In this document: piece by piece, positions 1 through 64,000 of the stretch
Layout of the letters: every line of letters starts with the position of its first letter
Numbering within the stretch: the first letter of the stretch is position 1
DNA from: Gammaproteobacteria bacterium
GTDB taxonomy: Bacteria; Pseudomonadota; Gammaproteobacteria; JACQPQ01
DNA length: 64,000 nt
Assembly: GCA_016207405.1 (NCBI GenBank)
Contig: JACQPQ010000021.1
Span: 4,936 to 68,935, forward strand
Reading direction: 5' to 3'
Notes under the pieces: generated by a model
What the model saw: only the letters and a program-made list of their open reading frames with translations
What the model was told of the DNA's origin: nothing
The model's database searches: none
Program-made: the position numbers and the translations under genes

Positions 1-260
1 ACCACTTCGTCATGACACGCGACTGCTCCCCCACTTAAGCCCGTTCTTCCTCCCGATGGAACAAGGGGAATAGAATACTGGTTCGCCATTTTAACCAGCG
101 CTTGAATTTGCTCAATCGACCTTGGAAACACAACGGCTGTTGGCTTAGGTGTATAAACCTTTGTATGGTCCCGTCCGTAAACGGTTAAGGTTTCCAGATC
201 TAACGCTATATCTTCTTTGTCAAATAACTGACTTAGATGTTTTTTGAGGGAACCCCTCAT
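1..260 (-). CDS. FAD-linked oxidase (GlcD/D-lactate dehydrogenase-like), N-terminal part. Partial; continues beyond the window start.
   Basis: The reverse-strand translation from the ATG at 258-260 reads MRGSLKKHLSQLFDKEDIALDLETLTVYGRDHTKVYTPKPTAVVFPRSIEQIQALVKMANQYSIPLVPSGGRTGLSGGAV. This is a PCMH-type FAD-binding domain signature (VxPxS...GGxTGL.GG). The frame stays open to position 1. Confidence 0.6.
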   Translation of the reverse strand, partial: MRGSLKKHLSQLFDKEDIALDLETLTVYGRDHTKVYTPKPTAVVFPRSIEQIQALVKMANQYSIPLVPSGGRTGLSGGAVACHDEV

Positions 261-730
261 GGCCTTCTCTCACCCAACCTTCTTTTTTCATACCGACCCA
301 TTAGTCCGGCTTTCGCTAAAATGTGGTCCTGCATAGCTGCCACCACCTGTTGTTTGGTCGACCGCGGGGCGAGGTGCAAAAGTGCATCTAAGGCATACGC
401 TTTGAAATAATACCGATGCTCTCGGTCAGGAGGACAAGGCCCAAAATACCCCGTTTGCCCATCAGTGCGGATCCCATGTATTCCACGAGGCTCTTCCCCT
501 GCTTTGATTTCTATTAGTGTCGGGGAAAGATTAAACACCACCCAATGATCCCACATGCCATCGGGACGAATTTGTTTGGGAACATCCGGATCTTCCATAA
601 TCAGCGCTAGACTCTTGGCAAGGGGTGGAACTTCCCGAATAAATAGGGGAGGATTGATGTTTTCTCCCTCGCAGGTGTATCGCATTGGAATTCTCTCGCC
701 CTCCCTAAAAGCCGGACTGGTCAGTTGCAT
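257..730 (-). CDS. YbhB/YbcL (PEBP / Raf-kinase-inhibitor-like) family protein
   Basis: The ORF at 257..775 shows PEBP hallmarks (DPDVP...H..W, GY.GP.PP...HRY.F..YALD). I trimmed the start to the internal MQLTSPAF by analogy with E. coli YbhB (158 aa). Its stop overlaps the downstream ATG in an ATGA arrangement. Confidence 0.7.
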   Translation of the reverse strand: MQLTSPAFREGERIPMRYTCEGENINPPLFIREVPPLAKSLALIMEDPDVPKQIRPDGMWDHWVVFNLSPTLIEIKAGEEPRGIHGIRTDGQTGYFGPCPPDREHRYYFKAYALDALLHLAPRSTKQQVVAAMQDHILAKAGLMGRYEKRRLGERRP

Positions 731-745
731 GGTTTGTTTCCTCCT

Positions 746-782
746 ATAAATTGGTGGACCGCTCGCTTTGTCCACCCTACAA
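746..782. repeat. REP-like palindromic element, reverse-complement orientation of the TAGGGTGGACAAAGCGAGCGGTCCACCAATT family
   Basis: The sequence aattggtggaccgctcgctttgtccaccctacaa is the exact reverse complement of the 42702 copy. It lies in the short spacer between two minus-strand genes. Confidence 0.7.
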
Positions 783-785
783 ATC

Positions 786-1871
786 TTATCCCTTACCCCT
801 TTTTAACAAAATCGTTCCGAGCGCCTTGTGAAGTCTCCTGATGATCTTGTCTGTCATTACCCAATCGATGCAAGGATCGGTAATAGATACCCCATACTGC
901 AACCCTTCTCTTCCTTTTTTAGGGTCAAGACTCTGTTTACCCCAATTGAGATTACTCTCTAACATCAAAGCAACTATAGAACGATTGCCACCTAAGATCT
1001 GTTGAATAACGGCGTTTACTCCATTGACTTGTTTTGCTGGATCTTTGGCAGAATTTCCATGGCTACAATCTACCATAATGTTGGGGGTGAACCCCGCTTT
1101 TATCAAAGCATCCTCACAAGCAACGATACTCCCCACATCATAATTAGGACCCGTGTGCCCTCCTCGCAATACTAAATGGGTATAAGGGTTGCCTTTGGTT
1201 CGGACAACCGCAACCTTGCCTTCGGGATTCACACTTAAAAAATGACTCGGATATTTTGCAGAGCGCATCGCATGGAGTGCAACCTGCCAGTTGCCATCCG
1301 TTCTATTTTTGAACCCAACAGCCGAGGAAAACCCACTCGCCATTCTTCGATGGGTTTGAGATTCCACTGTTCTTGCCCCTATGGCCGTCCATGAAAAAAG
1401 ATCTTGAATATACTGGGGTGAAATGAGATCCAAAGCCTCCCCAGAGGCCGCTACTCCCATTTCAGCCAAAGAGAGTAACAACTGGCGAGCCAAGCTAAGA
1501 CCTTCTTCAATTTGGTAGGTTCCATCCAAAAAAGGGTCCACGATTAAACCCTGCCAACCCATTTCCGTTCTTGGTTTTTCAAAGTAAACGCGCATCACCA
1601 AAAACAGAGTGTCTCCTACCGCTTTGGCAAGCACTTTAAGTTTTTCGGCATACTCGCGTGCTGCCCGGATGTCATGAATAGAACAAGGCCCTACCACCAC
1701 AAATAAACGAGGATCTTTTCTATCTAAAATGTCTTTAATGACGTTCTGCCCTTTGGCAACCGTTCTGACGGCCTCTAATGTCATCGGCAATTGCTGCTTT
1801 AAAGCCTTGGGCGTGATGATCCGGTCTTCAGAAAAAACGTGAATATTTTCGATGTCGGATAAGCAAGTCAT
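786..1871 (-). CDS. 3-deoxy-7-phosphoheptulonate (DAHP) synthase, class I alpha (AroF/G/H type)
   Basis: It contains [13 protein letters not shown] and a long alignment to AroG (KPRT...GWKGL, xDCSHGNS). I trimmed the ORF to [11 protein letters not shown], which aligns with the AroG N-terminus. The longer track ORF (to 2024) would overlap the divergent guaA. Confidence 0.85.
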
Positions 1872-1951
1872 GGGAGTGTGATTATAAAGGAGGCGGTAAT
1901 CGGGTACAAAAGCTTCTTGTTGCAAAAGGTGAAACTGCACTACAATTCGGC

Positions 1952-3541
1952 ATGCTAGAAGACATTCATCATGGCCGTATTCTAATTTTAGATTTTGGGT
2001 CCCAAACCACTCAGCTGATCGCACGGCGCATTCGCGAAAGCCATGTTTACTCAGAAATCCATCCTTATGATATGTCAGAGACGGCCATTCGCGCTTTTAA
2101 CCCCAAAGGCATTATTTTGTCGGGAGGGCCTGAAAGTCTTACGCGCGAGACAGCGCCTCGCCCTTCACGGGTTATTTACGAACTGGGATGTCCTATTCTA
2201 GGCATCTGTTATGGGTTACAACTTCTGGCTGATCAACTGGGAGGAGCTGTCCAAAGCATACAACACCGCCGCGAGTTTGGGCTCGCAAAACTTACCCTGT
2301 GTACAGAATCAGAGTTATGGCGTTTTCTCTTCTCACCCTCCTCTAAAGGATCTCACCCCCTCACCGTATGGATGAGCCATGGTGACCAGATCTCAGAACT
2401 TCCTCCGGGCTTTCAAGTTATTGCGGGTACACAGAATGCGCCCTATGCTGCGATTGCTGAACCCAGTCGTCATTATTATGGCTTACAGTTTCACCCAGAA
2501 GTCACCCATACGGAGCATGGCACAGACATTATCCGACACTTCGTTCAAACCATTTGCCAATGCCAAGCCCTATGGACGCCCCAGCACATTATTCAAATGA
2601 TGAAGCAAGACATTCGTCATAAAGTCGGAAAAGAAGGCGTGATCTTAGGTTTATCGGGTGGAGTGGATTCAGCGGTTACAGCCGCCTTGCTCCATGCCGC
2701 ACTCGACCAAAATAAACACCTGCAACTCACCTGTATTTTTGTCGACAATGGTTTACTCCGTGCCGAGGAAGCTGAAGAAGTGATGGAGCGATTGGCAAGA
2801 GAGCACCCCATTCGCATTGTCAGAGTGAATGCTCACAAACGATTTCTCTCAGCCTTAAAAGGGGTAGTGGAACCAGAAATAAAACGCAAAATTATTGGAA
2901 AAATATTTTATGACGTCTTTGAAGAAGAAGCAGCCAAACATAAAGATGTCCAGTGGCTTGCACAAGGAACCATCTACCCGGACGTCATTGAATCGGCTTC
3001 TGCAAAAACAAAAAAAGCGCATGTCATTAAAACCCATCACAATGTAGGGGGCTTGCCTAAAACCATTCGGTTGAAACTCCTCGAACCCTTACGGGAACTC
3101 TTTAAAGATGAGGTTAGAAAAATCGGATTGGAACTCGGCCTTCCAAAAAGCCTCGTGTATCGTCATCCCTTTCCAGGCCCTGGGCTTGCTGTCCGTATTC
3201 TGGGGGAAATCGATGAGGAGGCCTGTAAACGTCTTCGAAAAGCAGACGCTATCTTTATAGAAGAACTCAAGAAAGCTAATCTTTACGATACTGTTAGCCA
3301 AGCATTCGCTGTACTCTTGCCTGTCAAATCAGTCGCCGTTATGGGGGATGCGCGGGTTTATGAACCCGTCCTCGCACTTCGAGCAGTAACCACTTCGGAC
3401 TTTATGACGGCAGCTTTCGCCAAACTACCCTATGCGTTTTTAGAACACGTCGCCAATCGCATTACGAATGAAGTCGAAGGGATTAGCCGAGTCGTTTATG
3501 ACATTTCGAGTAAGCCTCCAGCGACGATTGAGTGGGAATGA
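1952..3541 (+). CDS. guaA: GMP synthase (glutamine-hydrolysing)
   Basis: It has an N-terminal GATase (ILILDFGSQ...CYG.Q), an ATP-PPase SGGVDS motif, and the C-terminal dimerisation region ending IEWE. Confidence 0.95.
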
Positions 3542-4132
<591 letters not shown>

Positions 4133-4320
4133 CGAATCAGCGGGAACTGCTGTCCGAAATTCAAAATGATTGTTATCTTTTTCAAAACATGATAAAACGT
4201 TTGAGTGTTTTTGGAAAAAGGTTAGAATCCAAAAACAGTGGCTAGCAGAAGGCAGCAAAAGGTATGTCGTAAAGCCTTGTTGCTAGTGGGTCTTTAGATT
4301 AAAAAATTAAGGGAGCAACA

Positions 4321-5586
4321 ATGAACCAAAATCTAAAACGAGTGGCAATCAGCCTGGTTGCCTCTGCCTTTGCTTTATCAGTTAGTGCATTTGCAGATGG
4401 CGAGCCAGGCGATAATAAAGGTCCCAATGCGGTACAAAAGGGAACGGATAAACTGTGGTTAAAGTTATCGGGTCAAGTCAACCGTGCGGTTTTATATGCA
4501 CAGACGGACACTACCGCGTCAACCGGAAATAATCATACGGACCAAGAAGTATTTCATGTGGATAATAGTGCTGCTTCTACACGAATCACTCTTGATGCAG
4601 GTAAATCTATCAACGATGACTTAAGTCTAGGTGCGACTTTGCAATTCCAAGTACAAGCGAACCCAAGTGACGGTGTCAACTTTGGTTTAGGAAAAGAGGC
4701 CTCAAAAGAAAGTGATTCTGAGGCGTCCTTCAAACAGAGACTTGCCGACATTTACTTAAAGAGCCACAAATGGGGAACTGCATCCATGGGTAGAGGTTGG
4801 ATGGCTGCAGCACTTACCACCTCTGTCGATCTTTCTGACACAGATATCGTTCTCTATTCAGGTGTTGGGGATATTGCGGGTGGCTTGGTGTTTGGAAAAT
4901 CAGTCGCCACTGCAACCGGAGGAGCCGCGGGAACCAAAGTAAGCCAGGCATTTTCCACGCTCGAAGCTTTTGCTAGGAAATCTCGCCTGCGCTATGACTC
5001 GCCTGTATGGAGAGGGTTCCAAGCTTCTGCTTCTTTAGCCGAGTTTGGAGACTGGGACAAGGAAGACCACAGTGATGCGGCACTTCGATATGCGGAAGAA
5101 CTGAACGGCGTTAAAGTAGCGGCAGCAGTAGGGTATGGCCGTGATAATGACAATAGCAATGTCTATGATTTTCATACTTTGACGGGTTCCGCTTCTGCGC
5201 TGCTTCCCAATGGCTGGAATTTCACAGTAGCCGGGGCTAAGAAAAGCCCCAGCAATACTTCCGGAACTAACCATAACCAAACTTTTTGGTATGGAAAGGT
5301 CGGATATATCTTCAATCCATTCCCATTTGGTAAAACTGCTCTTGCGGTAGACTACGGTAAGAATGACGACGTAGATGGTACGGTTACGGTTACTGGAAAT
5401 GTTGGTCGAAAAGGCAACGAATCTAAAGCCTGGGGCGCTGCGGTGGTCCAACACTTTGCTTCCCTTGCAACGGAAGGGTATTTGGCATTCCGAAACTATG
5501 ACCACGATCCCGACAAGACAGGGCGAGCTTCTGCTAAAGCCGAAGACATTCAAATCGTGATGCTCGGCGCACGTGTTAAGTTCTAA
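4321..5586 (+). CDS. Outer-membrane beta-barrel protein (porin-like)
   Basis: It has a signal peptide (MNQNLKRVAISLVASAFALSVSAFA), Gly/Ser/Thr/Asp-rich alternating segments, and a C-terminal ...GARVKF with terminal Phe, which is the OMP signature. A strong SD (aagggag) precedes the ATG. Confidence 0.55.
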   Translation: MNQNLKRVAISLVASAFALSVSAFADGEPGDNKGPNAVQKGTDKLWLKLSGQVNRAVLYAQTDTTASTGNNHTDQEVFHVDNSAASTRITLDAGKSINDDLSLGATLQFQVQANPSDGVNFGLGKEASKESDSEASFKQRLADIYLKSHKWGTASMGRGWMAAALTTSVDLSDTDIVLYSGVGDIAGGLVFGKSVATATGGAAGTKVSQAFSTLEAFARKSRLRYDSPVWRGFQASASLAEFGDWDKEDHSDAALRYAEELNGVKVAAAVGYGRDNDNSNVYDFHTLTGSASALLPNGWNFTVAGAKKSPSNTSGTNHNQTFWYGKVGYIFNPFPFGKTALAVDYGKNDDVDGTVTVTGNVGRKGNESKAWGAAVVQHFASLATEGYLAFRNYDHDPDKTGRASAKAEDIQIVMLGARVKF

Positions 5587-5606
5587 TCATTGTAATCGTT
5601 TTTCCC

Positions 5607-5650
5607 GTCGTTGCGGCCTGTGCTTCGCAAGGCTCGCAACGACGATTTTT
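5607..5650 (+). terminator. Intrinsic terminator after the porin gene
   Basis: The stem cgtcgttgcg pairs with cgcaacgacg (10 bp), and the 19-nt loop itself contains an inner stem gcct...aggc. An attttt run follows. Confidence 0.6.
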
Positions 5651-5651
5651 A

Positions 5652-5672
5652 TGTAGGGTGCGCTTGCGCACC
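5652..5672. repeat. REP-like variant palindrome TAGGGTGCGCTTGCGCACC
   Basis: It is a perfect palindrome GGTGCGC-TTGC-GCGCACC preceded by TAG. The same motif recurs in both orientations at 56226..56288. Confidence 0.5.
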
Positions 5673-5692
5673 GTTCTTAAAATGAGGTAGTT

Positions 5693-5872
5693 ATGAAAAA
5701 ACACCGCACAGTCCTTGTTTTAATCGGCACGCTTTTTGCGGTTGCCCTGTACACGTCTTCCTGCGCGAATGTAGAGCGCAAATCTTTTACACCTCGTTCA
5801 CATGATGACTTGCCAGCAGGTAAGGGGCTTTTTACAGGTGAAGACGGGGAAGTTTTAATTTATTCGAAATAA
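5693..5872 (+). CDS. Small putative lipoprotein (59 aa)
   Basis: The ATG is preceded by an SD (aatgaggtagtt). The product begins MKKHRTVLVLIGTLFAVALYTSSC (signal plus candidate lipobox Cys) followed by a short polar tail. It is below the 60-aa ORF-track cutoff. Its 3' end overlaps convergent pilT by 18 bp. Confidence 0.35.
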   Translation: MKKHRTVLVLIGTLFAVALYTSSCANVERKSFTPRSHDDLPAGKGLFTGEDGEVLIYSK

Positions 5873-6898
5873 TTCTTTCTGCACTGCTATTGTACGTGCC
5901 TCATCGATACGAATAACTCCCTTACGAACAAGAGGAACGAGTGCCTGATCGAGCGTTTGCATTCCAATGCCTGCAGAGGTTTGAATAACCGAATACATCT
6001 GGGCGACTTTATCTTCTCGGATAAGATTACGAATCGCAGGGGTAGCGAGCAGAATTTCAAACACGGCCACGCGTCCTCCGCCTACTTTTTTCAATAACGT
6101 TTGTGCAATAACAGCCTGCAGAGCTTCTGACAGCATGGACCGAACCATATTTTTCTCTCCTGCTGGAAATACATCAATAATTCGGTCTACGGTTTTTGCA
6201 GCCGAGCTCGTATGCAAAGTCGCAAAAACTAAGTGCCCGGTTTCTGCTGCGGTGAGTGCAAGACGAATGGTTTCCAAGTCTCGCATTTCCCCAACCAGAA
6301 TAATGTCCGGATTTTCTCTAAGCGCTACTCTGAGGGCAGAAGAAAAATCGGGAACGTCTCTTAAAACTTCTCTTTGGTGGACGAGCGACAGTTTGCACTC
6401 ATGAATAAATTCTATGGGGTCCTCAACGGTCAGAATATGAAGATTCTTATGCTGATTGATATAGTCAATCATGCTGGCAAGCGTTGTGCTTTTCCCTGAA
6501 CCTGTGGGCCCTGTCACCAACACAAGACCATTTGGTTTGTTCACAATGTCGAGAAAGCATTTAGGAGCGCCTAACGCTTCAAAGGATAACATTTCAGAAG
6601 GTAGAGCCCGGAATGCTGCTCCAATGCCCCGAGCATGTCGAAACACGTTGATCCGAAACCGCGCCATGCGCTGAAGGCCGAACGCAAAATCCACTTGGGA
6701 TGCTTGCTTCAATCTTTCTTTCTCTCCTTCATTCATGATCGCATTCAACATCTTCTCGATTTCCCCGCTCGTTAAGTTCCCACCATCCATTTTTCGAATA
6801 TCGCCATCTACGCGGAGTAAAGGTGGAAGCCCTGCGGATAAAAATAGATCAGACGCTTTATTTTGAATGGTTGAAGAGAGTAAGTCTGTAAGTTCCAT
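5855..6898 (-). CDS. pilT: Type IV pilus retraction ATPase PilT
   Basis: It has the Walker A GPTGSGKST, PilT-specific motifs (AHLVFATLHT, GMQTLDQAL) and a length of 347 aa. Confidence 0.9.
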   Translation of the reverse strand: MELTDLLSSTIQNKASDLFLSAGLPPLLRVDGDIRKMDGGNLTSGEIEKMLNAIMNEGEKERLKQASQVDFAFGLQRMARFRINVFRHARGIGAAFRALPSEMLSFEALGAPKCFLDIVNKPNGLVLVTGPTGSGKSTTLASMIDYINQHKNLHILTVEDPIEFIHECKLSLVHQREVLRDVPDFSSALRVALRENPDIILVGEMRDLETIRLALTAAETGHLVFATLHTSSAAKTVDRIIDVFPAGEKNMVRSMLSEALQAVIAQTLLKKVGGGRVAVFEILLATPAIRNLIREDKVAQMYSVIQTSAGIGMQTLDQALVPLVRKGVIRIDEARTIAVQKELFRIN

Positions 6899-7263
6899 AT
6901 TCAGTTATCCTTATTTTTAAAAGAAAACAACGGTTCAGCACATTTTAAAAACCAGGAACTGTCATCCCGGGCAAGCGCCTTTTCATAATGCAAGTTTCAG
7001 AGAAAATCTTGCAAGGCGCGCGACCCGGGATCCAGAATTGAGATCTACAATCTGGATTGTATCTTGCAAATATAGACCTATTAAAAATAACTATACTGAA
7101 TAGGGCTATAGGAAGTAAGGAATGGATCCTGAGTCTGGATAGGTCTAATAAGACCGTCGGGATCATAGGACCATTCCTTCATGGCCTTAACGCGAACGGT
7201 AGAAAGGTCTAAAAGGCCGAATGTACAATCCAGCGTCTATGCCTTAAGAAGAGGATAACACAA

Positions 7264-7395
7264 ATGACAAACCTTACTAAATTTGATATGTATTGGGGAA
7301 TTGATATTTCAAAACAATGGCTTGATATTGCAGAGGGAGGAAAAGTAGTTCGACTTCAGCAAGATGAAGAGGCGATCCGACGATTTATCTTGTAA
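7264..7395 (+). pseudogene. IS110/IS1111-family transposase N-terminal remnant (43 codons then stop)
   Basis: The translation is MTNLTKFDMYWGIDISKQWLDIAEGGKVVRLQQDEEAIRRFIL*. GIDISK...LDIA is the characteristic N-terminal DEDD motif of IS110-family transposases. The rest of the gene is absent. Palindromic sequences lie just upstream (6960..7080). Confidence 0.5.
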
Positions 7396-7926
7396 AACCA
7401 TTCAGAAATTTCTGCTGATTCGCCACCCTGTGGCTTGACCCATAGGGAACTGCACAAATAGAGACATTTAGTTTTTAATGTGAAATTTTCTAATCGTTCA
7501 TCTATTCCTCCTGAGTAACAAAAAACTCATTGTTGCTTCGCCGCGTTTCGCACGACTTGCAACGACGGAGAGGAAGGGGTAGGTGAACGCGGGGGATTTT
7601 CAAAGAATTAAAAAATAAGTATTATTTCAATCAAGTAAAAGCCATCCAATATGTTGTTGAATGGCCTAACCAACAAGATTTCAGCGCAGATACTTTGTAC
7701 CTATGTTCAAAAAGTAAACCTCGGCGGAAACAATCTCCCCAAAGGTCGCGGGAAAATAAGAAAGTGTAGCTTTTGTAGCCGACAGGGAGCGAAGCTGTCG
7801 AGTTTCGTTTTGTCGGATTTAAGCGCTTACGCTTGAATTCGACCTACAATACTGGCAGCAAATATTCTACGCGTAATTTGATGGTCTGCGGACAAAACGG
7901 TTTTTGGTAAAAGTGACAGGGTTGGT

Positions 7927-8307
7927 ATGACAAGAGACAAACTTTCTGGATTTAGTTTGCTTGAAATGGTCATTGCTCTTTTTGTTGTGGGATTGGGTGT
8001 AGTGGGATTGCTGACGCTTCTTCTTCAAGGAATGGTTTTGATCTCGGATGTGGAATTGCGAGATAAAGCAGTCATACTCGCGCATCGAACGGTGGAAGAA
8101 CTGAAGAGCGATCCCCTCAATGGTCATGGGGTTATCGAGAAGGCGCGAGAAGAACTCGCGAAACTTTCCTTTCCAACAGGGAGTACTTTAGATGTCAGGT
8201 GGGATGAGCCGCACGTCCTAAAAATCACACGACAATCTAAACAGTCTTCTGAAGATTCAGATAAGGTACATGAAGACATTTACTATCAAATTCACTTCAG
8301 CCTGTAG
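7927..8307 (+). CDS. Type IV minor pilin (FimT/PilV-like, prepilin N-terminal methylation domain)
   Basis: It has the GFSLLEMVIALFVVGLGVVGL class III signal with conserved Glu+5. Confidence 0.65.
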   Translation: MTRDKLSGFSLLEMVIALFVVGLGVVGLLTLLLQGMVLISDVELRDKAVILAHRTVEELKSDPLNGHGVIEKAREELAKLSFPTGSTLDVRWDEPHVLKITRQSKQSSEDSDKVHEDIYYQIHFSL

Positions 8308-9241
8308 CCCTAAACGAGGCTATACCCTTCTTGAATTTGTTATAGTGTTAGCACTCGGTTCCTTCATATTATTGTCGCTTACGAAGTTGCTGACCAAAGG
8401 GCATCGTATTTTTGTGAATCAAGAAGAGCGAGCCATTCGAGAAGAAAAAATCCGCGCTGCTTTTTCCGTTTTAAGGGAAGAGCTACAGAATGTGGGGTAC
8501 TTAGGATGTGCCTCCCGTGAAAATGCCAAGCACTTAGTCAATCACTTAAAACCTTCCTTGGGCTTTGACCCTAAGCACTTGTTGAAGGTTGTCCAAGGAG
8601 AGAGCGGGGCGTCCGATACTTTAGAAGTGCGAAGAGCGCTCGAAGCGAGTTCTACAGACGTGATCGTGCCTGTAGAGCAAAGGGATCCGCATTTTTGGGT
8701 AGATAATGTCAACCCTGGATTTTTACAAATCGATCGTTTTGACGTGGTGGGGATCAGTAATTGTGAGCAAGCAGAAATTTTTCTTGCCCAAAAGGAGGGT
8801 TTTGCTCATAACGTTATTTATTATGCACAAATACCTGCTCCAGATGAGGACTTTGTTCCAAAAAACTATCGGGGCCTCCAAAATAAGTCCACTCATTTGT
8901 CTAATGCTTGGGATAGAGGAATGGTTCCAAAAATTTTTAAAATGCATACGGCGCATTATTCCATTGATGGAAGAAGTTTGCTTCAAAATGGCCAGGAATT
9001 GATTTCCGGTGTTACCAACTTTCAAATTCAGTTGGGAGTAAATGAGAAGTGTGATGGAAGCGTAGGGCTGTATGTTGAGCCTCCACTATCCAAATTTTTG
9101 GAAGCGTTCGATTTTTCCAAAGTAGTTGCCATCCGTCTTCAGTTAACTTTTCAAGGAAAAGACTCAGCACCCGTTACTGTGACCGATACCGTCCAATTAA
9201 GGAATTCGAAATGCGGGCCTTTATCTATCGATACTGGTTGA
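8270..9241 (+). CDS. Type IV minor pilin PilW-like
   Basis: It has a GYTLLEFVIVLALGSFILL prepilin motif and size (323 aa) and position (after a PilV-like gene) typical of PilW. The leader is somewhat long (17 aa). Confidence 0.5.
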   Translation: MKTFTIKFTSACSPKRGYTLLEFVIVLALGSFILLSLTKLLTKGHRIFVNQEERAIREEKIRAAFSVLREELQNVGYLGCASRENAKHLVNHLKPSLGFDPKHLLKVVQGESGASDTLEVRRALEASSTDVIVPVEQRDPHFWVDNVNPGFLQIDRFDVVGISNCEQAEIFLAQKEGFAHNVIYYAQIPAPDEDFVPKNYRGLQNKSTHLSNAWDRGMVPKIFKMHTAHYSIDGRSLLQNGQELISGVTNFQIQLGVNEKCDGSVGLYVEPPLSKFLEAFDFSKVVAIRLQLTFQGKDSAPVTVTDTVQLRNSKCGPLSIDTG

Positions 9242-10070
9242 TGGCATTGCGAAGCTTTTCCGTTTCGCGGCGAGCGGCTTCTGCGAAGTTGGCGCCCTTT
9301 GCGGCGAAGATAATGTTGCGTGAGGAGTTGATGATAATGCCCTGACTGCGGCTATCTTTGCCGGCAGAGACAGTCTTCTCCAGATCACCGCCTTGTGCAC
9401 CAATGCCAGGAATAAGAATCGGCATATCGTCGACGAGTTTTCGGACTTCGCGGAGTTCTTCGGGAACCGTTGCGCCGACGACGAGCGCGCAGTTGCTATT
9501 CTTGTTCCACTTACTTGCGACGTGGCGAGCAATAAAGCGATAAAGCGGTTCGCTGTTTACGAGTAAGTCCTGAAACTCCCCTGCGCCTCTATTAGATGTG
9601 CGGCAGAGAACAATGATGCCTTTGTCCGCTCGTGCGAGAAATGGCTGCAGCGCTTCGGCTCCCAGATAGGGATGGACGGTGATCGCATCGGCTTGCAAAA
9701 AATCAAACGCCGCATTCACATATCCCGCGTTGGTATTGCCGATGTCTGCACGCTTGGCGTCGAGGATGACCGGGACGTCGGGAGCTCTGAGATGGATATC
9801 CAGGATGGTTCTGTGTAGAGCCCGAATGCCTTCATCACCATGCGCCTCATAAAATGCAATGTTTGGTTTGTACGCACACACCAGGTCCTGGGTTGCTTCT
9901 ACAATCGCCCTATTGAACGCGATGAGCGTACTCTCGACATTTCCCTTAGACTTTGCGTTTCGGCGTATGGATTCTGGGATCTTGCTGAACTCACTGTCGA
10001 GTCCAACTGAAACAAAGTTGCCGCGAGACCATTGAGCCTCCAGCATTTGTCGAAAATTTTGGTTTCGCAT
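9225..10070 (-). CDS. pyrF: Orotidine 5'-phosphate decarboxylase (type 2)
   Basis: It contains VPVILDAKRADIGNTNAGY (DxKRxDIxxT) at a length of 281 aa. It converges on and overlaps the pilW-like 3' end by 17 bp. Confidence 0.8.
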   Translation of the reverse strand: MRNQNFRQMLEAQWSRGNFVSVGLDSEFSKIPESIRRNAKSKGNVESTLIAFNRAIVEATQDLVCAYKPNIAFYEAHGDEGIRALHRTILDIHLRAPDVPVILDAKRADIGNTNAGYVNAAFDFLQADAITVHPYLGAEALQPFLARADKGIIVLCRTSNRGAGEFQDLLVNSEPLYRFIARHVASKWNKNSNCALVVGATVPEELREVRKLVDDMPILIPGIGAQGGDLEKTVSAGKDSRSQGIIINSSRNIIFAAKGANFAEAARRETEKLRNAINQYR

Positions 10071-10090
10071 GAAAGTTCCCTCCTTAGCCC

Positions 10091-11764
10091 TTAGACAAGC
10101 GTCAGCATCTTTCGTGCATGCTGGAGCGTTTCGGGCGTTTGGCTTTTGCCTCCCACCATACGGGCAATTTCTAAAACTCTTTCTTCTTCATTAAGAGGAT
10201 GAACCGTCGAATAAGTCACTTGACACTGTACGGTTTTTTCAACGCGAATATGGGAACTTCCCCAAACGGCGACTTGTGCAAGATGAGTGACACAAATCAC
10301 CTGTTTGCGCTCCCCAAGTTTTTTTAACAGCCGGCCTACGGTATCTGCCGTTTTTCCACCCACGCCCACATCCACTTCATCGAATAGAAAAGTAGGAGTG
10401 GGCAATAAGGTTGTCGTTAAAGCCTCTATGGCAAGACTAATTCTCGAAAGCTCTCCCCCAGAGACTACTTGTTTTAAAGGTTTTAAAGGATGGTCTGGGT
10501 TTGTAGTGATAAGCCATTCGACTTTTTCGAGTCCCTCGGCAGTTTCTTCACCTGAAGCACAAGGAGAAAAATGAACTTTAAACTTTCCATAGGGCATTCC
10601 CAGTTGTTTTAAATAAGGGAGGAGCGCTTTTTCAAAACAAAGCGAAGTGGCTTGGCGCAGACAAGTGAGTTGGTTTGCCTTCTCACAATATGTCTGTTTT
10701 GCACAGAGAGCCGCTTCTCCAAGCTCAGCTATTTTGGGCTCTAGTGCTTCGAGTTCCGCCAACTCACATTTGAGTTTTTTGTGGAAAGAAGGTAAATCGG
10801 GAGCTTTGATGTTATGTTTGCGTACAAGTTGATGAATGCACTCAAGCCGAGTAGATACGTTCAAGAGTTCTTCGGGTTCTATGTCAAGCTTGTTTAAACA
10901 TGACTTTAGGTGAGTTACGGTTTCTTGAACGTAGATATGGGCTTGTTTAAGCAATTCAATTGGCGTTTGCAAACTGCCCTCGTATTCGGAGATTTCTTGC
11001 AGCAAACGGATGGTTTGAAGAAGCGTCTCTTGTGCTGAGCCCTCATCTTTTTCTTCAAGGAGGTTAAGCGATCCGCGAATGTGAGAAAACAGTTTTTCGA
11101 GATGGATCAGGCGGTGGTACTTTTGTTCGAGAGAAGAGAGTTCATTTTCTTGAAGAGCAAGGGCATCGAGTTCTTTAACCTGGTAACTTAAGAGTTCCCG
11201 TGCTGTGAGTTGTTGGCTTGCAAGGGTTTGCGCGATTTTAAAATCCTCTTCTGCCTTCTGCCAAACCGCATAGCTTTTTCTGACCCCATCAAGAAGGGGG
11301 ATATGCTGCCCAAAACTATCCAGAAGTTCCCTTTGAGTCGCTGTCGAAAGAAGCGTTTGATGTTGCTGTTGGGTATGCGTATGAATGAGAAAATTGCCTA
11401 ACTGCTGAAGGAGAGCAACCGTTGTAAGGCTATGATTGATGTAAATTTTAGAGTGCCCTTCTTGAGTGAGAATTCTGCGGATAAGAAGGGTGGTTTCGGG
11501 GGGCGCCAGAAGTTCATGCGCTTTCAACCACTCCATAGCGTGTGGCGCGAAATGTAAGTCGAAGAAAGCGGTAATCTCGCATTTTTCCGCGCCCTGTCGA
11601 ATCAGTGCCGGTTGTGCCCGCTGCCCTAAAATAAGGGCCATCGCTTCGACAAGAATGGATTTTCCTGCGCCTGTTTCTCCCGTGATGACCGTTAGCCCCG
11701 CGTAAAAATCCAGTTCAAGATTTTCAATCGTTAAAAGGTTTTTAACCTGAAGAGATGTCAGCAT
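10091..11764 (-). CDS. recN: DNA repair protein RecN
   Basis: It has the N-terminal LENLELDFYAGLTVITGETGAGKSI, a coiled-coil middle, and a C-terminal SGGELSRISLA signature. Confidence 0.95.
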   Translation of the reverse strand: MLTSLQVKNLLTIENLELDFYAGLTVITGETGAGKSILVEAMALILGQRAQPALIRQGAEKCEITAFFDLHFAPHAMEWLKAHELLAPPETTLLIRRILTQEGHSKIYINHSLTTVALLQQLGNFLIHTHTQQQHQTLLSTATQRELLDSFGQHIPLLDGVRKSYAVWQKAEEDFKIAQTLASQQLTARELLSYQVKELDALALQENELSSLEQKYHRLIHLEKLFSHIRGSLNLLEEKDEGSAQETLLQTIRLLQEISEYEGSLQTPIELLKQAHIYVQETVTHLKSCLNKLDIEPEELLNVSTRLECIHQLVRKHNIKAPDLPSFHKKLKCELAELEALEPKIAELGEAALCAKQTYCEKANQLTCLRQATSLCFEKALLPYLKQLGMPYGKFKVHFSPCASGEETAEGLEKVEWLITTNPDHPLKPLKQVVSGGELSRISLAIEALTTTLLPTPTFLFDEVDVGVGGKTADTVGRLLKKLGERKQVICVTHLAQVAVWGSSHIRVEKTVQCQVTYSTVHPLNEEERVLEIARMVGGKSQTPETLQHARKMLTLV

Positions 11765-12648
11765 TAGAGCTTTCGTCCCCAGTGTAATTTATTTCGGAGG
11801 GTTTTAAAGTAGCAATATCGTTTGGGGTGAATAAGATTCAGGTGTCCTTTTTGTTTTTCGATGTGGATTTCATCCCCAGGCACCGTCGGGAAGACTATTT
11901 GGCTATCACAGCTCACTTTGGGATAAACCTTATTATGGGCAGAAGGGACTAGTTTTATGCGGCGGTTTCCTTCTACGACGATGGGGCGGCTACTTAAGGT
12001 ATGGGGGCATAGGGGAACTAAAACGATAGCATCCAGAGAAGGATGCAAAATAGGCCCGTCGGCGGATAAAGCATAGGCCGTAGAACCCGTTGGGGTCGCC
12101 GTGATGAGGCCATCGGAGCGTTCGCTATAGACAAATTGCTCGTCAATATAGACTTCAAACTCGATCATTTTACTCACGCTCCCATGGGAAAGAAGCACTT
12201 CGTTCAGTGCATTGCCAGTTGCGGTGACTTTGCCTTGGTGTTCTATTCGAAGGGACAACAGGAATCTTTTTTCTTGGTAATATTGCCCACTTAAAACTTC
12301 GAGTAATTCCTCTTCAAGCGCTGTCGGATGAATGTCCGTCAAAAAGCCTAAATGTCCCCGATGAATACCCAGGACCGGCGTTTTCGAAAGCGACAGTGCA
12401 CGAGCTGCATTGAGCAAGTTTCCATCCCCCCCAATGACGATAATCAGTTCTGAACAAGCCGCGAGTTCTGGCATGGGTTTTACGGAAAAAGAGTGCCCTG
12501 GTAAAAGGCTTGCCGTTTGTTCTTCTAATAGGAGGGTACGGTTCTGTTGGAGAAGCGCATCCCGTAAAATTTTAAGTGTTTCGAGGGCTTCCGTGTCTTG
12601 CTGCTTACCAATGACGCCAATGGTTTGGAACAGAGGTTTTTTTGTCAT
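11764..12648 (-). CDS. nadK: NAD kinase
   Basis: It has the GGDGNLL motif (IIVIGGDGNLLNAARAL), the NE/D short motif, and a length of 294 aa. Confidence 0.9.
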   Translation of the reverse strand: MTKKPLFQTIGVIGKQQDTEALETLKILRDALLQQNRTLLLEEQTASLLPGHSFSVKPMPELAACSELIIVIGGDGNLLNAARALSLSKTPVLGIHRGHLGFLTDIHPTALEEELLEVLSGQYYQEKRFLLSLRIEHQGKVTATGNALNEVLLSHGSVSKMIEFEVYIDEQFVYSERSDGLITATPTGSTAYALSADGPILHPSLDAIVLVPLCPHTLSSRPIVVEGNRRIKLVPSAHNKVYPKVSCDSQIVFPTVPGDEIHIEKQKGHLNLIHPKRYCYFKTLRNKLHWGRKL

Positions 12649-12656
12649 ATGCCGTT

Positions 12657-13385
12657 TTATAGGGCCTCTCGGAGATAAACAGGCAGTGCATGTTCTGGCT
12701 GAAGCGTTTCACCTTTTTCGAACTTCTGGATCGCCAAAGGTATTAAAGCTCTGGCCATAGGATAACAGTTGGGAAACGAGTGGTGCAAATAGGGGGCAAA
12801 TCGTGTTTCTAAAACACTTGAATAAGCTTTCCAACCACTTCCTACCCCAACCCATTCCGTTGCTTTAGATAAGAGATTTTCTGGGATAGAAATTTCAGAA
12901 GGTTTCTGTAGGGTATCCGGGATAATAGTTTTTAAAAGGGTAAGGGATAAGGGGTAAGGGGTAAGGGATAAGGGGTAATGATTGTTTTCTTCAATTTGGT
13001 AAGCGCCCCAATAAACAGCTCCCATGCGGGCATCTTGTACTCCTAGTACCGCTCCCTTCGAAAAAGTAAGATGCGCTTCTTCGGCAAGACAAGCCAAGCT
13101 TGAGACAGCCACAATAGGTAAGTCATGGGCAAAGGCAAGGCTTTGCGCGATGGAGGCCCCCAGGCGAACCCCTGTAAAAGTACCTGGCCCCTGACCAAAA
13201 ACAATCAGATCTAAATTTGAAAAAAAAATGTTGCTTTTGGAAAGCAAATTGTGGATCATACCGAGCACGTGAAGACTTGCTTTTTGAGTGCCCTCTTCTT
13301 GTTGCTCGAGTAAATGATTGTGTACAAGAAGCGCAACGGAGCAACGTTCTGTTGAGGTTTCTAGGGCGAGTATGGTGTAAGACAT
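12657..13385 (-). CDS. tsaB: tRNA threonylcarbamoyladenosine biosynthesis protein TsaB (YeaZ). It carries an in-frame heptamer-repeat insertion.
   Basis: It has the N-terminal MSYTILALETSTERCSVALL motif and a YeaZ fold. Residues YPLSLTPYPLSLT are encoded by (TTACCCC/TTATCCC)n at 12937..12979. Confidence 0.85.
   Translation of the reverse strand: MSYTILALETSTERCSVALLVHNHLLEQQEEGTQKASLHVLGMIHNLLSKSNIFFSNLDLIVFGQGPGTFTGVRLGASIAQSLAFAHDLPIVAVSSLACLAEEAHLTFSKGAVLGVQDARMGAVYWGAYQIEENNHYPLSLTPYPLSLTLLKTIIPDTLQKPSEISIPENLLSKATEWVGVGSGWKAYSSVLETRFAPYLHHSFPNCYPMARALIPLAIQKFEKGETLQPEHALPVYLREAL
12937..12979. repeat. (GGGTAAG/GGATAAG)x6 heptamer tandem array inside tsaB
   Basis: The sequence is aagggtaagggataaggggtaaggggtaagggataaggggtaa. 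It is 42 bp, which is a multiple of 3, and is in-frame. It is G4-capable on the plus strand. Confidence 0.75.
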
Positions 13386-13450
13386 GTTTAGTCTGTAAAG
13401 CCAACATCATAGCACGCTCATGAAAGCATGCGTATTTTGCATAAGCGGTA

Positions 13451-14434
13451 ATGTCTCACCAAATGGTTGTAAGCGCATTGAACCAGGGAGAGTTTTTCAT
13501 TTATTCGCATCTACAACAATCGCTTGTAATCCCCATTATTTGGGGCGGGTTGTTGTGTGCCGTAAATATTCCTGCGCTCGCTTCAGACAACAGTCTTCTT
13601 CCCATGACAAACATGGCACGATGTACAAAGTGTCATGATGAAAACACCTCCCCCGTTTTACCTTTATTAAAATCTAAACATGCCGTAGTAGCGGACAAAA
13701 GAACTCCATTTGCAGGGGAAGCATGCCAGACCTGTCACGGGTTAAGTGAAGAACACATGAAAGGTTCTGAAGATGGAGGGCCGCGCCCTTCTCCCAGCGT
13801 TCGATTTGGTTCCAAGTCCAACACCCCTCTTTCAACTCAAAATGAATCCTGTTTAGCCTGCCACCGTTCTGGTTTGCGGATGGAATGGAAAGGCAGTCCA
13901 CATGAAATGAAAGGGGTGGGGTGCATTAGCTGTCATACCCTACACACCGGTTCGGATAAAGTTTTAGATAAAAAAAACCAAGCGGAAGTTTGTTTTACCT
14001 GTCACAAAACACAGAGGGCGGAGAGTCATAAGCTTTCGTCTCATCCCATTCAAGAAGGGAAAGTCGTCTGTTCCTCTTGCCATAATCCCCATGGTGCAGT
14101 AGGGCCAAAACTTTTGAGTACCAATACGGTTAATGAAACTTGTTATACCTGTCACGCGGAAAAACGAGGGCCGTTTTTGTGGGAACATGCTCCTGTGAGC
14201 GAAAACTGCATAACCTGTCATACACCTCATGGCTCTATTCATAAGCCGCTTTTGAAATCCAGGGGGCCGTGGTTGTGCCAGCAATGCCATTTGACATCTA
14301 ATCATCATACGAGTGGTGCCTATAACTGTTCTAGTTGTCACTCAACCCGGCGGCTATCGGGCAAAGATTGTTTAAATTGTCATTCAGAGGTGCATGGATC
14401 GAATCATCCTTCTGGTGCAAGGTTAATGAGGTGA
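13451..14434 (+). CDS. Periplasmic decaheme c-type cytochrome, MtrA/MtoA/PioA family
   Basis: There are 11 CXXCH motifs in 327 aa (CTKCH, CQTCH, CLACH, CISCH, CFTCH, CSSCH, CYTCH, CITCH, CQQCH, CSSCH, CLNCH). The size and heme density are typical of MtrA/MtoA. A large OM beta-barrel gene follows immediately. The signal peptide may start at an upstream non-ATG codon. Confidence 0.8.
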   Translation: MSHQMVVSALNQGEFFIYSHLQQSLVIPIIWGGLLCAVNIPALASDNSLLPMTNMARCTKCHDENTSPVLPLLKSKHAVVADKRTPFAGEACQTCHGLSEEHMKGSEDGGPRPSPSVRFGSKSNTPLSTQNESCLACHRSGLRMEWKGSPHEMKGVGCISCHTLHTGSDKVLDKKNQAEVCFTCHKTQRAESHKLSSHPIQEGKVVCSSCHNPHGAVGPKLLSTNTVNETCYTCHAEKRGPFLWEHAPVSENCITCHTPHGSIHKPLLKSRGPWLCQQCHLTSNHHTSGAYNCSSCHSTRRLSGKDCLNCHSEVHGSNHPSGARLMR

Positions 14435-14479
14435 AAGGGATAAGGTGAAAGGGATAAGGGGGAAGGGATAAGGGGTAAG
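14431..14479. repeat. Heptamer tandem array (GTGAAAG GGATAAG)x2 GGGGAAG GGATAAG GGGTAAG
   Basis: It is a seven-unit direct 7-mer array. The first unit supplies the TGA stop of the decaheme gene. Confidence 0.7.
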
Positions 14480-14485
14480 TTTTTG

Positions 14486-14526
14486 TAGGGTGGACAAAGT
14501 GAGCGCAGCGAACGGTCCACCTAAGC
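14486..14526. repeat. REP-like palindrome TAGGGTGGACAAAGTGAGCGCAGCGAACGGTCCACCtaagc
   Basis: GGTGGAC and GTCCACC arms enclose an inner palindromic core. It lies between the decaheme gene and the porin gene. Confidence 0.7.
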
Positions 14527-14581
14527 TTGCAGGTCGAATTCAAGCGAAGCGTAGAATCCGACAATTAAAACTCAAAAAGCA

Positions 14582-16801
14582 ATGAGAATGCATAAAAAGA
14601 TATTGATAGCCATTTTATATTTGGCCGCATCCCCTCTTTGGGCAGAAGATGATCCTTTTTCTTTTGGCCCGAGTGATGGAGGCCTTTCTCTAGAAGCCCC
14701 CGCTCCACCACCACCCAACCGTCCTAAAAGCGAACTTGAAATAGGCCTCGCATATATCAACCGAGATTCCTTTAAATTTGGAGAGTACACGGGACAAGAA
14801 GAAAAAGGCCCTTATGTTATTGGGAATGTAGACATTCATCGCCGAGGTGCTTTTGATAGCAGAACTTTTGACAGTGATGGTGCACTGTATTGGATTTTGA
14901 GAGGTAGAAACTTGGGTCTTACGTCGCGAGAAATGGAGGTGGAGACTGGGGTACAGGGCGATTATAAGGTAGGGATGAGCTATGACCAATTGCCTAAATT
15001 TCAAACGGATACGGCTAAGACGATATTTCGAGGCGTGGGGGGAGATACACTTACATTACCTCCTGGGTGGGTAAGAGCTGACGAAACATCTGATATGACA
15101 GAGCTTAATAATAGTCTTCACGAACTCAAGGTAAGCCATGAACGTAAGAAGTATGGTATGGAGTTTTCCAAATTCTTTTCCCGTGGTTGGGAGTTTAGTG
15201 CGAAGTATCATCGTGAAACGAAAGAGGGGAAAAAGCTTGTAGGGGCCATTATAGAGAGTTGGGACTTTGATGATAGTTTTCATGAACCCACCGTTATTAT
15301 CCCTGAGCCTATCGATTACGTCACTCAACAAGTGGATGTGAAATTGAGCTTTACAGGGAAAAAGAGCCAATTTGAGGGGGGGTATTCCGTATCCTTGTTT
15401 GATAACCACAAAGATTCTCTTATTTGGGAAAATCCATTTTCTGCAATTGGAGGGACGCCTGAAACAAGAGGCAGAATAGGGCTGCCTCCTGATAATCAGT
15501 TTCATCAATTAAAAGCGATCTGGGGATATAACTTCGCCCCAAACACTCGTTTAACAGCCCATGGAACGTTCGGAAGAATGACTCAGGATGAGCGGTTCCT
15601 TCCCTATACCATCAACCCAGATTTGGCCGGTTCAGGCCTTCCTCGTTCTTCTTTAAATGGTAGGGTGGATACCTTAAGTTTTTATACTAAATTATTTTCA
15701 CGGTATGGAAATGCTCTGAATTGGGTGGCCAGTTATCGCTATGAAGACCGGGACAATCGCACGTCAAGGGCTTCCTATATTGGTTATGGTGATGCAGCCG
15801 ATCAAGGGGGGGTAGCAAACGCTAGAACTAATCTTCCTTTTAGTTTCAAGCAGAATCAATTCAAGCTTGATGCAACCTATGAATGGTTTTACCGGACGTA
15901 CTTACAGGGCGGCTATGAATACACTCAAATGGAACGCACGCTTTCAGAAGTGAAGAAAAACCAAGAACATTTATATCGGTTAGAGATCAGACGTAATGCG
16001 TTTGACTCATTAACAGGAGGCATTCGTTTTCTTCAGGCTTATCGGCGGGGATCTTCTTATCGAACCACTGCTCTTCAAACGGCTACGGGAGGGGAACATT
16101 CAATGATTCATCCTCTTCAAAGAAAGTTTTATTTAGCCAGCAAAAATAGAACCCAAGGCGGGGGTTTTATGGAGCTTGATCCAATCGAAGCGGTGACGCT
16201 TCAGTTATCTATTGACTTGTATGAAGATGACTATTTAAAGTCAAAAATGGGATTGCGGAAAAGTATGGGACAAGTTTACGCAATAGATGCGACGATGGTT
16301 CCTAAAAAAGATATTACCACGTATGCTTTTTACACCTATGAACATTCGTATTCCGATCAGAAAGAGCGAGCCTTTGAGACTGTTGCTGAGAGCAATGATC
16401 CACGAAGAGACTGGAATAAAAAAACACGAGAAGGGATAGATACGCTGGGGGCTGGTTTTAAATGGGGTCCTTTTTTGGATCGGTGGGATACGGGGGCGGA
16501 TTATACTTACGCACGCTCGCGTGGAAAGGGCCCTGTGAAAACAGGCTCTGCTTTGGATGCTCCCGATCCACCCATTCGTATGTTAACCACGGAGCTTCAC
16601 CGGTTAGATGTCTTTTTAAAATATAAAATCAAAGAGTCGCTTTCGGCTAAGATGAATGTTCTTTATGAGAAATTCAGTTCGCGGGATTATGCCGTCGATA
16701 AAATACAATTAAACGAAATAGATACGATTTTGATAACGGGTGAAAAGAGCCCAGATTACTCAGTTTCTGTAATTGGACTGTCGTTGTTATATGATTTTTA
16801 G
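14582..16801 (+). CDS. Outer-membrane beta-barrel of a porin-cytochrome complex (MtrB/MtoB/PioB-like)
   Basis: It is 739 aa with a signal peptide (MRMHKKILIAILYLAASPLWA), abundant alternating aromatic beta-strand patterns (YxYxxR, FxF), and a C-terminal LLYDF, which is the OMP Phe terminus. It sits immediately 3' of the decaheme gene. Confidence 0.75.
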   Translation: MRMHKKILIAILYLAASPLWAEDDPFSFGPSDGGLSLEAPAPPPPNRPKSELEIGLAYINRDSFKFGEYTGQEEKGPYVIGNVDIHRRGAFDSRTFDSDGALYWILRGRNLGLTSREMEVETGVQGDYKVGMSYDQLPKFQTDTAKTIFRGVGGDTLTLPPGWVRADETSDMTELNNSLHELKVSHERKKYGMEFSKFFSRGWEFSAKYHRETKEGKKLVGAIIESWDFDDSFHEPTVIIPEPIDYVTQQVDVKLSFTGKKSQFEGGYSVSLFDNHKDSLIWENPFSAIGGTPETRGRIGLPPDNQFHQLKAIWGYNFAPNTRLTAHGTFGRMTQDERFLPYTINPDLAGSGLPRSSLNGRVDTLSFYTKLFSRYGNALNWVASYRYEDRDNRTSRASYIGYGDAADQGGVANARTNLPFSFKQNQFKLDATYEWFYRTYLQGGYEYTQMERTLSEVKKNQEHLYRLEIRRNAFDSLTGGIRFLQAYRRGSSYRTTALQTATGGEHSMIHPLQRKFYLASKNRTQGGGFMELDPIEAVTLQLSIDLYEDDYLKSKMGLRKSMGQVYAIDATMVPKKDITTYAFYTYEHSYSDQKERAFETVAESNDPRRDWNKKTREGIDTLGAGFKWGPFLDRWDTGADYTYARSRGKGPVKTGSALDAPDPPIRMLTTELHRLDVFLKYKIKESLSAKMNVLYEKFSSRDYAVDKIQLNEIDTILITGEKSPDYSVSVIGLSLLYDF

Positions 16802-17401
16802 ATGAGGGGAACAATCATGATTAAACGTCTATGGCAAATTCTATGGGCTCCCAGTAGCCGCTATTCGATAGCTGCCTTACTCATAGTGGGTGCTATCGGG
16901 GGGGTGGTATTCTGGGGTGGGTTTAACACGTTTATGGAATACACGAACAGTTTAAGTTTTTGTACGGGCTGTCATGAAATGAGTAGTACTGTATATCCAG
17001 AGTACCAAAAAACTATTCATTACCAGAACAGAACAGGCGTTCGGGCCGTGTGTGCCGACTGCCACGTTCCACATGAGTGGGGACCCAAATTGCTCCGTAA
17101 AATTCAGGCATCCAATGAGCTTTATCATAAAATCGTGGGAACGATAAACACTCCTGAAAAGTTTGAGGCTAGACGTCTTGAGATGGCAGAGCGGGTGTGG
17201 ACCAGCATGAAGGCGACCGATTCCAGGGAGTGTCGAAACTGCCATGACTTTACGGCGATGGAATTAGAAAGGCAAAAGCCGCTTGCACGTACGCAGCATG
17301 AAAATGCAATGCGAGAAAAACAAACGTGTATTGACTGCCATAAGGGTATTGCGCATAAACTGGTTCAGCCTGAATTAAAATCAGAAGATTTTATGATGTA
17401 G
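16802..17401 (+). CDS. NapC/NirT/CymA-family membrane tetraheme cytochrome c (quinol dehydrogenase)
   Basis: It has an N-terminal TM helix (IKRLWQILWAPSSRYSIAALLIVGAIGGVVFWGGF) and four CXXCH motifs (CTGCHEM, CADCHVPH, CRNCHDF, CIDCHKGIAH). It aligns with the NapC N-terminus. Its TAG stop is the first three bases of a REP element. Confidence 0.85.
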   Translation: MRGTIMIKRLWQILWAPSSRYSIAALLIVGAIGGVVFWGGFNTFMEYTNSLSFCTGCHEMSSTVYPEYQKTIHYQNRTGVRAVCADCHVPHEWGPKLLRKIQASNELYHKIVGTINTPEKFEARRLEMAERVWTSMKATDSRECRNCHDFTAMELERQKPLARTQHENAMREKQTCIDCHKGIAHKLVQPELKSEDFMM

Positions 17402-17441
17402 GGTGGACTTGCGCTCGCGTAAGCGAGCAGTCCACCAATTC
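17400..17441. repeat. REP-like palindrome TAGGGTGGACTTGCGCTCGCGTAAGCGAGCAGTCCACCAATT
   Basis: GGTGGAC and GTCCACC outer arms enclose the nested palindrome CGCTCGC-GTAA-GCGAGCG. The TAG supplies the cymA-like stop. Confidence 0.7.
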
Positions 17442-17466
17442 TAACTATTAATAGAGGAGAAATTTT

Positions 17467-18438
17467 ATGCAAAAGTCATTTAATAAACAAACTTTCATTT
17501 TAAGTGGGCTTTTGTTTTTATTACAAATTTTTATTTCTGCGGGTGCACATGCCGTCAACTGGGATACGATAAAAGGAAAGGACATTGCTTTGCTTTATCC
17601 AGGGCAGGCTTCGTGGGAGGCGGTGCTATCGACCCCCTCAATGGGCGCAGCACTGAAAGCAGGTAAAACCTGCCGAACGTGCCATGAAGGGGACCAAAAA
17701 AATATGGGAGATAAGGGCGTATCTGGAAAAGGGCAGCTCGGAGGGAAATCATTGGAGCCTACTCCTGTGGCAGGAAAACCAGGAAGCTTGCCGCTTTTAG
17801 TAAAGGCTGCTTACGATGCAGAAAAACTTTATATCAAATTTGAGTGGACAGAGCCTGCCGGAGAGCCTGCCAGCAAGATGGATCCTGATTTTGTCAGCAA
17901 AGTTGCTTTAATGTTGGATGATGGTCATGTGGTAGAAGCTGCTCGAAGTGGCTGTTGGGGCACTTGTCATGATGATGTGAAAACAATGCCGAGTGGTACA
18001 GGTAAAGAAATCACAAAATATTTAGCAGCTTCTCGCACCAAATTGGATAGAACAGGAGGCGGAGCAAACTATAAATCTCAAGCAGATCTAGACAAACTTT
18101 TAAAGGATGGAGTTTTCATGGAATTTTGGCAGGCCAAACTCAAAAAAGACAAGCCAGCTGTTCCAGTATCCGGATATATTTTGGATAAACGTCATGAACA
18201 CACTTCTTCTCCTGTGCAAGCCGAGTCTGTTTTTAAAGACGGCAAATGGAGTGTTGTATTGTCTCGCAAGTTAAAGTTAGGAACTGCAGGCATGAAGGAT
18301 GTTGAGGAGAAAAAGACCTATGCTATTGGATTTGCAGTTCATAGCCAATATGCAAAGGAACGTTTCCACCATGTTTCTTTTGGGTACACCCTAACACTAG
18401 GAACAGGCACGGCAGATATTGTTGCTATTAAGAGCTAA
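17467..18438 (+). CDS. Secreted c-type cytochrome with a DOMON/ethylbenzene-dehydrogenase-like heme-binding domain
   Basis: It has a signal peptide, one canonical CRTCHEG and one CWGTCH (CX3CH) motif, and a beta-rich C-terminus (KLYIKFEWTEP..., SVVLSRKLKLG, AIGFAVHSQYAKERFHHVS) reminiscent of EB_dh/DOMON heme domains. It is the last gene of the cytochrome cluster. Confidence 0.45.
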   Translation: MQKSFNKQTFILSGLLFLLQIFISAGAHAVNWDTIKGKDIALLYPGQASWEAVLSTPSMGAALKAGKTCRTCHEGDQKNMGDKGVSGKGQLGGKSLEPTPVAGKPGSLPLLVKAAYDAEKLYIKFEWTEPAGEPASKMDPDFVSKVALMLDDGHVVEAARSGCWGTCHDDVKTMPSGTGKEITKYLAASRTKLDRTGGGANYKSQADLDKLLKDGVFMEFWQAKLKKDKPAVPVSGYILDKRHEHTSSPVQAESVFKDGKWSVVLSRKLKLGTAGMKDVEEKKTYAIGFAVHSQYAKERFHHVSFGYTLTLGTGTADIVAIKS

Positions 18439-18451
18439 GTTTTAATTTTGG

Positions 18452-18488
18452 CCCTCTCTCCCGAAAAGCGGGAGAGAGGGTTTGGGTG
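18452..18488. terminator. Bidirectional intrinsic terminator hairpin (CCCTCTCTCCCG-aaaa-CGGGAGAGAGGG followed by tttgggtg)
   Basis: It is a perfect 12-bp GC-rich stem between the convergent cytochrome cluster and the 18499 gene. Confidence 0.65.
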
Positions 18489-18498
18489 AGTAATTATT

Positions 18499-19002
18499 TC
18501 AGCCAGGACTATTTACCACGTGGTCGATGACAAGTTGAAGATCTCGACTCCCCACCTTAGCCGTTACAGGCTGACTTTCCAAGTCCCCCTTCTGAAGATG
18601 CGCATCTCCAGATTTTGAAATACGCGCAATAATAGTGGCTTTCGGAAACTGAGAAAGGGTTAGATCAGGCGTCATAGCCATGCTGTCATTTAAAACAAAT
18701 GACTTGGGTAAGTCTCGAACTTCCGCGCGAATAACCGCCAAAGGCAATTGTGGCCCGTCCACGGCTTTTGCAAAAATAAATACGAGATCGGTAGGGGAAG
18801 TTTGATTGGCTAAATCAGGGGTAAGCGAAACGGTTCCAGAAACGCTGGTCACGTCTCCCCCTGCTTCACCGCCCATAACGACTTCTGGTGAGATTTTTGT
18901 TTTTGCAAAATAAGAAAAATAAACAACACCGATGGCTATGAGAGCCACGCTCATTAAGAGGATGAGCTTTATGTTTGAGATCCCATAATAGGTTTGTCGC
19001 AT
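18499..19002 (-). CDS. Membrane-anchored hypothetical protein (one N-terminal TM helix)
   Basis: The product is 167 aa with an N-terminal TM (IKLILLMSVALIAIGVVYFSYFA) and a periplasmic-looking tail containing VRDLPKSFVLNDSMAM. I have only a weak recollection of similarity to the C-terminal region of cytochrome-c biogenesis CcmI. Confidence 0.4.
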   Translation of the reverse strand: MRQTYYGISNIKLILLMSVALIAIGVVYFSYFAKTKISPEVVMGGEAGGDVTSVSGTVSLTPDLANQTSPTDLVFIFAKAVDGPQLPLAVIRAEVRDLPKSFVLNDSMAMTPDLTLSQFPKATIIARISKSGDAHLQKGDLESQPVTAKVGSRDLQLVIDHVVNSPG

Positions 19003-20402
19003 AAAATTTTCTCCTTCTTGTTGTGGTTTCCTCTATATATGTTTTCCAAAGCTTTCAACATTGAGCTTACTTTATGAAAAGTCTCTTGATACTCTGCATC
19101 AAGTGTGGAGTCTACTACGATTCCACCTCCCGCCCAACAGTGAATACTGTTTTGACTGCATACCAAGGTGCGAATGGCAATATTCATATTCATTTTCCCG
19201 CTCGTGCTGATATATCCCAGTGAACCGGTGTACAGAGAACGCCGATGAGGCTCTAAGTTTTCAATAATTTCCATGGCACGAATTTTGGGCGCTCCGGTTA
19301 CCGATCCCCCCGGAAAACAATTTCGGAAGAGCTCCAGAGCGCCCTTGTCACTTGCAAGCTCACCGGTGACATGGCTTACCATATGATGAACATTCTTCAA
19401 TCGTTCTAGAGCAAACAGTTCTGGGACTCGGATGCTTCCAAATTTGCAGCTTTTGCCTAAGTCATTCCTAAGAAGATCAACGATCATGAGGTTTTCAGCC
19501 CGATCTTTTTCGCTGGTATATAGTTCTTCGTATAAACTATGATCTTGTTTAGGTTCGCTTGAACGAGGCCGCGTGCCTTTAATCGGAGAAGTTTTAACGT
19601 AAGGGGGTGTGACCTCTAAAAAACGTTCGGGGGAAAGGCAGAGAACACTCCCCCACGGTATTCTGAAAAAGGCAGAAAAAGCACCTGGGTTAATAGATCT
19701 TAAAGTTTTGTAAGCGAGCCAGGACTCACCCCTGTAAATCGAAGAAAATCGTTGAGCTAAATTTACTTGGTAGCAATCTCCTTCTTTTAAATGGTGGGCA
19801 ATGGTGTAAAAGGCGTGTTTGTAAAAATCATAAGTCATATTGGAGTAAAAAGGGGCATCTAGGGAGAAATGCGAAGATGGCCTGTAAATAGGGGCACCTA
19901 GCAGGCTTTTGAATGGCAGTTTTGTTGTGCCTAAAGAATGAGAGGCGCTGACACAGTAAGTACGTTGTTCGACATGATCGACAATAATCGCCCAGTCGTA
20001 AAAACCTACCGCCATTTCAGGCAGTAGGATATCTGCGGTGCTAAGGGTCGGTAGCACCTCTAACTGCCAAGCGAGATCATAAGCGAAATAGCCTAGCGCG
20101 CCTCCTTGAAAGGGTAAGAATGGATGAATGGATTGAGGGGGCGGCTGTTTTTCCAATTCCTCCTTAAGAACTAACCATGGAGACTGCCGGACTTGCTTTT
20201 TTAAATCTTTGGTTTCAATGAATACTTTATTCTTCCAAGCCGTTATGGTTTTAAAAGGATTAGCGGAGAGAATATCATAACGCCCTGCCGGAGTATTTAA
20301 ATACGGTTGGCAACTATCCAAAAAAATAGGCCATCGGTAAGGAAGTAGCTCTTCTGCGAGAAGGGTACTGTCTTCGTGGTAAGAAAGTTCGGTAAGGTGC
20401 AT
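18969..20402 (-). CDS. pabB: Aminodeoxychorismate synthase component I
   Basis: It aligns end-to-end with E. coli PabB (PFQGGALGYF.YDL, GDCYQVNLAQRF, FSAF.R, PERFL, PIKGT.PR, DRAENLMIVDL.RND, HHMVS.V.G.L, FPGGS.TGAPK.RAMEII.ELE, AGGGIV.DS..E.EYQET). Confidence 0.8.
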   Translation of the reverse strand: MHLTELSYHEDSTLLAEELLPYRWPIFLDSCQPYLNTPAGRYDILSANPFKTITAWKNKVFIETKDLKKQVRQSPWLVLKEELEKQPPPQSIHPFLPFQGGALGYFAYDLAWQLEVLPTLSTADILLPEMAVGFYDWAIIVDHVEQRTYCVSASHSLGTTKLPFKSLLGAPIYRPSSHFSLDAPFYSNMTYDFYKHAFYTIAHHLKEGDCYQVNLAQRFSSIYRGESWLAYKTLRSINPGAFSAFFRIPWGSVLCLSPERFLEVTPPYVKTSPIKGTRPRSSEPKQDHSLYEELYTSEKDRAENLMIVDLLRNDLGKSCKFGSIRVPELFALERLKNVHHMVSHVTGELASDKGALELFRNCFPGGSVTGAPKIRAMEIIENLEPHRRSLYTGSLGYISTSGKMNMNIAIRTLVCSQNSIHCWAGGGIVVDSTLDAEYQETFHKVSSMLKALENIYRGNHNKKEKILCDKPIMGSQT

Positions 20403-20477
20403 GGCTGTTCTAAAGGGTCAAATTAAACATAGTAAGGGCTGGCACGTTTTTGTGTAATCCCTCATTGATGGGGGGTA

Positions 20478-20661
20478 GTTTGCTGTGTATTTACCGCTGC
20501 CTGCTGCTCGCTAAAAGTCCCCTGCGCTCCTAGAATTTTTCCGGCCGCACACATTCGGCATCCTGCCTCATGTGTGCTAAAAATGCGTCCTGCATTTTTT
20601 CCGGAAAAATTCTACGTCGCTCGGGGACGCTCGCAAAGGCAGCGGTAAATACACAGCAAAC
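20478..20661. mobile_element. MITE-like non-coding element, copy A (184 bp), with perfect 24-bp terminal inverted repeats and a conserved structured core
   Basis: The termini GTTTGCTGTGTATTTACCGCTGCC and GGCAGCGGTAAATACACAGCAAAC are perfect reverse complements. The core (about 20502..20637) is about 88% identical to 37981..38116. It contains internal palindromes (GCACACAT...ATGTGTGC and TTTTTCCGGAAAAA). There is no ORF. Confidence 0.7.
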
Positions 20662-20691
20662 CACCCTCCCCACCAATTCTAGGCTAGGGGA

Positions 20692-21966
20692 TCAGGAGGT
20701 GGCTAGCTGTGCCTGTAAGAAGCGATGAAGATCAGAAAGCAGAATAAGCTGTGGCTGTTTTGTTTTGCGATGTCGATATTCAACGCTATTTTGTGCAAGC
20801 GTTTTTTCACTCACGACGAGGCGATGGGGAATGCCTATGAGGTCGCTCGTTGCAAGTAGCACGCCTGGACTCTCCGCACGGTCATCCAGAGCGACAGTCC
20901 ATCCGCTTTGAATCAAATCCGCATAAAGCTTTTCGGAAATTCCCTGTACCTCTCGTGAACGATGAAACCCAATCGGCACGATGATAACCTGAAAGGGCGC
21001 AAGAGCGTCCCCCCATATAATGCCAGCGGGATCATGATTTTGCTCGACGGCGGCTGCCACAATACGAGAAATACCAATGCCATAACACCCCATCGTCAGA
21101 ACAGGTGCCTCGCCTTTTTCATTTAAAACGGTTGCCTTTAGAGATTCGCTATACTTTGTGCCGAGTTGAAAGATGTGTCCTACTTCAATGCCTTTAGCAA
21201 TAGAAAGAATGCCTTCCCCATCAGGACTTCTCTCGCCTTCTTTTAAGTGACGAACTTCAGGACAATTGATGTTGCTTGCAAAATCGCTTTCTGTGGAATA
21301 AATAAGTGTGTCTTCTCCAGAGTTTGCTAAAACGTGAAACTCGTGGGATAAATTACCTCCCATAGTTCCCGAATCCGCTTTGACCATCCTAAATTGAAGG
21401 CCCAATCGTGTAAAAATAGTCTGGTAGGCCCCTCGCATAGCTTGGTAGGTGTTGGAAAGACATTCTTTGGTTAGATGAAATGAATAAGCATCTTTCATCA
21501 AGAATTCACGGGCGCGCATTACGCCAAAACGCGGTCGGATTTCATCTCGGAATTTTGTTTGAATTTGATAGAGTATGATGGGAAGCTGTTTATGACTTCG
21601 GAGCTCCCTTCTTGCAAGATCAGTAATGACTTCTTCGTGGGTAGGTCCCAAACAAAATTCGTGTTTGTTTCTGTCCTGAAACCGGAGCAATTCGGGACCA
21701 AATTTATCCCAGCGACCTGACTCTTTCCATAATTCGGCAGGTTGTACCGTAGGCATTAAGATCTCTTGCGCACCGATACGGTTCATTTCTTCCCGCACAC
21801 ACGCCTCAACGTTCCGTAGAACCCGTAAACCCAGTGGTAACCAGGTATAAAGCCCTGAAGCGAGCTTACGGACGAGGCCCGCACGCAACATGAGCTGATG
21901 GCTGATAAGCTCCGCATCCGAAGGTGTTTCTTTCAAATGAGCCAATAAAAAGTGAGAGCATCGCAT
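20692..21966 (-). CDS. proS: Proline--tRNA ligase (short form lacking the INS editing domain)
   Basis: The N-terminus [50 protein letters not shown] matches E. coli ProS. The length is 424 aa. Confidence 0.9.
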
Positions 21967-22246
21967 AGTGGTGTTACTTTAACACTGAAAATTCATCTCT
22001 TGATGGGTATACACTCCGTGAATGAGATTTAGGTTTTTCACAATACTTCAAAAATAGTTTGTTCTAAAAACGTTTGCCAAGGTAATATTTCGATAGCGTA
22101 TCTTCTAAAATGTCATAGTATCCTTACACGGCCTTAGATGAAACACCACATTCTCGAGCAATATGGTTGTCATTTGTAATTTCTGTAAAACCAGCGGCGG
22201 CTAATTCTAAAAGAATTTTGAGTCTTGTGCACGGCTTTGTTAGTCT

Positions 22247-23662
22247 ATGCCCATTATGATCAAAACTCGCTTCGCCCCAAGCCCAACTGGAAAAATGCAC
22301 CTTGGCAATATTCGAACGGCCTTGTTTAACGTGCTATTCGCCCAAAAAATGAAAGGGTGCTTTGTGCTTCGGATCGAAGACACCGATAAAGAGCGCTCTA
22401 ATCCTCTTTACACGGAACATATTCAAGAAGATTTAAAATGGTTAGGGTTAGAATGGCAAGAAGGCCCTGGTGTTGGGGGGCCTTTCGCGCCTTATTTTCA
22501 GTCGGAAAGACAGACACTTTACCATGCGCATTACCAAACGCTCATCGGAAAAAATCTTGCTTACCCCTGTTTTTGTACGGATAGTGAGCTTGCATGGAGT
22601 CGAAAAGCCCAGTTAGCCAAAGGCCATCCTCCCCGCTATACAGGACTATGCCGCCAGTTGCAGGCGCACCAAATTCAAAACAAATTCTCGAGTGGAGAAA
22701 AACCCACGTTGCGTTTTAAAGTCCCTGAAAATGAAACCATCCATTTTCAAGATTTAATCAAGGGGGCGCAAACCTTTCAAACGAATTCTATTGGGGATTT
22801 TATTATTCGCCGTAGCGATCAAACTGCCCCCTTTTTATTTTGCAATGCAGTAGATGATGCGCTGATGCAGATTACCCATGTTATTCGGGGCGAAGACCAT
22901 CTTGCCAATACGCCCCGGCAAATCTTGCTTCTTACGGCTTTAAATTTATCTGTTCCGCTTTATGCGCATATTCCGCTTGTACTGGGCCAAGGCAATAGTC
23001 CGCTTTCAAAGCGAAGTGAAAGCCAAACGGTGTCAGAGCTGCGTGAGGTAGGATTTTTTCCGCTCGCCATTTTGAATTATCTGGCCAGACTAGGGCATGC
23101 GTATGACACACAGGGGTTTCTTTCCCGGAGCGAGTTAGCCAATGGGTTTGATTTTGAGCGTTTTAGTGTCTCTGCCGCACACTTTGATGATCTACATCTT
23201 GAACATTGGCAGAAAAACGCACTCTTAAAAAACGCCTTTGAAGACATTTGGCAATGGCTTCCTCTGGATGTCCAAGTGCTTGTTCCCACCCCCCACAAGG
23301 AGACTTTTGTTTCTCTACTTCGATTTAATGTAAAAAATAGTGCGGAAGTCAAATGTTTGGCTAAGCAGCTTTTTTCTGATCCACTTGCCTGGCAAGAAGA
23401 CGCTCAAAAAATCATTCAGGAAACTCCAAAAGCTTTATTTGAGGCCGCGCTGGTGGCCTTTGAACGATATCCGCATGATTATGCAAAAGCCTCTTTTCTT
23501 ATTTCAGAAAAAACGCAGTTCAAGGGTAAGTCTCTTCATCAGCCGATTCGAGCCGCTCTTTTGGGTGCGCTCCATGGACCTGAATTAAAAGAAAGTATTC
23601 CTTTATTAAAGCAAGAGAGTATTTTGTCTCGACTCAAACAAGCGTTGGTGGTGGCTCTTTAA
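22247..23662 (+). CDS. gltX: Glutamate--tRNA ligase
   Basis: It has KTRFAPSPTGKMHLGNIRTALFN (HIGH-region variant HLGN), the Zn-binding YPCFCT, a KMSKS-like PLSKRSES, and a length of 471 aa. Confidence 0.85.
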   Translation: MPIMIKTRFAPSPTGKMHLGNIRTALFNVLFAQKMKGCFVLRIEDTDKERSNPLYTEHIQEDLKWLGLEWQEGPGVGGPFAPYFQSERQTLYHAHYQTLIGKNLAYPCFCTDSELAWSRKAQLAKGHPPRYTGLCRQLQAHQIQNKFSSGEKPTLRFKVPENETIHFQDLIKGAQTFQTNSIGDFIIRRSDQTAPFLFCNAVDDALMQITHVIRGEDHLANTPRQILLLTALNLSVPLYAHIPLVLGQGNSPLSKRSESQTVSELREVGFFPLAILNYLARLGHAYDTQGFLSRSELANGFDFERFSVSAAHFDDLHLEHWQKNALLKNAFEDIWQWLPLDVQVLVPTPHKETFVSLLRFNVKNSAEVKCLAKQLFSDPLAWQEDAQKIIQETPKALFEAALVAFERYPHDYAKASFLISEKTQFKGKSLHQPIRAALLGALHGPELKESIPLLKQESILSRLKQALVVAL

Positions 23663-23663
23663 T

Positions 23664-25052
23664 ATGTTGCACCTCTACAATTCCCTCACTCGAAAAAAAG
23701 AACCGTTTCATCCGCTTCGCGCGCAGCAAGTTAAACTCTACGTGTGCGGCATGACCGTTTACGATTTTTGCCATCTGGGACATGCGCGCGTTTTAGTGAT
23801 TTTTGATGTCTTGACACGCTATTTACGTTCAGCTGGATTAGAAGTCACTTACGTGCGGAACATTACCGATCTGGACGACAAAATCATCCAGCGTGCAAAA
23901 GACAATAGCGAATCGGTTAAAACCTTAACTGACCGCTTTATTGCGGCCCTTCGAGAAGACGAAAAGGCGCTGTATGTTCTTCCCCCCACCCGTTGCCCTA
24001 GGGCAACGGAATATATCCAAGAGATGCTTACCCTGATCCAAACTTTGGTAGAAAAAAAATATGCCTATGTTGTTGATAATGGCGATGTGTATTTTGATGT
24101 GCATCGCTTCACACCCTACGGAAAATTGTCTAAAAAAACAGTATCTGAGTTAATGGCAGGCGCGCGGGTAGAAATAGACCTTCACAAACATTCTCCTGTC
24201 GATTTTGCTTTATGGAAAGCGGCAAAGCCGGATGAACCGAGTTGGAAATCTCCTTGGGGGTATGGTCGACCGGGATGGCACATTGAGTGTTCCGCGATGG
24301 CTATGGCTTGTCTTGGAAACACCTTTGACCTTCATGGGGGCGGCATTGATTTGCAATTTCCCCATCATGAAAATGAAATCGCCCAGTCAGAAGCAGCGAC
24401 TGGGGAACCTTTCGTTAAGCGGTGGATGCATGTGGGGTTTGTGGAGGTGAATCAAGAAAAGATGTCCAAGTCCCTGGGGAATTTTTTTACCGTCCGTGAA
24501 CTTTTGGCCAAGTTTCCAGCAGAGGCTATTCGGTATCTTATTTTAAGCAGCCACTACCGGAGTCCCTTGAATTACAGTGAAGACCAACTGCATACTGCAG
24601 GCCAGAACGTCGAAAAATTTTATCTCGCACTGCGTGATCTTCCTTCCCTCACGGGTAAAGTGCCTACGTTTTTAAACTCTTCTTACGAAAGCGCTTTCCA
24701 TCAAGCTATGGAAGATGACTTGAATACGCCGGAAGCGTTATCCGTACTCCATGCACTGGTGCATGAGATCAATAAACACAAAGGAGAAGAAAAAGCAGTT
24801 CCGCTGGCTCTTTTATTGAAGTCTTTGGCTAATGTCCTAGGGTTACTCCAACAGGAACCGAATGAATTTCTTCGAGCGCATCATGCACACGAAACCTTAA
24901 AGGATTCTGAAATTGAAAAGCTGATTCAGGAACGCAATGAGGCTCGGCACAAAAAAGACTGGCGAAAAGCAGATAGTATTCGAACACACTTAGAGGCACA
25001 GGGCATTATTTTAGAAGATGGATCCGCCCATACGCTTTGGAGAAGAAGGTAA
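23664..25052 (+). CDS. cysS: Cysteine--tRNA ligase
   Basis: The N-terminus MLHLYNSLTRKKEPF...KLYVCGMTVYDFCHLGHAR, the KMSKS motif (EKMSKSLGN) and the anticodon-binding C-terminus all match. Confidence 0.95.
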   Translation: MLHLYNSLTRKKEPFHPLRAQQVKLYVCGMTVYDFCHLGHARVLVIFDVLTRYLRSAGLEVTYVRNITDLDDKIIQRAKDNSESVKTLTDRFIAALREDEKALYVLPPTRCPRATEYIQEMLTLIQTLVEKKYAYVVDNGDVYFDVHRFTPYGKLSKKTVSELMAGARVEIDLHKHSPVDFALWKAAKPDEPSWKSPWGYGRPGWHIECSAMAMACLGNTFDLHGGGIDLQFPHHENEIAQSEAATGEPFVKRWMHVGFVEVNQEKMSKSLGNFFTVRELLAKFPAEAIRYLILSSHYRSPLNYSEDQLHTAGQNVEKFYLALRDLPSLTGKVPTFLNSSYESAFHQAMEDDLNTPEALSVLHALVHEINKHKGEEKAVPLALLLKSLANVLGLLQQEPNEFLRAHHAHETLKDSEIEKLIQERNEARHKKDWRKADSIRTHLEAQGIILEDGSAHTLWRRR

Positions 25053-25061
25053 TCCTAATAG

Positions 25062-25385
25062 CTAGGCTCTAGAAACGTTTAGTCGAAATCCTAAAGCATT
25101 GACAATAGCTCCTAGGGTTTGCAATCGTGGGTTTCCATTGGCAGAAAGTGTTTTATAAAGTGCTTGCCGATTCATATGCACCTTCTCAGCAAGTGCCCCC
25201 ATACTCCCTTCCGCTTTTGCTATATGCCGTAATGCCAATAAAAAGGCTTCCATGTTATTGTCATCTTGAAAGGCTTCAAGGGAGGCTTCCAGGTAGTTTT
25301 CCGCTTCTCTTTTATTTTTCAAATCTTGAATAAGCGCATCTTCATAAAGTAGTGTCTTACACTTTAAGGCCATTTTTTTATTCAT
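25062..25385 (-). CDS. Addiction-module antidote protein (HigA-like XRE/HTH antitoxin, TIGR02684-like)
   Basis: The product (MNKKMALK...) has a C-terminal HTH (RQALYKTLSANGNPRLQTLGAIVNALGFRL). It lies immediately 3' of the killer-protein homolog with an 8-nt overlap. I chose the start at the MNKK ATG, which overlaps the toxin stop. Confidence 0.7.
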   Translation of the reverse strand: MNKKMALKCKTLLYEDALIQDLKNKREAENYLEASLEAFQDDNNMEAFLLALRHIAKAEGSMGALAEKVHMNRQALYKTLSANGNPRLQTLGAIVNALGFRLNVSRA

Positions 25386-25611
25386 GCCTGATTCCTTCTC
25401 CAAAATAAATTCGATACCCTGCTCCAAAAGCCAGCCTCAATTCATAGATCCCAGAGCTAATAGGCTTATAATCTCCATAATGGCCAACGGCCAATCTATC
25501 TAATCTTGCCCGAATTCTTGAACGGGTTTTGGGATCTTTTAAACCGCGCAACCATTCCAAAAACGGCTGCTTCCCAGAAATGGCGGTATAGATATGTAAT
25601 TCCCTTAACAT
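25378..25611 (-). CDS. Addiction-module killer protein homolog (HigB/RelE-like, TIGR02683-like), C-terminally truncated
   Basis: It reads MLRELHIYTAISGKQPFLEWLRGLKDP...GIYELRLAFGAGYRIYFGEG and then stops. Family members continue about 30 aa further (LLxGGDKxxQxxDI). Only 77 aa remain. Confidence 0.6.
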   Translation of the reverse strand: MLRELHIYTAISGKQPFLEWLRGLKDPKTRSRIRARLDRLAVGHYGDYKPISSGIYELRLAFGAGYRIYFGEGIRHE

Positions 25612-25672
25612 ATCTGATTGTCGTAAAAAAGCGACAATTTGTCAAGGATTTTAAAACTTCTATTTTCTGCCT

Positions 25673-26305
25673 TTATTGCAAAGACTCATCAATACTCCAA
25701 AAGGGTGATAAGTAGCGAGGAGAAGCGTACTGGATTTCTATACGAACTTTCCTATCGAGCCTCTTGGGGATCCCCAGTCGCAATACGCCTTTTTCTAACG
25801 TCCATTCATAGACGCGAACAAATTGTTCGGTTGAAACTTCTTGCTCTAAATTTTGGCTAAACATACGAGGCTCCCCCATTCCTCGTTCATAGAAAAAACT
25901 TGGACGACCATATCGGCGATGAAGGTTATTCAAAACTGTCGCAAAAATCTGTTCATTGTCCTTTAGATCTCCCATCTCTTCAAAGTCGAGAATAAGGGCC
26001 GATTTAACCAGTTGCGCTTGGTCAACCATTAAAACCAGGCGTTGCCGCTGTGCGAGTTCTTCGAACAAACGTACTTCATACATCACACGGTGGCTTGGCA
26101 AAGAAAACGCACCTGAAATGCCTTCTTTTTCCAATAGGCTCTGGACCGTTTCCATAGTCATGCCAGGCTCTAATCGCGTTAAAAGAATAGGGTTTGTAAC
26201 GGTTCGGAAAGCGGTTTTTAGGGAAGGATCGGTTTCAAAAGAAGCACAGCCGGCTAAGAATAAAACTACCATAAAGAGCGTAATACGAGAATGGTTTTGA
26301 TGCAT
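25673..26305 (-). CDS. Hypothetical lipoprotein
   Basis: I placed the start at MHQNHSRITLFMVVLFLAGCAS (lipobox LAGC). It is preceded by a strong SD (gcaggaggcgtttcaaacATG). No recognisable catalytic motifs. Confidence 0.5.
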   Translation of the reverse strand: MHQNHSRITLFMVVLFLAGCASFETDPSLKTAFRTVTNPILLTRLEPGMTMETVQSLLEKEGISGAFSLPSHRVMYEVRLFEELAQRQRLVLMVDQAQLVKSALILDFEEMGDLKDNEQIFATVLNNLHRRYGRPSFFYERGMGEPRMFSQNLEQEVSTEQFVRVYEWTLEKGVLRLGIPKRLDRKVRIEIQYASPRYLSPFWSIDESLQ

Positions 26306-26393
26306 GTTTGAAACGCCTCCTGCTTTCAAGCATAGCAGAACTTTCAAGTTTTGGGTTTCAAAATATGCCAAATGTGATGTTGTTACTTTGAGG

Positions 26394-26425
26394 GCTGAAA
26401 AAAATGGGCCTCCGGTGGGAGGCCC
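26394..26425 (-). terminator. Intrinsic terminator of the high-GC gene
   Basis: On the minus strand GGGCCTCC-cacc-GGAGGCCC is followed by ATTTTTTTC. Confidence 0.65.
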
Positions 26426-26444
26426 TGCGCGGTAAGAGACTATT

Positions 26445-27212
26445 TTAGGTGGATGTATAGTCCACCGTGATAGCCTCCTGCCAAATCGCTTGGAGGGTGG
26501 CCGGTAACTGCTGTCGGCTCAGCAGCCCGGCACCCTGAATTAGACCGGCGATGAGCGGCACATATTCCATCGGAGCTATGTGCTCGCTCATAAACTCACC
26601 GAACCAACCACGCGTGGTAATCGTGGTAAAGGAATTGGTCCGGTGCCCTGCTCCGTGCAGGGTTACCCCGTCTCCGCGGGGACCCACGATCCGCACCTCG
26701 TGGAGCGGGAGCTCCACTATCGGATCTGTCGGTCCGTCCAGGTTGTAAATCCTGGAGCGGAGCCCTACCAGCTGCTGGAGCAGCTGGAATTGGGTGGGGG
26801 TGACCTGCAGGACAAGGTAACTGCAGGCCTTGTCGTACCCCCACTGGGGCGGTACTTCTAAGTCCCCTTGCAGGGACTTTTTGTACCAAATGGGTTTGGT
26901 TATCCGCCGAAGGCGGTCAGCCTCACCCAGAACCTCAGTGAGGGCCCCCTGTAGGGGGTACACCCTCATCCCCCAGGGGCGGTTGTTTATCACGAATCCT
27001 GTCTCGTGATAAACAAGCCAGGCCTTTTCAGAGAAAAAGGCCGAACCGAGGTCCGGCTTTTTCTCCAAGGTTTGGCCAAGAGCCTCCTCGGAGGAGGCCG
27101 GGGCGAACACGACAAACGTGCCCGATGAGGGAAACCTTCCCTCAACCATTCGGGCAATGGTTGGGGTGAGAGCTTTTATGGCCCAGAGGGCCATATTTTC
27201 CAAGAAACTCAT
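26445..27212 (-). CDS. Hypothetical protein encoded by a GC-rich, probably horizontally acquired gene
   Basis: The ORF is about 58-60% GC in a window that is otherwise about 45% GC. It is the only long frame, and short alternative-frame ORFs are typical high-GC artefacts. I placed the start at MSFLEN after gggggagaaaaaaATG. No confident family assignment. Confidence 0.45.
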   Translation of the reverse strand: MSFLENMALWAIKALTPTIARMVEGRFPSSGTFVVFAPASSEEALGQTLEKKPDLGSAFFSEKAWLVYHETGFVINNRPWGMRVYPLQGALTEVLGEADRLRRITKPIWYKKSLQGDLEVPPQWGYDKACSYLVLQVTPTQFQLLQQLVGLRSRIYNLDGPTDPIVELPLHEVRIVGPRGDGVTLHGAGHRTNSFTTITTRGWFGEFMSEHIAPMEYVPLIAGLIQGAGLLSRQQLPATLQAIWQEAITVDYTST

Positions 27213-27719
27213 TTTTTTCTCCCCCTTCCCGTTTAAGGCTTTTGCCACCGTTTGTTAAACGGCCTTTCTGAGGGAGCCCAAAAAAAAGAGGAAAAAACCT
27301 CACGCCTGAGGTTGGAATTTAAAAACAACTGGAGTTAATAACGCCCAGGCGTGAGGAACATCACAAGAAATCTATTTTTGAAAAGGCTTTTTTACGAAGA
27401 AAAACCTTTTTCAAAATAGATTTAAACGCAATGCTCTCCGCCTGGAGAATGCCTTGATATTATAAAAACTGGATGCCAGCTTTTGCTTGCAGGACATGTT
27501 GGGAAGAACCCCACATCCTTTTGGTATGTCTTTTCAGGTTCTAATGGATTTTTATGGGAATAAGTCGTCTTCCACTGACGCTGAGCAGCACTTTAAAACA
27601 AAAAATCAAGTTTTGTCCATGTAAAAAGTGTAAAGAAATGTAAGCATTTGTAACTGCAGTAAGCCTGAGGCCAGCGCAAAATGTGGAAATAGAAACTTTT
27701 TTGCGTGGGGCTACTCTAC

Positions 27720-36355: not shown

Positions 36356-37462
36356 GTGAATACGACCGAAGAAATTATTGAGAGTCTCCGTCAGGGCCAA
36401 ATGGTCGTCATTATGGACGACGAAGACCGAGAAAATGAAGGTGATCTGGTTATGGCAGCGGCGAGGGTGATGCCCCGCGACATCAATTTTATGGCTCGCT
36501 ACGGCCGAGGGCTGATTTGTTTAACTTTGTGTAAAGAGCGTTGTCATCAATTGCGACTGCCCCTTATGGTACAGGATAACTTTTCACGGTTTGGTACGCG
36601 CTTTACGGTTTCAATTGACGCAAGCGATGGGATTGCCACGGGTATTTCAGCTGCTGACCGTGCAGCGACCATTCAAAAAGCCGTAGCCCCCCACGCAAAA
36701 CCAGAAGATTTTGTTCAACCCGGTCATGTCTTTCCCCTCATGGCAGAGCCTGGGGGCGTGCTCTATCGAGCAGGGCATACCGAAGCAGGCTGTGACTTGG
36801 CACACCTTTGCGGGTTTTTTCCTGCTGCGGTTATCGTCGAAATTTTAAATGAGGATGGAACGATGGCAAGGCGAGCCGATCTCGAACAGTTTGCAAACCA
36901 GCATGGGCTCAAAATAGGAACCATTTCGGATTTGATTCACTATCGCTTAACCCATGAAAAAACAATCGAGCGGGTGGTTGAAACAGACTGTGAAACCGAA
37001 TACGGCGTATTTCGCCTTTTATCGTATGTGGATACCCTGCATGGGCAAAGCCATATTGCTTTCACTTTGGGAAGTATAAATCCTGATGAGCCTGTCTTGG
37101 TTCGTGTCCATTTGGAAGACTCCCTTGAAGAAGTTTTGGGTGTTAAAAAAGAAGGCGTCCATTGGTCTTTATCTTCCGCCCTGCAGAAAATAAAGCACCA
37201 TGGGCAAGGGGTTGTCGTTATTTTGGGGAAAGATAAACCCCTCACTTCTTTTGTCGAACAACAGACCCTTTCTCGAAACAAAGCACGGTTGGATGAAACT
37301 TCTCTCAATACTTTAGACGTCCGGACGATTGGGGTAGGCTGTCAGATCCTTCATGACTTGGGGGTTCGAAAAATGAAAGTGATGAGTGCCCCCAAACGGT
37401 TCCCTGGGTTGGCGGGATTTCAATTAGAAGTGGTAGAATACGTCCCTTATGTCGCATATTGA
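36356..37462 (+). CDS. ribBA: RibB / GTP-cyclohydrolase-II-like fusion (RibBA). The C-terminal domain appears catalytically degenerate.
   Basis: The N-terminal DHBP synthase motifs are present ([21 protein letters not shown]). The C-terminal half aligns with RibA but lacks the Zn-ligand cysteines (no CxxC...CDC). Confidence 0.8.
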
Positions 37463-37913
37463 AGGGTATCTCAAACTTGCAGAGCCCGTACGTATTGCTA
37501 TTCTAGCCAGTCGTTGTAACCATTTTGTGGTAGATAGTTTAGTTGCAGGCGCTATGGATGCTCTCAAGCGGCATGGGTTATCCGAATCCGCAGTCGATCT
37601 GATTCATGTTCCAGGGGCTTTTGAATTACCTTTAGCAGCAGACGTTATTGCGGCGAATCGAAAGCACCAAGGGATTGTGGCCTTGGGTGCGATCGTCCGA
37701 GGGGAGACGCCGCATTTTGAATATCTTGCGGGGAGCTGTGTTCAAAGTCTTCAAGCGGTGTCTGTGAAACATGGAGTGCCGATTGGGTTGGGTGTTTTAA
37801 CGGTTAATACGGTTCCTCAGGCTATTGAACGTTCTGGCGCAAAGGCTGGAAACAAAGGGGCAGAAGCCGCTTTAGCTGTGATTGAAATGATAGATTTACT
37901 GAAGAAATTGTGA
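37449..37913 (+). CDS. ribH: 6,7-dimethyl-8-ribityllumazine synthase
   Basis: It contains RIAILASRCNHFVVDSLVAGAMDAL...VPGAFELP and has a length of 154 aa. Confidence 0.9.
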   Translation: MSHIEGYLKLAEPVRIAILASRCNHFVVDSLVAGAMDALKRHGLSESAVDLIHVPGAFELPLAADVIAANRKHQGIVALGAIVRGETPHFEYLAGSCVQSLQAVSVKHGVPIGLGVLTVNTVPQAIERSGAKAGNKGAEAALAVIEMIDLLKKL

Positions 37914-37953
37914 ACTGTTCTCAAGATGTTCCCAAACATTTCTAATATCTTGA

Positions 37954-38143
37954 GGTTCTTGGGAGAGTATTTTCTCCTCCAGTGCTCGCAAAAGTGTCCC
38001 TGCGCTCCTAGAATTTTTCAGGCCGCACACAGTCGGCATCTTGCCTCCAGTGCGCTAAAAATGCATCCTGCATTTTTGCCTGAAAAATTCTACGTCGCTC
38101 GGGACACGCGCGCACAGGAGGAGAAAATACTCTCCCAAGAACC
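37954..38143. mobile_element. MITE-like non-coding element, copy B (190 bp)
   Basis: The termini GGTTCTTGGGAGAGTATTTTCTCCTCC and GGAGGAGAAAATACTCTCCCAAGAACC are perfect 27-bp reverse complements, and they differ from the copy-A termini. The core (37981..38116) is about 88% identical to 20502..20637. The track ORF 37926..38183 merely reads through it. Confidence 0.7.
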
Positions 38144-38166
38144 TCTTCAGACTTTTAGACCACTCA

Positions 38167-39249
38167 ATGAACCGTCCTTTTAATTTTTCTGCAGGGCCTG
38201 CGATGTTGCCGGATGAAGTGCTTAAGACGGCACAAGAAGAACTGATCTCTTGGCAGGGGAAAGGCGTATCGGTTATGGAGGTAAGTCATAGAAGCGAAGC
38301 TTTTATGACGCTTGTCCAACAAACAGAGCAGGATCTAAGAGCACTTTTAAACATTCCAGAGCATTACAAAGTATTTTTTATGGCAGGAGGGGGATCGGGA
38401 CAGTTTGCAGCTGTGCCACTCAATCTTTTGGGCGTGAAAAAGCAAGCGGATTACCTTATCACAGGAACTTGGTCAGAAAAGGCTAGAAAACAAGCCGAAC
38501 TGTACTGCACGCCCAATATCGTTGCTCATGCAGAAGACACACAGTTTAAAGCGGTTCCGCCTGTTGCCACTTGGAAATTAAATCGAAATGCGGCTTATTT
38601 TCACTTTACTCCCAATGAGACTATTCATGGGTTAGAATACCACGAACTGCCTGTAACCGTAGAAACCCCCATCGTTGCGGACATGACCTCTAATCTTTTG
38701 TCAAGACCACTTGAGGTTTCTCATTATGGTGAGATCTATGCGGGAGTTCAGAAAAACATGGGGCCTGCTGGGCTTGCCGTTGTTATCGTGCGGGAAGATC
38801 TCGTCAATAACCCTTTGCCCATAACGCCTTTTATCTTAAATTATGGTTTACAGGCCAAGGAACATTCCCTACTCAATACACCGCCCACTTTTATACTCTA
38901 TATGGTGGCGCTCGTCTTAAAATGGGTGATTGGCCAAGGGGGGGTGTCCGCTATGGCTCTTCGTACTCGCCGTAAGTCGGAGAAGCTTTATCAGGCTATT
39001 GATCTCTCTCCCTTTTATAGGAATTCTGTCGAACCCGCTTATCGTTCGTGGACCAATATTCCGTTCACTCTGGTTAATCCGAAACTTGAAACGTTATTTT
39101 TGAACGAGGCAGAAGCGGAAGGGTTATTTGGATTAAAGGGACATCGTCTAGTTGGTGGGATAAGAGCGAGTCTGTATAATGCCATGCCTGAGAGTGGTGT
39201 TGACGCATTGATTCACTTTATGCGTGAATTTGAAAGAAAACGAGGTTAG
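38167..39249 (+). CDS. serC: Phosphoserine aminotransferase
   Basis: It has the N-terminus MNRPFNFSAGPAMLP, a PLP fold and a length of 360 aa. Confidence 0.9.
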   Translation: MNRPFNFSAGPAMLPDEVLKTAQEELISWQGKGVSVMEVSHRSEAFMTLVQQTEQDLRALLNIPEHYKVFFMAGGGSGQFAAVPLNLLGVKKQADYLITGTWSEKARKQAELYCTPNIVAHAEDTQFKAVPPVATWKLNRNAAYFHFTPNETIHGLEYHELPVTVETPIVADMTSNLLSRPLEVSHYGEIYAGVQKNMGPAGLAVVIVREDLVNNPLPITPFILNYGLQAKEHSLLNTPPTFILYMVALVLKWVIGQGGVSAMALRTRRKSEKLYQAIDLSPFYRNSVEPAYRSWTNIPFTLVNPKLETLFLNEAEAEGLFGLKGHRLVGGIRASLYNAMPESGVDALIHFMREFERKRG

Positions 39250-39339
39250 CGAAAGTGGCGGAACTGGCAGACGCGCTGGGCTTAGAACCCAGTAGGGTAA
39301 TCATCCCCTGTGAGAGTTCGAGTCTCTCCTTTCGCACCA
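39249..39339 (+). tRNA. tRNA-Leu (anticodon TAG), type II with long variable arm
   Basis: The acceptor GCGAAAG pairs with CTTTCGC. The anticodon stem is CTGGG/CCCAG with loop CTTAGAA. The T-arm is GAGAG-TTCGAGT-CTCTC and CCA is encoded. It starts at the last base of the serC stop codon. Confidence 0.85.
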
Positions 39340-39370
39340 AAGGGTTAACCGATATTTAAGGGGATTTTCC

Positions 39371-40681
39371 ATGCAAGTTTCAGTTGAACATTTATCCGCG
39401 CTCGAACGGCGATTGACGGTTCAGTTTCCCACAGAAACCATTCAAGAGAACATTCAAAAACGGTTATCCGAATTACAAAAAAAAGCGGTGATTAAAGGCT
39501 TTCGTCCGGGTAAAGTGCCCCTCTCGCTCGTAAGAGAGCGCTATACGCGCCAAATTCGAGAAGAAGTTGCACAAGAACACCTGGATGCCACCTGGAAAGA
39601 GGCATTTAGGGAAGCAGATCTGCATTCTGTGCATGCCCCCGTGTTAGAGTCCCTAGACTCCAATGCAGAAAGGGTGGAATACAAGCTCTGGTGTGAGGTG
39701 GCGCCTACTGTAGAACTTCAAGATCTCGCAACGTTAGAAATTGAAAAGCCGGCGGCTTCTATTACAGAAGAGGATATTGCAGAGGAAATTAAAACATTGC
39801 AGTGGAACAAGGCAGAATGGGTAAAAGTTGAACGTCCTCCCCAACAAGGGGATGAAGTCGTTTGTCATTTTACTGTCCAAACGGGTGAAGAAGCGTTTGC
39901 TGCGTTGAATCAAACCTATACCTTTAAAATGGGTGGTGACCTTATCCCACCTCCTCTTGAAAAAGCTTTAAAGGAAGAAGGCTCTCCAGGAAAAACACTG
40001 TCTGTGAACATTATTCCCAAAAAAGAAGAGGCGTTTCCTTTTAAGTTCTACGCAGATAAAACGCTTCGGCTTTCTGTAGAAATCAAAGCAGTACGGTCCC
40101 CTATTCTTCCAGAATTGAATGAGAATTTTTTTAAATCCTTTAACTCGGAAATCTCTGATTTCGAAGGTTTTCGATCTCATCTACACAAGCAAATGAGCAC
40201 ACGTTTAATAAGCTGTATAGAAGAAAAACAAATGAAAAATATTTGCCAGGTGTTGCTGGATGCTCATCCCCTTCCCGCGCTTCCTAAAACACAGGTTGCC
40301 GAAGAATTTTTGGGATTCAAACGGAATTATTTATCTTTTCAAAAATGGTTAGCTCGATCTTCTGGTTCTTCTGGCGAAGAATTTCCTGAAGAAGTAAAAA
40401 ATAATTTGGAAGCTAAAGCACGTAACCAAGTCGCCTTGAATTGGGTGATGAGGAAAATAATCGACACTTACTCTATTGTTGTCGATGAAAAAGAAATGCA
40501 AGCAGAATGGGAAATTCATCTTCGCGAACATCCATCACAAGAAGAGAAAGAACACAATAAAGAAGAATTACTTCAGGGAATACGCGCCAAACTGCTTGAA
40601 AAAAAAATATTCGAAACACTCTTGGCTCAGGCAAAATGTGTTGAAAAGAACTATTCTTATAAAGAGCTTGTGAAAGACTAA
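39371..40681 (+). CDS. tig: Trigger factor
   Basis: The N-terminus MQVSVEHLSALERRLTVQFP matches Tig. The length is 436 aa and the gene lies upstream of clpP-clpX. Confidence 0.9.
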   Translation: MQVSVEHLSALERRLTVQFPTETIQENIQKRLSELQKKAVIKGFRPGKVPLSLVRERYTRQIREEVAQEHLDATWKEAFREADLHSVHAPVLESLDSNAERVEYKLWCEVAPTVELQDLATLEIEKPAASITEEDIAEEIKTLQWNKAEWVKVERPPQQGDEVVCHFTVQTGEEAFAALNQTYTFKMGGDLIPPPLEKALKEEGSPGKTLSVNIIPKKEEAFPFKFYADKTLRLSVEIKAVRSPILPELNENFFKSFNSEISDFEGFRSHLHKQMSTRLISCIEEKQMKNICQVLLDAHPLPALPKTQVAEEFLGFKRNYLSFQKWLARSSGSSGEEFPEEVKNNLEAKARNQVALNWVMRKIIDTYSIVVDEKEMQAEWEIHLREHPSQEEKEHNKEELLQGIRAKLLEKKIFETLLAQAKCVEKNYSYKELVKD

Positions 40682-40716
40682 TGGATTGCCAGTTTTATTA
40701 AGGAGGCCACCGGATT

Positions 40717-41364
40717 ATGACAACCTTCCGAAGGAAGACCGTATCTACCTATTCTAGCTACGTACCCATGGTCATTGAGCAATCTTCTCGCGGAGAAAGA
40801 GCTTATGACATTTACTCACGCTTATTGAAAGAACGGGTGATATTTTTAGTGGGAACGTTAGATGAGCATGTGGCGAATGTCATCGTCGCTCAACTTTTAT
40901 TTTTGGAATCTGAAAATTCAGATAAAGATATTTATTTATATATTAATTCTCCAGGGGGCTCTGTGAGTGCAGGTATGGCGGTTTATGACACGATGCAGTT
41001 TATTAGACCGGCGGTGAGTACCTTGTGTGTAGGACAAGCGGCGAGTATGGGGGCCCTCCTTCTTGCGGGAGGAGAAGCTTCCAAGCGGTTTTGTTTACCG
41101 CATTCCAGAATTATGATCCATCAACCCTTGGGGGGGTTCCAAGGCCAAGCTTCCGATATTGCGATTCATGCGAATGAAATACTCAAAATCCGAACACGCT
41201 TAAATTCTATTTTGGCAAAACATACGGGTAAAACGGTCGAACAAGTGAGCAAGGATACCGACCGAGATTATTTTATGAGTCCAGAAGAAGCGTTGGAATA
41301 TGGGCTTATAGATGCCATACTGACTCGAAGAGAATCAGCAAATGAACGACGAGAAAAGTCCTAA
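40717..41364 (+). CDS. clpP: ATP-dependent Clp protease proteolytic subunit
   Basis: It has [29 protein letters not shown] and the catalytic-triad context (GQAASMG, HQP). Confidence 0.9.
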
Positions 41365-42688
41365 AATTCATAAAGCCTTCCATTGTTCTTTTTGTGGGAA
41401 AGGTCAGAATGAAGTTCATAAATTAATAGCGGGGCCTTCTGTTTTTATTTGCGATGAGTGCGTCAAACTTTGCACTGACATTATTTCAGAAGAGTTGAAA
41501 GAAAATAAACAACTGGGCGTTCACGCGGGGCTCGCAGTGCCTGCCGAAATTAAAACCTTTCTAGATGACTATATCATTGGACAGGAACAAGCTAAAAAAG
41601 TACTCTCTGTTGCGGTTTATAATCATTACAAGCGTTTGTTGTACCAACCAGAAGGTGGCAGCAAAGCATTGGGCGCTTCTTCCCAAAATTCCGTTGAACT
41701 AAGCAAAAGTAATATTTTACTGATTGGTCCTACCGGGAGCGGAAAAACATTATTAGCCGAAACGCTTGCCCGTTTTCTGAATGTTCCTTTTGCGATTGCG
41801 GATGCGACAACCCTCACAGAAGCCGGTTATGTAGGAGAAGATGTTGAAAACATCATTCAAAAACTTCTGCAGAAGTGTGCATTTGATGTTGAGAAAGCCA
41901 AGAAAGGAATTGTGTATATTGATGAGATCGACAAACTATCCCGAAAATCCGAAAATCCTTCCATCACTCGGGATGTTTCTGGCGAAGGGGTGCAGCAGGC
42001 GCTTCTAAAATTAATGGAAGGTACGACCGCGTCTGTTCCCCCGCAAGGCGGTCGAAAACACCCTCAACAAGAATACCTACAAGTAGATACCACGCACATT
42101 TTGTTTATCTGTGGGGGTGCTTTTGTAGGGCTTGAAAAAATCATCCGTGCCCGTTCTGACCAAACGGGCATTGGGTTTTCTGCCCAGTTATCTTCTGCCA
42201 AGCATCCCAAGGATTTAGAGGCAACCCTTGAAGCCGTTGAACCTCAAGATTTAATCAAATACGGGATGATCCCCGAGTTTGTAGGCCGGCTGCCTATTGT
42301 CACCACCTTACATGAACTGGATGAATCCGCATTGGTTCGAATTTTAAAAGAACCTAAAAATGCGCTTATCAAGCAATATAAAAAATTGTTTGAACTGGAA
42401 CAAGTGGAATTAGACCTTCGAGAGGATGCGCTGGGCGCCATTGCAAAGCGCGCCATGCAAAGAAAAACCGGTGCACGAGGCTTGCGGTCCATTTTGGAAA
42501 AAGTTTTGCTCGATACGATGTATAAGTTACCGTCTTTAAAGTCTTTGAAAAACGTATCCAAAGTGGTAGTGGATGCTTCTGTCATTTATGAAAAAACAAA
42601 ACCTCTTTTTATTTATCAGCCCATCGATAAAAAAGCCAAAGAGAATAGAGAAAAGGAAGAAGTCGCAGTAGGTCGGATTCAAGCGTAA
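41342..42688 (+). CDS. clpX: ATP-dependent Clp protease ATP-binding subunit ClpX
   Basis: It has the zinc-finger [27 protein letters not shown], Walker A GPTGSGKT, and the GFSAQ and IPEFVGRLP motifs. Confidence 0.95.
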
Positions 42689-42701
42689 ACGCAGATCTGA
42701 G

Positions 42702-42732
42702 TAGGGTGGACAAAGCGAGCGGTCCACCAATT
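42702..42732. repeat. REP-like palindrome TAGGGTGGACAAAGCGAGCGGTCCACCAATT (minimal copy)
   Basis: It lies 13 bp after the clpX stop. This is the canonical form of the family. Confidence 0.7.
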
Positions 42733-42740
42733 TTAAGGAA

Positions 42741-43322
42741 TCACAATCCCATCGGAAGTCCCACCCCCATTTGAATCAAAGGCCGAGCAACCAGGATACT
42801 TAAAAGTTGCAAGGCAATTAGAATCACTACGGGAGAAATATCGATAATACCGAATGGAGGGATGAGTCGCCTCACCCTGTTTAAAAGAGGTTCGGTGAGC
42901 TGATGGATGAGAGACAAGAAAGGATTAAAGGTGTGAGGAGATATCCAACTCGCTATCACCCGTATAAGAATCGAAAAGAAGTAAATCTGGATAGCGAGTT
43001 GGATGGATTCTCCCAAACCGCCGACCAAAAATCCAACGACTCGGATAGCCATTCCAGATAAAAGCGCAATCAAAAAGAATCGCAAACCTTCGAGCGCGAT
43101 TATGATGCAAAAGCAAGCGACATTGAACTTTCGAACCGAAGGAATGAAAGACACGATGGAAATGAGGGGACGCGAGAGCCTCATAAAAAACTGAGAAATA
43201 GGGTTTCCCGTATCCGCATTTACCGCTTCTAATAAAAAGCGCATCATAAAAACAAAACTTGCCGCACCAAAAAAAAGAGTGATCAAAAAGAAACTGGCTT
43301 CAGTCATGGGATGTGTGATCAT
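42741..43322 (-). CDS. yggT: YggT-family integral membrane protein
   Basis: It is 193 aa with four TM helices and lies immediately downstream of proC, as in Pseudomonas. Confidence 0.65.
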   Translation of the reverse strand: MITHPMTEASFFLITLFFGAASFVFMMRFLLEAVNADTGNPISQFFMRLSRPLISIVSFIPSVRKFNVACFCIIIALEGLRFFLIALLSGMAIRVVGFLVGGLGESIQLAIQIYFFSILIRVIASWISPHTFNPFLSLIHQLTEPLLNRVRRLIPPFGIIDISPVVILIALQLLSILVARPLIQMGVGLPMGL

Positions 43323-43342
43323 AAATATAATCCTTCAAATTC

Positions 43343-44167
43343 TTATTCTTCCACAAGTCCTAACTGTTTAGACCGAAGAAAAGCGGCGCGGACTGCCTTT
43401 TGAATAATTTCTTTTGTCCTAGCGGCATTCAAAACCTTAAATGCCGCTTCTGTGGTCCCTCCTTTTGAAGTCACTTGTGCTCGGAGGTGAGAAAGTTTTT
43501 TCTTAGTTTTTAAAGCCAGTGTAGCCGAACCGAGAGCCGTTTGTACAACCAACGTGTGGGCCATGGGTGAGTGCAATCCCAATTCAATAGCAACCGCCTC
43601 GAGGGCTTCCATCAACCCCAAAAAATAGGCAGGGCCACTGCCAGATATGGCGGTTACAACGTCTAAGAGGGCTTCATCCTTTATCCATGCCGTGCATCCT
43701 ACGGATTGCATTATCGCTTCGGCCAATCGTTTTTGCTGCACCGATACGGCTCTCGTTGCATACAGAGCCGTCATACCTTGGCCAATCAAGGCTGGTGTAT
43801 TCGGCATAGAGCGGACAATAGCGCCTGTTTTTAAACCCAATACTTTTTGAATCGTTTGGGTACGCACTCCTGCCACGATAGAGAGAATAAGAGGTAGTTG
43901 TTTTTTGATAAAGACGGCAATGCTTTTCGCGGCTTCTCTCAAATGCTGTGGTTTGACTGCAAACACAATGATCTGACTTTCTTTTGTAACGGTCATATTA
44001 TCCAAGGAAGTGTGTATGCCGAATTTCCGATGGAGACGAGTGAGCTTGTAACGGTTCGGATCGCTCGCCCCTATATTTTTAGGATTGCAGCCCGCATGAC
44101 ATAAGCCAGTAACCAAACTGCTTGCCATGTTACCGCCACCGATGATCGCAATTTTAGGAATGATCAT
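43343..44167 (-). CDS. proC: Pyrroline-5-carboxylate reductase
   Basis: It has the Rossmann motif IAIIGGGNMASSLVTGL and a length of 274 aa. Confidence 0.9.
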   Translation of the reverse strand: MIIPKIAIIGGGNMASSLVTGLCHAGCNPKNIGASDPNRYKLTRLHRKFGIHTSLDNMTVTKESQIIVFAVKPQHLREAAKSIAVFIKKQLPLILSIVAGVRTQTIQKVLGLKTGAIVRSMPNTPALIGQGMTALYATRAVSVQQKRLAEAIMQSVGCTAWIKDEALLDVVTAISGSGPAYFLGLMEALEAVAIELGLHSPMAHTLVVQTALGSATLALKTKKKLSHLRAQVTSKGGTTEAAFKVLNAARTKEIIQKAVRAAFLRSKQLGLVEE

Positions 44168-44822
44168 ACTGTTTTAGCCATGGGATCAACTCTTTGATAG
44201 TATCAATACACCCCACTGGCGCAAAGGGTAACAGCTGTTCGCGACTGCGGGTCCCATAGCTCACGGCTAAAGCAGGGACTTTGGCGGAAGTTGCCATTTC
44301 AAGGTCGTATTCGGTATCTCCTATCATAAGTGCTTCTTCAGGGCCCACTCGCATTTCTTTGAGCAATTCGTAAAGCATGCGAGGGCTGGGTTTCGATTCC
44401 GTCTCATCGGCTGTTCGCGTGGAAATAAAAAAGGAAGATAAATTATGAATTTTTAGGGATTTTTCAAGTCCTTGGCGGTGTTTCCCGGTAGCGATGGCTA
44501 ACTGATATTCGCCTTGCAAAATTTTTAACACATCCAGCACACCCTCAAAAAGCGTTTCAGGGTGAATGACCGCTTCATCCCATGTTTTCCAATAGATTTC
44601 CCGATATTTTTGCATCAAAGTAGCTCGTTCATTGGGTGTCGCGCCAGGCGCGATCGCGTCAATCGATTCTACAAGACCCAATCCAATGACTTTTTTAATC
44701 GCGATGTCTTCTGGAATAGGCTGGTTTAATTCCGCTGCAGCCTGTTGAACACAGAAAACAATATGAGCGGTGGAATTAACGAGTGTGCCGTCCCAGTCGA
44801 AGATTAAAAGTTTTAATGGCAT
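44154..44822 (-). CDS. HAD-family phosphatase (phosphoglycolate phosphatase-like)
   Basis: It has HAD motif I (LLIFDWDGTLVNS) and motifs II/III (GD.EYD). The length is 222 aa. Confidence 0.65.
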   Translation of the reverse strand: MPLKLLIFDWDGTLVNSTAHIVFCVQQAAAELNQPIPEDIAIKKVIGLGLVESIDAIAPGATPNERATLMQKYREIYWKTWDEAVIHPETLFEGVLDVLKILQGEYQLAIATGKHRQGLEKSLKIHNLSSFFISTRTADETESKPSPRMLYELLKEMRVGPEEALMIGDTEYDLEMATSAKVPALAVSYGTRSREQLLPFAPVGCIDTIKELIPWLKQYDHS

Positions 44823-44825
44823 AAG

Positions 44826-44855
44826 GGGTTAGTGGTTAGTGATTAGTGGTTGGTG
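44826..44855. repeat. (GGTTAGT/GATTAGT)x4 heptamer array
   Basis: The sequence is gggttagtggttagtgattagtggttggtgg. On the minus strand this is (CCACTAA)n. It encodes the RluC C-terminus (TPPTTNH) and stop and ends 4 bp before the next gene's ATG. Confidence 0.65.
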
Positions 44856-45813
44856 GAGTCGGTAGGAGAGGCGCAAGCAGACGAACCAGGCATTTTTTTA
44901 ACTCCTCAGGCAATGGGGCCGTAATATTCATAACTTTCTTCTTATCTGGCAGCTTAAAAGCGATTTGATGCGCATGCAAAAACAATCGTGCTAAGCCATA
45001 TTGGCGCATGTGTTGATTAAACTTTTTGTCCCCATATTTTTCATCTCCGGCTATTGCGTGACCTATCGCTTGTGCATGGACGCGGATCTGATGCGTGCGT
45101 CCTGTATGGGGCCGCACTTCTACTAAGGTCGTTTCCTTGTAGACATTGATGGGGGTAAAAGTTGTATGAGCCATTTTACCTTCTTTTTTCACACAAACCA
45201 TTCGTTCACCCGAAACCAGTTGGCTTTTAAATAAGGGGAGTTCTACATTTTTGTGTTTGAAAGAACAGTGTCCTTTCAGCAAGGCGAGATAGATTTTTTG
45301 TACAGTCCCATGTACAAACTGTTCATGAAGATATTTTAAAACGCTTCTTTTGCAAGCAAATAGCAAACACCCAGAGGAGTCTTTGTCCAACCGATGGACT
45401 AATTCCAATGAGGTGTTTTCTGAGATCATTTTCCGAATAATATCGATAATACTATAAGCAAGCCCACTGCCTCCTTGGACGGCGAAACCAGACGGTTTAT
45501 TGATGACGAGTATATTTTCATCTTTATGGAGTATGGAGGCTTGAAATAATTGAAGAACGCGAGGCGGAATTTCAGGAATCGTAGAAGGTTCAGGAAGACT
45601 AAGGGGTGGAAGGCGGACTTCATCGCCTTCCGCTAAATGGTAGCTGGGCTTCACCCGTTTTTTGTTTACTCGCACCTGCCCCGTTCGTATTAAACGATAT
45701 AGGGCACTTTTGGGTAGCCCTTTTAACCGACTCTTTAAAAAATTATCCAAGCGTTGGTTGTAAAACGAAGGAGCAACGGAAAGGATAGAAACAGGGGTTT
45801 TGGTAGGGTACAT
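44836..45813 (-). CDS. rluC: 23S rRNA pseudouridine synthase, RluC-like
   Basis: It has an S4 domain (LDNFLKSRLKGLPKSALYRLIRTGQVRVNKKRVKP) and the catalytic HRLDKDSSG. Confidence 0.7.
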   Translation of the reverse strand: MYPTKTPVSILSVAPSFYNQRLDNFLKSRLKGLPKSALYRLIRTGQVRVNKKRVKPSYHLAEGDEVRLPPLSLPEPSTIPEIPPRVLQLFQASILHKDENILVINKPSGFAVQGGSGLAYSIIDIIRKMISENTSLELVHRLDKDSSGCLLFACKRSVLKYLHEQFVHGTVQKIYLALLKGHCSFKHKNVELPLFKSQLVSGERMVCVKKEGKMAHTTFTPINVYKETTLVEVRPHTGRTHQIRVHAQAIGHAIAGDEKYGDKKFNQHMRQYGLARLFLHAHQIAFKLPDKKKVMNITAPLPEELKKCLVRLLAPLLPTPPTTNH

Positions 45814-45834
45814 AGGGCTATTTGCTGAAGTTAC

Positions 45835-47577
45835 TTATTCTTTGGAAAATGGTCGAAGATGTTCTATCCGCAAAACCAGGCGCTCATCTTGAGTATAGTC
45901 ATCCATATTAAGTTGATATACAAACTCTGCATACTGACAATGTGGATTCGGCCATTTATCTTGTTCAATGTTAAAGGCGATGGCTTCTATGGGTTTTGTC
46001 GTCGACTGCGTGTCCATAGGCACCACACGCATCTTTAAATGTTTTTTGGCAACCAAACGCTGTTCTAAAATTTGAAATTTGCCATCAAAACAAGGTTCTG
46101 GAAAATTCTGCCCCCAGGGTCCGGCTTGTTTTAAAGCCAGCGCCATTTCTAAGCAAAAGTCAGATTCTTTTAACGTACCATCTGTCATAATTTTGCCTTG
46201 CAAATGTTCCTTTTGGAGGTGTCCTGATAGCGTTTCATTAAAGGCCAACTTAAATCGTTCATAGTGATCTGGGGTGATAGACAGCCCTGCTGCCATGGCA
46301 TGTCCACCGAATCCTTTGATCAGATTAGGATATCGAGTCGCTATCGCCTCCAACACATCTCGTATATGAACGCCTGGAATCGAACGGCCCGATCCTTTGA
46401 GTTCTTCCGCATTGTGTTGTGCAAAAGCAATGACTGGACGATGAAACCGTTCTTTAAGTTTACCTGCCAAGATCCCAATGACACCCGGATGCCAGCTGGG
46501 ATGATAGACACAAAGCCCAAAGGGGATATTTTCCGGTTCTAAACGGAGTGAGGCTAGAGTGTCGTTCGCTTCTTGTTCCATGGTCGCTAAAATGTTACGC
46601 CTCTCACGGTTCAAGGCATCCAGTTCGCGAGCCAATGGAAGGGCTTCTTTAAGTTCTTTAGCGAGGAGACAGCGAATACCAACCGACATATCTTCTAATC
46701 GCCCTGCGGCATTTAAACGAGGCGCTACTAAAAATCCTAAATCTGAGGTCGTAACGGAATGAAATTTTTTACCGGCGATGGATAACAAAGCGCGTATGCC
46801 TGCACACGCACGTCCAGTTTGAATGCGGGTAAGTCCATGGTGCACTAAAATTCGGTTGTTTTGATCGAAGGGTACAACATCGGCAACGGTTCCGAGCGCA
46901 ACGAGATCTAACAGTTCGGCCAAATTAGGTTCTTTTTTACCTTGAAACAAAAACCAGTGCTGTTCTCGTAAAAAGGCGCGGAGTGCCAGCATGACATAAA
47001 AAATAACCCCAACCCCCGCTAAATGTTTGCTTGGAAAAAGATCACAAGGCAAATTGGGGTTCACAGTCGCATCTGCGGGAGGAAGACAAGCACCAGGTAA
47101 ATGATGGTCAGTCACCAGAACGGAAATCTCTTTTTGACGGGCAGCTTCTACACCCTCTATGCTTGAAATGCCATTGTCTACCGTCACGATAAGGTTGGGA
47201 TGGGCAGTCGCGGCAACTTCTACAATTTCTGGCGTTAATCCATAGCCAAATTTAAAACGATTGGGTACCAAAAAATCCACATGAAGAAACCCCATCGCTT
47301 GAAGCGCCTTTATGGCGACAACGGTGCTGGTTGCGCCATCGGCATCAAAATCTCCTATGATTAACACCCGGCCTTGCTCTTTAAGGTTTTTGAATAAAAG
47401 GTGTACGGCATTCTCAATACCGGATAATGAATGAAACGGTAAAAGTTTTTGGAGGCGAAGTTCCAATTCTTCGTCGTTTGAGAGGCCTCGCGCAAGATAA
47501 ATGCGTTGTAAAAGCGGGTGAACTTTTTGTGAAAAATTTCCTTTTGCTGAAAGTGGGGCGCGATGTGCGATTAACAT
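45835..47577 (-). CDS. recJ: Single-stranded-DNA-specific exonuclease RecJ
   Basis: It has DHH motifs (LIIGDFDADGATS, VTDHH), a DHHA1 domain and a length of 580 aa. Confidence 0.9.
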   Translation of the reverse strand: MLIAHRAPLSAKGNFSQKVHPLLQRIYLARGLSNDEELELRLQKLLPFHSLSGIENAVHLLFKNLKEQGRVLIIGDFDADGATSTVVAIKALQAMGFLHVDFLVPNRFKFGYGLTPEIVEVAATAHPNLIVTVDNGISSIEGVEAARQKEISVLVTDHHLPGACLPPADATVNPNLPCDLFPSKHLAGVGVIFYVMLALRAFLREQHWFLFQGKKEPNLAELLDLVALGTVADVVPFDQNNRILVHHGLTRIQTGRACAGIRALLSIAGKKFHSVTTSDLGFLVAPRLNAAGRLEDMSVGIRCLLAKELKEALPLARELDALNRERRNILATMEQEANDTLASLRLEPENIPFGLCVYHPSWHPGVIGILAGKLKERFHRPVIAFAQHNAEELKGSGRSIPGVHIRDVLEAIATRYPNLIKGFGGHAMAAGLSITPDHYERFKLAFNETLSGHLQKEHLQGKIMTDGTLKESDFCLEMALALKQAGPWGQNFPEPCFDGKFQILEQRLVAKKHLKMRVVPMDTQSTTKPIEAIAFNIEQDKWPNPHCQYAEFVYQLNMDDYTQDERLVLRIEHLRPFSKE

Positions 47578-47598
47578 TCACTTCTCCCTTACCCCTCA

Positions 47599-47634
47599 CC
47601 CCTCTCCCGCTGGTGCGGGAGAGGGGTGTTTTTT
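47599..47634. terminator. GC-rich hairpin / putative bidirectional terminator (CCCCTCTCCCGC-tggt-GCGGGAGAGGGG followed by tgtttttt)
   Basis: It is a perfect 12-bp stem immediately 3' of coq7. A T-run lies on the plus side and an A-run on the minus side. The stem sequence is related to the 18452 hairpin. Confidence 0.55.
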
Positions 47635-48205
47635 AGATCCAATAAGCCACCGTCGTCATAATTTTTGCCATGCGGGCCATGCACCAGCGTACCGGCTTGG
47701 GTAATAGAATGCCTCCGTCTTTAAGTGCATGGGTGGCATGCCGTGCTTCATCTTGTTTCATATGTTCAAGAAGGATTCTGCTCTTCTCGTCAGAACTAGG
47801 TAAAAGATTTAGGTGGTTTTCTAAATGACGAACCACCTGTCGTTCGGTTTCAGCTACAAACCCCAATGCAAAGCGGTTCCCCAATAACCCAGCTCCAGCG
47901 CCCACTAAAAAAGCACCCGCATACCATACTCTATTTAAACGACTGGGCTTTGCCTCTAATTGCTGAAGTCGTTCTTGGCACCACAAAAGGTGATAGTTTT
48001 CTTCTTCGGCGGCTTTTAAAAATTTTTGCTTACAGTGAGGCGAAGCGGTGGCGGCATGCCCTCGATACAGGGCTTGTGCACAGACTTCCCCCGCATGATT
48101 TACACGCATGAGATGCGCGGAATGTTTTTGGCGAGCGCTTTCTGAAAGGCAATGAATGAGTTTACGAAGACTTTTATCAAAGCGAATAATCCATGCGTCT
48201 CCCAC
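47633..48205 (-). CDS. coq7: Ubiquinone biosynthesis hydroxylase Coq7 (di-iron, DMQ hydroxylase)
   Basis: It has HLMRVNHAGEVCAQALYRG and a second ExxH half (EEENYHLLWCQERL). It is about 190 aa. The start appears to be GTG. Confidence 0.8.
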   Translation of the reverse strand: MGDAWIIRFDKSLRKLIHCLSESARQKHSAHLMRVNHAGEVCAQALYRGHAATASPHCKQKFLKAAEEENYHLLWCQERLQQLEAKPSRLNRVWYAGAFLVGAGAGLLGNRFALGFVAETERQVVRHLENHLNLLPSSDEKSRILLEHMKQDEARHATHALKDGGILLPKPVRWCMARMAKIMTTVAYWI

Positions 48206-48220
48206 AAGCTTTTCCTCTCG

Positions 48221-48253
48221 TCCCCAGCCCTTCCCCCTTATTCCTTACCCCTT
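48221..48253. repeat. Degenerate heptamer array (the reverse complement reads AAGGGGT AAGGAAT AAGGGGG AAGGGCT)
   Basis: It lies in the spacer between rpsI and coq7. Confidence 0.55.
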
Positions 48254-48652
48254 TTATCGTTTAGAGTACTGGGCTCTCTTCCGTGCTTTGTGAAGGCCGT
48301 ATTTTTTGCGTTCTACTTTACGCGCATCGCGTGTTAAAAGACCACGCCCTCGTAATTGAGAACGTAAGGTCTCGTCATACTGCAGTAAAGACCGAGCGAT
48401 CCCTAATCGAACAGCGCCTGCCTGACCACTTAAGCCGCCCCCTTTTACATTGACAAGAATGCGAAATTTATCCACCAATTGTGTGGCTTCTTGGGGTTGG
48501 CGAATAATCATTAAGGCTGTTTTACGGCCAAAATACTGCTCCACCGGTTTACCATTGACAATGATGTCGCTTGTTTTTGCTTTCTTAAGAAACACTCTTG
48601 CAACGGCTGTCTTGCGACGCCCCGTTCCGTGATAAGTTTTAGTTTTGACCAT
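48254..48652 (-). CDS. rpsI: 30S ribosomal protein S9
   Basis: It contains [17 protein letters not shown]...[10 protein letters not shown]...[10 protein letters not shown]. Confidence 0.95.
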
Positions 48653-48664
48653 AAGTTTTGTTTT

Positions 48665-49093
48665 TTAAAGCGACAACGTTTTAGGCTGTTGAGCAGTATG
48701 CTGGTGTGAAGGACCTGCATAAATTTTGAGTTTTTTAGCCATGGCTCTCCCTAATGGGTTTTTAGGCAGCATCCCACAAACAGCTTGACGGATAATGCGC
48801 TCTGGAAATTTGGCTAATAAGTCTCGAAACGAGATGGTTTTAATGCCACCTGGGTAGCCAGAGTGATGGGTGTACATTTTGTCCATAAACTTTCGCCCTG
48901 TGACTCGAATTTTTTCGGCATTGATAACAATGACGTAATCTCCCGTATCGGCATTGGGCGTAAACTCTGGTTTATGTTTGCCGCGCAAAATCAGAGCAAT
49001 TTTACTAGCCAGTCTTCCTAAAACTTGGGTTTCGGCATCCACCACAATCCAGTTGTGTTGAATATTATTTTTTTTTGCAACGTAGGTTTTCAT
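48665..49093 (-). CDS. rplM: 50S ribosomal protein L13
   Basis: I placed the start at MKTYVAKK ([17 protein letters not shown]...) by alignment with E. coli L13 (142 aa). Confidence 0.95.
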
Positions 49094-49125
49094 AGCAAGA
49101 AGCCATGTTACACAAGTTAAAAATA

Positions 49126-49737
49126 TCACACAAGACCTAAATGTCGTAATAGACTGCCTTGGCGCACTTTTTGAACAGCCATTGAAAGAGAGCTGGCCTC
49201 TATAATAGAGCGAAGGCTCTTTAAGGCAGAATCGAAATGGTCGTTGACAACCAAATAATCATATTCCTTGTAGTGTGAAAGCTCTTGTTTGGCTTCGGAC
49301 AGTCTTCTCTGAATGGTTGCGGGTTTGTCTTGCCCTCTACCTTCTAGTCGTTCCTGCAAGGACGCTAGTGAAGGGGGCACAATAAAAATACCCACCGTTT
49401 CCTTAAAAAGAGCTCGAACCTGCCTGGCGCCTTGCCAGTCAATTTCCAAAATAACATCCTTCCCTTGTTTTAAAATGTCCTCTACTTGTTGCTTGGAGGT
49501 TCCATAATAATGTTCAAACACTCGGGCATATTCTAAAAAATCTTGTTTTTGAATCATGTCTTTGAAAGCACTATCCGACACGAAATGATAATGCACGTCT
49601 TTTTTCTCATCGACTCTTTTAGGGCGTGTTGTATAAGAAATAGAGGCTTGCAGATGGGTTTCTTCTTCAAGCAACGCTTTCAAAAGGCTAGTTTTTCCAG
49701 CGCCAGAAGGTGCGGAAATAATAAAGAGTGTGTTCAT
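49126..49737 (-). CDS. gmk: Guanylate kinase
   Basis: It has the P-loop [18 protein letters not shown] and a length of 203 aa. Confidence 0.9.
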
Positions 49738-49747
49738 TATTCTTCAG

Positions 49748-50614
49748 TTATTCAACATTTTGAATCTGCTCGCGCATTTTCTCGATAACAACCTTTAAGT
49801 CAAGTGCACAATGACCGATCTCAGCACACAGTGCCTTTGCTGACAACGTATTGATCTCCCGGCTCAATTCTTGCATTAAAAAGTCAAGCCGCTTGCCAAC
49901 GACGCCTCCACCTACAAGAACCTTTCGAACCTCGGCGAGATGTATTTCAAAACGCTCCGTTTCTTCTGTGACGTCTCCCTTTTGAAGAGCCAAAATGACT
50001 TCTTGTTCTAAGCGGGAGGGATCGATAGAGGCCTTCACGTCACCCACTTGCCGCATGAGTCGTTCTTTTAGTTTATCTTTCGAGAGAGGGATTAAAGCTT
50101 TTAGGGAACCCCAAGACTCTTCCATTTGCAGTAAGTATTGCATCAAGCATATATGGAGTGCTTGTCCTTCTGCTTCCCGACTCGCTTTTAATTGAACAAG
50201 AGCCTTTTCAAACATCTTTAAAACAGCTGGGTGCATTTCTGGAGGGAGCGAGGAGGTTTCCTGCAATACCCCCGGCCAGTGCAGAATATCCATCGCACTA
50301 AACTTGGATGTTCCGGCATTCTCTTTTGCGAGCTTCTGTCCAAGCGTCATAAGCCACTTCACAGCAACTTCATTGATGCTAAATGGATTGGGGTGCGCTT
50401 CCCCAGGCACAAAATGGAGTGTGATCTCCATTTTCCCCCTTTGAAACTCTTCCCCAAGTTTTTTTCTTAAAGTGGGCAAAAGTGGCAGAAATCCATTGGG
50501 TAGTCTAAAATTACAATCAAGATACCTATGATTCACTGAACGGAGCTCCCACGTTGACCTTCCAAACACACCTTCAACACTTTCACACCAAAATCCGGTC
50601 ATGCTTTGTATCAT
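49748..50614 (-). CDS. yicC: YicC-family protein
   Basis: I placed the start at MIQSMTGFW...WELRSVNHRYLDCNFRLP, which aligns with the E. coli YicC N-terminus. It is divergent from rph, as in E. coli. Confidence 0.8.
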   Translation of the reverse strand: MIQSMTGFWCESVEGVFGRSTWELRSVNHRYLDCNFRLPNGFLPLLPTLRKKLGEEFQRGKMEITLHFVPGEAHPNPFSINEVAVKWLMTLGQKLAKENAGTSKFSAMDILHWPGVLQETSSLPPEMHPAVLKMFEKALVQLKASREAEGQALHICLMQYLLQMEESWGSLKALIPLSKDKLKERLMRQVGDVKASIDPSRLEQEVILALQKGDVTEETERFEIHLAEVRKVLVGGGVVGKRLDFLMQELSREINTLSAKALCAEIGHCALDLKVVIEKMREQIQNVE

Positions 50615-50860
50615 TACTTTTGTCTCTGTTATACTCTGAAACCTAAGCAAGCCCCAGCAAATACTTATGACTTTTTACTTGTTCTTTGTTCCATTTTCTG
50701 CGTTGCAAAAAGAGTTACATAGTCAAACTATGCGCCTCTTTTTGCGCCTTGAAAATGGAACAAATTACGGCGTAAAAAGTTACAAGTATTTACTGAGGCT
50801 TGCTTAAATCCCAAAACTTAGAATAAAACTATTGTACAGAAATTTATAGGGAAACTCTTT

Positions 50861-51577
50861 ATGAGAAGAGCCAGAAGAGCACACAACGAACTTCGTGACA
50901 TTCGATTTATTCGGCATTTTACTAAACATGCGGAAGGAAGTGTGTTAGTAGAATTTGGGGATACGAAGGTTGTGTGTACAGCTAGCCTCACGGAAGGGGT
51001 GCCAAGATTTATGAAAGGGAAGGGCATTGGCTGGGTGACGGCTGAATATGGTATGTTGCCTCGTGCGACTCACACACGCACGCAACGAGAAGCTTCCATT
51101 GGAAACCCAACGGGAAGAACTTTTGAAATACAAAGACTCATCTCAAGAACGCTACGTGCTGCTGTTGACCTTCAGGCCTTACCGGAGCAAACCATTATGG
51201 TTGACTGTGATGTGATCCAAGCCGATGGAGGCACGCGCACAGCGGCGATTACAGGGGGATGTGTGGCGCTCTTTGATGCCATCAAACCTCTTATGGCAAA
51301 ACACCGCATGGTTAAAAATCCTTTTAAATGGATGGTTGCCGGTGTTTCAGTGGGTATGGTGAAGGGTGAACTTCTGTTGGATCTCGATTATGATGAAGAT
51401 TCGACTGCCCAAACAGATCTCAATGTTGTGATGACGGAGAATGAACAGTTGATTGAAATTCAAGGAACCGCTGAAAATGGAACCTTCCCACGTGATGACC
51501 TAGATAAACTGATTGACCTTGCCGCCCATGGCATTCAAATGATTATTCAAAAACAAAAGGAAGCACTCGTACTTTAA
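50861..51577 (+). CDS. rph: Ribonuclease PH
   Basis: It shows near-colinear identity to E. coli RNase PH ([32 protein letters not shown]). Confidence 0.95.
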
Positions 51578-51601
51578 AAATGTAAAGGGACCTTTTCAAT
51601 C

Positions 51602-53074
51602 ATGCAAACGGATTTCAAATATCGTATTGGCTTAAAAACTTCCCCCTGGCTTCCTCACCGGCGCGCTCATAGAGGGCTGTTTCGTCTTTCCCTATTGATA
51701 AGCGTTCTCCTTGGAGTGGCATTTCTATTTAAGTGGCTTTGGCAGGAGGAAGATCTTTCTTCTGTGCAAGCTGAAAATTCACAAAACTTGGGAGAGAAGG
51801 GAGAAACCTATTCGGTTATTCCTCTCAAACTTCCTCCACGTGTGGATGTTCCTGTTCAAGCACTGCCGAATGGTCCTGCTTTTATGTCCTTGCCGACATC
51901 TAAGAACGAAAGCTTTTTATCGGCGACCGAGCGCTTGCGAGAACCTTCTTCTCCCCGTAAGGAGAGTGTGACCATTGCCCCAGGGCAAAATCTTTCTCTT
52001 ATTTTCCCAAAACTGGGTCTTTCGGCAGGCATGCTTCAAGAAATATTACAGGTCACTAAAGCACGTTCTGTTTTTGCCAAACTTAAGCCTGGGCAAAATC
52101 TAGAATTCTTTTGGGACAAAAACGGTAATTTTGAAGCGATGCGCATTCCGGTTACGGATGAAACAAGTCTTAAAATCCGTTATGAGAACAATCATCCTGT
52201 CATTGAGAACCAAAAGCGAGTAGTAACCAAAGCAGTGCAGTATCGAGCAGGCACCATTCACAGCTCTCTTTACTGGGCGGGGCACAAAGCAGGGTTATCT
52301 GACAAACTCATCCTTCAGCTTTCGGAAATCTTTGCTTGGGATATTGACTTTGCTCTAGACATCCAGCCGGAAGATTCTTTTCAAGTGCTCTATGAAACCC
52401 TGTATTCGGAAGAAGGGAAAAAAATTCGTGATGGAGATATTCTTGTTGCTGAATTTACCAATCAAGGAAGGCCTTATCGAGCACTTCGCTATACCAGTTC
52501 AGTTGGCGCAAGCAGCTATTACACGCCGGGTGGAGAGAGCCTTCAAAAAGCGTTTATTCGTACACCCGTTGCGTTTAGCGTGATCAGTTCACAGTTTAAC
52601 TTAAGCAGAAGGCACCCCATTTTAGATATTATTCGCGCCCATAAAGGTGTGGACTATGCGGCTCCCTCGGGCACTCCGGTTAAAGCGACTGGAGATGGCA
52701 AAGTGGTGTTTATGGGAAGAAAGGGAGGATATGGAAATACCATTATTCTTGACCACGGGCAACAGTACAAAACGGTTTATGCCCATTTGTTGAAATTTGG
52801 GAGAAGTTTATCGACTGGAAAACGGGTTAGTCAGAATGACCTTATCGGGTTTGTGGGAAAGTCAGGACTGGCGACAGGGCCCCATCTACATTATGAATTT
52901 CAGGTCAATGGGATTCACAAAAATCCTGTGACTGTGCAACTTCCTCGAGCGAAATCTATACTAAAAGCAGAAAAGCCTCTTTTTCTGGAACGCACGAGAA
53001 CCTTGTTGGCTCAAATGGAGTCCTATAAGCAAGGTTATGCTAAACTTACTCCTAGTGAGGTCAAACGGCAGTAA
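51602..53074 (+). CDS. M23-family murein endopeptidase (MepM/YebA-like)
   Basis: It has an N-terminal TM helix, and its C-terminal LytM domain contains HKGVDYAAP, GYGNTIILDH and GPHLHYE. Confidence 0.8.
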   Translation: MQTDFKYRIGLKTSPWLPHRRAHRGLFRLSLLISVLLGVAFLFKWLWQEEDLSSVQAENSQNLGEKGETYSVIPLKLPPRVDVPVQALPNGPAFMSLPTSKNESFLSATERLREPSSPRKESVTIAPGQNLSLIFPKLGLSAGMLQEILQVTKARSVFAKLKPGQNLEFFWDKNGNFEAMRIPVTDETSLKIRYENNHPVIENQKRVVTKAVQYRAGTIHSSLYWAGHKAGLSDKLILQLSEIFAWDIDFALDIQPEDSFQVLYETLYSEEGKKIRDGDILVAEFTNQGRPYRALRYTSSVGASSYYTPGGESLQKAFIRTPVAFSVISSQFNLSRRHPILDIIRAHKGVDYAAPSGTPVKATGDGKVVFMGRKGGYGNTIILDHGQQYKTVYAHLLKFGRSLSTGKRVSQNDLIGFVGKSGLATGPHLHYEFQVNGIHKNPVTVQLPRAKSILKAEKPLFLERTRTLLAQMESYKQGYAKLTPSEVKRQ

Positions 53075-53094
53075 ACTAATGGAGAACTTACATC

Positions 53095-55020
53095 ATGGAC
53101 AAGAAATTTACATGTAGAACTGCGGTACAGGCTTTTTTGTTTCTGCCTTTTAAAAAATGCGCAAAACATACAACAATTTGCTTGATAGGATGCCTATTTG
53201 CAATAGCTTTTGCTCTCTATACTAAAGAAGTTGTAGCAGTGTCGCTTACTGATGGCCATGAGTGTACAAGTTCTACACAGTGCTCCTCTGGCTACTGCTA
53301 CCCTGGTCCAGAAGAGAAGAGTTACTGCATTTCCCGTGATGCAAACTGCGCAAAGCCCGGAACAGCAGGGGTTATGGTGGGAGCTTTGTATTCATACAGA
53401 GGAAAGGAATATATATGCCACTCTTCCGGAGGTCTTCAAAAAGCGGAAAAAGTGTCGTTTCTTGATGGCTTTGAGTGTACAAGTTCTACACAGTGCTCCT
53501 CTGGCTACTGCTACCCCGGTCCAAACCAGAAAAATTATTGTACAGCCAGAGAGCAACACTGTGCTTACCCCCAGTCAGCGGGCACACAAATAAAAACGAG
53601 CTATTTCCATGACAAAAAACTCTATTTTTGCTCAACAGTTCGTGGATTTTCTTCTTCTGGGATGTTGGGGTGTGGTCTTACTACAACTCAAATGGAAAAA
53701 CTTTACCCCTACTTTCAAAAAGGGATTAAGCGATGGACAGATTCCTTCGAAGTGGCAGCTAATTACCCACAAGTTCTTTATGATATGCAAACTTTCACTG
53801 CAACTGTCCTATATTTGGCTGCCTACTGCGGCAATCTCGATATGTTAGACCAGCTTGCTACACTGTATCTCATCCCTTTTTCTTATCTGACAGAAGTAGG
53901 CAAAGAAGACAGCCGGTGGATTACTCCAACAGGAATTCCCCCAACAACAGAAACCTCAAGTCGTTTTATGTATCCTTTTGGATACGATCGGGAACAGTTC
54001 GAACCTTCGACAATAGAACCCTCATCAACACGCGATGAAGAGATGCTCTATTCCAGCCAATTTATATATCCTCTAGCTTATCTTCTACGTCGGCTGGCGG
54101 AACTGCCTTCGAATAACCGCACACCAGCAATGCACAAATACATGACTACGGCCACTCCCCTTTTAAGAGGAACGTTTAATCGATGGATGAACCAACCTTC
54201 TATGTGGACATGGACGCACTGCCGATTTCCTTCCAGCCGATCAAATATGAAAGCGTATACTTTCCCAGAATTCGTTTCAGGCAAACTGCAACGGTCACTC
54301 GGTAGTTCCTGGTGCAATGCTATGCTTGAAATTGAACTGTGGGTTGCAGCAGCGGTAACCGAATTTCTTTCGGCAAACAAACGCGGCATGAACTTGGAAT
54401 TAACGCCACAAGAGACTAACACCTTAACCACTTATGCACAGACCACTCTCAAACTCTTTGAATCCAGATTGTCTGAAGGTATATCTACCAGCCCACTCTG
54501 TGGAGGCCGGTGCTCTTATTTGATTTTAGACCGATATGGGATGAGAGGGCATCCAGACCAACCTGATGCTGCTAGCACATGGGATATCTCTCATGGGAGA
54601 CGCCTTGTTCAATTTCTGGAAACCATGTATGCCCCCGAAAACACAAACATCACTCAACCCACTAAAAATGGAAAATGGGTGAAAACTCAATTCGCTAACG
54701 CGATTATCTATCAAATATTTAATGGATCTTGGGATCACCCTCGGTTTGCCAATTTTATGGATGGAGTTAATGTGCACTACCGCTCGTATGAACCTTTCGC
54801 ACTGAGCGATCAATACGCAGACATCGGGTATGCTTTTTGGCAGAGATATAATCGTGATATCACCGAACTCAACAGCTCTTTTTTAAGTATCCTCGAAGGC
54901 AAGAAATCCGATTCCTTTTATGACCACATTCGTCTGAAGGAAGGTCCAGAAGATTTTTACAAAACCGTGTACCACTATTTGGCTTTTGTAGCTTCTCTCA
55001 GTCACCCATGGAGAGAGTAA
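53095..55020 (+). CDS. Membrane-anchored hypothetical protein with two tandem Cys-rich repeats and a large uncharacterised C-terminal domain
   Basis: It is 641 aa with an N-terminal TM helix (ICLIGCLFAIAFALY). It carries two 71-aa repeats with 6 Cys each (DG[HF]ECTSSTQCSSGYCYPGP...). No catalytic motif recognised. Confidence 0.55.
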   Translation: MDKKFTCRTAVQAFLFLPFKKCAKHTTICLIGCLFAIAFALYTKEVVAVSLTDGHECTSSTQCSSGYCYPGPEEKSYCISRDANCAKPGTAGVMVGALYSYRGKEYICHSSGGLQKAEKVSFLDGFECTSSTQCSSGYCYPGPNQKNYCTAREQHCAYPQSAGTQIKTSYFHDKKLYFCSTVRGFSSSGMLGCGLTTTQMEKLYPYFQKGIKRWTDSFEVAANYPQVLYDMQTFTATVLYLAAYCGNLDMLDQLATLYLIPFSYLTEVGKEDSRWITPTGIPPTTETSSRFMYPFGYDREQFEPSTIEPSSTRDEEMLYSSQFIYPLAYLLRRLAELPSNNRTPAMHKYMTTATPLLRGTFNRWMNQPSMWTWTHCRFPSSRSNMKAYTFPEFVSGKLQRSLGSSWCNAMLEIELWVAAAVTEFLSANKRGMNLELTPQETNTLTTYAQTTLKLFESRLSEGISTSPLCGGRCSYLILDRYGMRGHPDQPDAASTWDISHGRRLVQFLETMYAPENTNITQPTKNGKWVKTQFANAIIYQIFNGSWDHPRFANFMDGVNVHYRSYEPFALSDQYADIGYAFWQRYNRDITELNSSFLSILEGKKSDSFYDHIRLKEGPEDFYKTVYHYLAFVASLSHPWRE

Positions 55021-55026
55021 ATGTAG

Positions 55027-55070
55027 GCCGGGGCAAGCGCGTCTTTTTGCACGGCCCCGGCATTCTTTTC
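55027..55070 (+). terminator. Intrinsic terminator (GCCGGGGC...GCCCCGGC followed by attcttttc)
   Basis: It is an 8-bp GC stem with a long loop, immediately after the stop of the 641-aa gene. Confidence 0.5.
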
Positions 55071-55095
55071 TCTAACCCCTTATTTTTTCTGCAGA

Positions 55096-56226
55096 ATGCC
55101 AATCTCATCCTTATTCATCGGGGCACTGTCCGGTACGAGTATGGACTCCATAGATGCGGCTGTATTTAATTTTGTTTCTTATCCTCCAGAGCTCATTGGG
55201 CATTGTGAACGTCCTTTTCCTGTCTCTCTTCGAAAAAAAATTCAAATGATTGTGGACAGCCGCAAGCTAGCCCTTAAGACTTTTATTCAACTGGATGTCT
55301 GTATGGGGAGAGAAATTGCAAAAACCGTGAACACATTACTCAAAATCACTAGTCTTTCGAAAGCCGCTATTGCCGCGATTGGGAGTCATGGGCAAACGCT
55401 CTACCATGCACCGAACTCTCCTTATCCCTCTTCGTTACAGATAGGTGATCCCAATATTATTGTCACCCAAACCGGTATAACGACGGTTTCAGATTTTAGG
55501 CGGCGGGATATGGCTTATAAAGGACAAGGCGCGCCTCTAGCCCCTCATTTACATGCCACTCTCTTTAGAAGCCGAGAACACGACAGGATTATTTTAAATA
55601 TCGGTGGCATTGCGAATGTGACGATATTGCCTGCAGATCCCAATTTACCTATTACGGGTTTTGATACGGGGCCAGGCAATCTCTTGATGGATGCGTGGAT
55701 ATCCCATCACAGGCCACATTCACCTTACGATCAGGATGGAAAATGGGCAGCAGAAGGTAAAGTTCAGTCAAAACTTCTCCATCATTTACTCAAGGATCCA
55801 TATTTTAAGCGGCCGTCACCCAAAAGCACAGGCAGAGAATATTTCAATTTAGGATGGTTACTCGAACGACTTAAATTCTTTAAACCCTTCTCTCCGAAGG
55901 ATGTTCAAGCGACTTTGCTGGCACTGACTGTAGAAAGTATTACCATGGCGCTTCAAAGATGGGGGAGCTCGCCAAACGCTCAGATTTATGTGTGTGGAGG
56001 AGGGGCTTTAAATCCCATACTGATCTTGCAGCTTCAGAAAAGGCTTGTGAACCATTCTATTCAGAGCACGGAAGTGTTAGGCATCCTTCCTAAGCATCTG
56101 GAACCGTTACTCTTTGCGTGGCTCGCCAAACAAACGCTCGAACGAAAAACAGGCAATATACCCACGGTCACCGGCGCTCAGAGAGAGACTCTATTGGGGG
56201 GAATTTATCTTGCTAACTTTTCGTAG
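55096..56226 (+). CDS. anmK: Anhydro-N-acetylmuramic acid kinase
   Basis: It has the N-terminus FIGALSGTSMDSIDAA, an ASKHA fold and a length of 376 aa. Its TAG stop is the first triplet of a REP-like palindrome. Confidence 0.85.
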   Translation: MPISSLFIGALSGTSMDSIDAAVFNFVSYPPELIGHCERPFPVSLRKKIQMIVDSRKLALKTFIQLDVCMGREIAKTVNTLLKITSLSKAAIAAIGSHGQTLYHAPNSPYPSSLQIGDPNIIVTQTGITTVSDFRRRDMAYKGQGAPLAPHLHATLFRSREHDRIILNIGGIANVTILPADPNLPITGFDTGPGNLLMDAWISHHRPHSPYDQDGKWAAEGKVQSKLLHHLLKDPYFKRPSPKSTGREYFNLGWLLERLKFFKPFSPKDVQATLLALTVESITMALQRWGSSPNAQIYVCGGGALNPILILQLQKRLVNHSIQSTEVLGILPKHLEPLLFAWLAKQTLERKTGNIPTVTGAQRETLLGGIYLANFS

Positions 56227-56288
56227 GGCGCGCTTCTGCACCACTCTACAAGAAGCTGATTTTAAGAATGGTGCGCAAGCGCACCCTA
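56226..56288. repeat. Pair of inverted REP-like variant palindromes (TAGGGCGCGCTTCTGCACCA ... TGGTGCGCAAGCGCACCCTAC)
   Basis: It is related to TAGGGTGCGCTTGCGCACC at 5652. It lies between convergent anmK and erpA. Confidence 0.55.

Positions 56289-64000: not shown

Follow-up and report, generated by a model that had tools for sequence, protein, structure and literature searches.

A six-unit array of a dispersed G-rich heptamer repeat inserted in-frame in tsaB, a probable tolerated passenger in a hairpin loop

The window analysed here, by which the whole 64-kb stretch of DNA is meant, carries on its minus strand a tsaB (yeaZ) gene followed by nadK and a recN-like gene (Table 1). The tsaB product is identical to NCBI MBI4356657.1, a protein from a metagenome-assembled genome (MAG), and matches the TIGR03725 profile from end to end (172.2 bits against a cut-off of 69.3, profile positions 1-212 of 212). 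The GPG(S/T)FTG(V/I/L)R motif described for TsaB/YeaZ (PMC4330362) is present as G66-P67-G68-T-F70-T71-G72-V-R74, and all 22 of the 22 invariant columns in a 74-sequence alignment, the GPGxFTGxR motif among them, are kept in the protein. The nearest relative detected is the TsaB (P0002) of locus L001, which is 50-57% identical and is encoded in the same tsaB-nadK-recN order, with a homologue of 557 aa belonging to SMC_N after nadK. In Escherichia coli, tsaB is an essential gene (PMC2954210).

Table 1. Genes of the tsaB cluster and heptamer arrays of the window, with positions counted from its first letter.
Feature	Position	Strand	Description
recN-like gene	10091..11764	-	third gene of the co-directional cluster; from the ORF list
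nadK	11764..12648	-	8 nt downstream of tsaB, co-oriented; NF002306 NAD kinase, E 2.9e-115
tsaB (yeaZ)	12657..13385	-	242 aa; TIGR03725, E 1.5e-50
Six-unit array in tsaB	12938..12979	+	internal to tsaB; C-rich on the sense strand
Two-unit array	785..798	-	G-rich on the sense strand; last codons (...RGKG) and TAA stop of DAHP synthase gene
Three-unit array	4105..4125	+	sense strand; C-terminal tail RGKGEGIRG of tadA-like deaminase
Array of ~7 units	14431..14479	+	sense strand; holds TGA stop of DmsE/MtrA-type decahaem cytochrome gene
Seven-unit array	32628..32676	-	sense strand; last codons (...GVRDKG) and stop of ORF 32657..33829
Related heptamers (GGTTAGT type)	44819..44856	+	short spacer between pseudouridine synthase gene and HAD hydrolase gene
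Three-unit array	47581..47601	-	sense strand; spacer between gene 47633..48205 and recJ, co-oriented
Three-unit array	48230..48250	-	sense strand; intergenic spacer between two minus-strand genes

Within tsaB lies a tandem array of 7-bp units, which the original prediction had placed at 12937-12979; the array was confirmed, but its start had been set one base too early and is corrected to 12938. A unit scan resolved six units on the plus strand, in the order GGGTAAG, GGATAAG, GGGTAAG, GGGTAAG, GGATAAG and GGGTAAT, the last one thus departing from the others in its final base, with G tracts of 3-4 separated by TAA or ATAA spacers. Tandem Repeats Finder described the interval 12938-12978 at period 7 (5.9 copies, 88% matches) and also at period 21 (2.0 copies, 100% matches). 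A block of three units in the order G-A-G is exactly duplicated in the array (2 x 21 bp); no perfect repeat longer than this 21 bp x 2 is present, and the run of six units is interrupted by the G/A variants. Both methods bear out the predicted composition of six GGGTAAG/GGATAAG units (42 bp) that do not break the tsaB frame, and the array is translated as TsaB residues 137-149 (Y137-T149), YPLSLTPYPLSLT. No Watson-Crick hairpin was predicted for the array on either strand (MFE 0), and an Rfam search of the 64-kb window returned only three tRNAs, with no match at the heptamer arrays; rRNA is absent from the window.

Comparison with homologues has shown that HYPLSLTPYPLSLT faces a gap in every other sequence, in an alignment of 14 sequences as well as in one of 74, the 14 array codons being missing from 73 of the 73 aligned TsaB homologues. 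The segment between Y129 and P156 measures 12 residues in 66 of the 74 sequences, 11 in two, 18 in four and 23 in one, while the TsaB of the window is the single sequence with 26. In five other TsaB lineages, the hairpin loop in which the insert lies is longer by 6-11 residues. In the codon alignment, the relative at L001 reads ENKTMQAVIPD where the window has ENN, the 14 additional codons and then LLKTIIPD; no proto-repeat was detected at the insertion site in this relative, and no copy of the heptamer family was found in the 19 kb of L001. Since a gap occurs in every homologue and the L001 locus has neither a proto-repeat nor a family copy, the entire 42 bp is new DNA rather than an expansion of ancestral codons. 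The alignments and the codon alignment are therefore in agreement with the earlier claim of a true in-frame 42-bp insertion.

The sequence originates from a metagenome-assembled genome and the heptamer family is dispersed, a situation in which a misassembly at a repeat might be suspected, the true tsaB being without the insert. Logan contigs covering the region were located by exact look-up of the neighbouring NadK and decahaem cytochrome proteins. Contigs from three runs (SRR12113385, SRR12113390 and SRR12113401) match the window at 100% identity over 1.3-2.1 kb. Two of them (from SRR12113390 and SRR12113385) run from nadK through the 3' half of tsaB and take in 30 nt of the array, up to 12967, and one (from SRR12113385) runs from the decahaem gene through the 5' half of tsaB into 31 nt of the array, with its array end at 12949. 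The left and right contigs have 19 nt of the array in common, with 0 mismatches and in precisely the arrangement of the window. These contigs (k=31) stop inside the array, so that both junctions are supported by them and the unit count is that of the MAG assembly alone. A 30-mer is common to the tsaB array and the array at 32628-32676, and the break of the left-hand contig is due to this shared sequence; the break had also been considered as a signal of polymorphism, a reading for which the shared 30-mer is substituted. Breaks of this kind inside the tsaB array might be taken to favour an artefact, but the independent assemblies reproduce both junctions without mismatch and with the overlap seen in the window, the flanking sequences are halves of a single gene and share its frame, and the array is far shorter than a sequencing read. 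An artefact of assembly or sequencing thus has a negligible chance of being the explanation, and the insertion is real.

Searches for strain or species variants of this gene have led to a single population, which is 100% identical in three runs. The TsaB protein forms a cluster with a single member in a collection of 15 billion proteins, and a protein search for variants returned only the identical protein, with the next match at 50% identity. A scan of genome contigs found no close relative, a metagenome scan gave only a 34%-identical fragment, and an exact look-up of the TsaB protein yielded no record.

The 74-sequence alignment served to build an AlphaFold2 model with a mean pLDDT of 91.5 and a pTM of 0.90, the sole weak stretch of which comprises residues 131-150, with block means of pLDDT 65 and 69. 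Foldseek matched the model to the YeaZ/TsaB structures 5br9, 4wq5, 4ydu and 1okj with E-values from 1e-23 to 1e-27 and target TM-scores of 0.87-0.94, and the two-domain actin-like (ASKHA) fold of YeaZ is recovered by the model and these matches together. In the model, strands 124-133 and 149-160 of the C-terminal domain belong to a beta-hairpin, and the insert makes up the loop that connects them at its tip; this loop is solvent-exposed and no structure is predicted for the inserted peptide. A surface loop of the YeaZ fold had been expected, and the placement of the insert in a low-confidence loop between confident strands accords with this. The TsaB-TsaD interface and the usual TsaB homodimer have been described as a four-helix bundle of the N-terminal domains (PMC4330362), and the modelled insert lies away from the N-terminal-domain surfaces that bind TsaD. 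A 19-residue indel in the published C-terminal domains of TsaB separates Thermotoga from E. coli/Salmonella. Taken with the conserved columns, the model points to a TsaB that would be functional, its hairpin tip enlarged and flexible. In the Thermotoga complex both TsaB domains are contacted by TsaE, and for this reason the enlarged hairpin may, by analogy, alter the binding of TsaE or of tRNA.

The coding properties of the repeat depend on its orientation. The G-rich strand of (GGGTAAG/GGATAAG)n presents TAA in all three frames within three units, and the C-rich strand is stop-free in every frame, each frame encoding a cyclic permutation of YPL(S/P)LTP. It follows from the stops in the G-rich strand that only arrays with a C-rich sense strand are possible inside a gene, and that arrays with a G-rich sense strand occur at gene ends, where they donate stop codons. 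The tsaB array belongs to the former kind, and the tsaB mRNA carries the C-rich repeat. In silico, loss of three units leaves a TsaB of 235 aa and gain of three units one of 249 aa, both in frame, while changes of -2, -1, +1 or +2 units result in truncated products of 148-165 aa, in line with the proposal that the array is tolerated only in threes. The truncated products are without the C-terminal ~90 residues, including the invariant G182, G184, P235, Y237, L238 and R239, and early termination in tsaB might in addition be polar on nadK and recN. Slipped-strand mispairing had been put forward as the origin of the array. One three-unit slippage does fit the exact 2 x 21 bp structure, but slippage alone cannot account for the origin, given that the whole array is new and the nearest relative is devoid of a proto-repeat.

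The quadruplex potential of the array has likewise been evaluated. The G-rich strand reaches a G4Hunter maximum of 2.28, and the ViennaRNA quadruplex model with DNA parameters predicts a three-tetrad G-quadruplex (G4) of about -9.6 kcal/mol, in keeping with the canonical G3+N3-4 motif claimed for it. Six canonical G3+N1-7 motifs occur in the 64 kb, and five of these six are heptamer arrays. The claim that the motif lies on the non-template strand is not upheld: the G-rich strand is the plus strand, which is the template of the minus-strand tsaB. On these calculations the template strand can probably fold into a G-quadruplex when single-stranded. The G-rich oligonucleotide of the array is d(GGGTAAGGGATAAGGGGTAAGGGGTAAGGGATAAGGGG), and its C-rich complement is a putative i-motif.

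The tsaB array is one of eight arrays of a family with the unit TAAGGGR that is dispersed through the 64 kb. A two-unit pattern with at most two mismatches has 25 matches in the window against 1.24 expected; the maximum in 100 shuffles was 4, and none of the 100 reached 25. Of the seven arrays outside tsaB, six lie between genes of like orientation and have the G-rich strand as their sense strand; four of the seven overlap a gene at its 3' end, stop codon included, and the tsaB copy is the only one of the eight that is internal to a gene. It had been stated that the family is intergenic elsewhere, which is true of the three arrays in spacers but not of the four at gene ends. The array at 14431-14479 is the same in the MAG and in two independent Logan assemblies (two runs).

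Several further elements are found beside these arrays. REP-like hairpins adjoin the array at 785..798 and follow that at 14431..14479, which itself lies just before an MtrB/PioB porin gene, and a 12-bp GC-rich hairpin adjoins the array at 47581..47601. The REP-like palindrome is absent from the loci retrieved from other genomes and is on this account regarded as lineage-specific. A small signal-peptide ORF starts at 32618, and the array at 32628..32676 reaches into its Shine-Dalgarno region; the G-rich strand of the array at 44819..44856 is antisense to both of its co-oriented flanking genes.

The heptamer is also present in other bacteria. A scan for (GGRTAAG)x3 across 185,579 species genomes detected at least 119 stretches in many phyla, with a chance expectation of ~2 matches by our own calculation, in which uniform base composition was assumed. 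The matches listed include Cyanobacteria (many), Bacteroidota, Verrucomicrobiota, Acidobacteriota, Nitrospirota and Planctomycetota, and among them open frames over the arrays are nearly always on the C-rich strand. At least five of the matches listed lie in-frame inside recognisable genes, C-rich on the sense strand and encoding peptides of the (S/P)L(T/I)PYPL type: rsmA/ksgA in an Elusimicrobiota genome (L025), aroA in a member of the Bacteroidota (L084), rsmF in a member of the Sphingobacteriales (L119), a heptosyltransferase gene in a member of the Chthonomonadaceae (L085) and the receiver domain of a hybrid kinase in Nitrospira (L053). As the heptamer occurs in-frame in these other genes, the tsaB array is one instance of a recurrent phenomenon. 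What sets it apart, to a modest degree, is the mid-protein site in a conserved tRNA-modification subunit together with the clean 14-codon footprint.

The consensus sequences of the cyanobacterial STRR (short tandemly repeated repetitive) heptamers consist of units different from TAAGGGR. Tandem heptanucleotides were first noted in Calothrix PCC 7601, and they are given as the most abundant class of long simple sequence repeats (SSRs; Mrazek et al., 2007) in many bacterial genomes, as cited in PMC4692102 and PMC4679880. The present family resembles the STRR repeats and long SSRs in being made of tandem heptanucleotides, and many of the matches listed for the TAAGGGR heptamer are cyanobacterial. 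The MtrA/MtrB-type module among the neighbouring genes may nevertheless hint at a host outside the Cyanobacteria. A literature search for the exact heptamer strings returned papers on aptamers and telomere probes, with no bacterial TAAGGGR repeat described. G-rich heptamers have been reported in Xanthomonas (GGGAATC, also written GGGNATC) and Nostoc [GGGGA(C/T)T], with ~185 arrays per Xanthomonas genome of which 7-11% are at least partly intragenic; their folding into G4 has been shown by CD and a regulatory role proposed (Rehm et al., 2015, PLoS One; PMC4692102). Array lengths vary between Xanthomonas species, and heptamer repeats are slippage substrates (PMC4692102, PMC4679880). The arrays of the window share with the Xanthomonas and Nostoc repeats the tandem 7-nt units with a tract of three to four G and the dispersal in the genome (PMC4692102); 7-nt units with a run of at least three G, and arrays in numbers well beyond chance, place them among dispersed G-rich heptamer SSRs. 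They differ from the repeats of PMC4692102 in the unit, TAAGGGR, in a G4 that is predicted only, in a higher density (8 arrays in 64 kb) and in a tsaB copy that lies wholly within the gene of a conserved enzyme subunit, to which it adds exactly 14 codons.

The same orientation logic as in the TAAGGGR family has been found in the TAACTGA direct repeats of marine Beggiatoaceae, Cyanobacteria and Bacteroidetes (MacGregor, 2015, Front Microbiol; PMC4679880). Read forward, these contain a stop in each of the three frames, and they overlap the stop codon at which the gene upstream ends, while in reverse they are open and occur occasionally in ORFs, encoding a peptide with a 7-aa period; their distribution is patchy and crosses phyla, with no transfer mechanism known (PMC4679880). 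Unlike the present repeats, they are not G-rich and are situated mostly just upstream of start codons, and their reverse copies in ORFs are mostly in protein termini or hypothetical proteins, whereas the TsaB copy is mid-protein. Membership of the TsaB copy in the TAACTGA family is ruled out by its unit.

Taken together, these observations are best accounted for by a tolerated passenger insertion of the dispersed G-rich heptamer repeat in a permissive hairpin loop, a reading to which we assign a probability of roughly 0.75, and the insertion would be neutral or nearly neutral. On this reading, a copy of the genome-wide (TAAGGGR)n family landed in tsaB and persists there as a passenger. It would be tolerable by its orientation, C-rich sense being the only one that is stop-free in every frame, by its length of exactly six units or 14 codons, and by its position at the beta-hairpin tip of the C-terminal domain, away from the TsaD-binding N-terminal surfaces. 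Given that an intermediate of 7 or 14 bp would truncate TsaB, the array presumably came in as a single block of three or more units, and one 21-bp slippage step, either a doubling or a contraction, may have followed. Selection on TsaB, nadK and recN would then purge other length variants, and such frame selection would account for the six-unit, 2 x 21 bp structure; no function would be needed to explain the predicted G-quadruplex potential of the template strand.

Classical contingency loci consist of tetra-, penta- or heptanucleotide repeats in surface or restriction-modification genes of Haemophilus and Neisseria. The tsaB array resembles them as an SSR in an ORF whose unit length is not divisible by three, so that slippage of a single unit shifts the frame, and the original prediction had seen in it a potential contingency or phase-variation-like site, at which slippage would switch tsaB and hence t6A and translation fidelity or growth, the in-frame threes being the ON states. 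The in silico frame changes agree with this, as does the exact 2 x 21 bp duplication, which indicates at least one three-unit slippage event; heptamers are, moreover, known slippage substrates, with array lengths that differ between Xanthomonas species. However, classical contingency tracts are long, homogeneous and demonstrably polymorphic, and switch functions whose ON and OFF states are adaptive, whereas the tsaB array has six interrupted units (88% matches at period 7) in a housekeeping gene. Of the features by which phase variation is recognised, the change of frame with unit number is found here, and a gene with an adaptive loss and a long homogeneous tract are not. The single-member protein cluster, the scans without a close relative and the identical junctions in three runs, whose contigs end inside the array, give no sign of length variants. 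Extrapolating from E. coli, OFF variants would probably die or meet strong counter-selection, and a switch is implausible in a gene that heads a housekeeping operon (tsaB-nadK-recN). Comparable in-frame arrays in housekeeping genes of unrelated bacteria from other phyla argue for passive tolerance and against a switch specific to tsaB. A contingency locus is for these reasons considered quite improbable. A more elaborate version, in which a hypermutable array reversibly inactivates tsaB and creates a slow-growing subpopulation with low or no t6A, as a form of bet-hedging via translation fidelity with the three-unit states ON, is assigned only a very slim chance.

The array could instead have been co-opted, either as a proline-rich loop (two copies of YPLSLTP) that offers TsaB a new interaction surface, or as a template-strand G4 that throttles transcription of tsaB-nadK-recN. 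The array is a strong G4 candidate by its G4Hunter score and one of the six canonical motifs in the 64 kb, the Xanthomonas and Nostoc G-rich heptamers fold to G4 in vitro and have been proposed as regulators (PMC4692102), and the modelled loop is exposed to solvent. Nevertheless, the peptide is what the heptamer encodes in any frame and it recurs in unrelated proteins, which makes selection specific to tsaB unnecessary; the nearest relative at L001 does without the insert, and the low pLDDT is accompanied by no predicted structure. Co-option is accordingly judged unlikely, and on present evidence the tsaB array reveals no new regulatory or switching mechanism.

The significance of the passenger insertion concerns rather the relation between the heptamer family and coding sequence. 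In one orientation the repeat acts as a three-frame stop that caps genes, and in the other it is open in all frames and can be borne inside a conserved protein if it meets a permissive loop in multiples of three units. That such arrays recur in housekeeping genes of different phyla suggests a source of loop insertions that is general and has received little study. An insertion of exactly 14 codons, at a site where the nearest relative is devoid of a proto-repeat, implies that several units can be introduced together when a new array forms, and models for the spread of the heptamer family are constrained by this. The clean 42-bp footprint, free of a proto-repeat or target duplication, may be a record of active block-wise seeding, for instance by templated copying from another array. 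The tsaB array and that at 32628-32676 have 30 nt in common.

The tandem heptamer (TAAGGGR)n recurs across phyla, with arrays of exactly this unit in well over 100 species genomes among the matches listed. In metagenome-assembled genomes from five different phyla or orders, it lies in-frame within genes, in each case in the C-rich sense, which is open in every frame. The opposite, G-rich sense, in which the G-rich strand is the coding strand, carries stops in all frames, and in the window four genes receive their final 3-9 codons and stop codon from arrays in this orientation, resulting in C-terminal tails of the RGKG type. Public k=31 assemblies of the source organism break at the heptamer arrays, as observed when the Logan contigs L122, L123 and L124 are compared with window positions 12949-12967, because 30-mers are common to arrays at different loci. 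Genes bearing or abutting an array should therefore be systematically split or missing in k=31 assemblies, and likewise in protein catalogues built on such assemblies.

The 64-kb window also contains five copies, against 0.04 expected, of a REP-like element of the form GTAGGGTGGACAAAG...CGGTCCACC, whose 7-bp stem (GGTGGAC/GTCCACC) encloses a loop that varies. At three of the four REP-like sites a heptamer array directly adjoins the element, in the constant order of array, T-rich spacer and REP-like hairpin, which suggests that the three together constitute a composite intergenic element. The REP-like element was found in none of the 121 loci from other genomes in which it was looked for. Two further heptamer families, with AGTGCGG and GGTTAGT units, also occur in the window.

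Positions of the repeats, hairpins and genes described (L numbers denote loci from other species' genomes matched by the heptamer scan; all other positions refer to the window)
Feature	Position	Strand or sense	Context
Gene-end array	786-798	G-rich	DAHP synthase gene
Gene-end array	4103-4132	G-rich	tadA-like deaminase gene
Gene-end array	14429-14434	G-rich	decahaem cytochrome gene
Gene-end array	32657-32676	G-rich	ORF 32657..33829
(TAAGGGR)n, in-frame	L025 2341-2368	C-rich	rsmA
(TAAGGGR)n, in-frame	L084 1822-1849	C-rich	aroA
(TAAGGGR)n, in-frame	L119 7333-7360	C-rich	rsmF
(TAAGGGR)n, in-frame	L085 3271-3298	C-rich	heptosyltransferase gene
(TAAGGGR)n, in-frame	L053 1486-1506	C-rich	response-regulator receiver domain
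REP-like copy	766-780	-
REP-like copy	3573-3587	+
REP-like copy	3591-3605	+
REP-like copy	14485-14499	+
REP-like copy	42701-42715	+
AGTGCGG units	3544-3571 and 3637-3660		either side of REP-like pair, between guaA and tadA-like gene
GGTTAGT units	44827-44856		between pseudouridine synthase and HAD hydrolase genes
Strong 12-bp GC-rich hairpin CCCCTCTCCCGC/GCGGGAGAGGGG beside T run	47597-47625		between recJ and next gene
AT-rich tandem repeat (34-bp unit, 2.7 copies, 96% matches)	28607-28699		spacer of divergent ORFs 27720..28580(-) and 28705..29181(+)
Decahaem c-type cytochrome gene, then outer-membrane porin gene (profile matches)	13451-16801	+

The GC-rich hairpin immediately adjoins the heptamer array at 47581-47601 and may serve as a plus-strand terminator, although both flanking genes lie on the minus strand. 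Cumulative GC skew in the window rises from ~4 kb to ~48 kb and falls thereafter, with the turn within about 44000-52000; the reversal may correspond to a replication terminus or simply follow from the switch in gene orientation.

Divergently transcribed from tsaB, the cytochrome belongs to the DmsE/MtrA family (TIGR03508, 8.6e-86) and the porin is of the MtrB/PioB outer-membrane type (PF11854, 6.4e-143), the pair being, as predicted from sequence, an extracellular electron-transfer module for iron oxidation or reduction.

Follow-up and report, generated by a model that had tools for sequence, protein, structure and literature searches.

A probable MtoAB/CymA-type electron conduit operon in a gammaproteobacterial genome, with an eleventh CXXCH motif in MtoA and an EB_dh-fold cytochrome as fourth component

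The locus described here raises the question of whether four adjacent genes in a poorly sampled gammaproteobacterial lineage encode a complete route for electrons across the cell envelope and, if so, of which type and running in which direction. Through porin-cytochrome conduits, bacteria can use extracellular iron, manganese and electrodes as donors or acceptors of electrons, and which lineages have such conduits bears on models of iron cycling and on the chassis chosen for bioelectrochemistry. Conduits of this sort are well known; this one stands out by an unusual eleventh site for haem and by a fourth component that has been little studied.

We analysed a 64-kb stretch of DNA, hereafter the window, in which the list of open reading frames holds four intact frames between 13451 and 18438, all on the + strand. 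A preliminary description had placed them between tsaB and pabB in a housekeeping neighbourhood. The flanks are indeed pyrF, recN, nadK and tsaB upstream and pabB, proS, gltX and cysS downstream, but gene 4 is separated from pabB by one further gene on the - strand (18499-19002), which encodes a 167-aa Ig_CycH-domain protein and overlaps pabB. The NCBI annotation of this metagenome-assembled genome already covers the decahaem cytochrome and the fourth protein.

Gene 1 (13451-14434, +) encodes 327 aa with exactly 11 CXXCH motifs, the count originally given. Its product matched the DmsE-family decahaem model TIGR03508 at 287.6 bits (cut-off 192.2; model positions 3-258 of 258) and MtrA (PDB 6R2Q_A) with an E value of 4.9e-78 and ~48% identity over 263 aligned positions, and none of the 10 CXXCH motifs of the family is missing from it, nor any of the 21 invariant His residues. 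Ten motifs were also counted in 115 of the 120 best homologues and in the nearest relative (75% identity). By these comparisons the family is decahaem and the eleventh CXXCH is specific to the gene 1 protein. The putative signal peptide combines an ALA/S site with a good hydrophobic core, but its n-region is devoid of Lys and Arg; the frame is open only from 13445 and the gene cannot be extended upstream. The first CXXCH stands at residue 58 of 327, and a PioA-type N-terminal extension of ~200 aa is absent.

Gene 2 (14582-16801, +) encodes a 739-aa protein with no CXXCH motif, which has a signal peptide at its N-terminus (MRMHKKILIAILYLAASPLWA) and ends in Phe (LYDF). It had been described as a large outer-membrane beta-barrel, and similarity to the MtrB/PioB family spans the full model: PF11854 (MtrB_PioB) aligned over model positions 1-635 of 635 at 478 bits, TIGR03509 scored 449.5 bits (cut-off 240), and MtrB (PDB 6R2Q_B) was matched with an E value of 1.2e-62. 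The protein is, on these matches, the outer-membrane barrel sheath of that family. Gene 3 (16802-17401, +; 199 aa) matched PF03264 (NapC/NirT) at 259 bits over model positions 2-173 of 174. It carries four CXXCH motifs, at residues 54, 84, 144 and 176, the first of them CTGCHEM (CXXCHxM), and a single N-terminal hydrophobic helix at about residues 22-45. It fell below the NCBIfam cut-offs of TIGR02161 (292.2 versus 310.6 bits), NF007906 (279.7 versus 349) and the TorC model (265 versus 478), and no nap or tor genes lie near the cluster. As judged from its sequence, it is a CymA/ImoA-like inner-membrane tetrahaem quinol dehydrogenase of the NapC/NirT family, in agreement with the initial assignment.

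More than one CXXCH was found only in genes 1 and 3 of the 64-kb window, and a single one only in gene 4 and in a 61-codon frame. The 64 kb contain no MtrC/OmcA-type gene and no multihaem frame besides the cluster. Because a gene for an MtrC-type surface cytochrome is absent from the 64 kb, we assign the conduit to the two-component MtoAB type, and because gene 1 also lacks the PioA extension, the nearest architecture is MtoAB plus CymA/ImoA plus a periplasmic carrier. All four proteins match HMM and PDB references, with the family models covered end to end. The resemblance to MtoAB, PioAB and MtrAB conduits claimed at the outset is thus borne out by the MtrA, MtrB and NapC family matches, which support a porin-cytochrome module of the Mto/Pio/Mtr type.

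The fourth gene (17467-18438, +; 323 aa), hereafter g4, had been noted as a further secreted cytochrome. It does begin with a Sec-type signal ending AHA/V, and it carries one CXXCH (C69-H73) and one CX3CH (CWGTCH, C163-H168), a combination found in 120 of 120 homologues; Met stands in g4 where 118 of the 120 have His59. We were able to refine the assignment to a small, conserved family with the EB_dh fold. The only Pfam match was PF09459 (EB_dh), at 123 bits against a gathering score of 33.3, and an AF2 model with a pLDDT of 77 retrieved 2ivf_C (E 1.2e-10) and 7b04_C (E 3.8e-8) in Foldseek, the beta-sandwich forming the C-terminal ~220 residues. The model is that of a secreted c-type cytochrome with a predicted EB_dh/NxrC/DOMON-like beta-sandwich. 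Against TIGR03477, the gamma subunit of type II DMSO reductases, g4 scored 40 bits, far under the cut-off of 169.85. Its length and its sole EB_dh match also set it apart from the class I monohaem type of MtoD and PmcA, to which it would correspond in place and proposed role but is not homologous.

We collected 80 GTDB loci by the g4 family and counted gene neighbours among the loci testable for each pair. The g4 gene lay directly upstream of mtoA in 56 of 74 loci, mtoB was next after mtoA in 50 of 65, and cymA stood directly upstream of g4 in 51 of 75; no fifth family was conserved across the 80. The usual order is cymA-g4-mtoA-mtoB, of which the order seen here is a cyclic permutation. In six representative proteins an N-terminal NapC/NirT domain is naturally fused to a C-terminal g4-like EB_dh domain, and in the two with full-length best stretches (P0402 and P0432) the match to g4 begins at residue ~29-30, just past the g4 signal peptide. 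Because of this position upstream of mtoA and these NapC/NirT fusions, g4 is probably the periplasmic partner of CymA; the same linkage and fusions are the grounds for its predicted location and its predicted contacts with CymA and MtoA. We found no named characterisation of the g4 family in the searchable Mto/Mtr literature. In a Methylobacter cluster, the decahaem gene is preceded by one for a "periplasmic monohaem cytochrome" (PMC13322032), which may or may not belong to this family.

Several features suggest that the four genes form one operon. They share a strand, the cymA start codon directly abuts the mtoB stop codon, a ribosome-binding site (GAGGAG) precedes g4, and a strong hairpin follows it. 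This hairpin (18452..18480) is a perfect 12-bp G+C-rich stem between the convergent g4 and Ig_CycH genes, with a predicted RNA fold of -28.4 kcal/mol (z -5.5) and UUU after it, and is likely a bidirectional terminator closing the operon. The 65-bp spacer between tsaB and mtoA yielded no sigma-70-like promoter, and promoter scan counts overall were at shuffle level. We consider it quite probable that the cluster is a single operon for an MtoAB/CymA-type trans-envelope conduit, wired as proposed below.

Repeats occupy two of the three intergenic spacers of the cluster, and none lies inside a gene. The 147 bp separating the end of mtoA from the start of mtoB hold the heptamer array and REP element previously reported there. 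The array (14429..14479; AAGGGAT/GGGTAAG type, period 7/14 by Tandem Repeats Finder) overlaps the mtoA stop codon, and similar arrays occur elsewhere in the window, mainly at gene ends. The REP-like hairpin (14485..14521, +; GTAGGGTGGAC...GTCCACC) has a predicted fold of -16 kcal/mol (z -1.7). The underlying pattern, GGTGGAC-N(8-30)-GTCCACC, occurs five times in the window versus zero expected from 100 shuffles, each of the five preceded by a conserved GTAG. Two copies fall inside the cluster, one in the spacer that separates gene 1 from gene 2 (14489-14521) and one right after gene 3 (17402-17436). The latter forms a second hairpin (17398..17436, +; -25.7 kcal/mol, z -5.3), and the statement that a REP overlaps the cymA stop proved literally true, as the TAG of its GTAG (17398-17401) is the stop codon of gene 3. 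REP hairpins are common within working bacterial operons. We also considered whether the cluster was a recent horizontal island, and saw nothing that points to one: host-specific repeats lie inside it, and its GC and GC3 are host-like (GC3 0.36-0.47, inside the window range of 0.417 +/- 0.057). The closest GuaA relative (70%) lay on a non-syntenic 18-kb contig.

The eleventh CXXCH of gene 1 (C293-H297) is accompanied by an additional His285, which, like H297, occurs in this protein alone. In MtrA the only surface-exposed parts are residues 284-306 and haem A10 (PMC7198977), and that segment aligns to the gene 1 loop holding the extra motif and His. Together these data suggest that the two additions probably supply a further haem at the extracellular tip of MtoA. 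The extra motif could not be placed in three dimensions, as the AF2 model had a mean pLDDT of 55.7, with values below 50 in the C-terminal half. A frameshift origin was rejected, since both alternative reading frames of the loop contain many stop codons; a DNA alignment with the 75%-identical relative showed plain divergence with small indels. An assembly artefact was likewise rejected, the identical 327-aa protein being present in two independent Logan run assemblies. Independent MtoA variants with 11 and 12 motifs have the additional ones in that loop too; longer MtoA wires may thus have evolved more than once.

We infer the following order of electron hand-over. The four c haems of CymA would trade electrons with the quinone pool, and g4 would dock on CymA and ferry electrons across the periplasm, as STC and FccA do in Shewanella. 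MtoA would be threaded through the MtoB barrel so that its haem chain crosses the outer membrane, with the last haem or haems exposed at the cell surface, where they would react directly with extracellular redox substrates, either soluble or bound to surfaces. A comparable hand-over is known from Sideroxydans, in which PmcA interacts with both ImoA and MtoA (PMC13390432).

The direction of flow is the least certain step, and one that sequence cannot tell; the MtrA/MtoA phylogeny carries no direction signal, with MtoA and PioA forming no function-specific clades (PMC8805035). We somewhat favour inward flow, with oxidation of Fe(II) or another extracellular donor, because no MtrC/OmcA-type cytochrome was found and because characterised MtoAB and PioAB take electrons up. 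The same conduit could instead run outward under oxygen limitation, with quinol electrons passing through CymA and g4 to MtoAB and on, without MtrC, to soluble Fe(III) chelates, Mn(IV), humics, flavins or electrodes. Even when MtrC is missing, MtrAB reduces soluble Fe(III) chelates, and haem A10 is exposed (PMC7198977); the Shewanella MtrA is the protein to which gene 1 is ~48% identical. Outward flow has also been proposed for a Methylobacter that was enriched on an anode and has a similar decahaem-porin cluster lacking MtrC (PMC13322032), and many organisms with the four-gene cluster are methanotrophs or aerobic heterotrophs, not known iron oxidisers. However, every characterised mineral-reducing Mtr system has the MtrC/OmcA component that the window lacks, and the characterised two-component homologues, MtoAB (PMC5566968) and PioAB (PMC6831781), are oxidative. 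In the 64 kb of genome that the window covers, we saw genes for the synthesis of ubiquinone (ubiA and ubiC) and not of menaquinone, which fits a high-potential or oxidative chain slightly better. We therefore regard outward flow as a possible but rather unlikely reading.

Two further explanations appear very improbable. MtoAB and g4 might serve a separate molybdoenzyme of the type II DMSO reductase family in a DmsEF-like arrangement, g4 being its gamma-like haem subunit, as could be read from the DmsE name of the best NCBIfam model for gene 1 and from the fold that g4 shares with the ethylbenzene dehydrogenase and nitrite oxidoreductase gamma subunits. In the window, however, there is neither a molybdopterin alpha nor an FeS beta gene, beside the cluster or elsewhere, and no molybdoenzyme family is conserved across the 80 related loci. 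The TIGR03477 score of g4 points the same way, its covalent-haem motifs are missing from the heme-b gamma subunits, and its fusions are with NapC/NirT domains, not molybdoenzyme subunits. We likewise give very little credence to the cluster being a rearranged, repeat-invaded and functionless remnant. Such decay would account for a gene order permuted relative to all 80 related loci, for the repeats in the spacers, for the atypical n-region of the putative gene 1 signal peptide and for the Met replacing His59 in g4, but the four frames are full length against their family models and free of frameshifts, every haem motif and invariant His is retained, and the repeats, whose REP hairpins are of a kind common in functional operons, lie between genes of host-like composition.

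If the operon is the MtoAB/CymA-type conduit that we favour, it would be a complete, host-adapted one. Tentatively, and with more doubt than attaches to the conduit itself, we propose that the locus represents a distinct Mto sub-type, in which CymA is paired with a dedicated two-haem-motif EB_dh/DOMON cytochrome and MtoA has, in this lineage, acquired an eleventh, bis-His haem in the sole loop exposed at the surface. CymA and g4 may in effect constitute a split TorC-like arrangement, and the four-gene module may be widespread in Gamma- and Alphaproteobacteria. The fourth component, unnamed in the searchable Mto/Mtr papers, is conserved, and its linkage with cymA and mtoAB recurs across dozens of genomes, among them those of two cultured strains, Rehaibacterium terrae DSM 25897 and Marinobacterium aestuariivivens NBRC 111756. 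The surface-loop haem may lengthen the wire outward and partly stand in for the missing MtrC; if it is real, it would show how a conduit of two components can grow longer with no MtrC-type cap.

Among known systems, the gamma subunits EbdC, NxrC and DdhC share the beta-sandwich of the C-terminal part of g4, but they bind one non-covalent haem b where g4 has two invariant covalent-haem motifs, and they belong to alpha-beta-gamma molybdoenzymes while g4 is linked to cymA and mtoAB. The pentahaem TorC/DorC proteins likewise combine a NapC/NirT tetrahaem module with an extra haem domain, from which electrons go to a periplasmic partner; the TorC match of gene 3 (265 bits) is to the N-terminal half, and CymA-g4 fusions exist. 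Here, however, the extension is a separate gene of the unrelated EB_dh fold, and the downstream partner is a porin-cytochrome instead of a TMAO/DMSO reductase. Shewanella MtrCAB (6R2Q) provides clear homologues in MtrA and MtrB, with the order of haem motifs and all distal His conserved, but it includes the MtrC/OmcA component, its CymA is encoded elsewhere, and STC and FccA serve as its carriers. PioABC of Rhodopseudomonas palustris TIE-1 is also a two-component outer-membrane conduit without a surface cytochrome. Its PioA has, before the haem domain, an N-terminal extension of ~200 aa that is processed (PMC6831781). In that system a HiPIP, PioC, acts as periplasmic partner, and the operon has no NapC/NirT gene.

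The closest likeness is to the Mto cluster of Sideroxydans lithotrophicus ES-1, also a small operon with a decahaem-family cytochrome, an MtrB/PioB barrel, a NapC/NirT tetrahaem protein and a periplasmic carrier, and without the surface MtrC. The order mtoA-mtoB-cymA-carrier in the window is one that we take to resemble the ES-1 layout. The ES-1 genes (slit_2494-2498) encode MtoA, MtoB, ImoA/CymA, MtoD and PmcA (PMC13390432). Where ES-1 has the ~100-aa class I monohaem cytochromes MtoD and PmcA, the carrier here is a 323-aa protein of EB_dh/DOMON fold with one CXXCH and one CX3CH; gene 1 here has its eleventh CXXCH, and the host is a deep-branching gammaproteobacterium, whereas ES-1 is an iron oxidiser of the Gallionellaceae.

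The four genes that the preliminary description had grouped into a porin-cytochrome module were found as open reading frames on one strand at 13451-18438. Gene 1 (mtoA, 13451-14434, +) encodes 327 aa with exactly 11 CXXCH motifs; gene 2 (mtoB, 14582-16801, +) encodes 739 aa with 0 CXXCH and ends in LYDF, with the C-terminal Phe described for the large beta-barrel; gene 3 (cymA, 16802-17401, +) encodes 199 aa with 4 CXXCH; and gene 4 (g4, 17467-18438, +) encodes 323 aa with 1 CXXCH and 1 CX3CH. Gene 4 is followed at 18452-18480 by a 12-bp G+C hairpin with perfect pairing (-28.4 kcal/mol, z -5.5), which faces a convergent gene.

Gene 1 scored 287.6 bits on TIGR03508, the DmsE-family decahaem model (cut-off 192.2), and matched MtrA in the crystallised MtrCAB complex of Shewanella baltica (E 4.9e-78, ~48% identity); the ~200-aa N-terminal extension that defines PioA is absent from it. 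Gene 2 aligned with PF11854 MtrB_PioB over positions 1-635 of 635 (478 bits), exceeded the TIGR03509 cut-off and matched MtrB of the Shewanella MtrCAB structure 6R2Q (E 1.2e-62). Gene 3 matched PF03264 NapC/NirT (259 bits) and shows two features of quinol-active members, a lone N-terminal helix and a first motif of the form CXXCHxM; it fell under the NCBIfam cut-offs for NapC/NirT, NapC and TorC, and the window annotation places no nap or tor genes nearby. By family plus context, gene 3 is CymA/ImoA-like. These family matches of genes 1-3 support the earlier reading of an Mto/Pio/Mtr-type conduit with an MtrA-type decahaem, an MtrB/PioB-like barrel and a NapC/CymA-type quinol dehydrogenase. 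Beyond the cluster there were no ORFs with more than one CXXCH in the 64 kb, and therefore no MtrC/OmcA partner is in view. NCBI already holds proteins identical to gene 1 ('DmsE family decaheme c-type cytochrome') and gene 4 ('cytochrome c-552 precursor'), both from a 72-kb contig in a MAG labelled 'Gammaproteobacteria bacterium'.

The housekeeping surroundings also stood, with pyrF, recN, nadK and tsaB on one side and pabB, proS, gltX and cysS on the other. The preliminary description, confirmed in all its elements, had left out one gene (18499-19002, -), which lies between gene 4 and pabB and encodes a membrane-anchored protein of 167 aa whose Ig-like domain is of the CycH/CcmI type (PF23892, 116 bits). 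This gene is convergent with the cytochrome operon and overlaps the pabB start by 34 nt; its adjacency to mto genes was not kept across 80 related loci. ProS (20692-21966, -) is a short form of 424 aa without the central insertion domain. It aligns to the 559-aa bacterial model as two separate stretches and scores 534.7 on the short-ProS model NF008979, slightly under the cut-off of 550.

The sole family match of gene 4 was PF09459 EB_dh (123 bits). With 20 homologues as input, AF2 gave a model (pLDDT 77) that matched the haem-b-binding gamma subunit of ethylbenzene dehydrogenase (2ivf_C, E 1.2e-10) and also NxrC (7b04_C), with CBM9 and DOMON folds matched more weakly. Unlike that gamma subunit and NxrC, g4 carries covalent-haem motifs, and the combination of one CXXCH and one CX3CH was present in all 120 of its best homologues; the invariant residues are C69, C72, H73, C163, C167, H168, M174, Y185, H292 and H301. 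This is a small family: 1.84 billion cluster representatives include 402 members at E <= 1e-3 and 80 at the stricter E <= 1e-30. Residue 59 is Met in the window's g4 and His in 118 of the 120 homologues; speculatively, Met59 would raise that haem's potential if residue 59 is a distal ligand.

We scanned GTDB species genomes with the g4 family alignment, which yielded 361 relatives, and examined the best 80 loci. Among these 80, cymA lay directly upstream of g4 in 51 of 75 testable loci and mtoA directly downstream in 56 of 74, with mtoB next in order in 50 of 65. All-against-all ORF clustering of the 80 loci found no fifth conserved family. Carriers were mostly Gamma- and Alphaproteobacteria (Lysobacteraceae, Rhodospirillaceae, Methyloprofundus, Thiohalomonas and others), two of them cultured: Rehaibacterium terrae DSM 25897 and Marinobacterium aestuariivivens NBRC 111756. 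A g4-mtoA-mtoB arrangement without upstream cymA occurred in L035, L043-L045, L048, L050-L052, L055, L058, L060, L065, L073, L079 and L080. Most of these are labelled Rhodospirillaceae, others 'Marinimicrobia', and one is from an unclassified bacterium; the loci have two conserved Pfam-unmatched proteins upstream and DUF1800/DUF1501 genes downstream.

Six representative proteins of 516-924 aa (P0362, P0394, P0402, P0419, P0432 and P0487) are fusions of an N-terminal NapC/NirT domain to a C-terminal g4-like EB_dh domain. In P0402 and P0432, whose best stretch spans all of g4, the match begins at about residue 29-30, right after the g4 signal peptide. Such Rosetta-stone fusions argue for a g4 that works in the periplasm and touches CymA directly. 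Two other proteins gave two matched stretches: P0361 (694 aa) to the EB_dh model, and P0378 (637 aa) to g4, with only one to the Pfam model.

When the 120 best gene 1 homologues were compared, 115 had ten CXXCH motifs, as does the closest relative, at 75% identity. None of the ten family motifs or the 21 invariant His is missing from gene 1, which additionally has C293-S-S-C-H297 and a unique His285; these two could be the ingredients of one further bis-His haem. A frameshift origin of the eleventh motif was ruled out at the DNA level, and two independent run assemblies gave the identical protein. Motifs 9 and 10 flank the additional one, which falls in a stretch aligned with MtrA residues ~284-306; apart from that segment and haem A10, which contact MtrC, no part of MtrA is surface-exposed in the crystal structure (PMC7198977). 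Three other homologues with 11-12 motifs (P0060, P0081 and P0098) have extra motifs in the same loop. P0098, with 12, is followed by mtoB alone in a housekeeping context without cymA or g4 (locus L085, 1570-4822). The position of the eleventh motif in the loop aligned with MtrA's exposed segment, and the recurrence of extra motifs there, make it plausible that the gene 1 wire has one more haem at its outer end.

As had been noted, repeats have entered the operon. The mtoA-mtoB spacer (147 bp) is the site of a heptamer array (14429-14479) and a REP-like copy (14485-14521, with the hairpin at 14489-14521), and two independent short-read assemblies stop at this repeat-rich spacer, 81 bp past the mtoA stop. 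A second copy (17398-17436, hairpin at 17402-17436) overlaps the cymA stop, which is the TAG of its conserved GTAG (17398-17401). The REP-like consensus is GTAGGGTGGAC-(loop)-GTCCACC, with a 5' GTAG in 5/5 copies; the other three are at 749-776 (-), 3591-3631 and 42701-42728. All five lie at gene ends; the number expected in the window was zero. A 41-bp heptamer array of the GGGTAAG/GGGATAA type with two perfect 21-nt units (12938-12978) lies in frame within tsaB (12657-13385, -), coding for ...YPLSLTPYPLSLT...; 235 residues of the window's TsaB align to the 212-position TsaB profile, and the array is therefore an insertion tolerated in an essential gene. Further arrays of the same general type (3544-3571, 3637-3660, 4103-4129, 32627-32679, 44827-44856, 47586-47608 and 48228-48253) are nearly all at or across gene ends, such as the guaA-deaminase gap and the end of the 32657-33829 ORF. 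An A+T-rich 34-bp tandem repeat (28607-28699, 2.7 copies, 96% matches) lies directly 5' of a small HTH_3 regulator gene (28705-29181).

The four genes do not depart from the window's range in GC or GC3, and host-specific repeats lie in their spacers; on these grounds the cluster is a long-term resident, and a fresh island was rejected. Judged by its sequence, the host is a deep, poorly sampled lineage; the best non-self match of its GuaA is 70% and the next ~65%. The window order mtoA-mtoB-cymA-g4 is a cyclic permutation of the usual cymA-g4-mtoA-mtoB and was found in none of the 80 loci examined. A second population (L083), from the sample that also yielded the window's MAG (SRR12113385, which like SRR12113401 is a run from the source site), has a 75%-identical mtoA plus mtoB. 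Three genes come next: a weak phosphate-porin-like one, whose match is under the stretch threshold set by Pfam, then a PBP-like and a chemoreceptor gene; cymA-g4 was not found after mtoA-mtoB there. Elsewhere in the window, which is ~45% GC, a 267-aa ORF without a Pfam match (26445-27248, -; 57.5% GC, GC3 0.69) contains a local GC peak of 0.60 (26600-26899); it may be foreign or an orphan. Just 5' of ribBA-ribH lies a low-GC (0.37) AbiEi/AbiEii type IV toxin-antitoxin pair (34765-36340).

The best-supported reading is of one operon that would encode an electron chain from the quinone pool through CymA, g4 and MtoA inside MtoB to the cell exterior. That it is a decayed remnant is unlikely, with full matches for genes 1 and 2, no frameshift and the invariant His of gene 1 intact. 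A DmsEF-like role, in which the cluster would feed a molybdoenzyme, is also unlikely, given the lack of a fifth conserved family in the 80 loci and the fusion of g4 to NapC/NirT domains. For the proposed electron chain, the direction of flow is not readable from sequence because MtoA and PioA form no function-specific clades (PMC8805035). We weakly favor inward flow, with oxidation of extracellular donors, because there is no MtrC-type cap, MtoAB/PioAB offer a precedent, and ubiquinone synthesis genes are present in the window. Outward flow through the same conduit is kept alive by a Methylobacter anode study (PMC13322032) and by the fact that MtrAB can reduce soluble Fe(III) on its own (PMC7198977).

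The cluster as a whole belongs to a known kind and is itself already machine-annotated in GenBank. What merits specialist attention is the conserved EB_dh-fold partner of CymA/MtoAB, fusions included, together with the surface-loop eleventh haem motif and the permuted gene order. The g4-CymA fusion pattern resembles TorC with its extra haem domain. The mto cluster of Sideroxydans encodes PmcA, a periplasmic monohaem cytochrome that interacts with both ImoA and MtoA (PMC13390432); g4 probably takes this role here, as an analogue of PmcA and not a homologue.

Follow-up and report, generated by a model that had tools for sequence, protein, structure and literature searches.

Probable GTAG-tagged REP elements behind gene ends in a 64-kb stretch of an uncultured gammaproteobacterium, with a RAYT association of one class in other genomes

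Introduction

The GTAG-REP superfamily described by Di Nocera, De Gregorio & Rocco (2013, BMC Genomics 14:522) comprises 24 families, SMAG of S. maltophilia included, whose members are defined by an unpaired GTAG tag, stems of 6-13 bp, HH, TT and HT dimers, and a location downstream of ORFs (PMC3733652). The same work already recorded that the TAG of the tag often serves as a stop codon for flanking ORFs, and that GTAG-REP families are common to distant organisms (Di Nocera et al., 2013; PMC3733652). In E. coli, S. maltophilia and Marinomonas, REP-associated tyrosine transposases (RAYTs) bind the folded single strand and cleave at CT or CA beside the hairpin, with GTAG in a guide-like role, and GTAG is needed for RAYT binding or cleavage (PMC8266576). 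The closest described arrangements are the REP/BIME elements of E. coli with TnpAREP (group 2 REPtron; Ton-Hoang, 2012; Messing, 2012; Corneloup, 2021), the group 3 REPtrons of S. maltophilia and Marinomonas MWYL1, and the REPINs of P. fluorescens (Bertels & Rainey, 2011).

Here we describe a family of short palindromes in a window of 64 kb (the whole stretch of DNA that was analysed) from an uncultured gammaproteobacterial MAG. A previous sequence-only reading had called these palindromes REP/BIME-type elements, and we consider them very probably to be REPs of the GTAG type, the class that is bound and cut by RAYT/TnpAREP transposases. The earlier label is upheld, and sharpened to GTAG-tagged REP on the strength of the unpaired tag, the stem, the dimers and the placement.

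The repeat family and its units

The repeat family is a direct observation. The pattern GGTGGAC-N(5-35)-GTCCACC, which underlies the five copies first recognised, occurs five times in the window against 0.01 expected from dinucleotide-preserving shuffles (pattern search; 753-776, 3595-3631, 14489-14521, 17402-17436 and 42705-42728), and three variants with GTGCGC, also proposed earlier, were recovered at 5653, 56223 and 56279-56289 (minus strand). The TAG that had been taken as the first three bases of the element is present, and the element begins one base earlier, a G preceding each of these eight copies to give GTAGG; accordingly, GTAGGGYGSRC occurs eight times in the window against 0.10 expected, as the five GGTGGAC and the three GTGCGC-type copies. 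For the heptamer GGTGGAC alone the count is 14 where 4.6 would be expected, with 11 of the 14 lying in REPs or in a partial duplicate at 3577; the three free copies, set against 4.6 expected in total, represent no excess outside the hairpins and the duplicate.

A GTAG-plus-stem scan together with pattern searches yielded a catalogue of 13 units in five stem classes and nine spacers, each unit being 20-41 nt long and consisting of a G+C-rich stem-loop directly after an unpaired GTAG(G). The tag reads GTAG in 12 of the 13, and GCAG in R6. At least three stem classes are repeated, namely class I (GGTGGAC stem; GTAGG-GTGGAC...GTCCAC-C; R1, R2, R5, R7 and R9), class II (GGTGCGC stem; GTAGGGTGCGC-TT-GCGCACC; R3, R12 and the degenerate R11) and class III (TCGGAT stem; GTAGGTCGRATTCAAGCG...ATCCGAC; R4b, R8 and the GCAG-headed R6), and to these are added two single-copy GTAG-headed hairpins. 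Units beyond those listed earlier comprise the carriers of GTAGGTCGRATTCAAGCG (three copies against 0.04 expected) and GTAGGCCGGGGC at 55023-55061; GTAGCCGACAG at 7775-7802 is possibly a further GTAG-headed palindrome. The units and the partial duplicate are as follows.

R1, 753..780, minus strand: class I, GTAGGGTGGACAAAGCGAGCGGTCCACC; fold -11.8 kcal/mol with GUAG unpaired; 5 nt past the TAA of a DAHP-synthase gene (786-2024, minus strand) and 19 nt ahead of the ATG of a PEBP gene
Partial direct duplicate of the class I head, 3573..3590, plus strand: GTGGGGTGGACAAAGTGC, directly 5' of R2; 18-nt period, 2.3 copies
R2, 3591..3631, plus strand: class I, with GCGAGCG directly duplicated in the loop; in the guaA/deaminase-gene spacer, with GTGCGGA heptamer arrays on either side
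R3, 5653..5672, plus strand: class II, GTAGGGTGCGCTTGCGCACC; perfect 7-bp stem, TT loop; directly adjoined upstream by a terminator-like hairpin with a T-run (5608-5652)
R4a, 7775..7802, plus strand: possible class IV, GTAGCCGACAG..CTGTCG; weak fold (z -1.25), single copy; forms a head-to-head pair with R4b
R4b, 7813..7847, minus strand: class III, GTAGGTCGAATTCAAGCGTAAGCGCTTAAATCCGA; -11.6 kcal/mol, z -3.25; in the divergent spacer between a pilT-like gene and pilin genes
R5, 14485..14521, plus strand: class I; downstream of a heptamer array (14429-14479) in the mtrA-mtrB spacer
R6, 14529..14563, plus strand: class III with the degenerate head GCAG; in tandem with R5, 18 nt ahead of the mtrB start
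R7, 17398..17436, plus strand: class I, the sole copy with an inner stem (GCTCGC/GCGAGC, loop GTAA); -25.7 kcal/mol, z -5.9, the strongest single unit; its TAG (17399-17401) is the stop of a NapC/NirT (cymA-like) gene and the next base opens the stem
R8, 42668..42700, plus strand: class III; overlaps the 3' end of clpX and contains its last seven codons (VAVGRIQA) and TAA stop (42686-42688)
R9, 42701..42728, plus strand: class I; 33 nt identical to R1, AATTT tail included; abuts R8, with the convergent clpX and yggT each 12 nt away
R10, 55023..55061, plus strand: class V, GTAGGCCGGGGC..GCCCCGGC; -23.5 kcal/mol, single copy in the window; 2 nt past the TAA of ORF 53095-55020
R11, 56223..56242, plus strand: degenerate class II, GTAGGGCGCGCTTCTGCACC; its TAG (56224-56226) is the stop of anmK
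R12, 56270..56289, minus strand: class II; its TAG (56288-56286) is the stop of an erpA-like gene (56286-56633, minus strand); with R11 it forms a head-to-head, REPIN-like dimer that occupies the entire convergent spacer

A nested inner palindrome, which had been put forward as a general feature of the elements, was seen only in the copy at 17400 (R7; GCTCGC-GTAA-GCGAGC, 6 bp), the other class I copies having either a plain unpaired loop of 10 nt (AAAGCGAGCG; R1 and R9) or a GCGAGCG duplication that is direct, not inverted (R2 and R5). Thirteen units in nine spacers within 64 kb would scale to hundreds per genome, counted from this one contig. An Rfam scan of the window returned only three tRNAs, and no RNA family over any unit. 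Counting which tetranucleotide stands at the foot of each of the 133 perfect 7-bp hairpins was uninformative, since A+T-rich chance hairpins dominated the set.

Folding and dimers

The tag-plus-stem design is likewise observed directly. All 12 RNA folds leave GUAG without pairing partners, directly 5' of the stem, with energies from -8.1 to -37.5 kcal/mol and z scores of -2.3 to -5.9 for the class I and class II units; the folds of the class III units R6 and R8 and of R4a are weak (z -1.0 to -1.7). The R11/R12 dimer folds into one long hairpin (-37.5 kcal/mol, z -7.2). Between classes the stem arms co-vary with pairing kept (GGTGGAC/GTCCACC, GGTGCGC/GCGCACC and GGCCGGGGC/GCCCCGGC), and the tag is constant. 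The dimers comprise one homotypic HH pair (R11/R12), one heterotypic HH pair (R4a/R4b) and two heterotypic HT pairs (R5-R6 and R8-R9), so that orientation alternates only in R11/R12 and R4a/R4b, the other two pairs being tandem. No conserved motif linking REP to REP was seen in the window, and the BIME designation fails on this point. G-rich heptamer arrays adjoin some of the units.

Position relative to genes and stop codons

Placement behind genes, too, is read directly from the annotated window. As had been claimed for the copies known earlier, the elements are intergenic and 3'-proximal: all 13 units are extragenic or overlap only the last codons of a gene, in a window of which non-coding DNA makes up about 11% on a generous ORF map. 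The nine spacers are co-directional in five cases, convergent in three and divergent in one, and eight of the nine follow the 3' end of a gene. Measured from the stop, the tag is at -21, -4 (three times), 2, 5, 12, 49, 50, 66 and 94 nt. Every singleton or tandem unit behind a gene (9/9) has its GTAG facing the stop of a co-oriented gene, and among the class II singletons listed from other genomes a co-oriented stop is faced in 22 cases against 10.

That the element supplies or abuts stop codons was also borne out, the tag being the stop in 3 of the 13 units and 7 of the 13 lying within 15 nt of a stop. As previously proposed, the cymA-like gene and anmK truly end in the TAG of a tag (17399-17401 and 56224-56226, respectively), and a third, previously unlisted gene takes its stop from a tag, namely the convergent erpA-like gene (56286-56633, minus strand). 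Of 60 ORFs in the window ten end in TAG, and three of these stops are REP tags. The C-terminus of the erpA-like protein aligns exactly with the end of H. influenzae HI1723, and AnmK is two residues longer than Shewanella structure 3cqy by C-terminal alignment; the CymA-like protein extends about three residues beyond its homologues, the tails of which vary in length and the nearest of which is only 70% identical. Together these three alignments place the units at the ancestral stops or no more than a few codons away.

The stop-codon role of the tag seems to be incidental and not a product of selection, since closure of reading frames elsewhere runs at the background level for TAG: in other genomes, among the matches listed, the tag closes a frame of at least 100 codons in 16 of 177 class II copies (9%), compared with 7.8% of all TAG. 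A converse idea, that GTAG represents a pre-existing stop captured as an insertion target, is unlikely, as the tag acts in vitro as a guide and cleavage falls at CT/CA, and it is countered further by the background-level use of TAG stops in other genomes.

Comparison with described REP systems

The units agree with GTAG REPs in size, unpaired tag, extragenic position behind ORFs and dimer types. As in the GTAG-REP superfamily, an unpaired terminal GTAG is joined to a G+C-rich stem of 6-9 bp, the loops being short and TT-type in class II, and long and irregular in class I; singletons occur beside HH and HT dimers, several classes share one genome, most units follow ORFs in unidirectional or convergent spacers, and flanking ORFs can take their stop from the TAG within the tag. 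The window differs from the described members in its host, an uncultured gammaproteobacterial MAG, and apparently in its stems: GGTGGAC and GGTGCGC were not found in the text of Di Nocera et al. (2013) or the supplements searched with it, nor in the other literature searched. Likeness to the E. coli elements of the group 2 REPtron extends to the order of parts, from GTAGG through outer stem, unpaired bases and inner stem to loop; R7, in which a 3-nt bulge separates the outer from the inner stem, is like the bulged group 2 REPs. In contrast to the E. coli BIME, conserved linkers were not seen, and units adjoin units of a different class or arrays of G-rich heptamers instead; nor does the window hold a RAYT.

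The E. coli REP unit reads GTAGGCCGGAT...ATCCGGC and the REPs of P. fluorescens carry GTGG-type heads; class III of the window (GTAGGTCGGAT...ATCCGAC) resembles the former. Class II resembles the group 3 REPtrons of S. maltophilia and Marinomonas MWYL1 in pairing perfectly over 7 bp around a minimal loop behind its GTAG tag; in other genomes, at loci L097, L029, L123 and L125, inverted copies with GTAG outward flank a RAYT of about 180 aa. Like the REPINs of P. fluorescens (Bertels & Rainey, 2011), R11/R12 and 34 class II HH dimers elsewhere, among the matches listed, are inverted, closely spaced and able to form one long hairpin; unlike REPINs, which are symmetric doublets, most of the window units stand singly or in heterotypic tandems.

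Class I and class II in other genomes

The class I pattern of 21 nt (GTAGGGTGGACAAAGNGAGCG, one free position) had no match in 185,579 species genomes, and three in metagenomes, on unrelated contigs of 58-68% G+C. These three are a one-mismatch variant of a GTAGGGTGGGCA...TGCCCAC hairpin, pair with an arm GTGCCCAC, and share with class I the head and a loop of GCGAGCG repeats; they look like relatives of class I, and not members. None of the three contigs carries a RAYT, and no case of class I adjoining any RAYT was found in the species genomes (185,579) or metagenomes scanned.

The exact 20-mer of class II, by contrast, occurs at no fewer than 118 loci in about 44 species genomes of several phyla, the hosts listed being Gallionellaceae, Sideroxydans, Nitrosomonadales, other Betaproteobacteria, Acidiferrobacterales, Mariprofundaceae, Desulfobacterota, Binatia, Truepera and Acidobacteriaceae, some of which labels derive from MAG bins and may be unreliable. 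The matches listed include 164 exact copies and the 34 HH pairs, which are mostly spaced by 9-11 nt, in surrounding DNA of 44-70% G+C.

The association of class II with RAYT genes is directly observed in other genomes. A RAYT gene lies between inverted class II REPs with GTAG outward at L097, L029, L123 (Gallionellaceae) and L125 (Binatia), and only decayed RAYT fragments persist at L059; all five RAYT-bearing loci belong to the class II loci listed or to related ones. The RAYT of L097 (4235-4774) scores 195.7 bits against NCBIfam NF047646 (cut-off 80) and 24.3 bits against Pfam Y1_Tnp, and that of L029 (5195-5731, minus strand), from a Truepera MAG, is 51% identical to it. Scoring of 8,000 candidates gave at least 7,968 relatives of the L097 protein at E<=1e-20, and several of these bear the name REP-associated tyrosine transposase; among the best 120 of them none was labelled as a gammaproteobacterial MAG. 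A second RAYT, at L093, is flanked by a different GTAG class (GTAGGTGCGAAT). Within the 64-kb window, a motif scan and tblastn with two RAYTs found no RAYT gene, and the REPtron arrangement of a RAYT between inverted REPs was thus encountered for class II in other genomes only.

Discussion

If the elements are GTAG-type REPs, then the single-stranded hairpin with its GTAG would be the substrate of a RAYT/TnpAREP transposase of the HUH-tyrosine type, by analogy with E. coli, Stenotrophomonas and Marinomonas, and such an enzyme would be expected to bind tag and stem and to cut at a nearby CT or CA. The units of the window may have been seeded and spread by a RAYT of this kind, and may persist where insertion is harmless, in the spacers between cistrons and just a few bases past stop codons. 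A unit landing on or replacing a stop codon may itself supply the stop, since the tag contains TAG; this would account for the three genes that use it here, of which the erpA-like product appears to have kept exactly its ancestral length, with AnmK exceeding a solved homologue by about two residues and the cymA-like protein its homologues by about three. Once transcribed, the hairpins would probably act as E. coli REPs do, blocking 3'-to-5' exonucleases and stabilising the upstream cistron, and the seven units no more than 15 nt from a stop, R7 foremost among them, might slow terminating ribosomes. A transcript-stabilising role of this sort, as the sequence-only reading had suggested, is plausible by that analogy. 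R3, which lies downstream of a terminator-like hairpin, may hardly be transcribed.

The same properties could be read differently, namely that the repeats are kept mainly as RNA devices of the host (3' stabilisers or ribosome brakes), their link with a transposase being historical or absent here. The sense orientation of all nine singleton or tandem units behind genes, with the weaker bias of 22 against 10 among the class II singletons listed elsewhere, leaves room for selection at the level of RNA. The proximity of seven units to a stop fits the same reading, given that E. coli REPs within 15 nt of a stop lower translation (Liang, 2015, in the account given by PMC12306157), as do the -25.7 kcal/mol hairpin of R7, which begins one base past UAG, and a 64-kb window free of RAYT genes. 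We nevertheless regard this as a doubtful, if possible, primary explanation: the evidence comes from a small sample, and the reading leaves unexplained the invariant unpaired GTAG, for which a role in RAYT recognition has been demonstrated (PMC8266576), the RAYT genes flanked by class II in five genomes, the copies in a divergent spacer (R4a/R4b), and R3 behind its terminator-like hairpin.

It is improbable that the palindromes are chiefly insertion targets of the IS110/IS1111 family. The ORF at 7264-7395, some 380 nt from the R4a/R4b pair, contains GIDISK, which we take to resemble an IS110 N-terminal motif, and REPs are documented targets of insertion sequences, the IS110 family included (PMC1525189). 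Against this, the 43-codon ORF, earlier taken for an IS110 remnant, had no match in Pfam or NCBIfam (E<=1 in each), by tblastn against 72,556 plasmids, or in a search of 5.8 billion proteins, and no insertion interrupts a REP anywhere in the window, so that neither the remnant nor the proposed IS110/IS1111 link was upheld. To be an insertion target is in any event a secondary property, which would not explain the repeats.

That the hairpins are rho-independent transcription terminators, another function suggested earlier, is very unlikely. G+C-rich stem-loops do sit just past stop codons, but none of the units has a T-run behind it (tail sequences AATTC, GGGAT, TAAGC and GTTCT), which argues that they are not intrinsic terminators, and a list of terminator-like sites for positions 1-20000 includes none of them. 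Furthermore, R5/R6 and R7 are placed between genes of what appears to be a single operon (mtrA-mtrB-cymA-EB_dh), R1 is followed after 8 nt by a ribosome-binding site, that of the next gene, and the hairpin that does carry a T-run is a separate one ahead of R3. Finally, DNA uptake sequences, or sites for a host DNA-binding protein with no link to transposition, might likewise be short, over-represented and often paired in inverted orientation behind genes, yet this is scarcely credible here, where the GGTGGAC core is not in excess outside hairpins (three free copies against 4.6 expected in total), stems vary by class with only tag and pairing kept, and the units avoid the gene interiors in which uptake sequences are also common.

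The GTAG-REP identification explains three TAG stops and the REP-encoded tail of ClpX, and identifies what fills many intergenic spacers of this MAG. For annotation it carries a warning, in that the spacers of mtrA-mtrB-cymA would be repeat insertions and not regulatory regions specific to the pathway. Stem classes are added to the GTAG-REP catalogue, and the understanding of REPs as such is unchanged.

We tentatively entertain the further possibility that one RAYT lineage of about 180 aa (NF047646), together with the near-invariant 20-nt REP GTAGGGTGCGCTTGCGCACC, moved horizontally between distant phyla and seeded the colony in the window, though we judge this the less probable outcome. If true, such movement would cut against the view of a near-exclusively vertical inheritance of REPIN-RAYT systems, and the word-for-word recurrence of class II with its RAYT in several phyla offers a data set on which horizontal transfer of REP and RAYT can be tested. 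Many of the class II hosts belong to iron-oxidising lineages (Gallionellaceae, Sideroxydans and Mariprofundaceae), together with Nitrosomonadales, Binatia, Truepera, Desulfobacterota and the gammaproteobacterium of the window.

Related REP classes in other genomes

GTAGGGTGGACAAAGCGAGCGCC, which is common to the head and loop of the class I REPs (GGTGGAC stem), recurs in three unrelated contigs from metagenomes, with G+C contents of 58-68% (L002, 768-820; L003, (-)1645; L004, 7578-7600). Head and loop are alike in the two settings, whereas the pairing arm differs, being GTGCCCAC in the metagenome contigs. As GTAGGGTGGACAAAGCGAGCGCC there pairs with a GTGCCCAC arm, a class I-related REP class exists in high-G+C organisms. 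In a different gammaproteobacterial MAG (locus L093; 3130-3186, 4535-5170(-) and 5159-5216), dimers of a further GTAG class, GTAGGTGCGAATTYATTCGCAC, lie on both sides of a gene for a REP-associated tyrosine transposase (RAYT), which scores 96.3 bits against NF047646; at a distance of 2 kb there is a class II dimer. Together, the dimers flanking the RAYT gene and the class II dimer suggest that REPs of two classes coexist in this genome, perhaps with two REPtrons (REP plus RAYT).

Repeats adjoining REPs and genes

Within the window, tandem G-rich heptamer arrays of 3-8 units each (GGGGTAA, GGGATAA, GTGAGGG, GTGCGGA) occupy intergenic spacers, and adjoin three of the five class I REPs.

Heptamer arrays in the window
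786-810(-), spacer
3544-3571, spacer
3637-3660, spacer
4103-4129, spacer
12938-12978, inside tsaB (12657-13385(-)), antisense and in frame
14429-14479, spacer
32627-32679(-), spacer
47586-47608(-), spacer
48228-48253(-), spacer

In the intergenic arrays the sense strand is the G-rich strand and TAA is present in every unit; two genes appear to have their stop codon within one of these arrays. That preceding 32617 terminates as TAAGGAG-N7-ATG, which is a ribosome-binding site. The single array within a gene, that in tsaB, accounts for two YPLSLTP copies in the TsaB-like protein. The intergenic arrays are similar to heptamer repeats of Xanthomonas and Nostoc (GGGNATC) that form G-quadruplexes (PMC4692102). 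REP sequence itself is also translated: at 42668-42688 the class III unit R8 encodes the last seven ClpX residues (VAVGRIQA) and the TAA stop, so that the ClpX tail is repeat-derived.

Other repeats and inverted sequences in the window
5608-5652, hairpin CGTCGTTGCG...CGCAACGACG plus ATTTTTAT, ahead of the class II REP R3
6950-7030, 16-nt inverted repeat CCCGGGCAAGCGCCTT / AAGGCGCGCGACCCGG, in the pilT-like/pilin spacer
7264-7395, 43-codon ORF with a GIDISK motif, in the same spacer
20473-20666 and 37952-38145, palindromic element of ~170-190 nt, two copies
28607-28699, 34-nt unit, 2.7 copies, in the spacer before ORF 28705-29181
53250-53310 and 53463-53523, 61-nt direct repeat, 95% identical, inside ORF 53095-55020
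56679-56706 and 57558-57585, 28-nt direct repeat of the tRNA-Arg 3' end

The copies of the palindromic element share 86% identity (91.5% over 106 nt) and have inverted arms TAGAATTTTTCCGG/CCGGAAAAATTCTA; the element resembles either a MITE or a long repeat akin to REPINs. A half-sequence related to the hairpin ahead of R3 is found again at 7530-7570. The pilT-like gene and the pilin genes are separated by a 1-kb spacer lacking a long ORF, and its 43-codon ORF had no detectable homologue in Pfam, NCBIfam, a tblastn search of 72,556 plasmids or a 5.8-billion-protein search. Pfam likewise returned no match for ORF 53095-55020.

Associated gene content

The tRNA-Arg repeats enclose a Fic/DOC gene (56944-57471(-)); integration of a small element at a tRNA gene leaves this pattern. 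At 13451-18438, a decahaem MtrA-like cytochrome, MtrB/PioB porin, NapC/NirT (CymA-like) quinol dehydrogenase and EB_dh-domain protein are encoded, a cluster suggesting that this uncultured gammaproteobacterium carries out extracellular electron transfer.

Follow-up and report, generated by a model that had tools for sequence, protein, structure and literature searches.

The spacer between pabB and proS contains a long palindrome (copy A), and the question that it raises is what kind of sequence this is: a mobile repeat, a structured RNA gene or something else. It was originally predicted, from the DNA alone, to be either a MITE-like element or a structured small RNA gene, built of a core of about 135 bp that is closed by a perfect 24-bp stem and that recurs as a second copy (copy B) in the same window, meaning the whole 64-kb stretch of DNA analysed here. 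The coordinates of both copies, of their parts and of the flanking genes are given in Table 1.

Table 1. Positions in the window of copies A and B, their component parts and the genes on either side of them.
Feature	Position	Strand	Basis and remarks
pabB	18969..20402	-	TIGR00553 pabB, 344.8 bits, above cut-off; start (20402) 67 nt from left arm of copy A
Copy A, whole hairpin-forming element, 200 bp	20470..20669		Inverted repeat of 33 nt at 94%; fold of rod and three-way junction
Copy A left outer arm, copy-specific, 24 nt perfect from 20478	20470..20502		Inverted-repeat and BLAST comparison
Copy A conserved core, common to copy B	20505..20639		117/134 identical
Left invariant 22-nt block CCCTGCGCTCCTAGAATTTTTC	20520..20541		100% identical in A and B; includes the 8-nt TGCGCTCC, unpaired with the right block
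Tip hairpin 1, GCACACAT..ATGTGTGC	20547..20577		Inverted-repeat search and fold
Tip hairpin 2, AAAAATGC-GTCCT-GCATTTTT	20579..20599		Fold; B differs from A in the loop only
Right invariant 22-nt block GAAAAATTCTACGTCGCTCGGG	20604..20625		100% identical in A and B
Copy A right outer arm	20637..20669		Inverted-repeat comparison
proS	20692..21966	-	NCBIfam proline--tRNA ligase, E 7e-194; stop (20692) 22 nt from right arm of copy A
ribH, lumazine synthase	37449..37913	+	PF00885, E 3.5e-49; stop 38 nt before copy B
Copy B, whole hairpin-forming element, 194 bp	37952..38145	same orientation as A on + strand	Inverted repeat of 38 nt at 95%
Copy B left outer arm, copy-specific, 29 nt perfect	37952..37980		Independent Logan contig (L087) agrees
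Copy B conserved core	37983..38116		Alignment with copy A
Copy B right outer arm	38116..38145		Inverted-repeat and BLAST comparison
serC-like aminotransferase	38167..39249	+	PF00266, E 8e-41; start 21 nt after copy B

Copy A is closed by two perfect reverse complements of 24 nt, GTTTGCTGTGTATTTACCGCTGCC (20478-20501) and GGCAGCGGTAAATACACAGCAAAC (20638-20661); when two mismatches are allowed the inverted repeat reaches its full 33 nt, and complementarity then comes to an abrupt outer limit at 20469/20670. Inside the core, the sequences TAGAATTTTTCCGG and CCGGAAAAATTCTA form a palindrome of 14 nt that is 100% complementary, and a second one forms a hairpin at the tip. The original picture of perfectly complementary termini around a core with palindromes of its own is therefore borne out, as are the site in the pabB-proS spacer (by profile matches of the flanking genes) and the lack of coding capacity, since no ORF with a start and a stop is common to both copies.

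The recurrence of the core, originally put at about 88% identity, also stands. Ungapped comparison of 20505-20625 with 37983-38103 (121 nt) gives 88% identity and BLAST gives 91.5% over 106 nt, so that overall estimates lie at about 87-91%. Each of two 22-mers of the core occurs exactly twice in the window, against an expectation of zero from 100 shuffles. Copy B has a closing stem as well, which was absent from the original prediction and was found in the present analysis: an inverted repeat of 38 nt (37952-37989 / 38108-38145; 95%, with 29 nt perfect) whose sequence is largely unlike that of the A arms. Perfect inverted-repeat seeds of 20 nt within 400 nt of each other are found, in the 64 kb, at A and B only. 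The two palindromes are not artefacts of a single assembly, because independent Logan assemblies reproduce the arm sequence; contigs from two separate sequencing runs contain the outer flanks and 22-26 nt of both A arms, together with the left arm of B and 29 nt of the B core. A 14-nt exact match to the inner palindrome arm (AGAATTTTTCCGGA; BLAST E 0.04) is found at 59939-59952, inside an 812-aa ORF (58083-60521), and is probably due to chance.

Both copies adopt a common fold, a rod of ~80 bp tipped by a three-way junction. It begins with an outer stem of ~30 bp, continues with a short helix (P2) between two internal loops (GTCCCC/GGGGAC in A, GTGTCCC/GGGACAC in B) and then with a helix of 14-15 bp (P3, formed by the inner palindrome), and ends in a tight three-way junction with two small hairpins. 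Relative to copy A, the first of these hairpins has in copy B one pair that is compensated, one that is broken and one that is A·C.

Conservation along this rod is uneven. The two copies are 100% identical in a pair of 22-nt blocks, 85% identical in the tip with its two hairpins, 67-77% identical in the region around P2 beside the blocks, 62-77% identical in the proximal outer arms and 47-53% identical in the distal outer arms; the outer arms as a whole (left 47-62%, right 47-77%) share about 58% of their positions. The left outer arm of A, 53-62% identical to the B arm, has no second occurrence in the 64-kb window by BLAST. The invariant blocks form an imperfect inverted repeat in which 14 matching bp are preceded by an 8-nt mismatch (the 8-nt segment of the left block against GAGCGACG, the reverse complement of the right), and this asymmetry is identical in A and B. 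In all, the core contains an 8-nt block and a ~10-nt block of non-complementarity that are unchanged in both copies. The blocks look like inherited left and right ends or paired protein-binding sites, and they are the best candidate for whatever a mobilising or binding protein would recognise.

We hold with moderate confidence that A and B are diverged copies of one new family of non-coding palindromic repeats, most likely non-autonomous and MITE-like, which has the 22-nt blocks as its recognition sites and whose copies lie at the apex of local palindromes. This reading is favoured because the two copies lie in unrelated spacers with sharp limits of homology, do not code for protein and carry inherited inner inverted repeats that are imperfect; the proS/pabB and ribH/serC spacers share no flanking homology, and the likeness ends sharply with the element. 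The element is probably small, palindromic, "selfish" and mobile. Its inherited unit would be the core of ~135 bp, carrying the two invariant 22-nt blocks in inverted orientation as imperfect left and right ends; these would bracket a tip of ~60 bp with two small hairpins, and are probably bound by the protein that moves or uses the element. Each copy sits exactly at the apex of a long, essentially perfect inverted repeat (29-33 bp) of largely locus-specific sequence. Such arms could have arisen in two ways: either the unit inserts into the middle of palindromes that were already there, in the way that several insertion sequences target REPs (PMC1525189), or template switching by the polymerase at the hairpin lengthened the palindrome into its flanks.

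How closely does this resemble a classical MITE? Both copies are small (194-200 bp) and non-coding, and their inner 22-nt blocks form an imperfect inverted repeat that is fully conserved, while the outermost arms of the two copies are 47-77% alike. The 24-bp termini of the original description differ in sequence between A and B and so are not conserved ends of the element, nor terminal inverted repeats of the classical kind. The outer arms of A are flanked by no direct repeat and those of B by TT at most; the GCTCGCAAAG-like repeats beside P2 are not site-specific duplications either, because they are nearly identical in the two copies. The classical MITE signature is thus incomplete, lacking a target-site duplication and conserved outer arms.

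Among well-described repeats, the Correia (CREE/NEMIS) and ERIC MITEs are similar in being non-coding, intergenic and nearly palindromic, 100-200 bp long and equipped with a conserved core; they too are co-transcribed with their neighbours, so that their RNA forms a long hairpin. Correia elements have conserved terminal inverted repeats of 26 bp, a TA duplication and hundreds of copies. The present elements differ from them in that the outermost arms are not alike between copies, no duplication is seen and two copies are known. REP sequences and REPINs, extragenic palindromic DNA mobilised by RAYT transposases (PMC3116915, PMC3337134), likewise form hairpins, are symmetric at the DNA level and persist between housekeeping genes. 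A REPIN, however, consists of two inverted conserved REPs around a variable spacer, whereas A and B have a conserved centre and variable ends. Comparison with the REP consensus of the window (GTAGGGTGGAC...GTCCACC) gave p values of 0.045-0.84, with no consistent match in A and B and no significant relationship, and no gene for a RAYT (Y1 transposase) was found in the window.

The identity of the outer arms bears on a different account, which we judge unlikely on balance but deserving of weight: that the inherited unit is the whole ~200-bp hairpin with its outer arms. The arms of the two copies would then be homologous and fast-evolving, nothing would have been inserted into a pre-existing palindrome, and the complementarity within each copy would stem from re-copying of one arm from the other (intrastrand template switching, quasi-palindrome correction) or from selection for a DNA or RNA hairpin. 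The arms, when placed in register with the core, are in fact alike at 17-18 of ~30 positions, which is above chance (p 0.006 by shuffling, 0.001 against random 29-mers of the window), and the motif GTATTTWC...GWAAATAC is common to both at an equal distance from the core. Identity decays gradually outward with no drop at a single point. Nine pairs of the outer stem are altered on both sides and none is broken, and P2 shows a symmetric, indel-type change in both of its arms. Template switching, which is documented to homogenise and lengthen the arms of inverted repeats (PMC8604942, PMC13100816, PMC7202029), would explain both the perfect locus-specific arms and these symmetric changes; it is a process rather than an element family, and the mismatches retained in the core indicate that it is not active throughout the hairpin. 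Indeed, the persistence of the 8-nt and ~10-nt non-complementary blocks in both copies means that arm-to-arm correction is not pervasive, unless selection protects the loops. An inherited unit of this length would also need strong purifying selection on a supposedly selfish core to account for ~87% identity in the core against ~58% in the outer arms, and the likeness of the arms comes from two sequences only, with a modest p value. That likeness is explained equally well by a single 200-bp unit whose arms co-evolve and by insertion into a family of targets; empty palindromes of the outer-arm type (GTATTT..AAATAC) were not found in the window, which counts against the favoured reading.

It is doubtful that A and B are non-coding modules of a site-specific recombinase system, either RNA-guided (IS110/IS1111-type) or targeting the loops of palindromes (IS3-type), which would be moved alone into palindromic targets. 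The model for such a module is ssr9, with its A'-B' organisation, which is moved alone into REPs by the transposase of ISPpu9, an IS110-family element (PMC12288879); REPs are the targets of several insertion sequences (PMC1525189). Like ssr9, the element is a short non-coding unit with conserved end boxes between the halves of a palindrome, and these halves vary from site to site and yet are related near the junction; the absence of a classical target-site duplication also agrees with such a system. Unlike the ssr9 case, no cognate insertion sequence and no conserved flanking dinucleotide were found in the window: none of the 33 window ORFs scanned encodes a transposase, RAYT or recombinase of the IS110 family or any other, and no dinucleotide is consistently present at both junctions (AG is at both in B and not in A). 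The core here is nearly palindromic, a property not described for ssr9. Moreover, the outer arms bear no relation to the window's REP-like family and, at 29-33 bp, exceed typical REP stems. In a broader form the idea is that of a structure-dependent class of mobile DNA, each copy of which combines a conserved core with a unique perfect stem, and which either has the apices of long palindromes or hairpins as its specific targets or makes an inverted flanking duplication of ~30 bp on integration; we think it quite unlikely that A and B represent such a class, whose members might be recombinase-less mini-modules of an RNA-guided (IS110-like) or single-strand-DNA-dependent system.

The other half of the original prediction, a structured small RNA gene, belongs with the wider suggestion that the element is a functional RNA, whether a small-RNA gene or a cis-acting structured element (for instance a site of processing or stabilisation, or a leader of pabB and serC that resembles a riboswitch). 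The fold is indeed very stable and conserved. Folding energies are between -122 and -139 kcal/mol with z-scores of about -15 to -17 on either strand (-122 kcal/mol and z -15.7 for the plus strand of copy A, -139 kcal/mol and z -17.1 for its minus strand; z -14.9 and -15.8 for copy B, which has the same architecture), and 12 pairs have been altered on both sides between A and B, nine of them in the outer stem. The minus strand folds better in both copies, by ~10 kcal/mol.

Transcription would also reach both copies. Copy A lies between two minus-strand genes and copy B between two plus-strand genes, 17.5 kb away on the single contig, and since the elements are co-oriented on the plus strand, A is antisense and B sense to its neighbours and read-through RNA contains opposite strands of the element at the two loci. 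No promoter-like site was found on the plus strand between B and serC, and serC starts so soon after B that it has no room for a promoter of its own; its mRNA most likely reads through B, and transcription of proS enters A, so that the mRNAs should carry a nearly perfect duplex of ~80 bp at either locus. The hairpin of Correia elements is bound by RNase III, which cleaves or protects it (PMC2649163). By analogy, the duplex may serve as an RNase III substrate or as a stabiliser or barrier for 3' ends, uncoupling the neighbouring cistrons.

A functional RNA is nevertheless improbable. The pairing is of a kind that favours neither strand: copy A has 80 Watson-Crick pairs and 1-2 G·U pairs, and copy B 81 Watson-Crick and 0-1 G·U, whichever strand is read (~81 pairs in each). 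Several wobble pairs are expected in diverged RNA helices of this size that have evolved by compensatory mutation, and seven of the nine double changes in the outer stem are of the transversion type, which is impossible by way of a G·U intermediate. Perfect duplexes of 24-29 bp would be substrates of RNase III and not the bodies of stable small RNAs. A covariance-model search for related structured RNAs, one of the checks originally proposed, was run with Rfam and matched no family to the element: at the gathering threshold the window yielded three tRNAs only, and a scan of 20400-20740 at E<=10 returned a single spurious match of 9.8 bits outside the element. Neither a promoter nor a terminator is common to A and B (the only promoter-like sites are on the minus strand of copy A and have no conserved counterpart in B; terminators with a T-run are absent). 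A shared leader or riboswitch function for pabB and serC is impossible and was rejected, because the element has opposite orientations relative to the two genes. Also rejected were a hammerhead or twister-like three-way junction (nearly every nucleotide of the junction is paired, and Rfam has no match) and a toxin-antitoxin type I peptide, for want of a conserved ORF. With Watson-Crick pairing on both strands, opposite orientations to the genes, no conserved promoter, terminator or ORF and no Rfam match, the sequence itself indicates that A and B are DNA-level palindromes and not a strand-specific RNA gene; of the two original readings, it is the non-coding, palindromic, MITE-like repeat that is retained.

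It is highly improbable that A and B have neither mobility nor function and are a chance palindrome or what remains of a segmental duplication. There are only two copies, 17.5 kb apart on one contig and absent from other collections searched, but their homology is limited to the element and ends symmetrically inside the hairpin between unrelated flanking genes, a perfect closing stem of its own has been gained or retained by each, and chance is excluded by the fold z-scores and the zero expectation for the 22-mers.

Searches for further members of the repeat family were extended well beyond the window. A 20-mer of the core had no match in 185,579 species genomes, a 21-mer none in the JGI metagenomes, and two core patterns none in IMG/VR; blastn in its distant mode gave no match in plasmids and phages. 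A protein query made by joining the six-frame translations of A and B, which would detect ORFs miscalled on other copies, found nothing real. In blastn searches with the core and arms, the 1.49 Mb of fetched loci yielded same-organism Logan contigs only, and these apart, A and B have no sequence similarity to anything in the collections searched. The relaxed pattern CTAGAATTTTTC-N50-70-GAAAAATTCTAC matched one AT-rich metagenome sequence (L082) that has no interior homology and was rejected as a chance match. The known copies thus number two within 64 kb, with none in the public collections searched.

The host genes were followed as well. The nearest ProS relatives are at most 75% identical and have other genes around them. 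Look-ups of the exact proS, pabB and ribH proteins recovered short Logan contigs of the same organism only, and serC was not on record; no empty-site allele was present among the contigs recovered in this way. Those with proS and pabB end inside the outer arms of A (L001 at its end and L088 at its start, both 22-26 nt into the arms), and the one with ribH (L087) ends just past the left arm of B, in the core at the start of the first invariant block. The stops look like a drop in coverage at hairpin DNA or strain heterogeneity and not like simple repeat collapse, because k=31 exceeds the length of the perfect repeats (24-29 nt).

Such elements break short-read assemblies; the Logan contigs stop inside the arms or just beyond them. 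A and B most likely add a new family to the palindromic intergenic repeats of bacteria, from an uncultured gammaproteobacterial lineage that lacks near relatives among sequenced genomes (nearest ProS 75% identical); the kind of element is already known. What is unusual is the pairing of a conserved core with a perfect closing stem that differs from locus to locus, a pattern that is based on n = 2. Were it to hold in many copies, it would point to targeting of hairpin apices or to growth of palindromes by template switching, either of which would bear on the origin and persistence of palindromes in bacterial genomes. At the RNA level, duplexes of ~80 bp inserted in operon mRNAs (proS-pabB, ribH-serC) may affect mRNA processing.

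The genome is rich in intergenic repeats, as the remainder of the window shows. A third long palindrome (element C, 50644-50806) has 35-nt arms (89% complementary), inner stems, a rod of ~70 bp and a DNA fold with z -11. It is located between divergent yicC-like and rph genes, is single-copy in the window and is unrelated in sequence to A and B; similarity between its arms and theirs is not significant. Its presence in the same 64 kb indicates that the genome carries long-palindrome elements. Members of a genuine REP-like family with a 5' GTAG and a loop that varies, GTAG-GGTGGAC-(AAAGYGAGCG...)-GTCCACC, occur at 3588-3632, 14485-14522 and 42701-42729, and are adjoined at 14530 and 42670 by a second palindromic motif (GTCGGATTCAAGCG...). 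Intergenic tandem arrays of a 7-nt unit (AAGGGGT / AAGGGAT and complement) are found at 777-801, 4087-4145, 12920-12992, 14420-14492, 32627-32679, 44808-44852, 47580-47604 and 48229-48253, some of them directly adjoining REP-like elements.

The ProS next to copy A (MBI4356664.1) has only 424 aa and matches the 559-aa bacterial model in two stretches, indicating that the inserted editing domain is missing; its closest relatives are mostly 565-580 aa long and have PF04073. Three tandem 34-nt repeats (TTAAAYKGACTATATATAAGTATTCTACTAATAT; 28607-28708) lie upstream of, and overlap the start of, a gene for an HTH (Cro/C1-type) protein (28705-29181), which is followed downstream by a Fic/Doc gene (29381-29710). 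Other toxin-antitoxin or abortive-infection modules found among the housekeeping genes are AbiEi/AbiEii (34765-36340), a HigA-like antidote (25062-25427) and a second Fic/Doc (56944-57471).

Follow-up and report, generated by a model that had tools for sequence, protein, structure and literature searches.

Two lineage-restricted, non-coding hairpin repeats with a conserved core and copy-specific paired arms in a gammaproteobacterial genome

Bacterial miniature repeats are normally defined by their conserved ends, which in classical MITEs (Chunjie, Nezha, Correia and bcr1) are terminal inverted repeats. These MITEs are small, non-coding and hairpin-forming, they lie between co-directional genes that are left intact, and between relatives they appear as empty and filled sites with a short direct repeat (5 bp for bcr1). 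Compensatory changes have been described for bcr1 (PMC3184786), and the hairpins of REPINs are preserved by compensatory changes where their sequence is free (PMC3116915). REPINs are non-coding intergenic elements of ~100-200 nt that form a single long hairpin; their ends are conserved REP 16-mers belonging to a repeated family while their centre is variable, a single-stranded DNA intermediate has been proposed for them, and they are mobilised by RAYT transposases (Y1 HUH). A further group of IS elements inserts into REP or other palindromic units, so that the insert comes to be flanked by palindrome halves (PMC1525189, PMC12288879). This group includes IS1397, ISPpu9/IS110 and IS1111, whose targets are short, belong to abundant families and also occur empty, and whose inserts encode a transposase. 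Finally, bacteria are known to undergo template switching at quasipalindromes (PMC7202029), and in Proteobacteria this process is a proposed means of keeping inverted repeats perfect (PMC5941160).

Here we compare with these systems two repeats, copies A and B, from one stretch of 64,000 nucleotides (64 kb) of an uncultured gammaproteobacterium, referred to as the window. Like classical MITEs, both copies are small, non-coding and hairpin-forming, sit between co-directional genes that remain intact, and occur more than once (two copies in 64 kb) at sites that are filled in the window and empty in a relative; copy B also has a short direct repeat, a candidate target duplication. In contrast to classical MITEs, their long inverted repeat is internal and fails as a conserved terminal repeat, the arm sequences differing between copies; the copies have just an 11-nt left end in common, and there is no known cognate IS. 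By the long inverted repeat they are not classical MITEs; by their outer ends and a 5-bp duplication they may be. With REPINs they share the non-coding intergenic position, the size, the single long hairpin, compensatory changes (three double and no one-sided changes in 49 core pairs) and a putative single-stranded DNA intermediate. Unlike in REPINs, conservation is in the centre and variation in the outer 29-33-bp helix, the conserved repeated REP arms are missing (the arms are not repeated in the window), no RAYT was seen among the ~50 scanned ORFs of the window, and copy B has a possible 5-bp duplication; A and B are not REPINs in the strict sense. As at the sites of IS1397, IS110 and IS1111, the insert is flanked by two palindrome halves, but here the arms are unique, long and in B perfect, the insert is non-coding, the arms are absent from the orthologous sites, and half-palindromes without the insert were not found, there being no other arm copy in 64 kb. 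Concerted evolution by template switching can explain the perfect arms and the double-sided substitutions with no need for RNA-level selection; it maintains repeats and is not itself a family of elements, and it leaves the conserved core and the fully different arms unexplained.

Anatomy of the two copies and support for the assembly

Copies A and B have the same orientation in the contig, whereas the genes flanking them lie on opposite strands, and each copy is placed between co-directional housekeeping genes. The features of the two loci are given below.

18969-20402, minus strand: pabB/trpE-like gene, on one side of copy A
20403-20691, plus strand: copy A, the whole proS-pabB spacer, 289 nt
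20405-20415: left-end 11-mer of copy A
20470-20669: hairpin of copy A, with arms at 20470-20502 and 20637-20669 and the core at 20503-20636
20692-21966, minus strand: short-form proS, on the other side of copy A
37449-37913, plus strand: ribH, upstream of copy B
37911-37915, no strand: left copy of TGAAC, candidate target-site duplication, overlapping the ribH stop codon
37915-37925, plus strand: left-end 11-mer CTGTTCTCAAG, 10/11 identical with copy A, candidate true terminus
37916-38167, plus strand: inferred full inserted unit of copy B, 252 nt, filling the ribH-serC spacer
37952-37980, plus strand: left arm, 29 nt, of the perfectly paired, copy-specific outer helix
37983-38115, plus strand: conserved core of copy B, ~133 nt, with end motifs TGCTCGC...GCGCGCA
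38025-38055, plus strand: tip hairpin 1, apical sequence GGCATCTTGCC
38057-38077, plus strand: tip hairpin 2, AAAAATGCATCCTGCATTTTT
38117-38145, plus strand: right arm, 29 nt, fully complementary to 37952-37980
38152-38163, plus strand: imperfect inverted left-end motif CTTTTAGACCAC, possible right-end repeat, weak and not significant alone
38167-39249, plus strand: serC, downstream of copy B
38168-38172, no strand: right copy of TGAAC, within the serC start ATGAAC

The original prediction described the 27-mers at 37954-37980 and 38117-38143 as perfectly paired, and they are; the perfect outer duplex of copy B extends to 29 bp (37952-37980 / 38117-38145). The inner stem of copy B is imperfect (37994-38023 / 38078-38107), and several of its mismatches and bulges are identical in A and B, whereas the outer helix is flawless in B; the shared mismatches and bulges are old or constrained features. 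That copy B carries the core of copy A also holds (88-91% identity, nhmmer E ~1e-46), and a degenerate inner-stem pattern matched the window four times against none expected, once per half in each copy. The arms of copy A are 33 nt long, with 25 consecutive perfect pairs. The arms of A and B had been called unrelated in sequence yet paired, and the pairing stands (29/29 in B, 31/33 in A), while the word "unrelated" appears roughly right: a global alignment of arm against arm gave 17/29 identities (P 0.01-0.04), and an unbiased local alignment of flank plus arm was not significant (P 0.08). Seven of the eight aligned double differences in the arms are transversion-type, as unrelated sequences give, and on these alignments homology of the arms cannot be demonstrated. 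Each arm sequence is confined to a single locus, with no other occurrence in 64 kb. Conservation between the copies is a mosaic of the left-end 11-mer (10/11), the core (~90%) and intervening stretches that are not significantly similar, in which the core lies exactly at the centre of both palindromes and the core-arm junction bases differ (GC/A versus AG/CA).

Copies beyond A and B were not found in any of the data searched. A degenerate 22-mer for either core arm gave six single chance matches in 185,579 GTDB species genomes and four in JGI metagenomes, all unrelated by BLAST, and none in IMG/VR, where two looser core patterns also returned zero matches; blastn of the core against PLSDB plasmids returned nothing. 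The open frame at 37926-38183 had been read as the element translated through, and this is borne out by its lack of protein relatives: a word search of 5.8 billion proteins with the ORF through the core yielded nothing, and a profile of the open frame of both copies against 1.84 billion protein representatives yielded one weak repetitive match (E = 7e-4). Phage and viral collections, searched with the arm sequences only, gave no match, and the idea of the arms as spacer-like phage matches was dropped for want of a significant one. Exact-protein look-ups led to nothing but short Logan contigs from this organism, which break off within the arms. No transposase, integrase or reverse transcriptase was detected by Pfam scan among the ~50 ORFs of at least 120 aa in the 64-kb window. 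A and B are uncatalogued, lineage-restricted, non-coding hairpin repeats of unusual layout.

The sequence derives from a metagenome-assembled genome, and short-read assemblers mis-handle palindromes, as the Logan contigs ending within the arms illustrate, so that a chimeric inverted duplication from assembly or amplification has to be considered. Such an artefact is extremely improbable. The same architecture occurs at two loci with different arms, and both loci run on into correct, syntenic flanking genes. Furthermore, Logan assemblies of two runs (SRR12113401 and SRR12113385) reproduce exactly the flank-arm junctions of A and B and, for B, the arm-core junction, which makes an assembly artefact unlikely, although the two Logan contigs (L007 and L013) stop inside the palindrome arms and these assemblies, though distinct from the MAG contig, may share its reads.

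Several other features of the window and of its nearest relative were recorded alongside the two copies. The proS gene at 20692-21966 encodes a short 424-aa form, ~150 aa below the ~570-aa homologues, whose listed Pfam domains include the extra family PF04073; the short form is restricted to a small set of relatives and is a useful lineage marker. Directly upstream of ribBA-ribH, at 34765-36340, lies an inserted pair of AbiEi antitoxin and AbiEii nucleotidyltransferase toxin genes, where the relative has LemA/TPM genes. A cluster at 13451-17401 encodes a decahaem-type cytochrome, an MtrB/PioB outer-membrane porin and a NapC/NirT (CymA-like) cytochrome, which suggests extracellular electron transfer or iron metabolism. 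Heptamer tandem arrays (GGGTAAG / GGGATAA, complement CCTTACC, GGTTAGT) occur at 4103-4129, 12938-12978, 14429-14479, 32627-32679 and 44827-44856, mostly at gene ends, and are reminiscent of the short tandemly repeated heptamers of other bacteria. An AT-rich 34-nt tandem repeat (28607-28699, 2.7 copies, 96% match) lies just upstream of a Cro/C1-type HTH gene (28705-29181). A 145-nt direct repeat (53225-53369 and 53438-53582, 74% identical) within a 641-aa ORF without a Pfam match (53095-55020) implies an internally repetitive protein.

Two further hairpins were also noted. Hairpin C (50644-50806) has 35-nt arms that are 89% complementary, is unbranched (-80.9 kcal/mol, z -14) and sits in a 258-nt divergent spacer between yicC and rph, and its interior is unrelated to the A/B core. 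A motif common to the arms of A and C, GTATTTAC, was dropped, its orientation relative to the hairpin axis being opposite in the two. Hairpin D, in the relative (Logan SRR22388166, contig L012, 2357-2454), is 98 nt long. Its arms pair perfectly over 19 bp, its tip carries two small hairpins with CATCC loops, and its first base is the final base of the stop codon upstream. CTGCTCG is found just within its left arm, a placement shared with A/B. D was rejected as a homologue of the A/B core (nhmmer E>10; the order of the tip hairpins and the loop strand fit neither orientation), and its likeness to A and B is treated as architectural only.

Insert boundaries and empty sites in the nearest relative

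The nearest relative in the databases is Logan assembly SRR22388166, whose serC and proS are 68% and 75% identical to those of the window, and it retains both ribH-serC and proS-pabB as adjacent pairs. Its ribH stop is separated from the serC start by 3 nt (contig L012), and its proS and pabB overlap by 35 nt (contig L014), with the pabB N-termini aligning from Met1. Since the relative has a 3-nt gap and an overlap at these positions, the whole 253- and 289-nt spacers are lineage-specific, and the hairpins fill only part of them. The palindrome is absent from both orthologous junctions, so that both sites are empty in the nearest relative and filled in the window. Distant relatives (L015-L018, proS ~65% identical) showed no such hairpins and no similarity to the core.

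Copy B offers the clearer boundaries. Deletion of 37916-38172 restores AAATTGTGAACCGTCC, in which the ribH TGA overlaps an in-frame serC GTG, and a TGA/GTG overlap of this kind is a typical translationally coupled junction. The present serC ATG is made up of the last base of the insert, A, and the repeat TGAAC. Identical 5-mers at two fixed positions have a chance of ~0.001, or ~0.01 when some freedom of offset is allowed. Between the arms of copy B and the candidate target duplication there are 36 and 22 nt of unpaired insert DNA. At both loci the spacer opens with CTGTTCT[A/C]AAG, 2-3 nt from the gene boundary, and exact matches to CTGTTCTMAAG number two in 64 kb, at copies A and B only, although the significance of this 11-mer is a post hoc positional argument. 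Its inverted right-end counterpart is weak in B and absent in A. By reading the sequence, no clean direct repeat and no right-end motif could be defined for copy A; xTGGC was considered as its target duplication and rejected, because it would fuse proS to pabB in the reconstructed site.

As both spacers start with CTGTTCT[A/C]AAG, the 27-bp "termini" are better understood as internal stems. The real inserted unit is probably larger than the hairpin, and the 27-29-bp arms probably are internal stems of a ~250-nt element whose true ends lie further out, a reading that draws on one good case (B) and one shared 11-mer. The original prediction had taken the 27-bp arms as the termini of the element, and this part does not stand up well, given that the ribH-serC spacer looks like one insertion with a 5-bp repeat and a shared left 11-mer. 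If the arms are probably not termini, the accompanying argument that MITEs conserve their terminal inverted repeats is weakened. The proposal that the core inserted into pre-existing REP or terminator palindromes fares no better: the arms were not found elsewhere in the window, the junctions of the relative have no palindrome and practically no spacer, and there is no T-tract terminator.

Folding, paired substitutions and the choice between DNA and RNA

On either strand of either copy the predicted fold is one long, stable rod capped by two small hairpins. RNA folding energies for both strands of both copies range from -122 to -135 kcal/mol (z -15 to -17 against shuffles), and copy B folded as DNA is predicted at -79 kcal/mol. 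The original prediction had suggested that pairing is maintained rather than sequence, and this extends to the inside of the core. Among 49 core pairs taken from the structure predicted for copy A, 42 are identical in both copies, three are changed on both sides and still pair, none is changed on one side only, and four are unpaired in copy B. The three double changes (C-G>U-A, C-G>A-U and U-A>G-C) are all Watson-Crick. As a control, sliding the 3' partners by 1-3 columns gave 0-1 double changes, and when 19 random substitutions were placed on the core by simulation, three or more pair-preserving double changes arose in 0.5% of trials (P ~0.005). A shuffle control for covariation is powerless with two sequences (53/500). 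Differences between A and B affect 25% of the unpaired core columns versus 10% of the paired ones.

Pair-preserving changes and very stable predicted folding would also be expected of a structured RNA, in which the two-hairpin tip binds a protein or RNA and the closing helix is selected as RNA, for example as an RNase III processing site or an insulator between co-transcribed genes. Each copy, placed as it is between co-directional genes, would be transcribed together with them, and repeats of the bcr1 type are transcribed, with compensation at the RNA level (PMC3184786). We nevertheless regard this explanation as improbable. Neither copy matched Rfam (Rfam 15), whether by gathering score or at E<=10, and the element is missing from the orthologous operons of the relative. 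Moreover, two of the three compensations are transversion pairs, for which a G-U intermediate is not possible, and one-sided wobble changes number zero. Since A and B share an orientation in the contig while their flanking genes lie on opposite strands, read-through would produce transcripts of one strand from A and of the other strand from B.

Expression signals at the two copies are sparse. At copy B there is no terminator site and no promoter within the element, the single promoter-like match lying in ribH, outside it. Copy A has two weak terminator-like consensus matches, one at the left-arm edge and one inside the core, and its long hairpin is not followed by a T-tract; its promoter matches are weak (9/12 consensus positions), one of them inside the core. 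The ribozyme, terminator and promoter readings were therefore set aside, with no Rfam match and with consensus matches that are weak or outside the element. A -10-like TAGAAT was noted in each core half (20609-20636; 38009-38014 / 38087-38092), pointing inward to the tip, and the minus-strand TAGAAT of copy A has TTGCGA as a -35 at 16-nt spacing, both being consensus matches only.

The evidence leans towards a hairpin acting at the level of DNA rather than RNA, on account of the Watson-Crick-only changes, mostly transversion pairs, the comparably good folding of both strands, the opposite orientation to transcription and the lack of an Rfam match, although with two copies no single point is decisive. 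For the same reasons (no Rfam match, Watson-Crick-only changes and the opposite orientation to the flanking genes), the RNA closing helix put forward in the original prediction is not favoured. Overall, the observation behind that prediction is confirmed and its interpretation is partly supported.

Origin of the arms and the proposed mobile element

What the observations show is the anatomy of the two copies, their insertion relative to the nearest relative, substitutions that preserve pairs and a lack of coding or known RNA signals. Our preferred reading, which we hold tentatively and at somewhat less than even confidence, is that A and B are copies of a mobile hairpin element of the MITE/REPIN kind that is non-coding, non-autonomous and restricted to this lineage, and whose arms are kept paired by arm-to-arm correction. 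The inserted unit would be the whole spacer of ~250-290 nt, with CTGTTCT[A/C]AAG as its left end and, in B, bracketed by the 5-bp TGAAC. Within this unit, the ~133-nt core would form an imperfect stem with a two-hairpin cap, closed by the copy-specific outer helix of 29-33 bp. The constraint would act on DNA, the element having to fold as a single-stranded hairpin or cruciform, and an enzyme provided in trans would presumably recognise it by the conserved tip and bulged inner stem. The outer helix would then need pairing only, not a particular sequence, and its arms may be held Watson-Crick perfect by arm-to-arm copy correction through replication template switching, so that any alteration of one arm would be either lost or transferred to its partner. 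Beyond the observations, what we infer is mobilisation in trans, a single-stranded intermediate, correction as the mechanism that keeps the arms paired, and the route to differing arms. With two copies in all the data, mobility, ends and duplication rest on one or two instances, and no candidate for the mobilising enzyme was seen among the scanned ORFs of the window.

Arm-to-arm correction leaves unexplained the contrast between arms at or near random divergence and a core that differs by ~10%, which calls for a separate origin of the arms or for constraint on the sequence of the core. Mismatches conserved in the inner stem further indicate that correction is not acting everywhere. Our leading guess is that the differing arms come from separate sublineages or recombinant versions of one element and not from a host palindrome, with the core and the ends being sequence-constrained for mobility.

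The mosaic of conservation (11-mer 10/11, core ~90%, the rest not significantly similar) and the exactly central position of the core in both palindromes could also be read as nested elements, a modified form of the original prediction's first idea. Here, the ~133-nt core would itself be a small mobile element inserting at the symmetry centre of palindromic carriers, these being older MITEs with CTGTTCT.AAG ends, and the arms would be halves of two different carriers. Long hairpins lacking this core do exist, namely C (50644-50806) and D (in the relative's L012), and IS elements that target REP palindromes are documented (PMC1525189). However, both carriers are occupied, and neither the 11-mer nor the arms occur elsewhere in the 64 kb, so that there is no empty carrier; the core has no flanking target duplication, and the core-arm junction bases differ. 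Removal of the core would leave loop-less perfect palindromes of 58-66 bp, and the old carriers would still have to have kept perfect arms. Loop-less perfect palindromes of such length are poorly tolerated in bacteria. We consider nesting unlikely.

The contrast between perfect arms (29/29 in B, 25 consecutive pairs in A) and old, shared inner-stem mismatches raises another explanation, in which the core hairpin primes fold-back (template-switch) synthesis that copies ~30 nt of neighbouring DNA in inverted form, so that on or after integration each copy gains a young, perfect, locally derived outer helix. The arms do differ between the copies and are unique in the window, and template switching at quasipalindromes is established in bacteria (PMC7202029, PMC5941160). 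Against this, the 36 and 22 nt of unpaired insert DNA in copy B mean that the arms are not copies of the host flank, two independent events of ~30 nt from the same core boundary would be required, and there is no outgroup in which one arm is native sequence. We judge this origin of the arms distinctly unlikely, more so than nesting. About as improbable as the structured-RNA explanation is a further one, in which recognition goes solely through the double-hairpin tip and bulged inner stem, and mobilisation builds, or simply requires, a ~30-bp perfect stem of arbitrary sequence in each copy; fold-back synthesis producing an inverted duplication beside the core is one way in which it could build the stem. 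Were the stem built in this manner, transposition would be defined by structure and leave inverted rather than direct duplications, which to our knowledge is undescribed for bacterial elements.

In A and B, conservation lies in the centre and the long closing helix retains pairing only, which departs from the usual definition of a miniature repeat. At the level of the host, copy B splits a translationally coupled ribH/serC pair and donates a new start codon to it, and palindromes such as those of A and B break short-read assemblies. With two copies, the finding is a lead and not a result. Should the pattern extend to many copies, this would suggest that the mobilising enzyme reads the folded shape of DNA rather than a terminal sequence, and the repeats would provide a natural case for the rate of arm-to-arm correction in inverted repeats. 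The key question is the origin of the arms, and the significance of these repeats would rise sharply if every copy has its own perfect stem.

Follow-up and report, generated by a model that had tools for sequence, protein, structure and literature searches.

Two six-cysteine modules of old origin that share a short patch of apparent gene conversion in an exported gammaproteobacterial protein

Genomic context

The gene that we consider here occupies positions 53095-55020 on the forward strand of the window, i.e., the whole stretch of 64,000 nucleotides that was analysed, and all the features described below lie on the same strand. It codes for an exported modular protein of 641 amino acids (aa), as read from the list of open reading frames (ORFs) and from a database entry that is 100% identical to it (NCBI MBI4356698.1, from the metagenome-assembled genome Gammaproteobacteria bacterium HY559_02290, annotated as hypothetical). 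In the database comparison, the protein is known from one contig only, that is, from a single metagenome-assembled sequence. The annotated start at 53095 is supported by a Shine-Dalgarno-like GGAGA, which can be read at 53081-53085, 9 nt ahead of the ATG.

The upstream gene (51602-53074) encodes a MepM-like M23 peptidoglycan endopeptidase, in which Pfam recognises LysM_OapA, Csd3_N2 and Peptidase_M23. The gap between its stop and the start of the 641-aa gene is 20 nt, a consensus scan found no terminator-like site between the two, and the sequence arrangement is that of genes that are probably co-transcribed. On the other side, positions 55027-55072 contain a GCCGGGGC...GCCCCGGC hairpin and, after it, a U-rich tail (-23.5 kcal/mol, z = -3.0), a probable intrinsic terminator according to the folding model, which was missed by the consensus scan because its loop is long. 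The downstream neighbour (55096-56226) is the gene of AnmK, the anhydro-N-acetylmuramic acid kinase of peptidoglycan recycling (Pfam, E 1.9e-128). Pfam also finds Fic among the large neighbours within 48-60 kb, and others in the same region are what we take, by eye from their translations, to be rpsI, rplM, gmk, yicC, rph and mutS. The gene neighbourhoods of seven relatives contained no conserved operon and gave no functional clue. A +2-frame ORF inside the gene (53252-53593) was set aside as a by-product of the repeat described below.

The N-terminus and the route of export

The first 44 residues (53095-53226) form the N-terminal export region, in which a hydropathy scan detects a hydrophobic core of 17 residues (aa 26-42, positions 53170-53220). 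The initial annotation took this region for a membrane anchor. The hydrophobic segment is indeed there, but an anchor is doubtful because the core follows basic residues (K20, K21, K24 and H25) and runs out into A38-F39-A40, and because all the homologues start with classical signal peptides, which end in AHA, ASA or SSA immediately upstream of the first module. The N-terminus is thus probably a Sec signal peptide or, possibly, a signal anchor. A lipobox could be read in L-I-G-C at aa 30-33, but strongly hydrophobic residues follow its Cys, which makes a lipoprotein unlikely. It may also be that the protein does not reach the cell surface and remains in the periplasm or in the inner membrane.

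A C-terminal domain of predicted all-alpha fold

The last 449 residues (aa 193-641, positions 53671-55017) are predicted by AlphaFold2 to form one all-alpha domain (pTM 0.81), interrupted by a private insertion of low confidence (aa 267-315, positions 53893-54039). It had been described as free of recognisable motifs, and this stands in so far as no Pfam, NCBIfam, PHROG, PADLOC or PDB sequence match was obtained for it (for the PDB, none at E <= 10), nor any match in the Foldseek viral library, nor any tblastn match in plasmids and phages. The domain is not an orphan, since a profile search gathers it into a family of 542 clusters, which is unannotated: none of the 50 family members considered has the domain covered by a Pfam or NCBIfam model.

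The best Foldseek matches of the domain are (alpha/alpha)6 glycosidases (GH116, beta-1,2-glucanase, GH146, GH100, GH63), together with designed alpha/alpha toroids, at E 0.19-0.7 and a TM of about 0.3, i.e., below significance. As modelled, the domain looks like an alpha/alpha toroid, and in this it is comparable to the (alpha/alpha)6 glycoside hydrolases and the alpha/alpha-toroid polysaccharide lyases, which it also resembles in being secreted and in the lectin- or CBM-like fusions of its relatives. It differs from both in that neither its sequence nor its fold gives a significant match (Foldseek E >= 0.19), and membership in a described GH or PL family was rejected, given the absence of Pfam and NCBIfam models in the 50 members and of a PDB sequence match. 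In the wider family, the partner domains include Laminin_G_3 (9/50 members), BACON, dockerin, a T9SS tail and FG-GAP, a set typical of secreted carbohydrate-active proteins, and the relatives are often fused to ConA-like lectin domains. We regard the domain as the probable catalytic or effector part of the protein, and most likely as a glycan-active enzyme of alpha/alpha-toroid fold, because its model is toroid-like and its relatives are often fused to ConA-like lectins. The many Arg, His, Tyr, Asp and Asn that it conserves could be a hint that the substrate is acidic. If it is an enzyme, it would constitute a new carbohydrate-active family.

A rare six-Cys module

Between the export region and the C-terminal domain lie two copies of a module of about 68 residues with six cysteines. 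Copy 1 (aa 53-120, positions 53251-53454) is close to the family consensus and scores 96.7 bits with the HMM of the module family, while copy 2 (aa 124-191, positions 53464-53667) scores 83.9 bits; the 3' two-thirds of copy 2 are the most divergent of the family, yet all the invariant positions are kept (G2, C5, C11, S13, C16, P20, C26, C33, P36, G40 and C56). Aromatic residues are conserved as well, namely Y15, Y17, Y25 and those of a F/W-G-x-S-Y-x-Y-N-G stretch. In the AlphaFold2 model of the modules (mean pLDDT 86.9; 82-97 for copy 1 and 81-92 for copy 2 in blocks of 10 residues), each module is predicted to consist of a small beta hairpin and a sheet of three strands. The unit has no Pfam, NCBIfam or PDB match; searches of PDB sequences with the profiles A4, A2 and A6 retrieved nothing or noise only.

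So far, the module has been found in about 15 proteins, from Gammaproteobacteria, Parcubacteria, Sneathiella and a contig with archaeal-type neighbours. Word-indexed profile searches with the module alignments A3 and A6 yielded one new protein, then none, so that the true abundance of the module is underestimated; a scan of viral contigs found none. The contexts of the module, which occurs in 1-4 copies, are diverse: some proteins join it to Beta_helix/NosD, to which a SUEL lectin may be added, and a protein of Sneathiella to a zincin domain (eCIS_core/DUF4157); it is flanked by PG_binding_1 in parcubacterial proteins, it lies C-terminally, past the putative catalytic domain, in P0004 and P0008, and it makes up a standalone protein of 98 aa (P0009). 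Each of these proteins begins with a signal peptide or a transmembrane segment. Within the subfamily that carries the alpha domain, a comparison of relatives gives 0-4 copies per protein. Judged from these relatives, the module is a rare mobile extracellular domain. The suggestion of a disulfide-stabilised accessory module, exposed outside the cell, is therefore plausible, since the module moves among exported proteins and is predicted with high confidence to adopt a small beta-rich fold. The main descriptive yield of this work lies in the two domains, neither of which has a Pfam, NCBIfam or PDB entry or has been described before.

Some known families are faintly reminiscent of the module. The cysteine spacing of its first 25 residues yields faint Pfam matches of the Colipase/Dickkopf type, to Colipase for the 641-aa protein (E 0.52, 10.5 bits) and to Colipase-like for P0003 (E 0.012, 16.2 bits), but membership (PF01114, PF15083) was rejected as these scores fall far below the gathering score of 27 bits and find no support from Foldseek. 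Among the best structural neighbours of the predicted module pair are the CW_binding_1-type repeats, aromatic-rich tandem beta hairpins used as targeting units on enzymes and toxins; unlike them (about 20 residues, no disulfides), it has about 68 residues and six Cys, and the 641-aa protein gives no Pfam match to CW_binding_1 (PF01473) at E <= 1.

Binding units or a stalk

The modules would have an accessory role in targeting or binding, with a glycan or a cell-wall component as the most likely ligand, and would bring the catalytic or effector C-terminal domain to a substrate that lies outside the cytoplasm. The best Foldseek PDB matches of the module pair are mostly repeat binders of carbohydrate or choline built of beta hairpins (glucansucrase domain V, the CROPs of TcdA/TcdB, pneumococcal choline-binding modules), although they are weak and below significance (E 0.009-0.2, TM about 0.2). 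The enzyme-like and lectin fusion partners of the module and its conserved aromatics bear indirectly on a putative carbohydrate-binding module (CBM) in the general sense. If the module does bind a cell-wall or glycan ligand, it would represent a new family of binding modules, used by bacteria of candidate phyla whose surface biology is poorly understood.

The modules could instead serve as a stalk or spacer, rigid and braced by disulfides, from which the C-terminal domain projects, like the Cys-rich repeats in TraA of Myxococcus; this would be compatible with the conversion discussed below. The copy number speaks for such a spacer, as between none and four modules accompany a putative catalytic domain that stays unchanged, and so does a sub-threshold match to TIGR04201 (Myxo_Cys_RPT) at aa 127-144 (E 0.0034, 17.5 bits). 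TIGR04201 describes a repeat in proteins of Myxococcales, often with MYXO-CTERM, that is about 22 residues long and has three invariant Cys; in the outer-membrane-exchange receptor TraA, the repeats are preceded by the PA14 recognition domain and followed by the MYXO-CTERM sorting tag at the C-terminus (PMC3325183). What the two share is a short secreted motif of the CxxxxxCxSGxC type, arranged in tandem and presumed to be disulfide-bonded (PMC3325183). The module, however, is about 68 residues long, contains six Cys and has a conserved, beta-rich second half (NCAKPGTxG..FG.SY.YNG..Y.C). The 641-aa protein carries no PA14 domain and no MYXO-CTERM tag, and no sorting tag was found in the module proteins. 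Membership in TIGR04201 was rejected, as 17.5 bits over these few residues is below the curated cutoff of 25, and length, Cys count and hosts also differ. A spacer makes little sense for the C-terminal modules of P0004 and P0008 or for the standalone P0009, and both the conserved aromatics and the Foldseek neighbours point to binding, so that we hold a stalk to be unlikely.

Patchy identity between the two units

At the level of DNA, the modules belong to two units of 213 bp (53251-53463 and 53464-53676), which follow one another in register within the ORF. The internal tandem duplication with a 213-bp period that had been noted at 53251-53676 was recovered at the same coordinates, with six Cys in each unit, and the near-identity reported for the first 57 bp corresponds to 54/57 matching nucleotides (57/60 over the first 60). 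This includes an exact run of 45 nt common to both units (53259-53303 and 53472-53516). The similarity then collapses, as the last 153 nt match at 67/153 positions (44%). Expressed in codons, nucleotide identity is 95% in the 20 codons of the 5' part vs 46% in the next 42, and over these 62 residues the proteins agree at 19/20 and 14/42 positions, respectively (33/71 over the entire units). Weaker similarity extends over a further 13 nt upstream of the units (10/13 matching), and an independent repeat search paired 53225-53369 with 53438-53582 (74% identical, spacing 213). Tandem Repeats Finder made no call within the gene because the units are too diverged overall. A 44-mer from the exact run occurs exactly twice in the window and never in 100 shuffles, and neither the module (HMM on the six-frame translation) nor the 44-mer has further copies in the window.

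An old duplication and a probable recent conversion

The initial annotation proposed a recent duplication, and offered either gene conversion or very recent duplication as the cause of the patchy identity. Synonymous sites separate the two. Among the positions at which the units carry the same amino acid, the codons are identical in 18/19 cases in the patch vs 4/14 outside (Fisher p=1e-4), and no hidden identity was revealed in the 3' part by frameshifted or gapped alignment. In addition, the 3' part of copy 1 shares 27/42 aa with a module of P0002 vs 14/42 with copy 2, whose own 3' part does not exceed 16/42 identity with the other modules. The duplication is not recent, because the synonymous sites outside the patch are saturated and because copy 1 is closer to modules encoded on other contigs, in proteins from other lineages, than to its neighbour; by these comparisons, the two modules are the products of an old duplication. 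The patchy identity itself is fitted by conversion.

Indeed, given the contrast in synonymous sites between the patch and the remainder, the near-identical 5' patch is best read as a recent gene conversion within the gene over a short tract (about 52-75 nt), in which one copy would have overwritten the other through non-reciprocal recombination. The minimal tract spans 53259-53310 on the side of copy 1 and 53472-53523 on the side of copy 2, with 51/52 identity including the exact run of 45 nt, and may reach back to 53238 and 53451, respectively. A synonymous excess confined to the tract and a discordant phylogenetic signal in the flanks are the marks of repeats homogenised by gene conversion, and the pair displays both. 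Exact tracts also join the modules of three homologous genes, L001 (77 and 41 nt), L002 (80, 42 and 35 nt, of which the 42-nt tract connects modules 1.7 kb apart) and L006 (56 and 38 nt). A like process would have left these tracts of 35-80 nt, and conversion would therefore be the usual mode of evolution of this module family.

That the whole 213-bp unit was duplicated very recently, and that the 3' part of one copy then diverged very fast under relaxed or positive selection, could draw on the fact that this part of copy 2 is the most divergent of the family, which might suggest accelerated evolution. It is, however, largely refuted already and very improbable: the synonymous positions are randomised in the 3' part too and preserved in the 5' part, selection at the protein level cannot wipe out synonymous identity from one segment only, and the 3' part of copy 1 is far nearer to the modules of other proteins than to copy 2. 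It is equally hard to credit that no recombination took place, and that purifying selection on the CxxxxxCxSGYCYPGP motif, together with codon bias, explains the 5' identity. This part is the best conserved of the module across the family (alignments A3 and A6), but in other genes with similar CxSxYCYPGP motifs, some pairs of copies have no more than 3/15 to 8/15 of their codons in common there; within L001, module pairs that agree in every amino acid of this stretch have runs no longer than 11 nt, when another pair has 77 nt; and the identical run of 45 nt was reached in 0/100,000 column shuffles of the aligned pair, the longest shuffled run being 27. An artefact of short-read assembly, conceivable for one metagenome-assembled contig with no independent copy, is the least probable of all, since collapse or expansion gives identical whole units and not a 52-nt patch in very different in-frame units, both units keep all the family-invariant residues, a repeat of 45 nt is shorter than the usual read lengths, and comparable mosaics exist in independent assemblies from other samples. 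A diversity-generating retroelement was rejected as well: the differences in the patch (CA to TT and T to C) are not adenine-specific, the remainder has diverged at all bases, and among the neighbours at 48-60 kb there is no unexplained ORF of the size of a reverse transcriptase.

Taken together, an old duplication with a recent conversion, in a Sec-exported protein whose accessory binding modules are attached to a glycan-active C-terminal domain, is the account that we consider reasonably probable. A bolder proposal, which we put forward as doubtful in its entirety, is that the module would be a new CBM-like, disulfide-stabilised family that binds glycans or cell walls, and the 449-aa domain a new family of glycan-active enzymes (542 clusters). 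The module would then serve as a portable surface-targeting device of groundwater Parcubacteria, of organisms with archaeal-type genes and of a few proteobacteria, and conversion would keep the half with the disulfide knot uniform while the ligand-facing beta half diverges, as in copy 2, possibly giving two specificities on one scaffold.

Probable concerted evolution in miniature

Concerted evolution of tandem repeats by intragenic recombination or gene conversion is a feature of bacterial surface proteins, for example of the streptococcal alpha C/Rib and M proteins and of staphylococcal SasG/Aap. As in these surface proteins, the extracellular modules of one gene appear to exchange sequence here, with exact nucleotide stretches and a variable copy number. 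Unlike in them, there are two copies only, here read from one contig, and in each 213-bp unit no more than about 52-75 nt are homogenised, the rest being left at 46% nucleotide identity. The phenomenon is well known and ordinary for repeat proteins, and the patch offers a clean, small case of mosaic concerted evolution. The identical tract of 45 nt could now, in turn, allow a 213-bp unit to be lost or gained in frame.

Two old modules and a patch that was probably copied recently

The gene that contains both repeat units (53095..55020, + strand) encodes 641 aa, and the units align in register with a period of 213 bp (53251-53463 versus 53464-53676). Their similarity is uneven: 57 of the first 60 nt are identical, with an exact run of 45 nt common to both copies (53259-53303 and 53472-53516), whereas this holds for only 67 of the other 153 nt. 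The initial annotation had described such a repeat, with a near-identical 5' patch and six cysteines per unit, and the alignment and a direct count confirm both points. A repeat search of the window found the pair (74% over 145 nt, spacing 213), and Tandem Repeats Finder, run on the window, did not call it. A 44-mer from the patch occurs twice in the window and not at all in shuffled sequence, and in 100,000 shuffles of the columns of the aligned pair, a 45-column identical run was never obtained, the longest being 27. An ORF of 113 aa in the +2 frame (53252-53593) overlaps the repeat and contains the peptide SVQVLHSAPLATAT twice; it arises from the duplicated patch, and we rejected it as a separate gene. 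The gene itself has a GGAGA motif 9 nt 5' of its ATG and, by folding, a strong hairpin with a U-rich tail 3' of its stop codon (-23.5 kcal/mol, z = -3.0).

We rejected codon bias and selection at the peptide level as causes of the patch, since CxSxYCYPGP-like motifs in other genes show only 3/15 to 8/15 identical codons in some copy pairs. That the entire unit was duplicated recently, one of the two origins initially put forward, can also be excluded, and this for three reasons. First, among codon pairs at which the two copies agree in amino acid, 18/19 are identical in the 5' 20 codons versus 4/14 in the next 42 (Fisher p = 1e-4), so that synonymous sites are saturated outside the patch and nearly untouched inside. 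Second, the 3' part of copy 1 agrees at 27/42 residues with one module of the protein P0002, encoded on a quite different contig, versus only 14/42 with copy 2, to whose 3' part foreign modules are at least as close as copy 1. Third, neither gapped nor frameshifted alignment of the copies recovered any hidden identity in the 3' part. By these sequence comparisons, both module copies are old. The other proposed origin, gene conversion, is borne out by the confinement of synonymous identity to the patch: about 52 nt (53259-53310) would have been recently copied from one module copy onto the other, in a tract that would reach up to 75 nt with inclusion of the less similar upstream stretch that starts at 53238. 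Mechanistically, this is an ordinary case of repeats evolving in concert.

Probable conversion tracts in homologous genes

In five further genes with several modules, the modules within each gene were compared at the DNA level in search of exact runs, with p values obtained by column shuffling. Runs of 77 and 41 nt were found in the P0002 gene (locus L001, 7551-9911) and of 80, 42 and 35 nt in the gene of the homologue P0004 (locus L002, 5317-7521), all matched in 0/5,000 shuffles; the 42-nt run links modules 1.7 kb apart, on either side of the large domain. The parcubacterial locus L006 (3736-6789) has runs of 56 and 38 nt (p <= 0.001) and locus L003 one of 23 nt (p 0.002). No clear tract was found between the modules of locus L007, in which the longest runs are 10-12 nt (p 0.02-0.14). 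From these exact runs, short-tract conversion leading to mosaic homogenisation appears to be common in the module family, and the window gene, whose units have diverged furthest outside the tract (46% nucleotide identity), is its extreme case.

The six-cysteine module and its carriers

A word-indexed search of 5.8 billion proteins returned only 8 relatives of the whole protein. The module consensus is NGxxCxxxxxCxSGYCYPGPxxxxYCIAxxxNCAxPGTxG..FG.SY.YNG..Y.C..G.GL, with 11 invariant positions, including all six cysteines, in an alignment of 18 modules, and 9, including five cysteines, in one of 22 sequences. Members of the closest subfamily of the all-alpha C-terminal domain carry 0-4 copies (none in P0006, four in P0002, one N-terminal and two C-terminal in P0004). 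The right-handed beta-helix proteins P0007 and P0008 carry 4 and 1, and one of them has a SUEL lectin domain. The Parcubacteria-type proteins of L006 and L009 (1292-5131), of 1017 and 1279 aa, have three modules each near the C-terminus and a PG_binding_1 domain at both ends; in the former, additional short CxxxxxCxxGxC motifs lie separately, upstream of the modules. In Sneathiella glossodoripedis JCM 23214, a secreted protein of 408 aa (L007, 5899-7125) has three modules followed by an eCIS_core/DUF4157 zincin domain (Pfam E 4e-7; HExxH motif present), a predicted toxin-like or zincin partner of the module. Single modules are found in a membrane-anchored protein of 210 aa (L011) and in a standalone one of 98 aa (P0009). 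All these module-bearing proteins start with a signal peptide or a transmembrane segment. No model or match in Pfam, NCBIfam or PDB sequences covers the module, which scores 17.5 bits against TIGR04201, the cysteine repeat of Myxococcus TraA (PMC3325183), below the cutoff of 25, and 10-16 bits against Colipase-type models, below 27.

AlphaFold2 predicts both copies confidently (mean pLDDT 86.9); in each, a small hairpin leads into a sheet of three strands. Among the closest PDB structures by Foldseek, most are binders built of beta-hairpin repeats (glucansucrase domain V, TcdA/TcdB CROPs and pneumococcal choline-binding modules), with weak scores (E 0.009-0.2, TM about 0.2), so that these model-based matches are to be taken as a lead and not as membership. 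The binding role initially suggested is plausible: the module is most likely a portable extracellular accessory unit, whose probable ligand would be a glycan or the cell wall. The main alternative is that the modules act as a rigid spacer.

The membrane anchor initially assigned to the N-terminus is doubtful. A hydropathy scan places a hydrophobic core of 17 residues at aa 26-42, preceded by K20, K21, K24 and H25 and ending in A-F-A, and the homologues have textbook signal peptides immediately N-terminal to the first module; these features favour a cleaved Sec signal.

An all-alpha C-terminal domain

A profile built from the six closest sequences and searched against 1.84 billion representatives retrieved 542 clusters (E <= 1e-3), of which 192 reached E <= 1e-30. 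In none of the 50 members scanned does a Pfam or NCBIfam model cover the domain. Its partners in these members are Laminin_G_3 (9/50), FG-GAP, BACON, dockerin, a T9SS sorting tail, Big and CarboxypepD_reg, as is usual for secreted carbohydrate-active proteins. Across the 50 sequences, Y229, W275, W364, D497 and H500 are invariant, and E315, Q322, R363, N408, R458, D479, R503, N535, Y539, N553, N559 and R563 are at least 90% conserved. The predicted structure is all-alpha (pTM 0.81). Its mean pLDDT is 72, a value depressed chiefly by an insertion private to this protein (aa 267-315, 53893-54039), about 49 aa long and rich in Pro, Thr and Ser, which has pLDDT < 50 and no counterpart in any close homologue. 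The top Foldseek PDB matches are (alpha/alpha)6 glycosidases (GH116, beta-1,2-glucanase, GH146, GH100, GH63) and designed alpha/alpha toroids, with weak scores (E >= 0.19, TM about 0.3). We propose, with low to moderate confidence, that the domain represents an undescribed family of glycan-active enzymes; the abundance of Arg, His and Tyr among its conserved residues may hint at an acidic substrate. The novelty lies in the two unannotated domain families, module and C-terminal domain, and in their distribution.

Genomic setting

The window represents ordinary chromosomal DNA from a gammaproteobacterial MAG, in which the gene (protein MBI4356698.1 at NCBI) stands in the order rpsI, rplM, gmk, yicC, rph, window gene, erpA, Fic, mutS (names read off translations, some with Pfam support), with no deviation in GC found at the gene. 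A MepM-like M23 peptidoglycan endopeptidase gene, with which it is probably co-transcribed, ends 20 nt before its start, and the next gene encodes AnmK (Pfam); it therefore lies between two peptidoglycan-related genes. Relatives occur in a MAG of Parcubacteria and in an alphaproteobacterium, as well as on groundwater contigs and on one contig where the neighbouring genes are archaeal-type, and comparison of their neighbourhoods found no conserved neighbours. On the contig with archaeal-type genes (L002; GatD, archaeal-type ProRS, S_layer_C), the P0004 homologue is directly upstream of the S_layer_C protein (7562-9571), and because of this association the family seems to span the boundary between bacteria and archaea.

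Elsewhere in the window, an MtrB/PioB-type outer-membrane porin (14582-16801, + strand; Pfam E 6e-143) suggests an extracellular electron-transfer conduit in the source MAG, and the ORF upstream of it (13451-14434) is possibly MtrA-like. A Fic/DOC gene (56944-57471, - strand) in a low-GC patch (0.36-0.39 versus about 0.44) adjoins two tRNA genes (57570-57643 and 57653-57744), and the whole (56944-57744, - strand) may be a small acquired islet.
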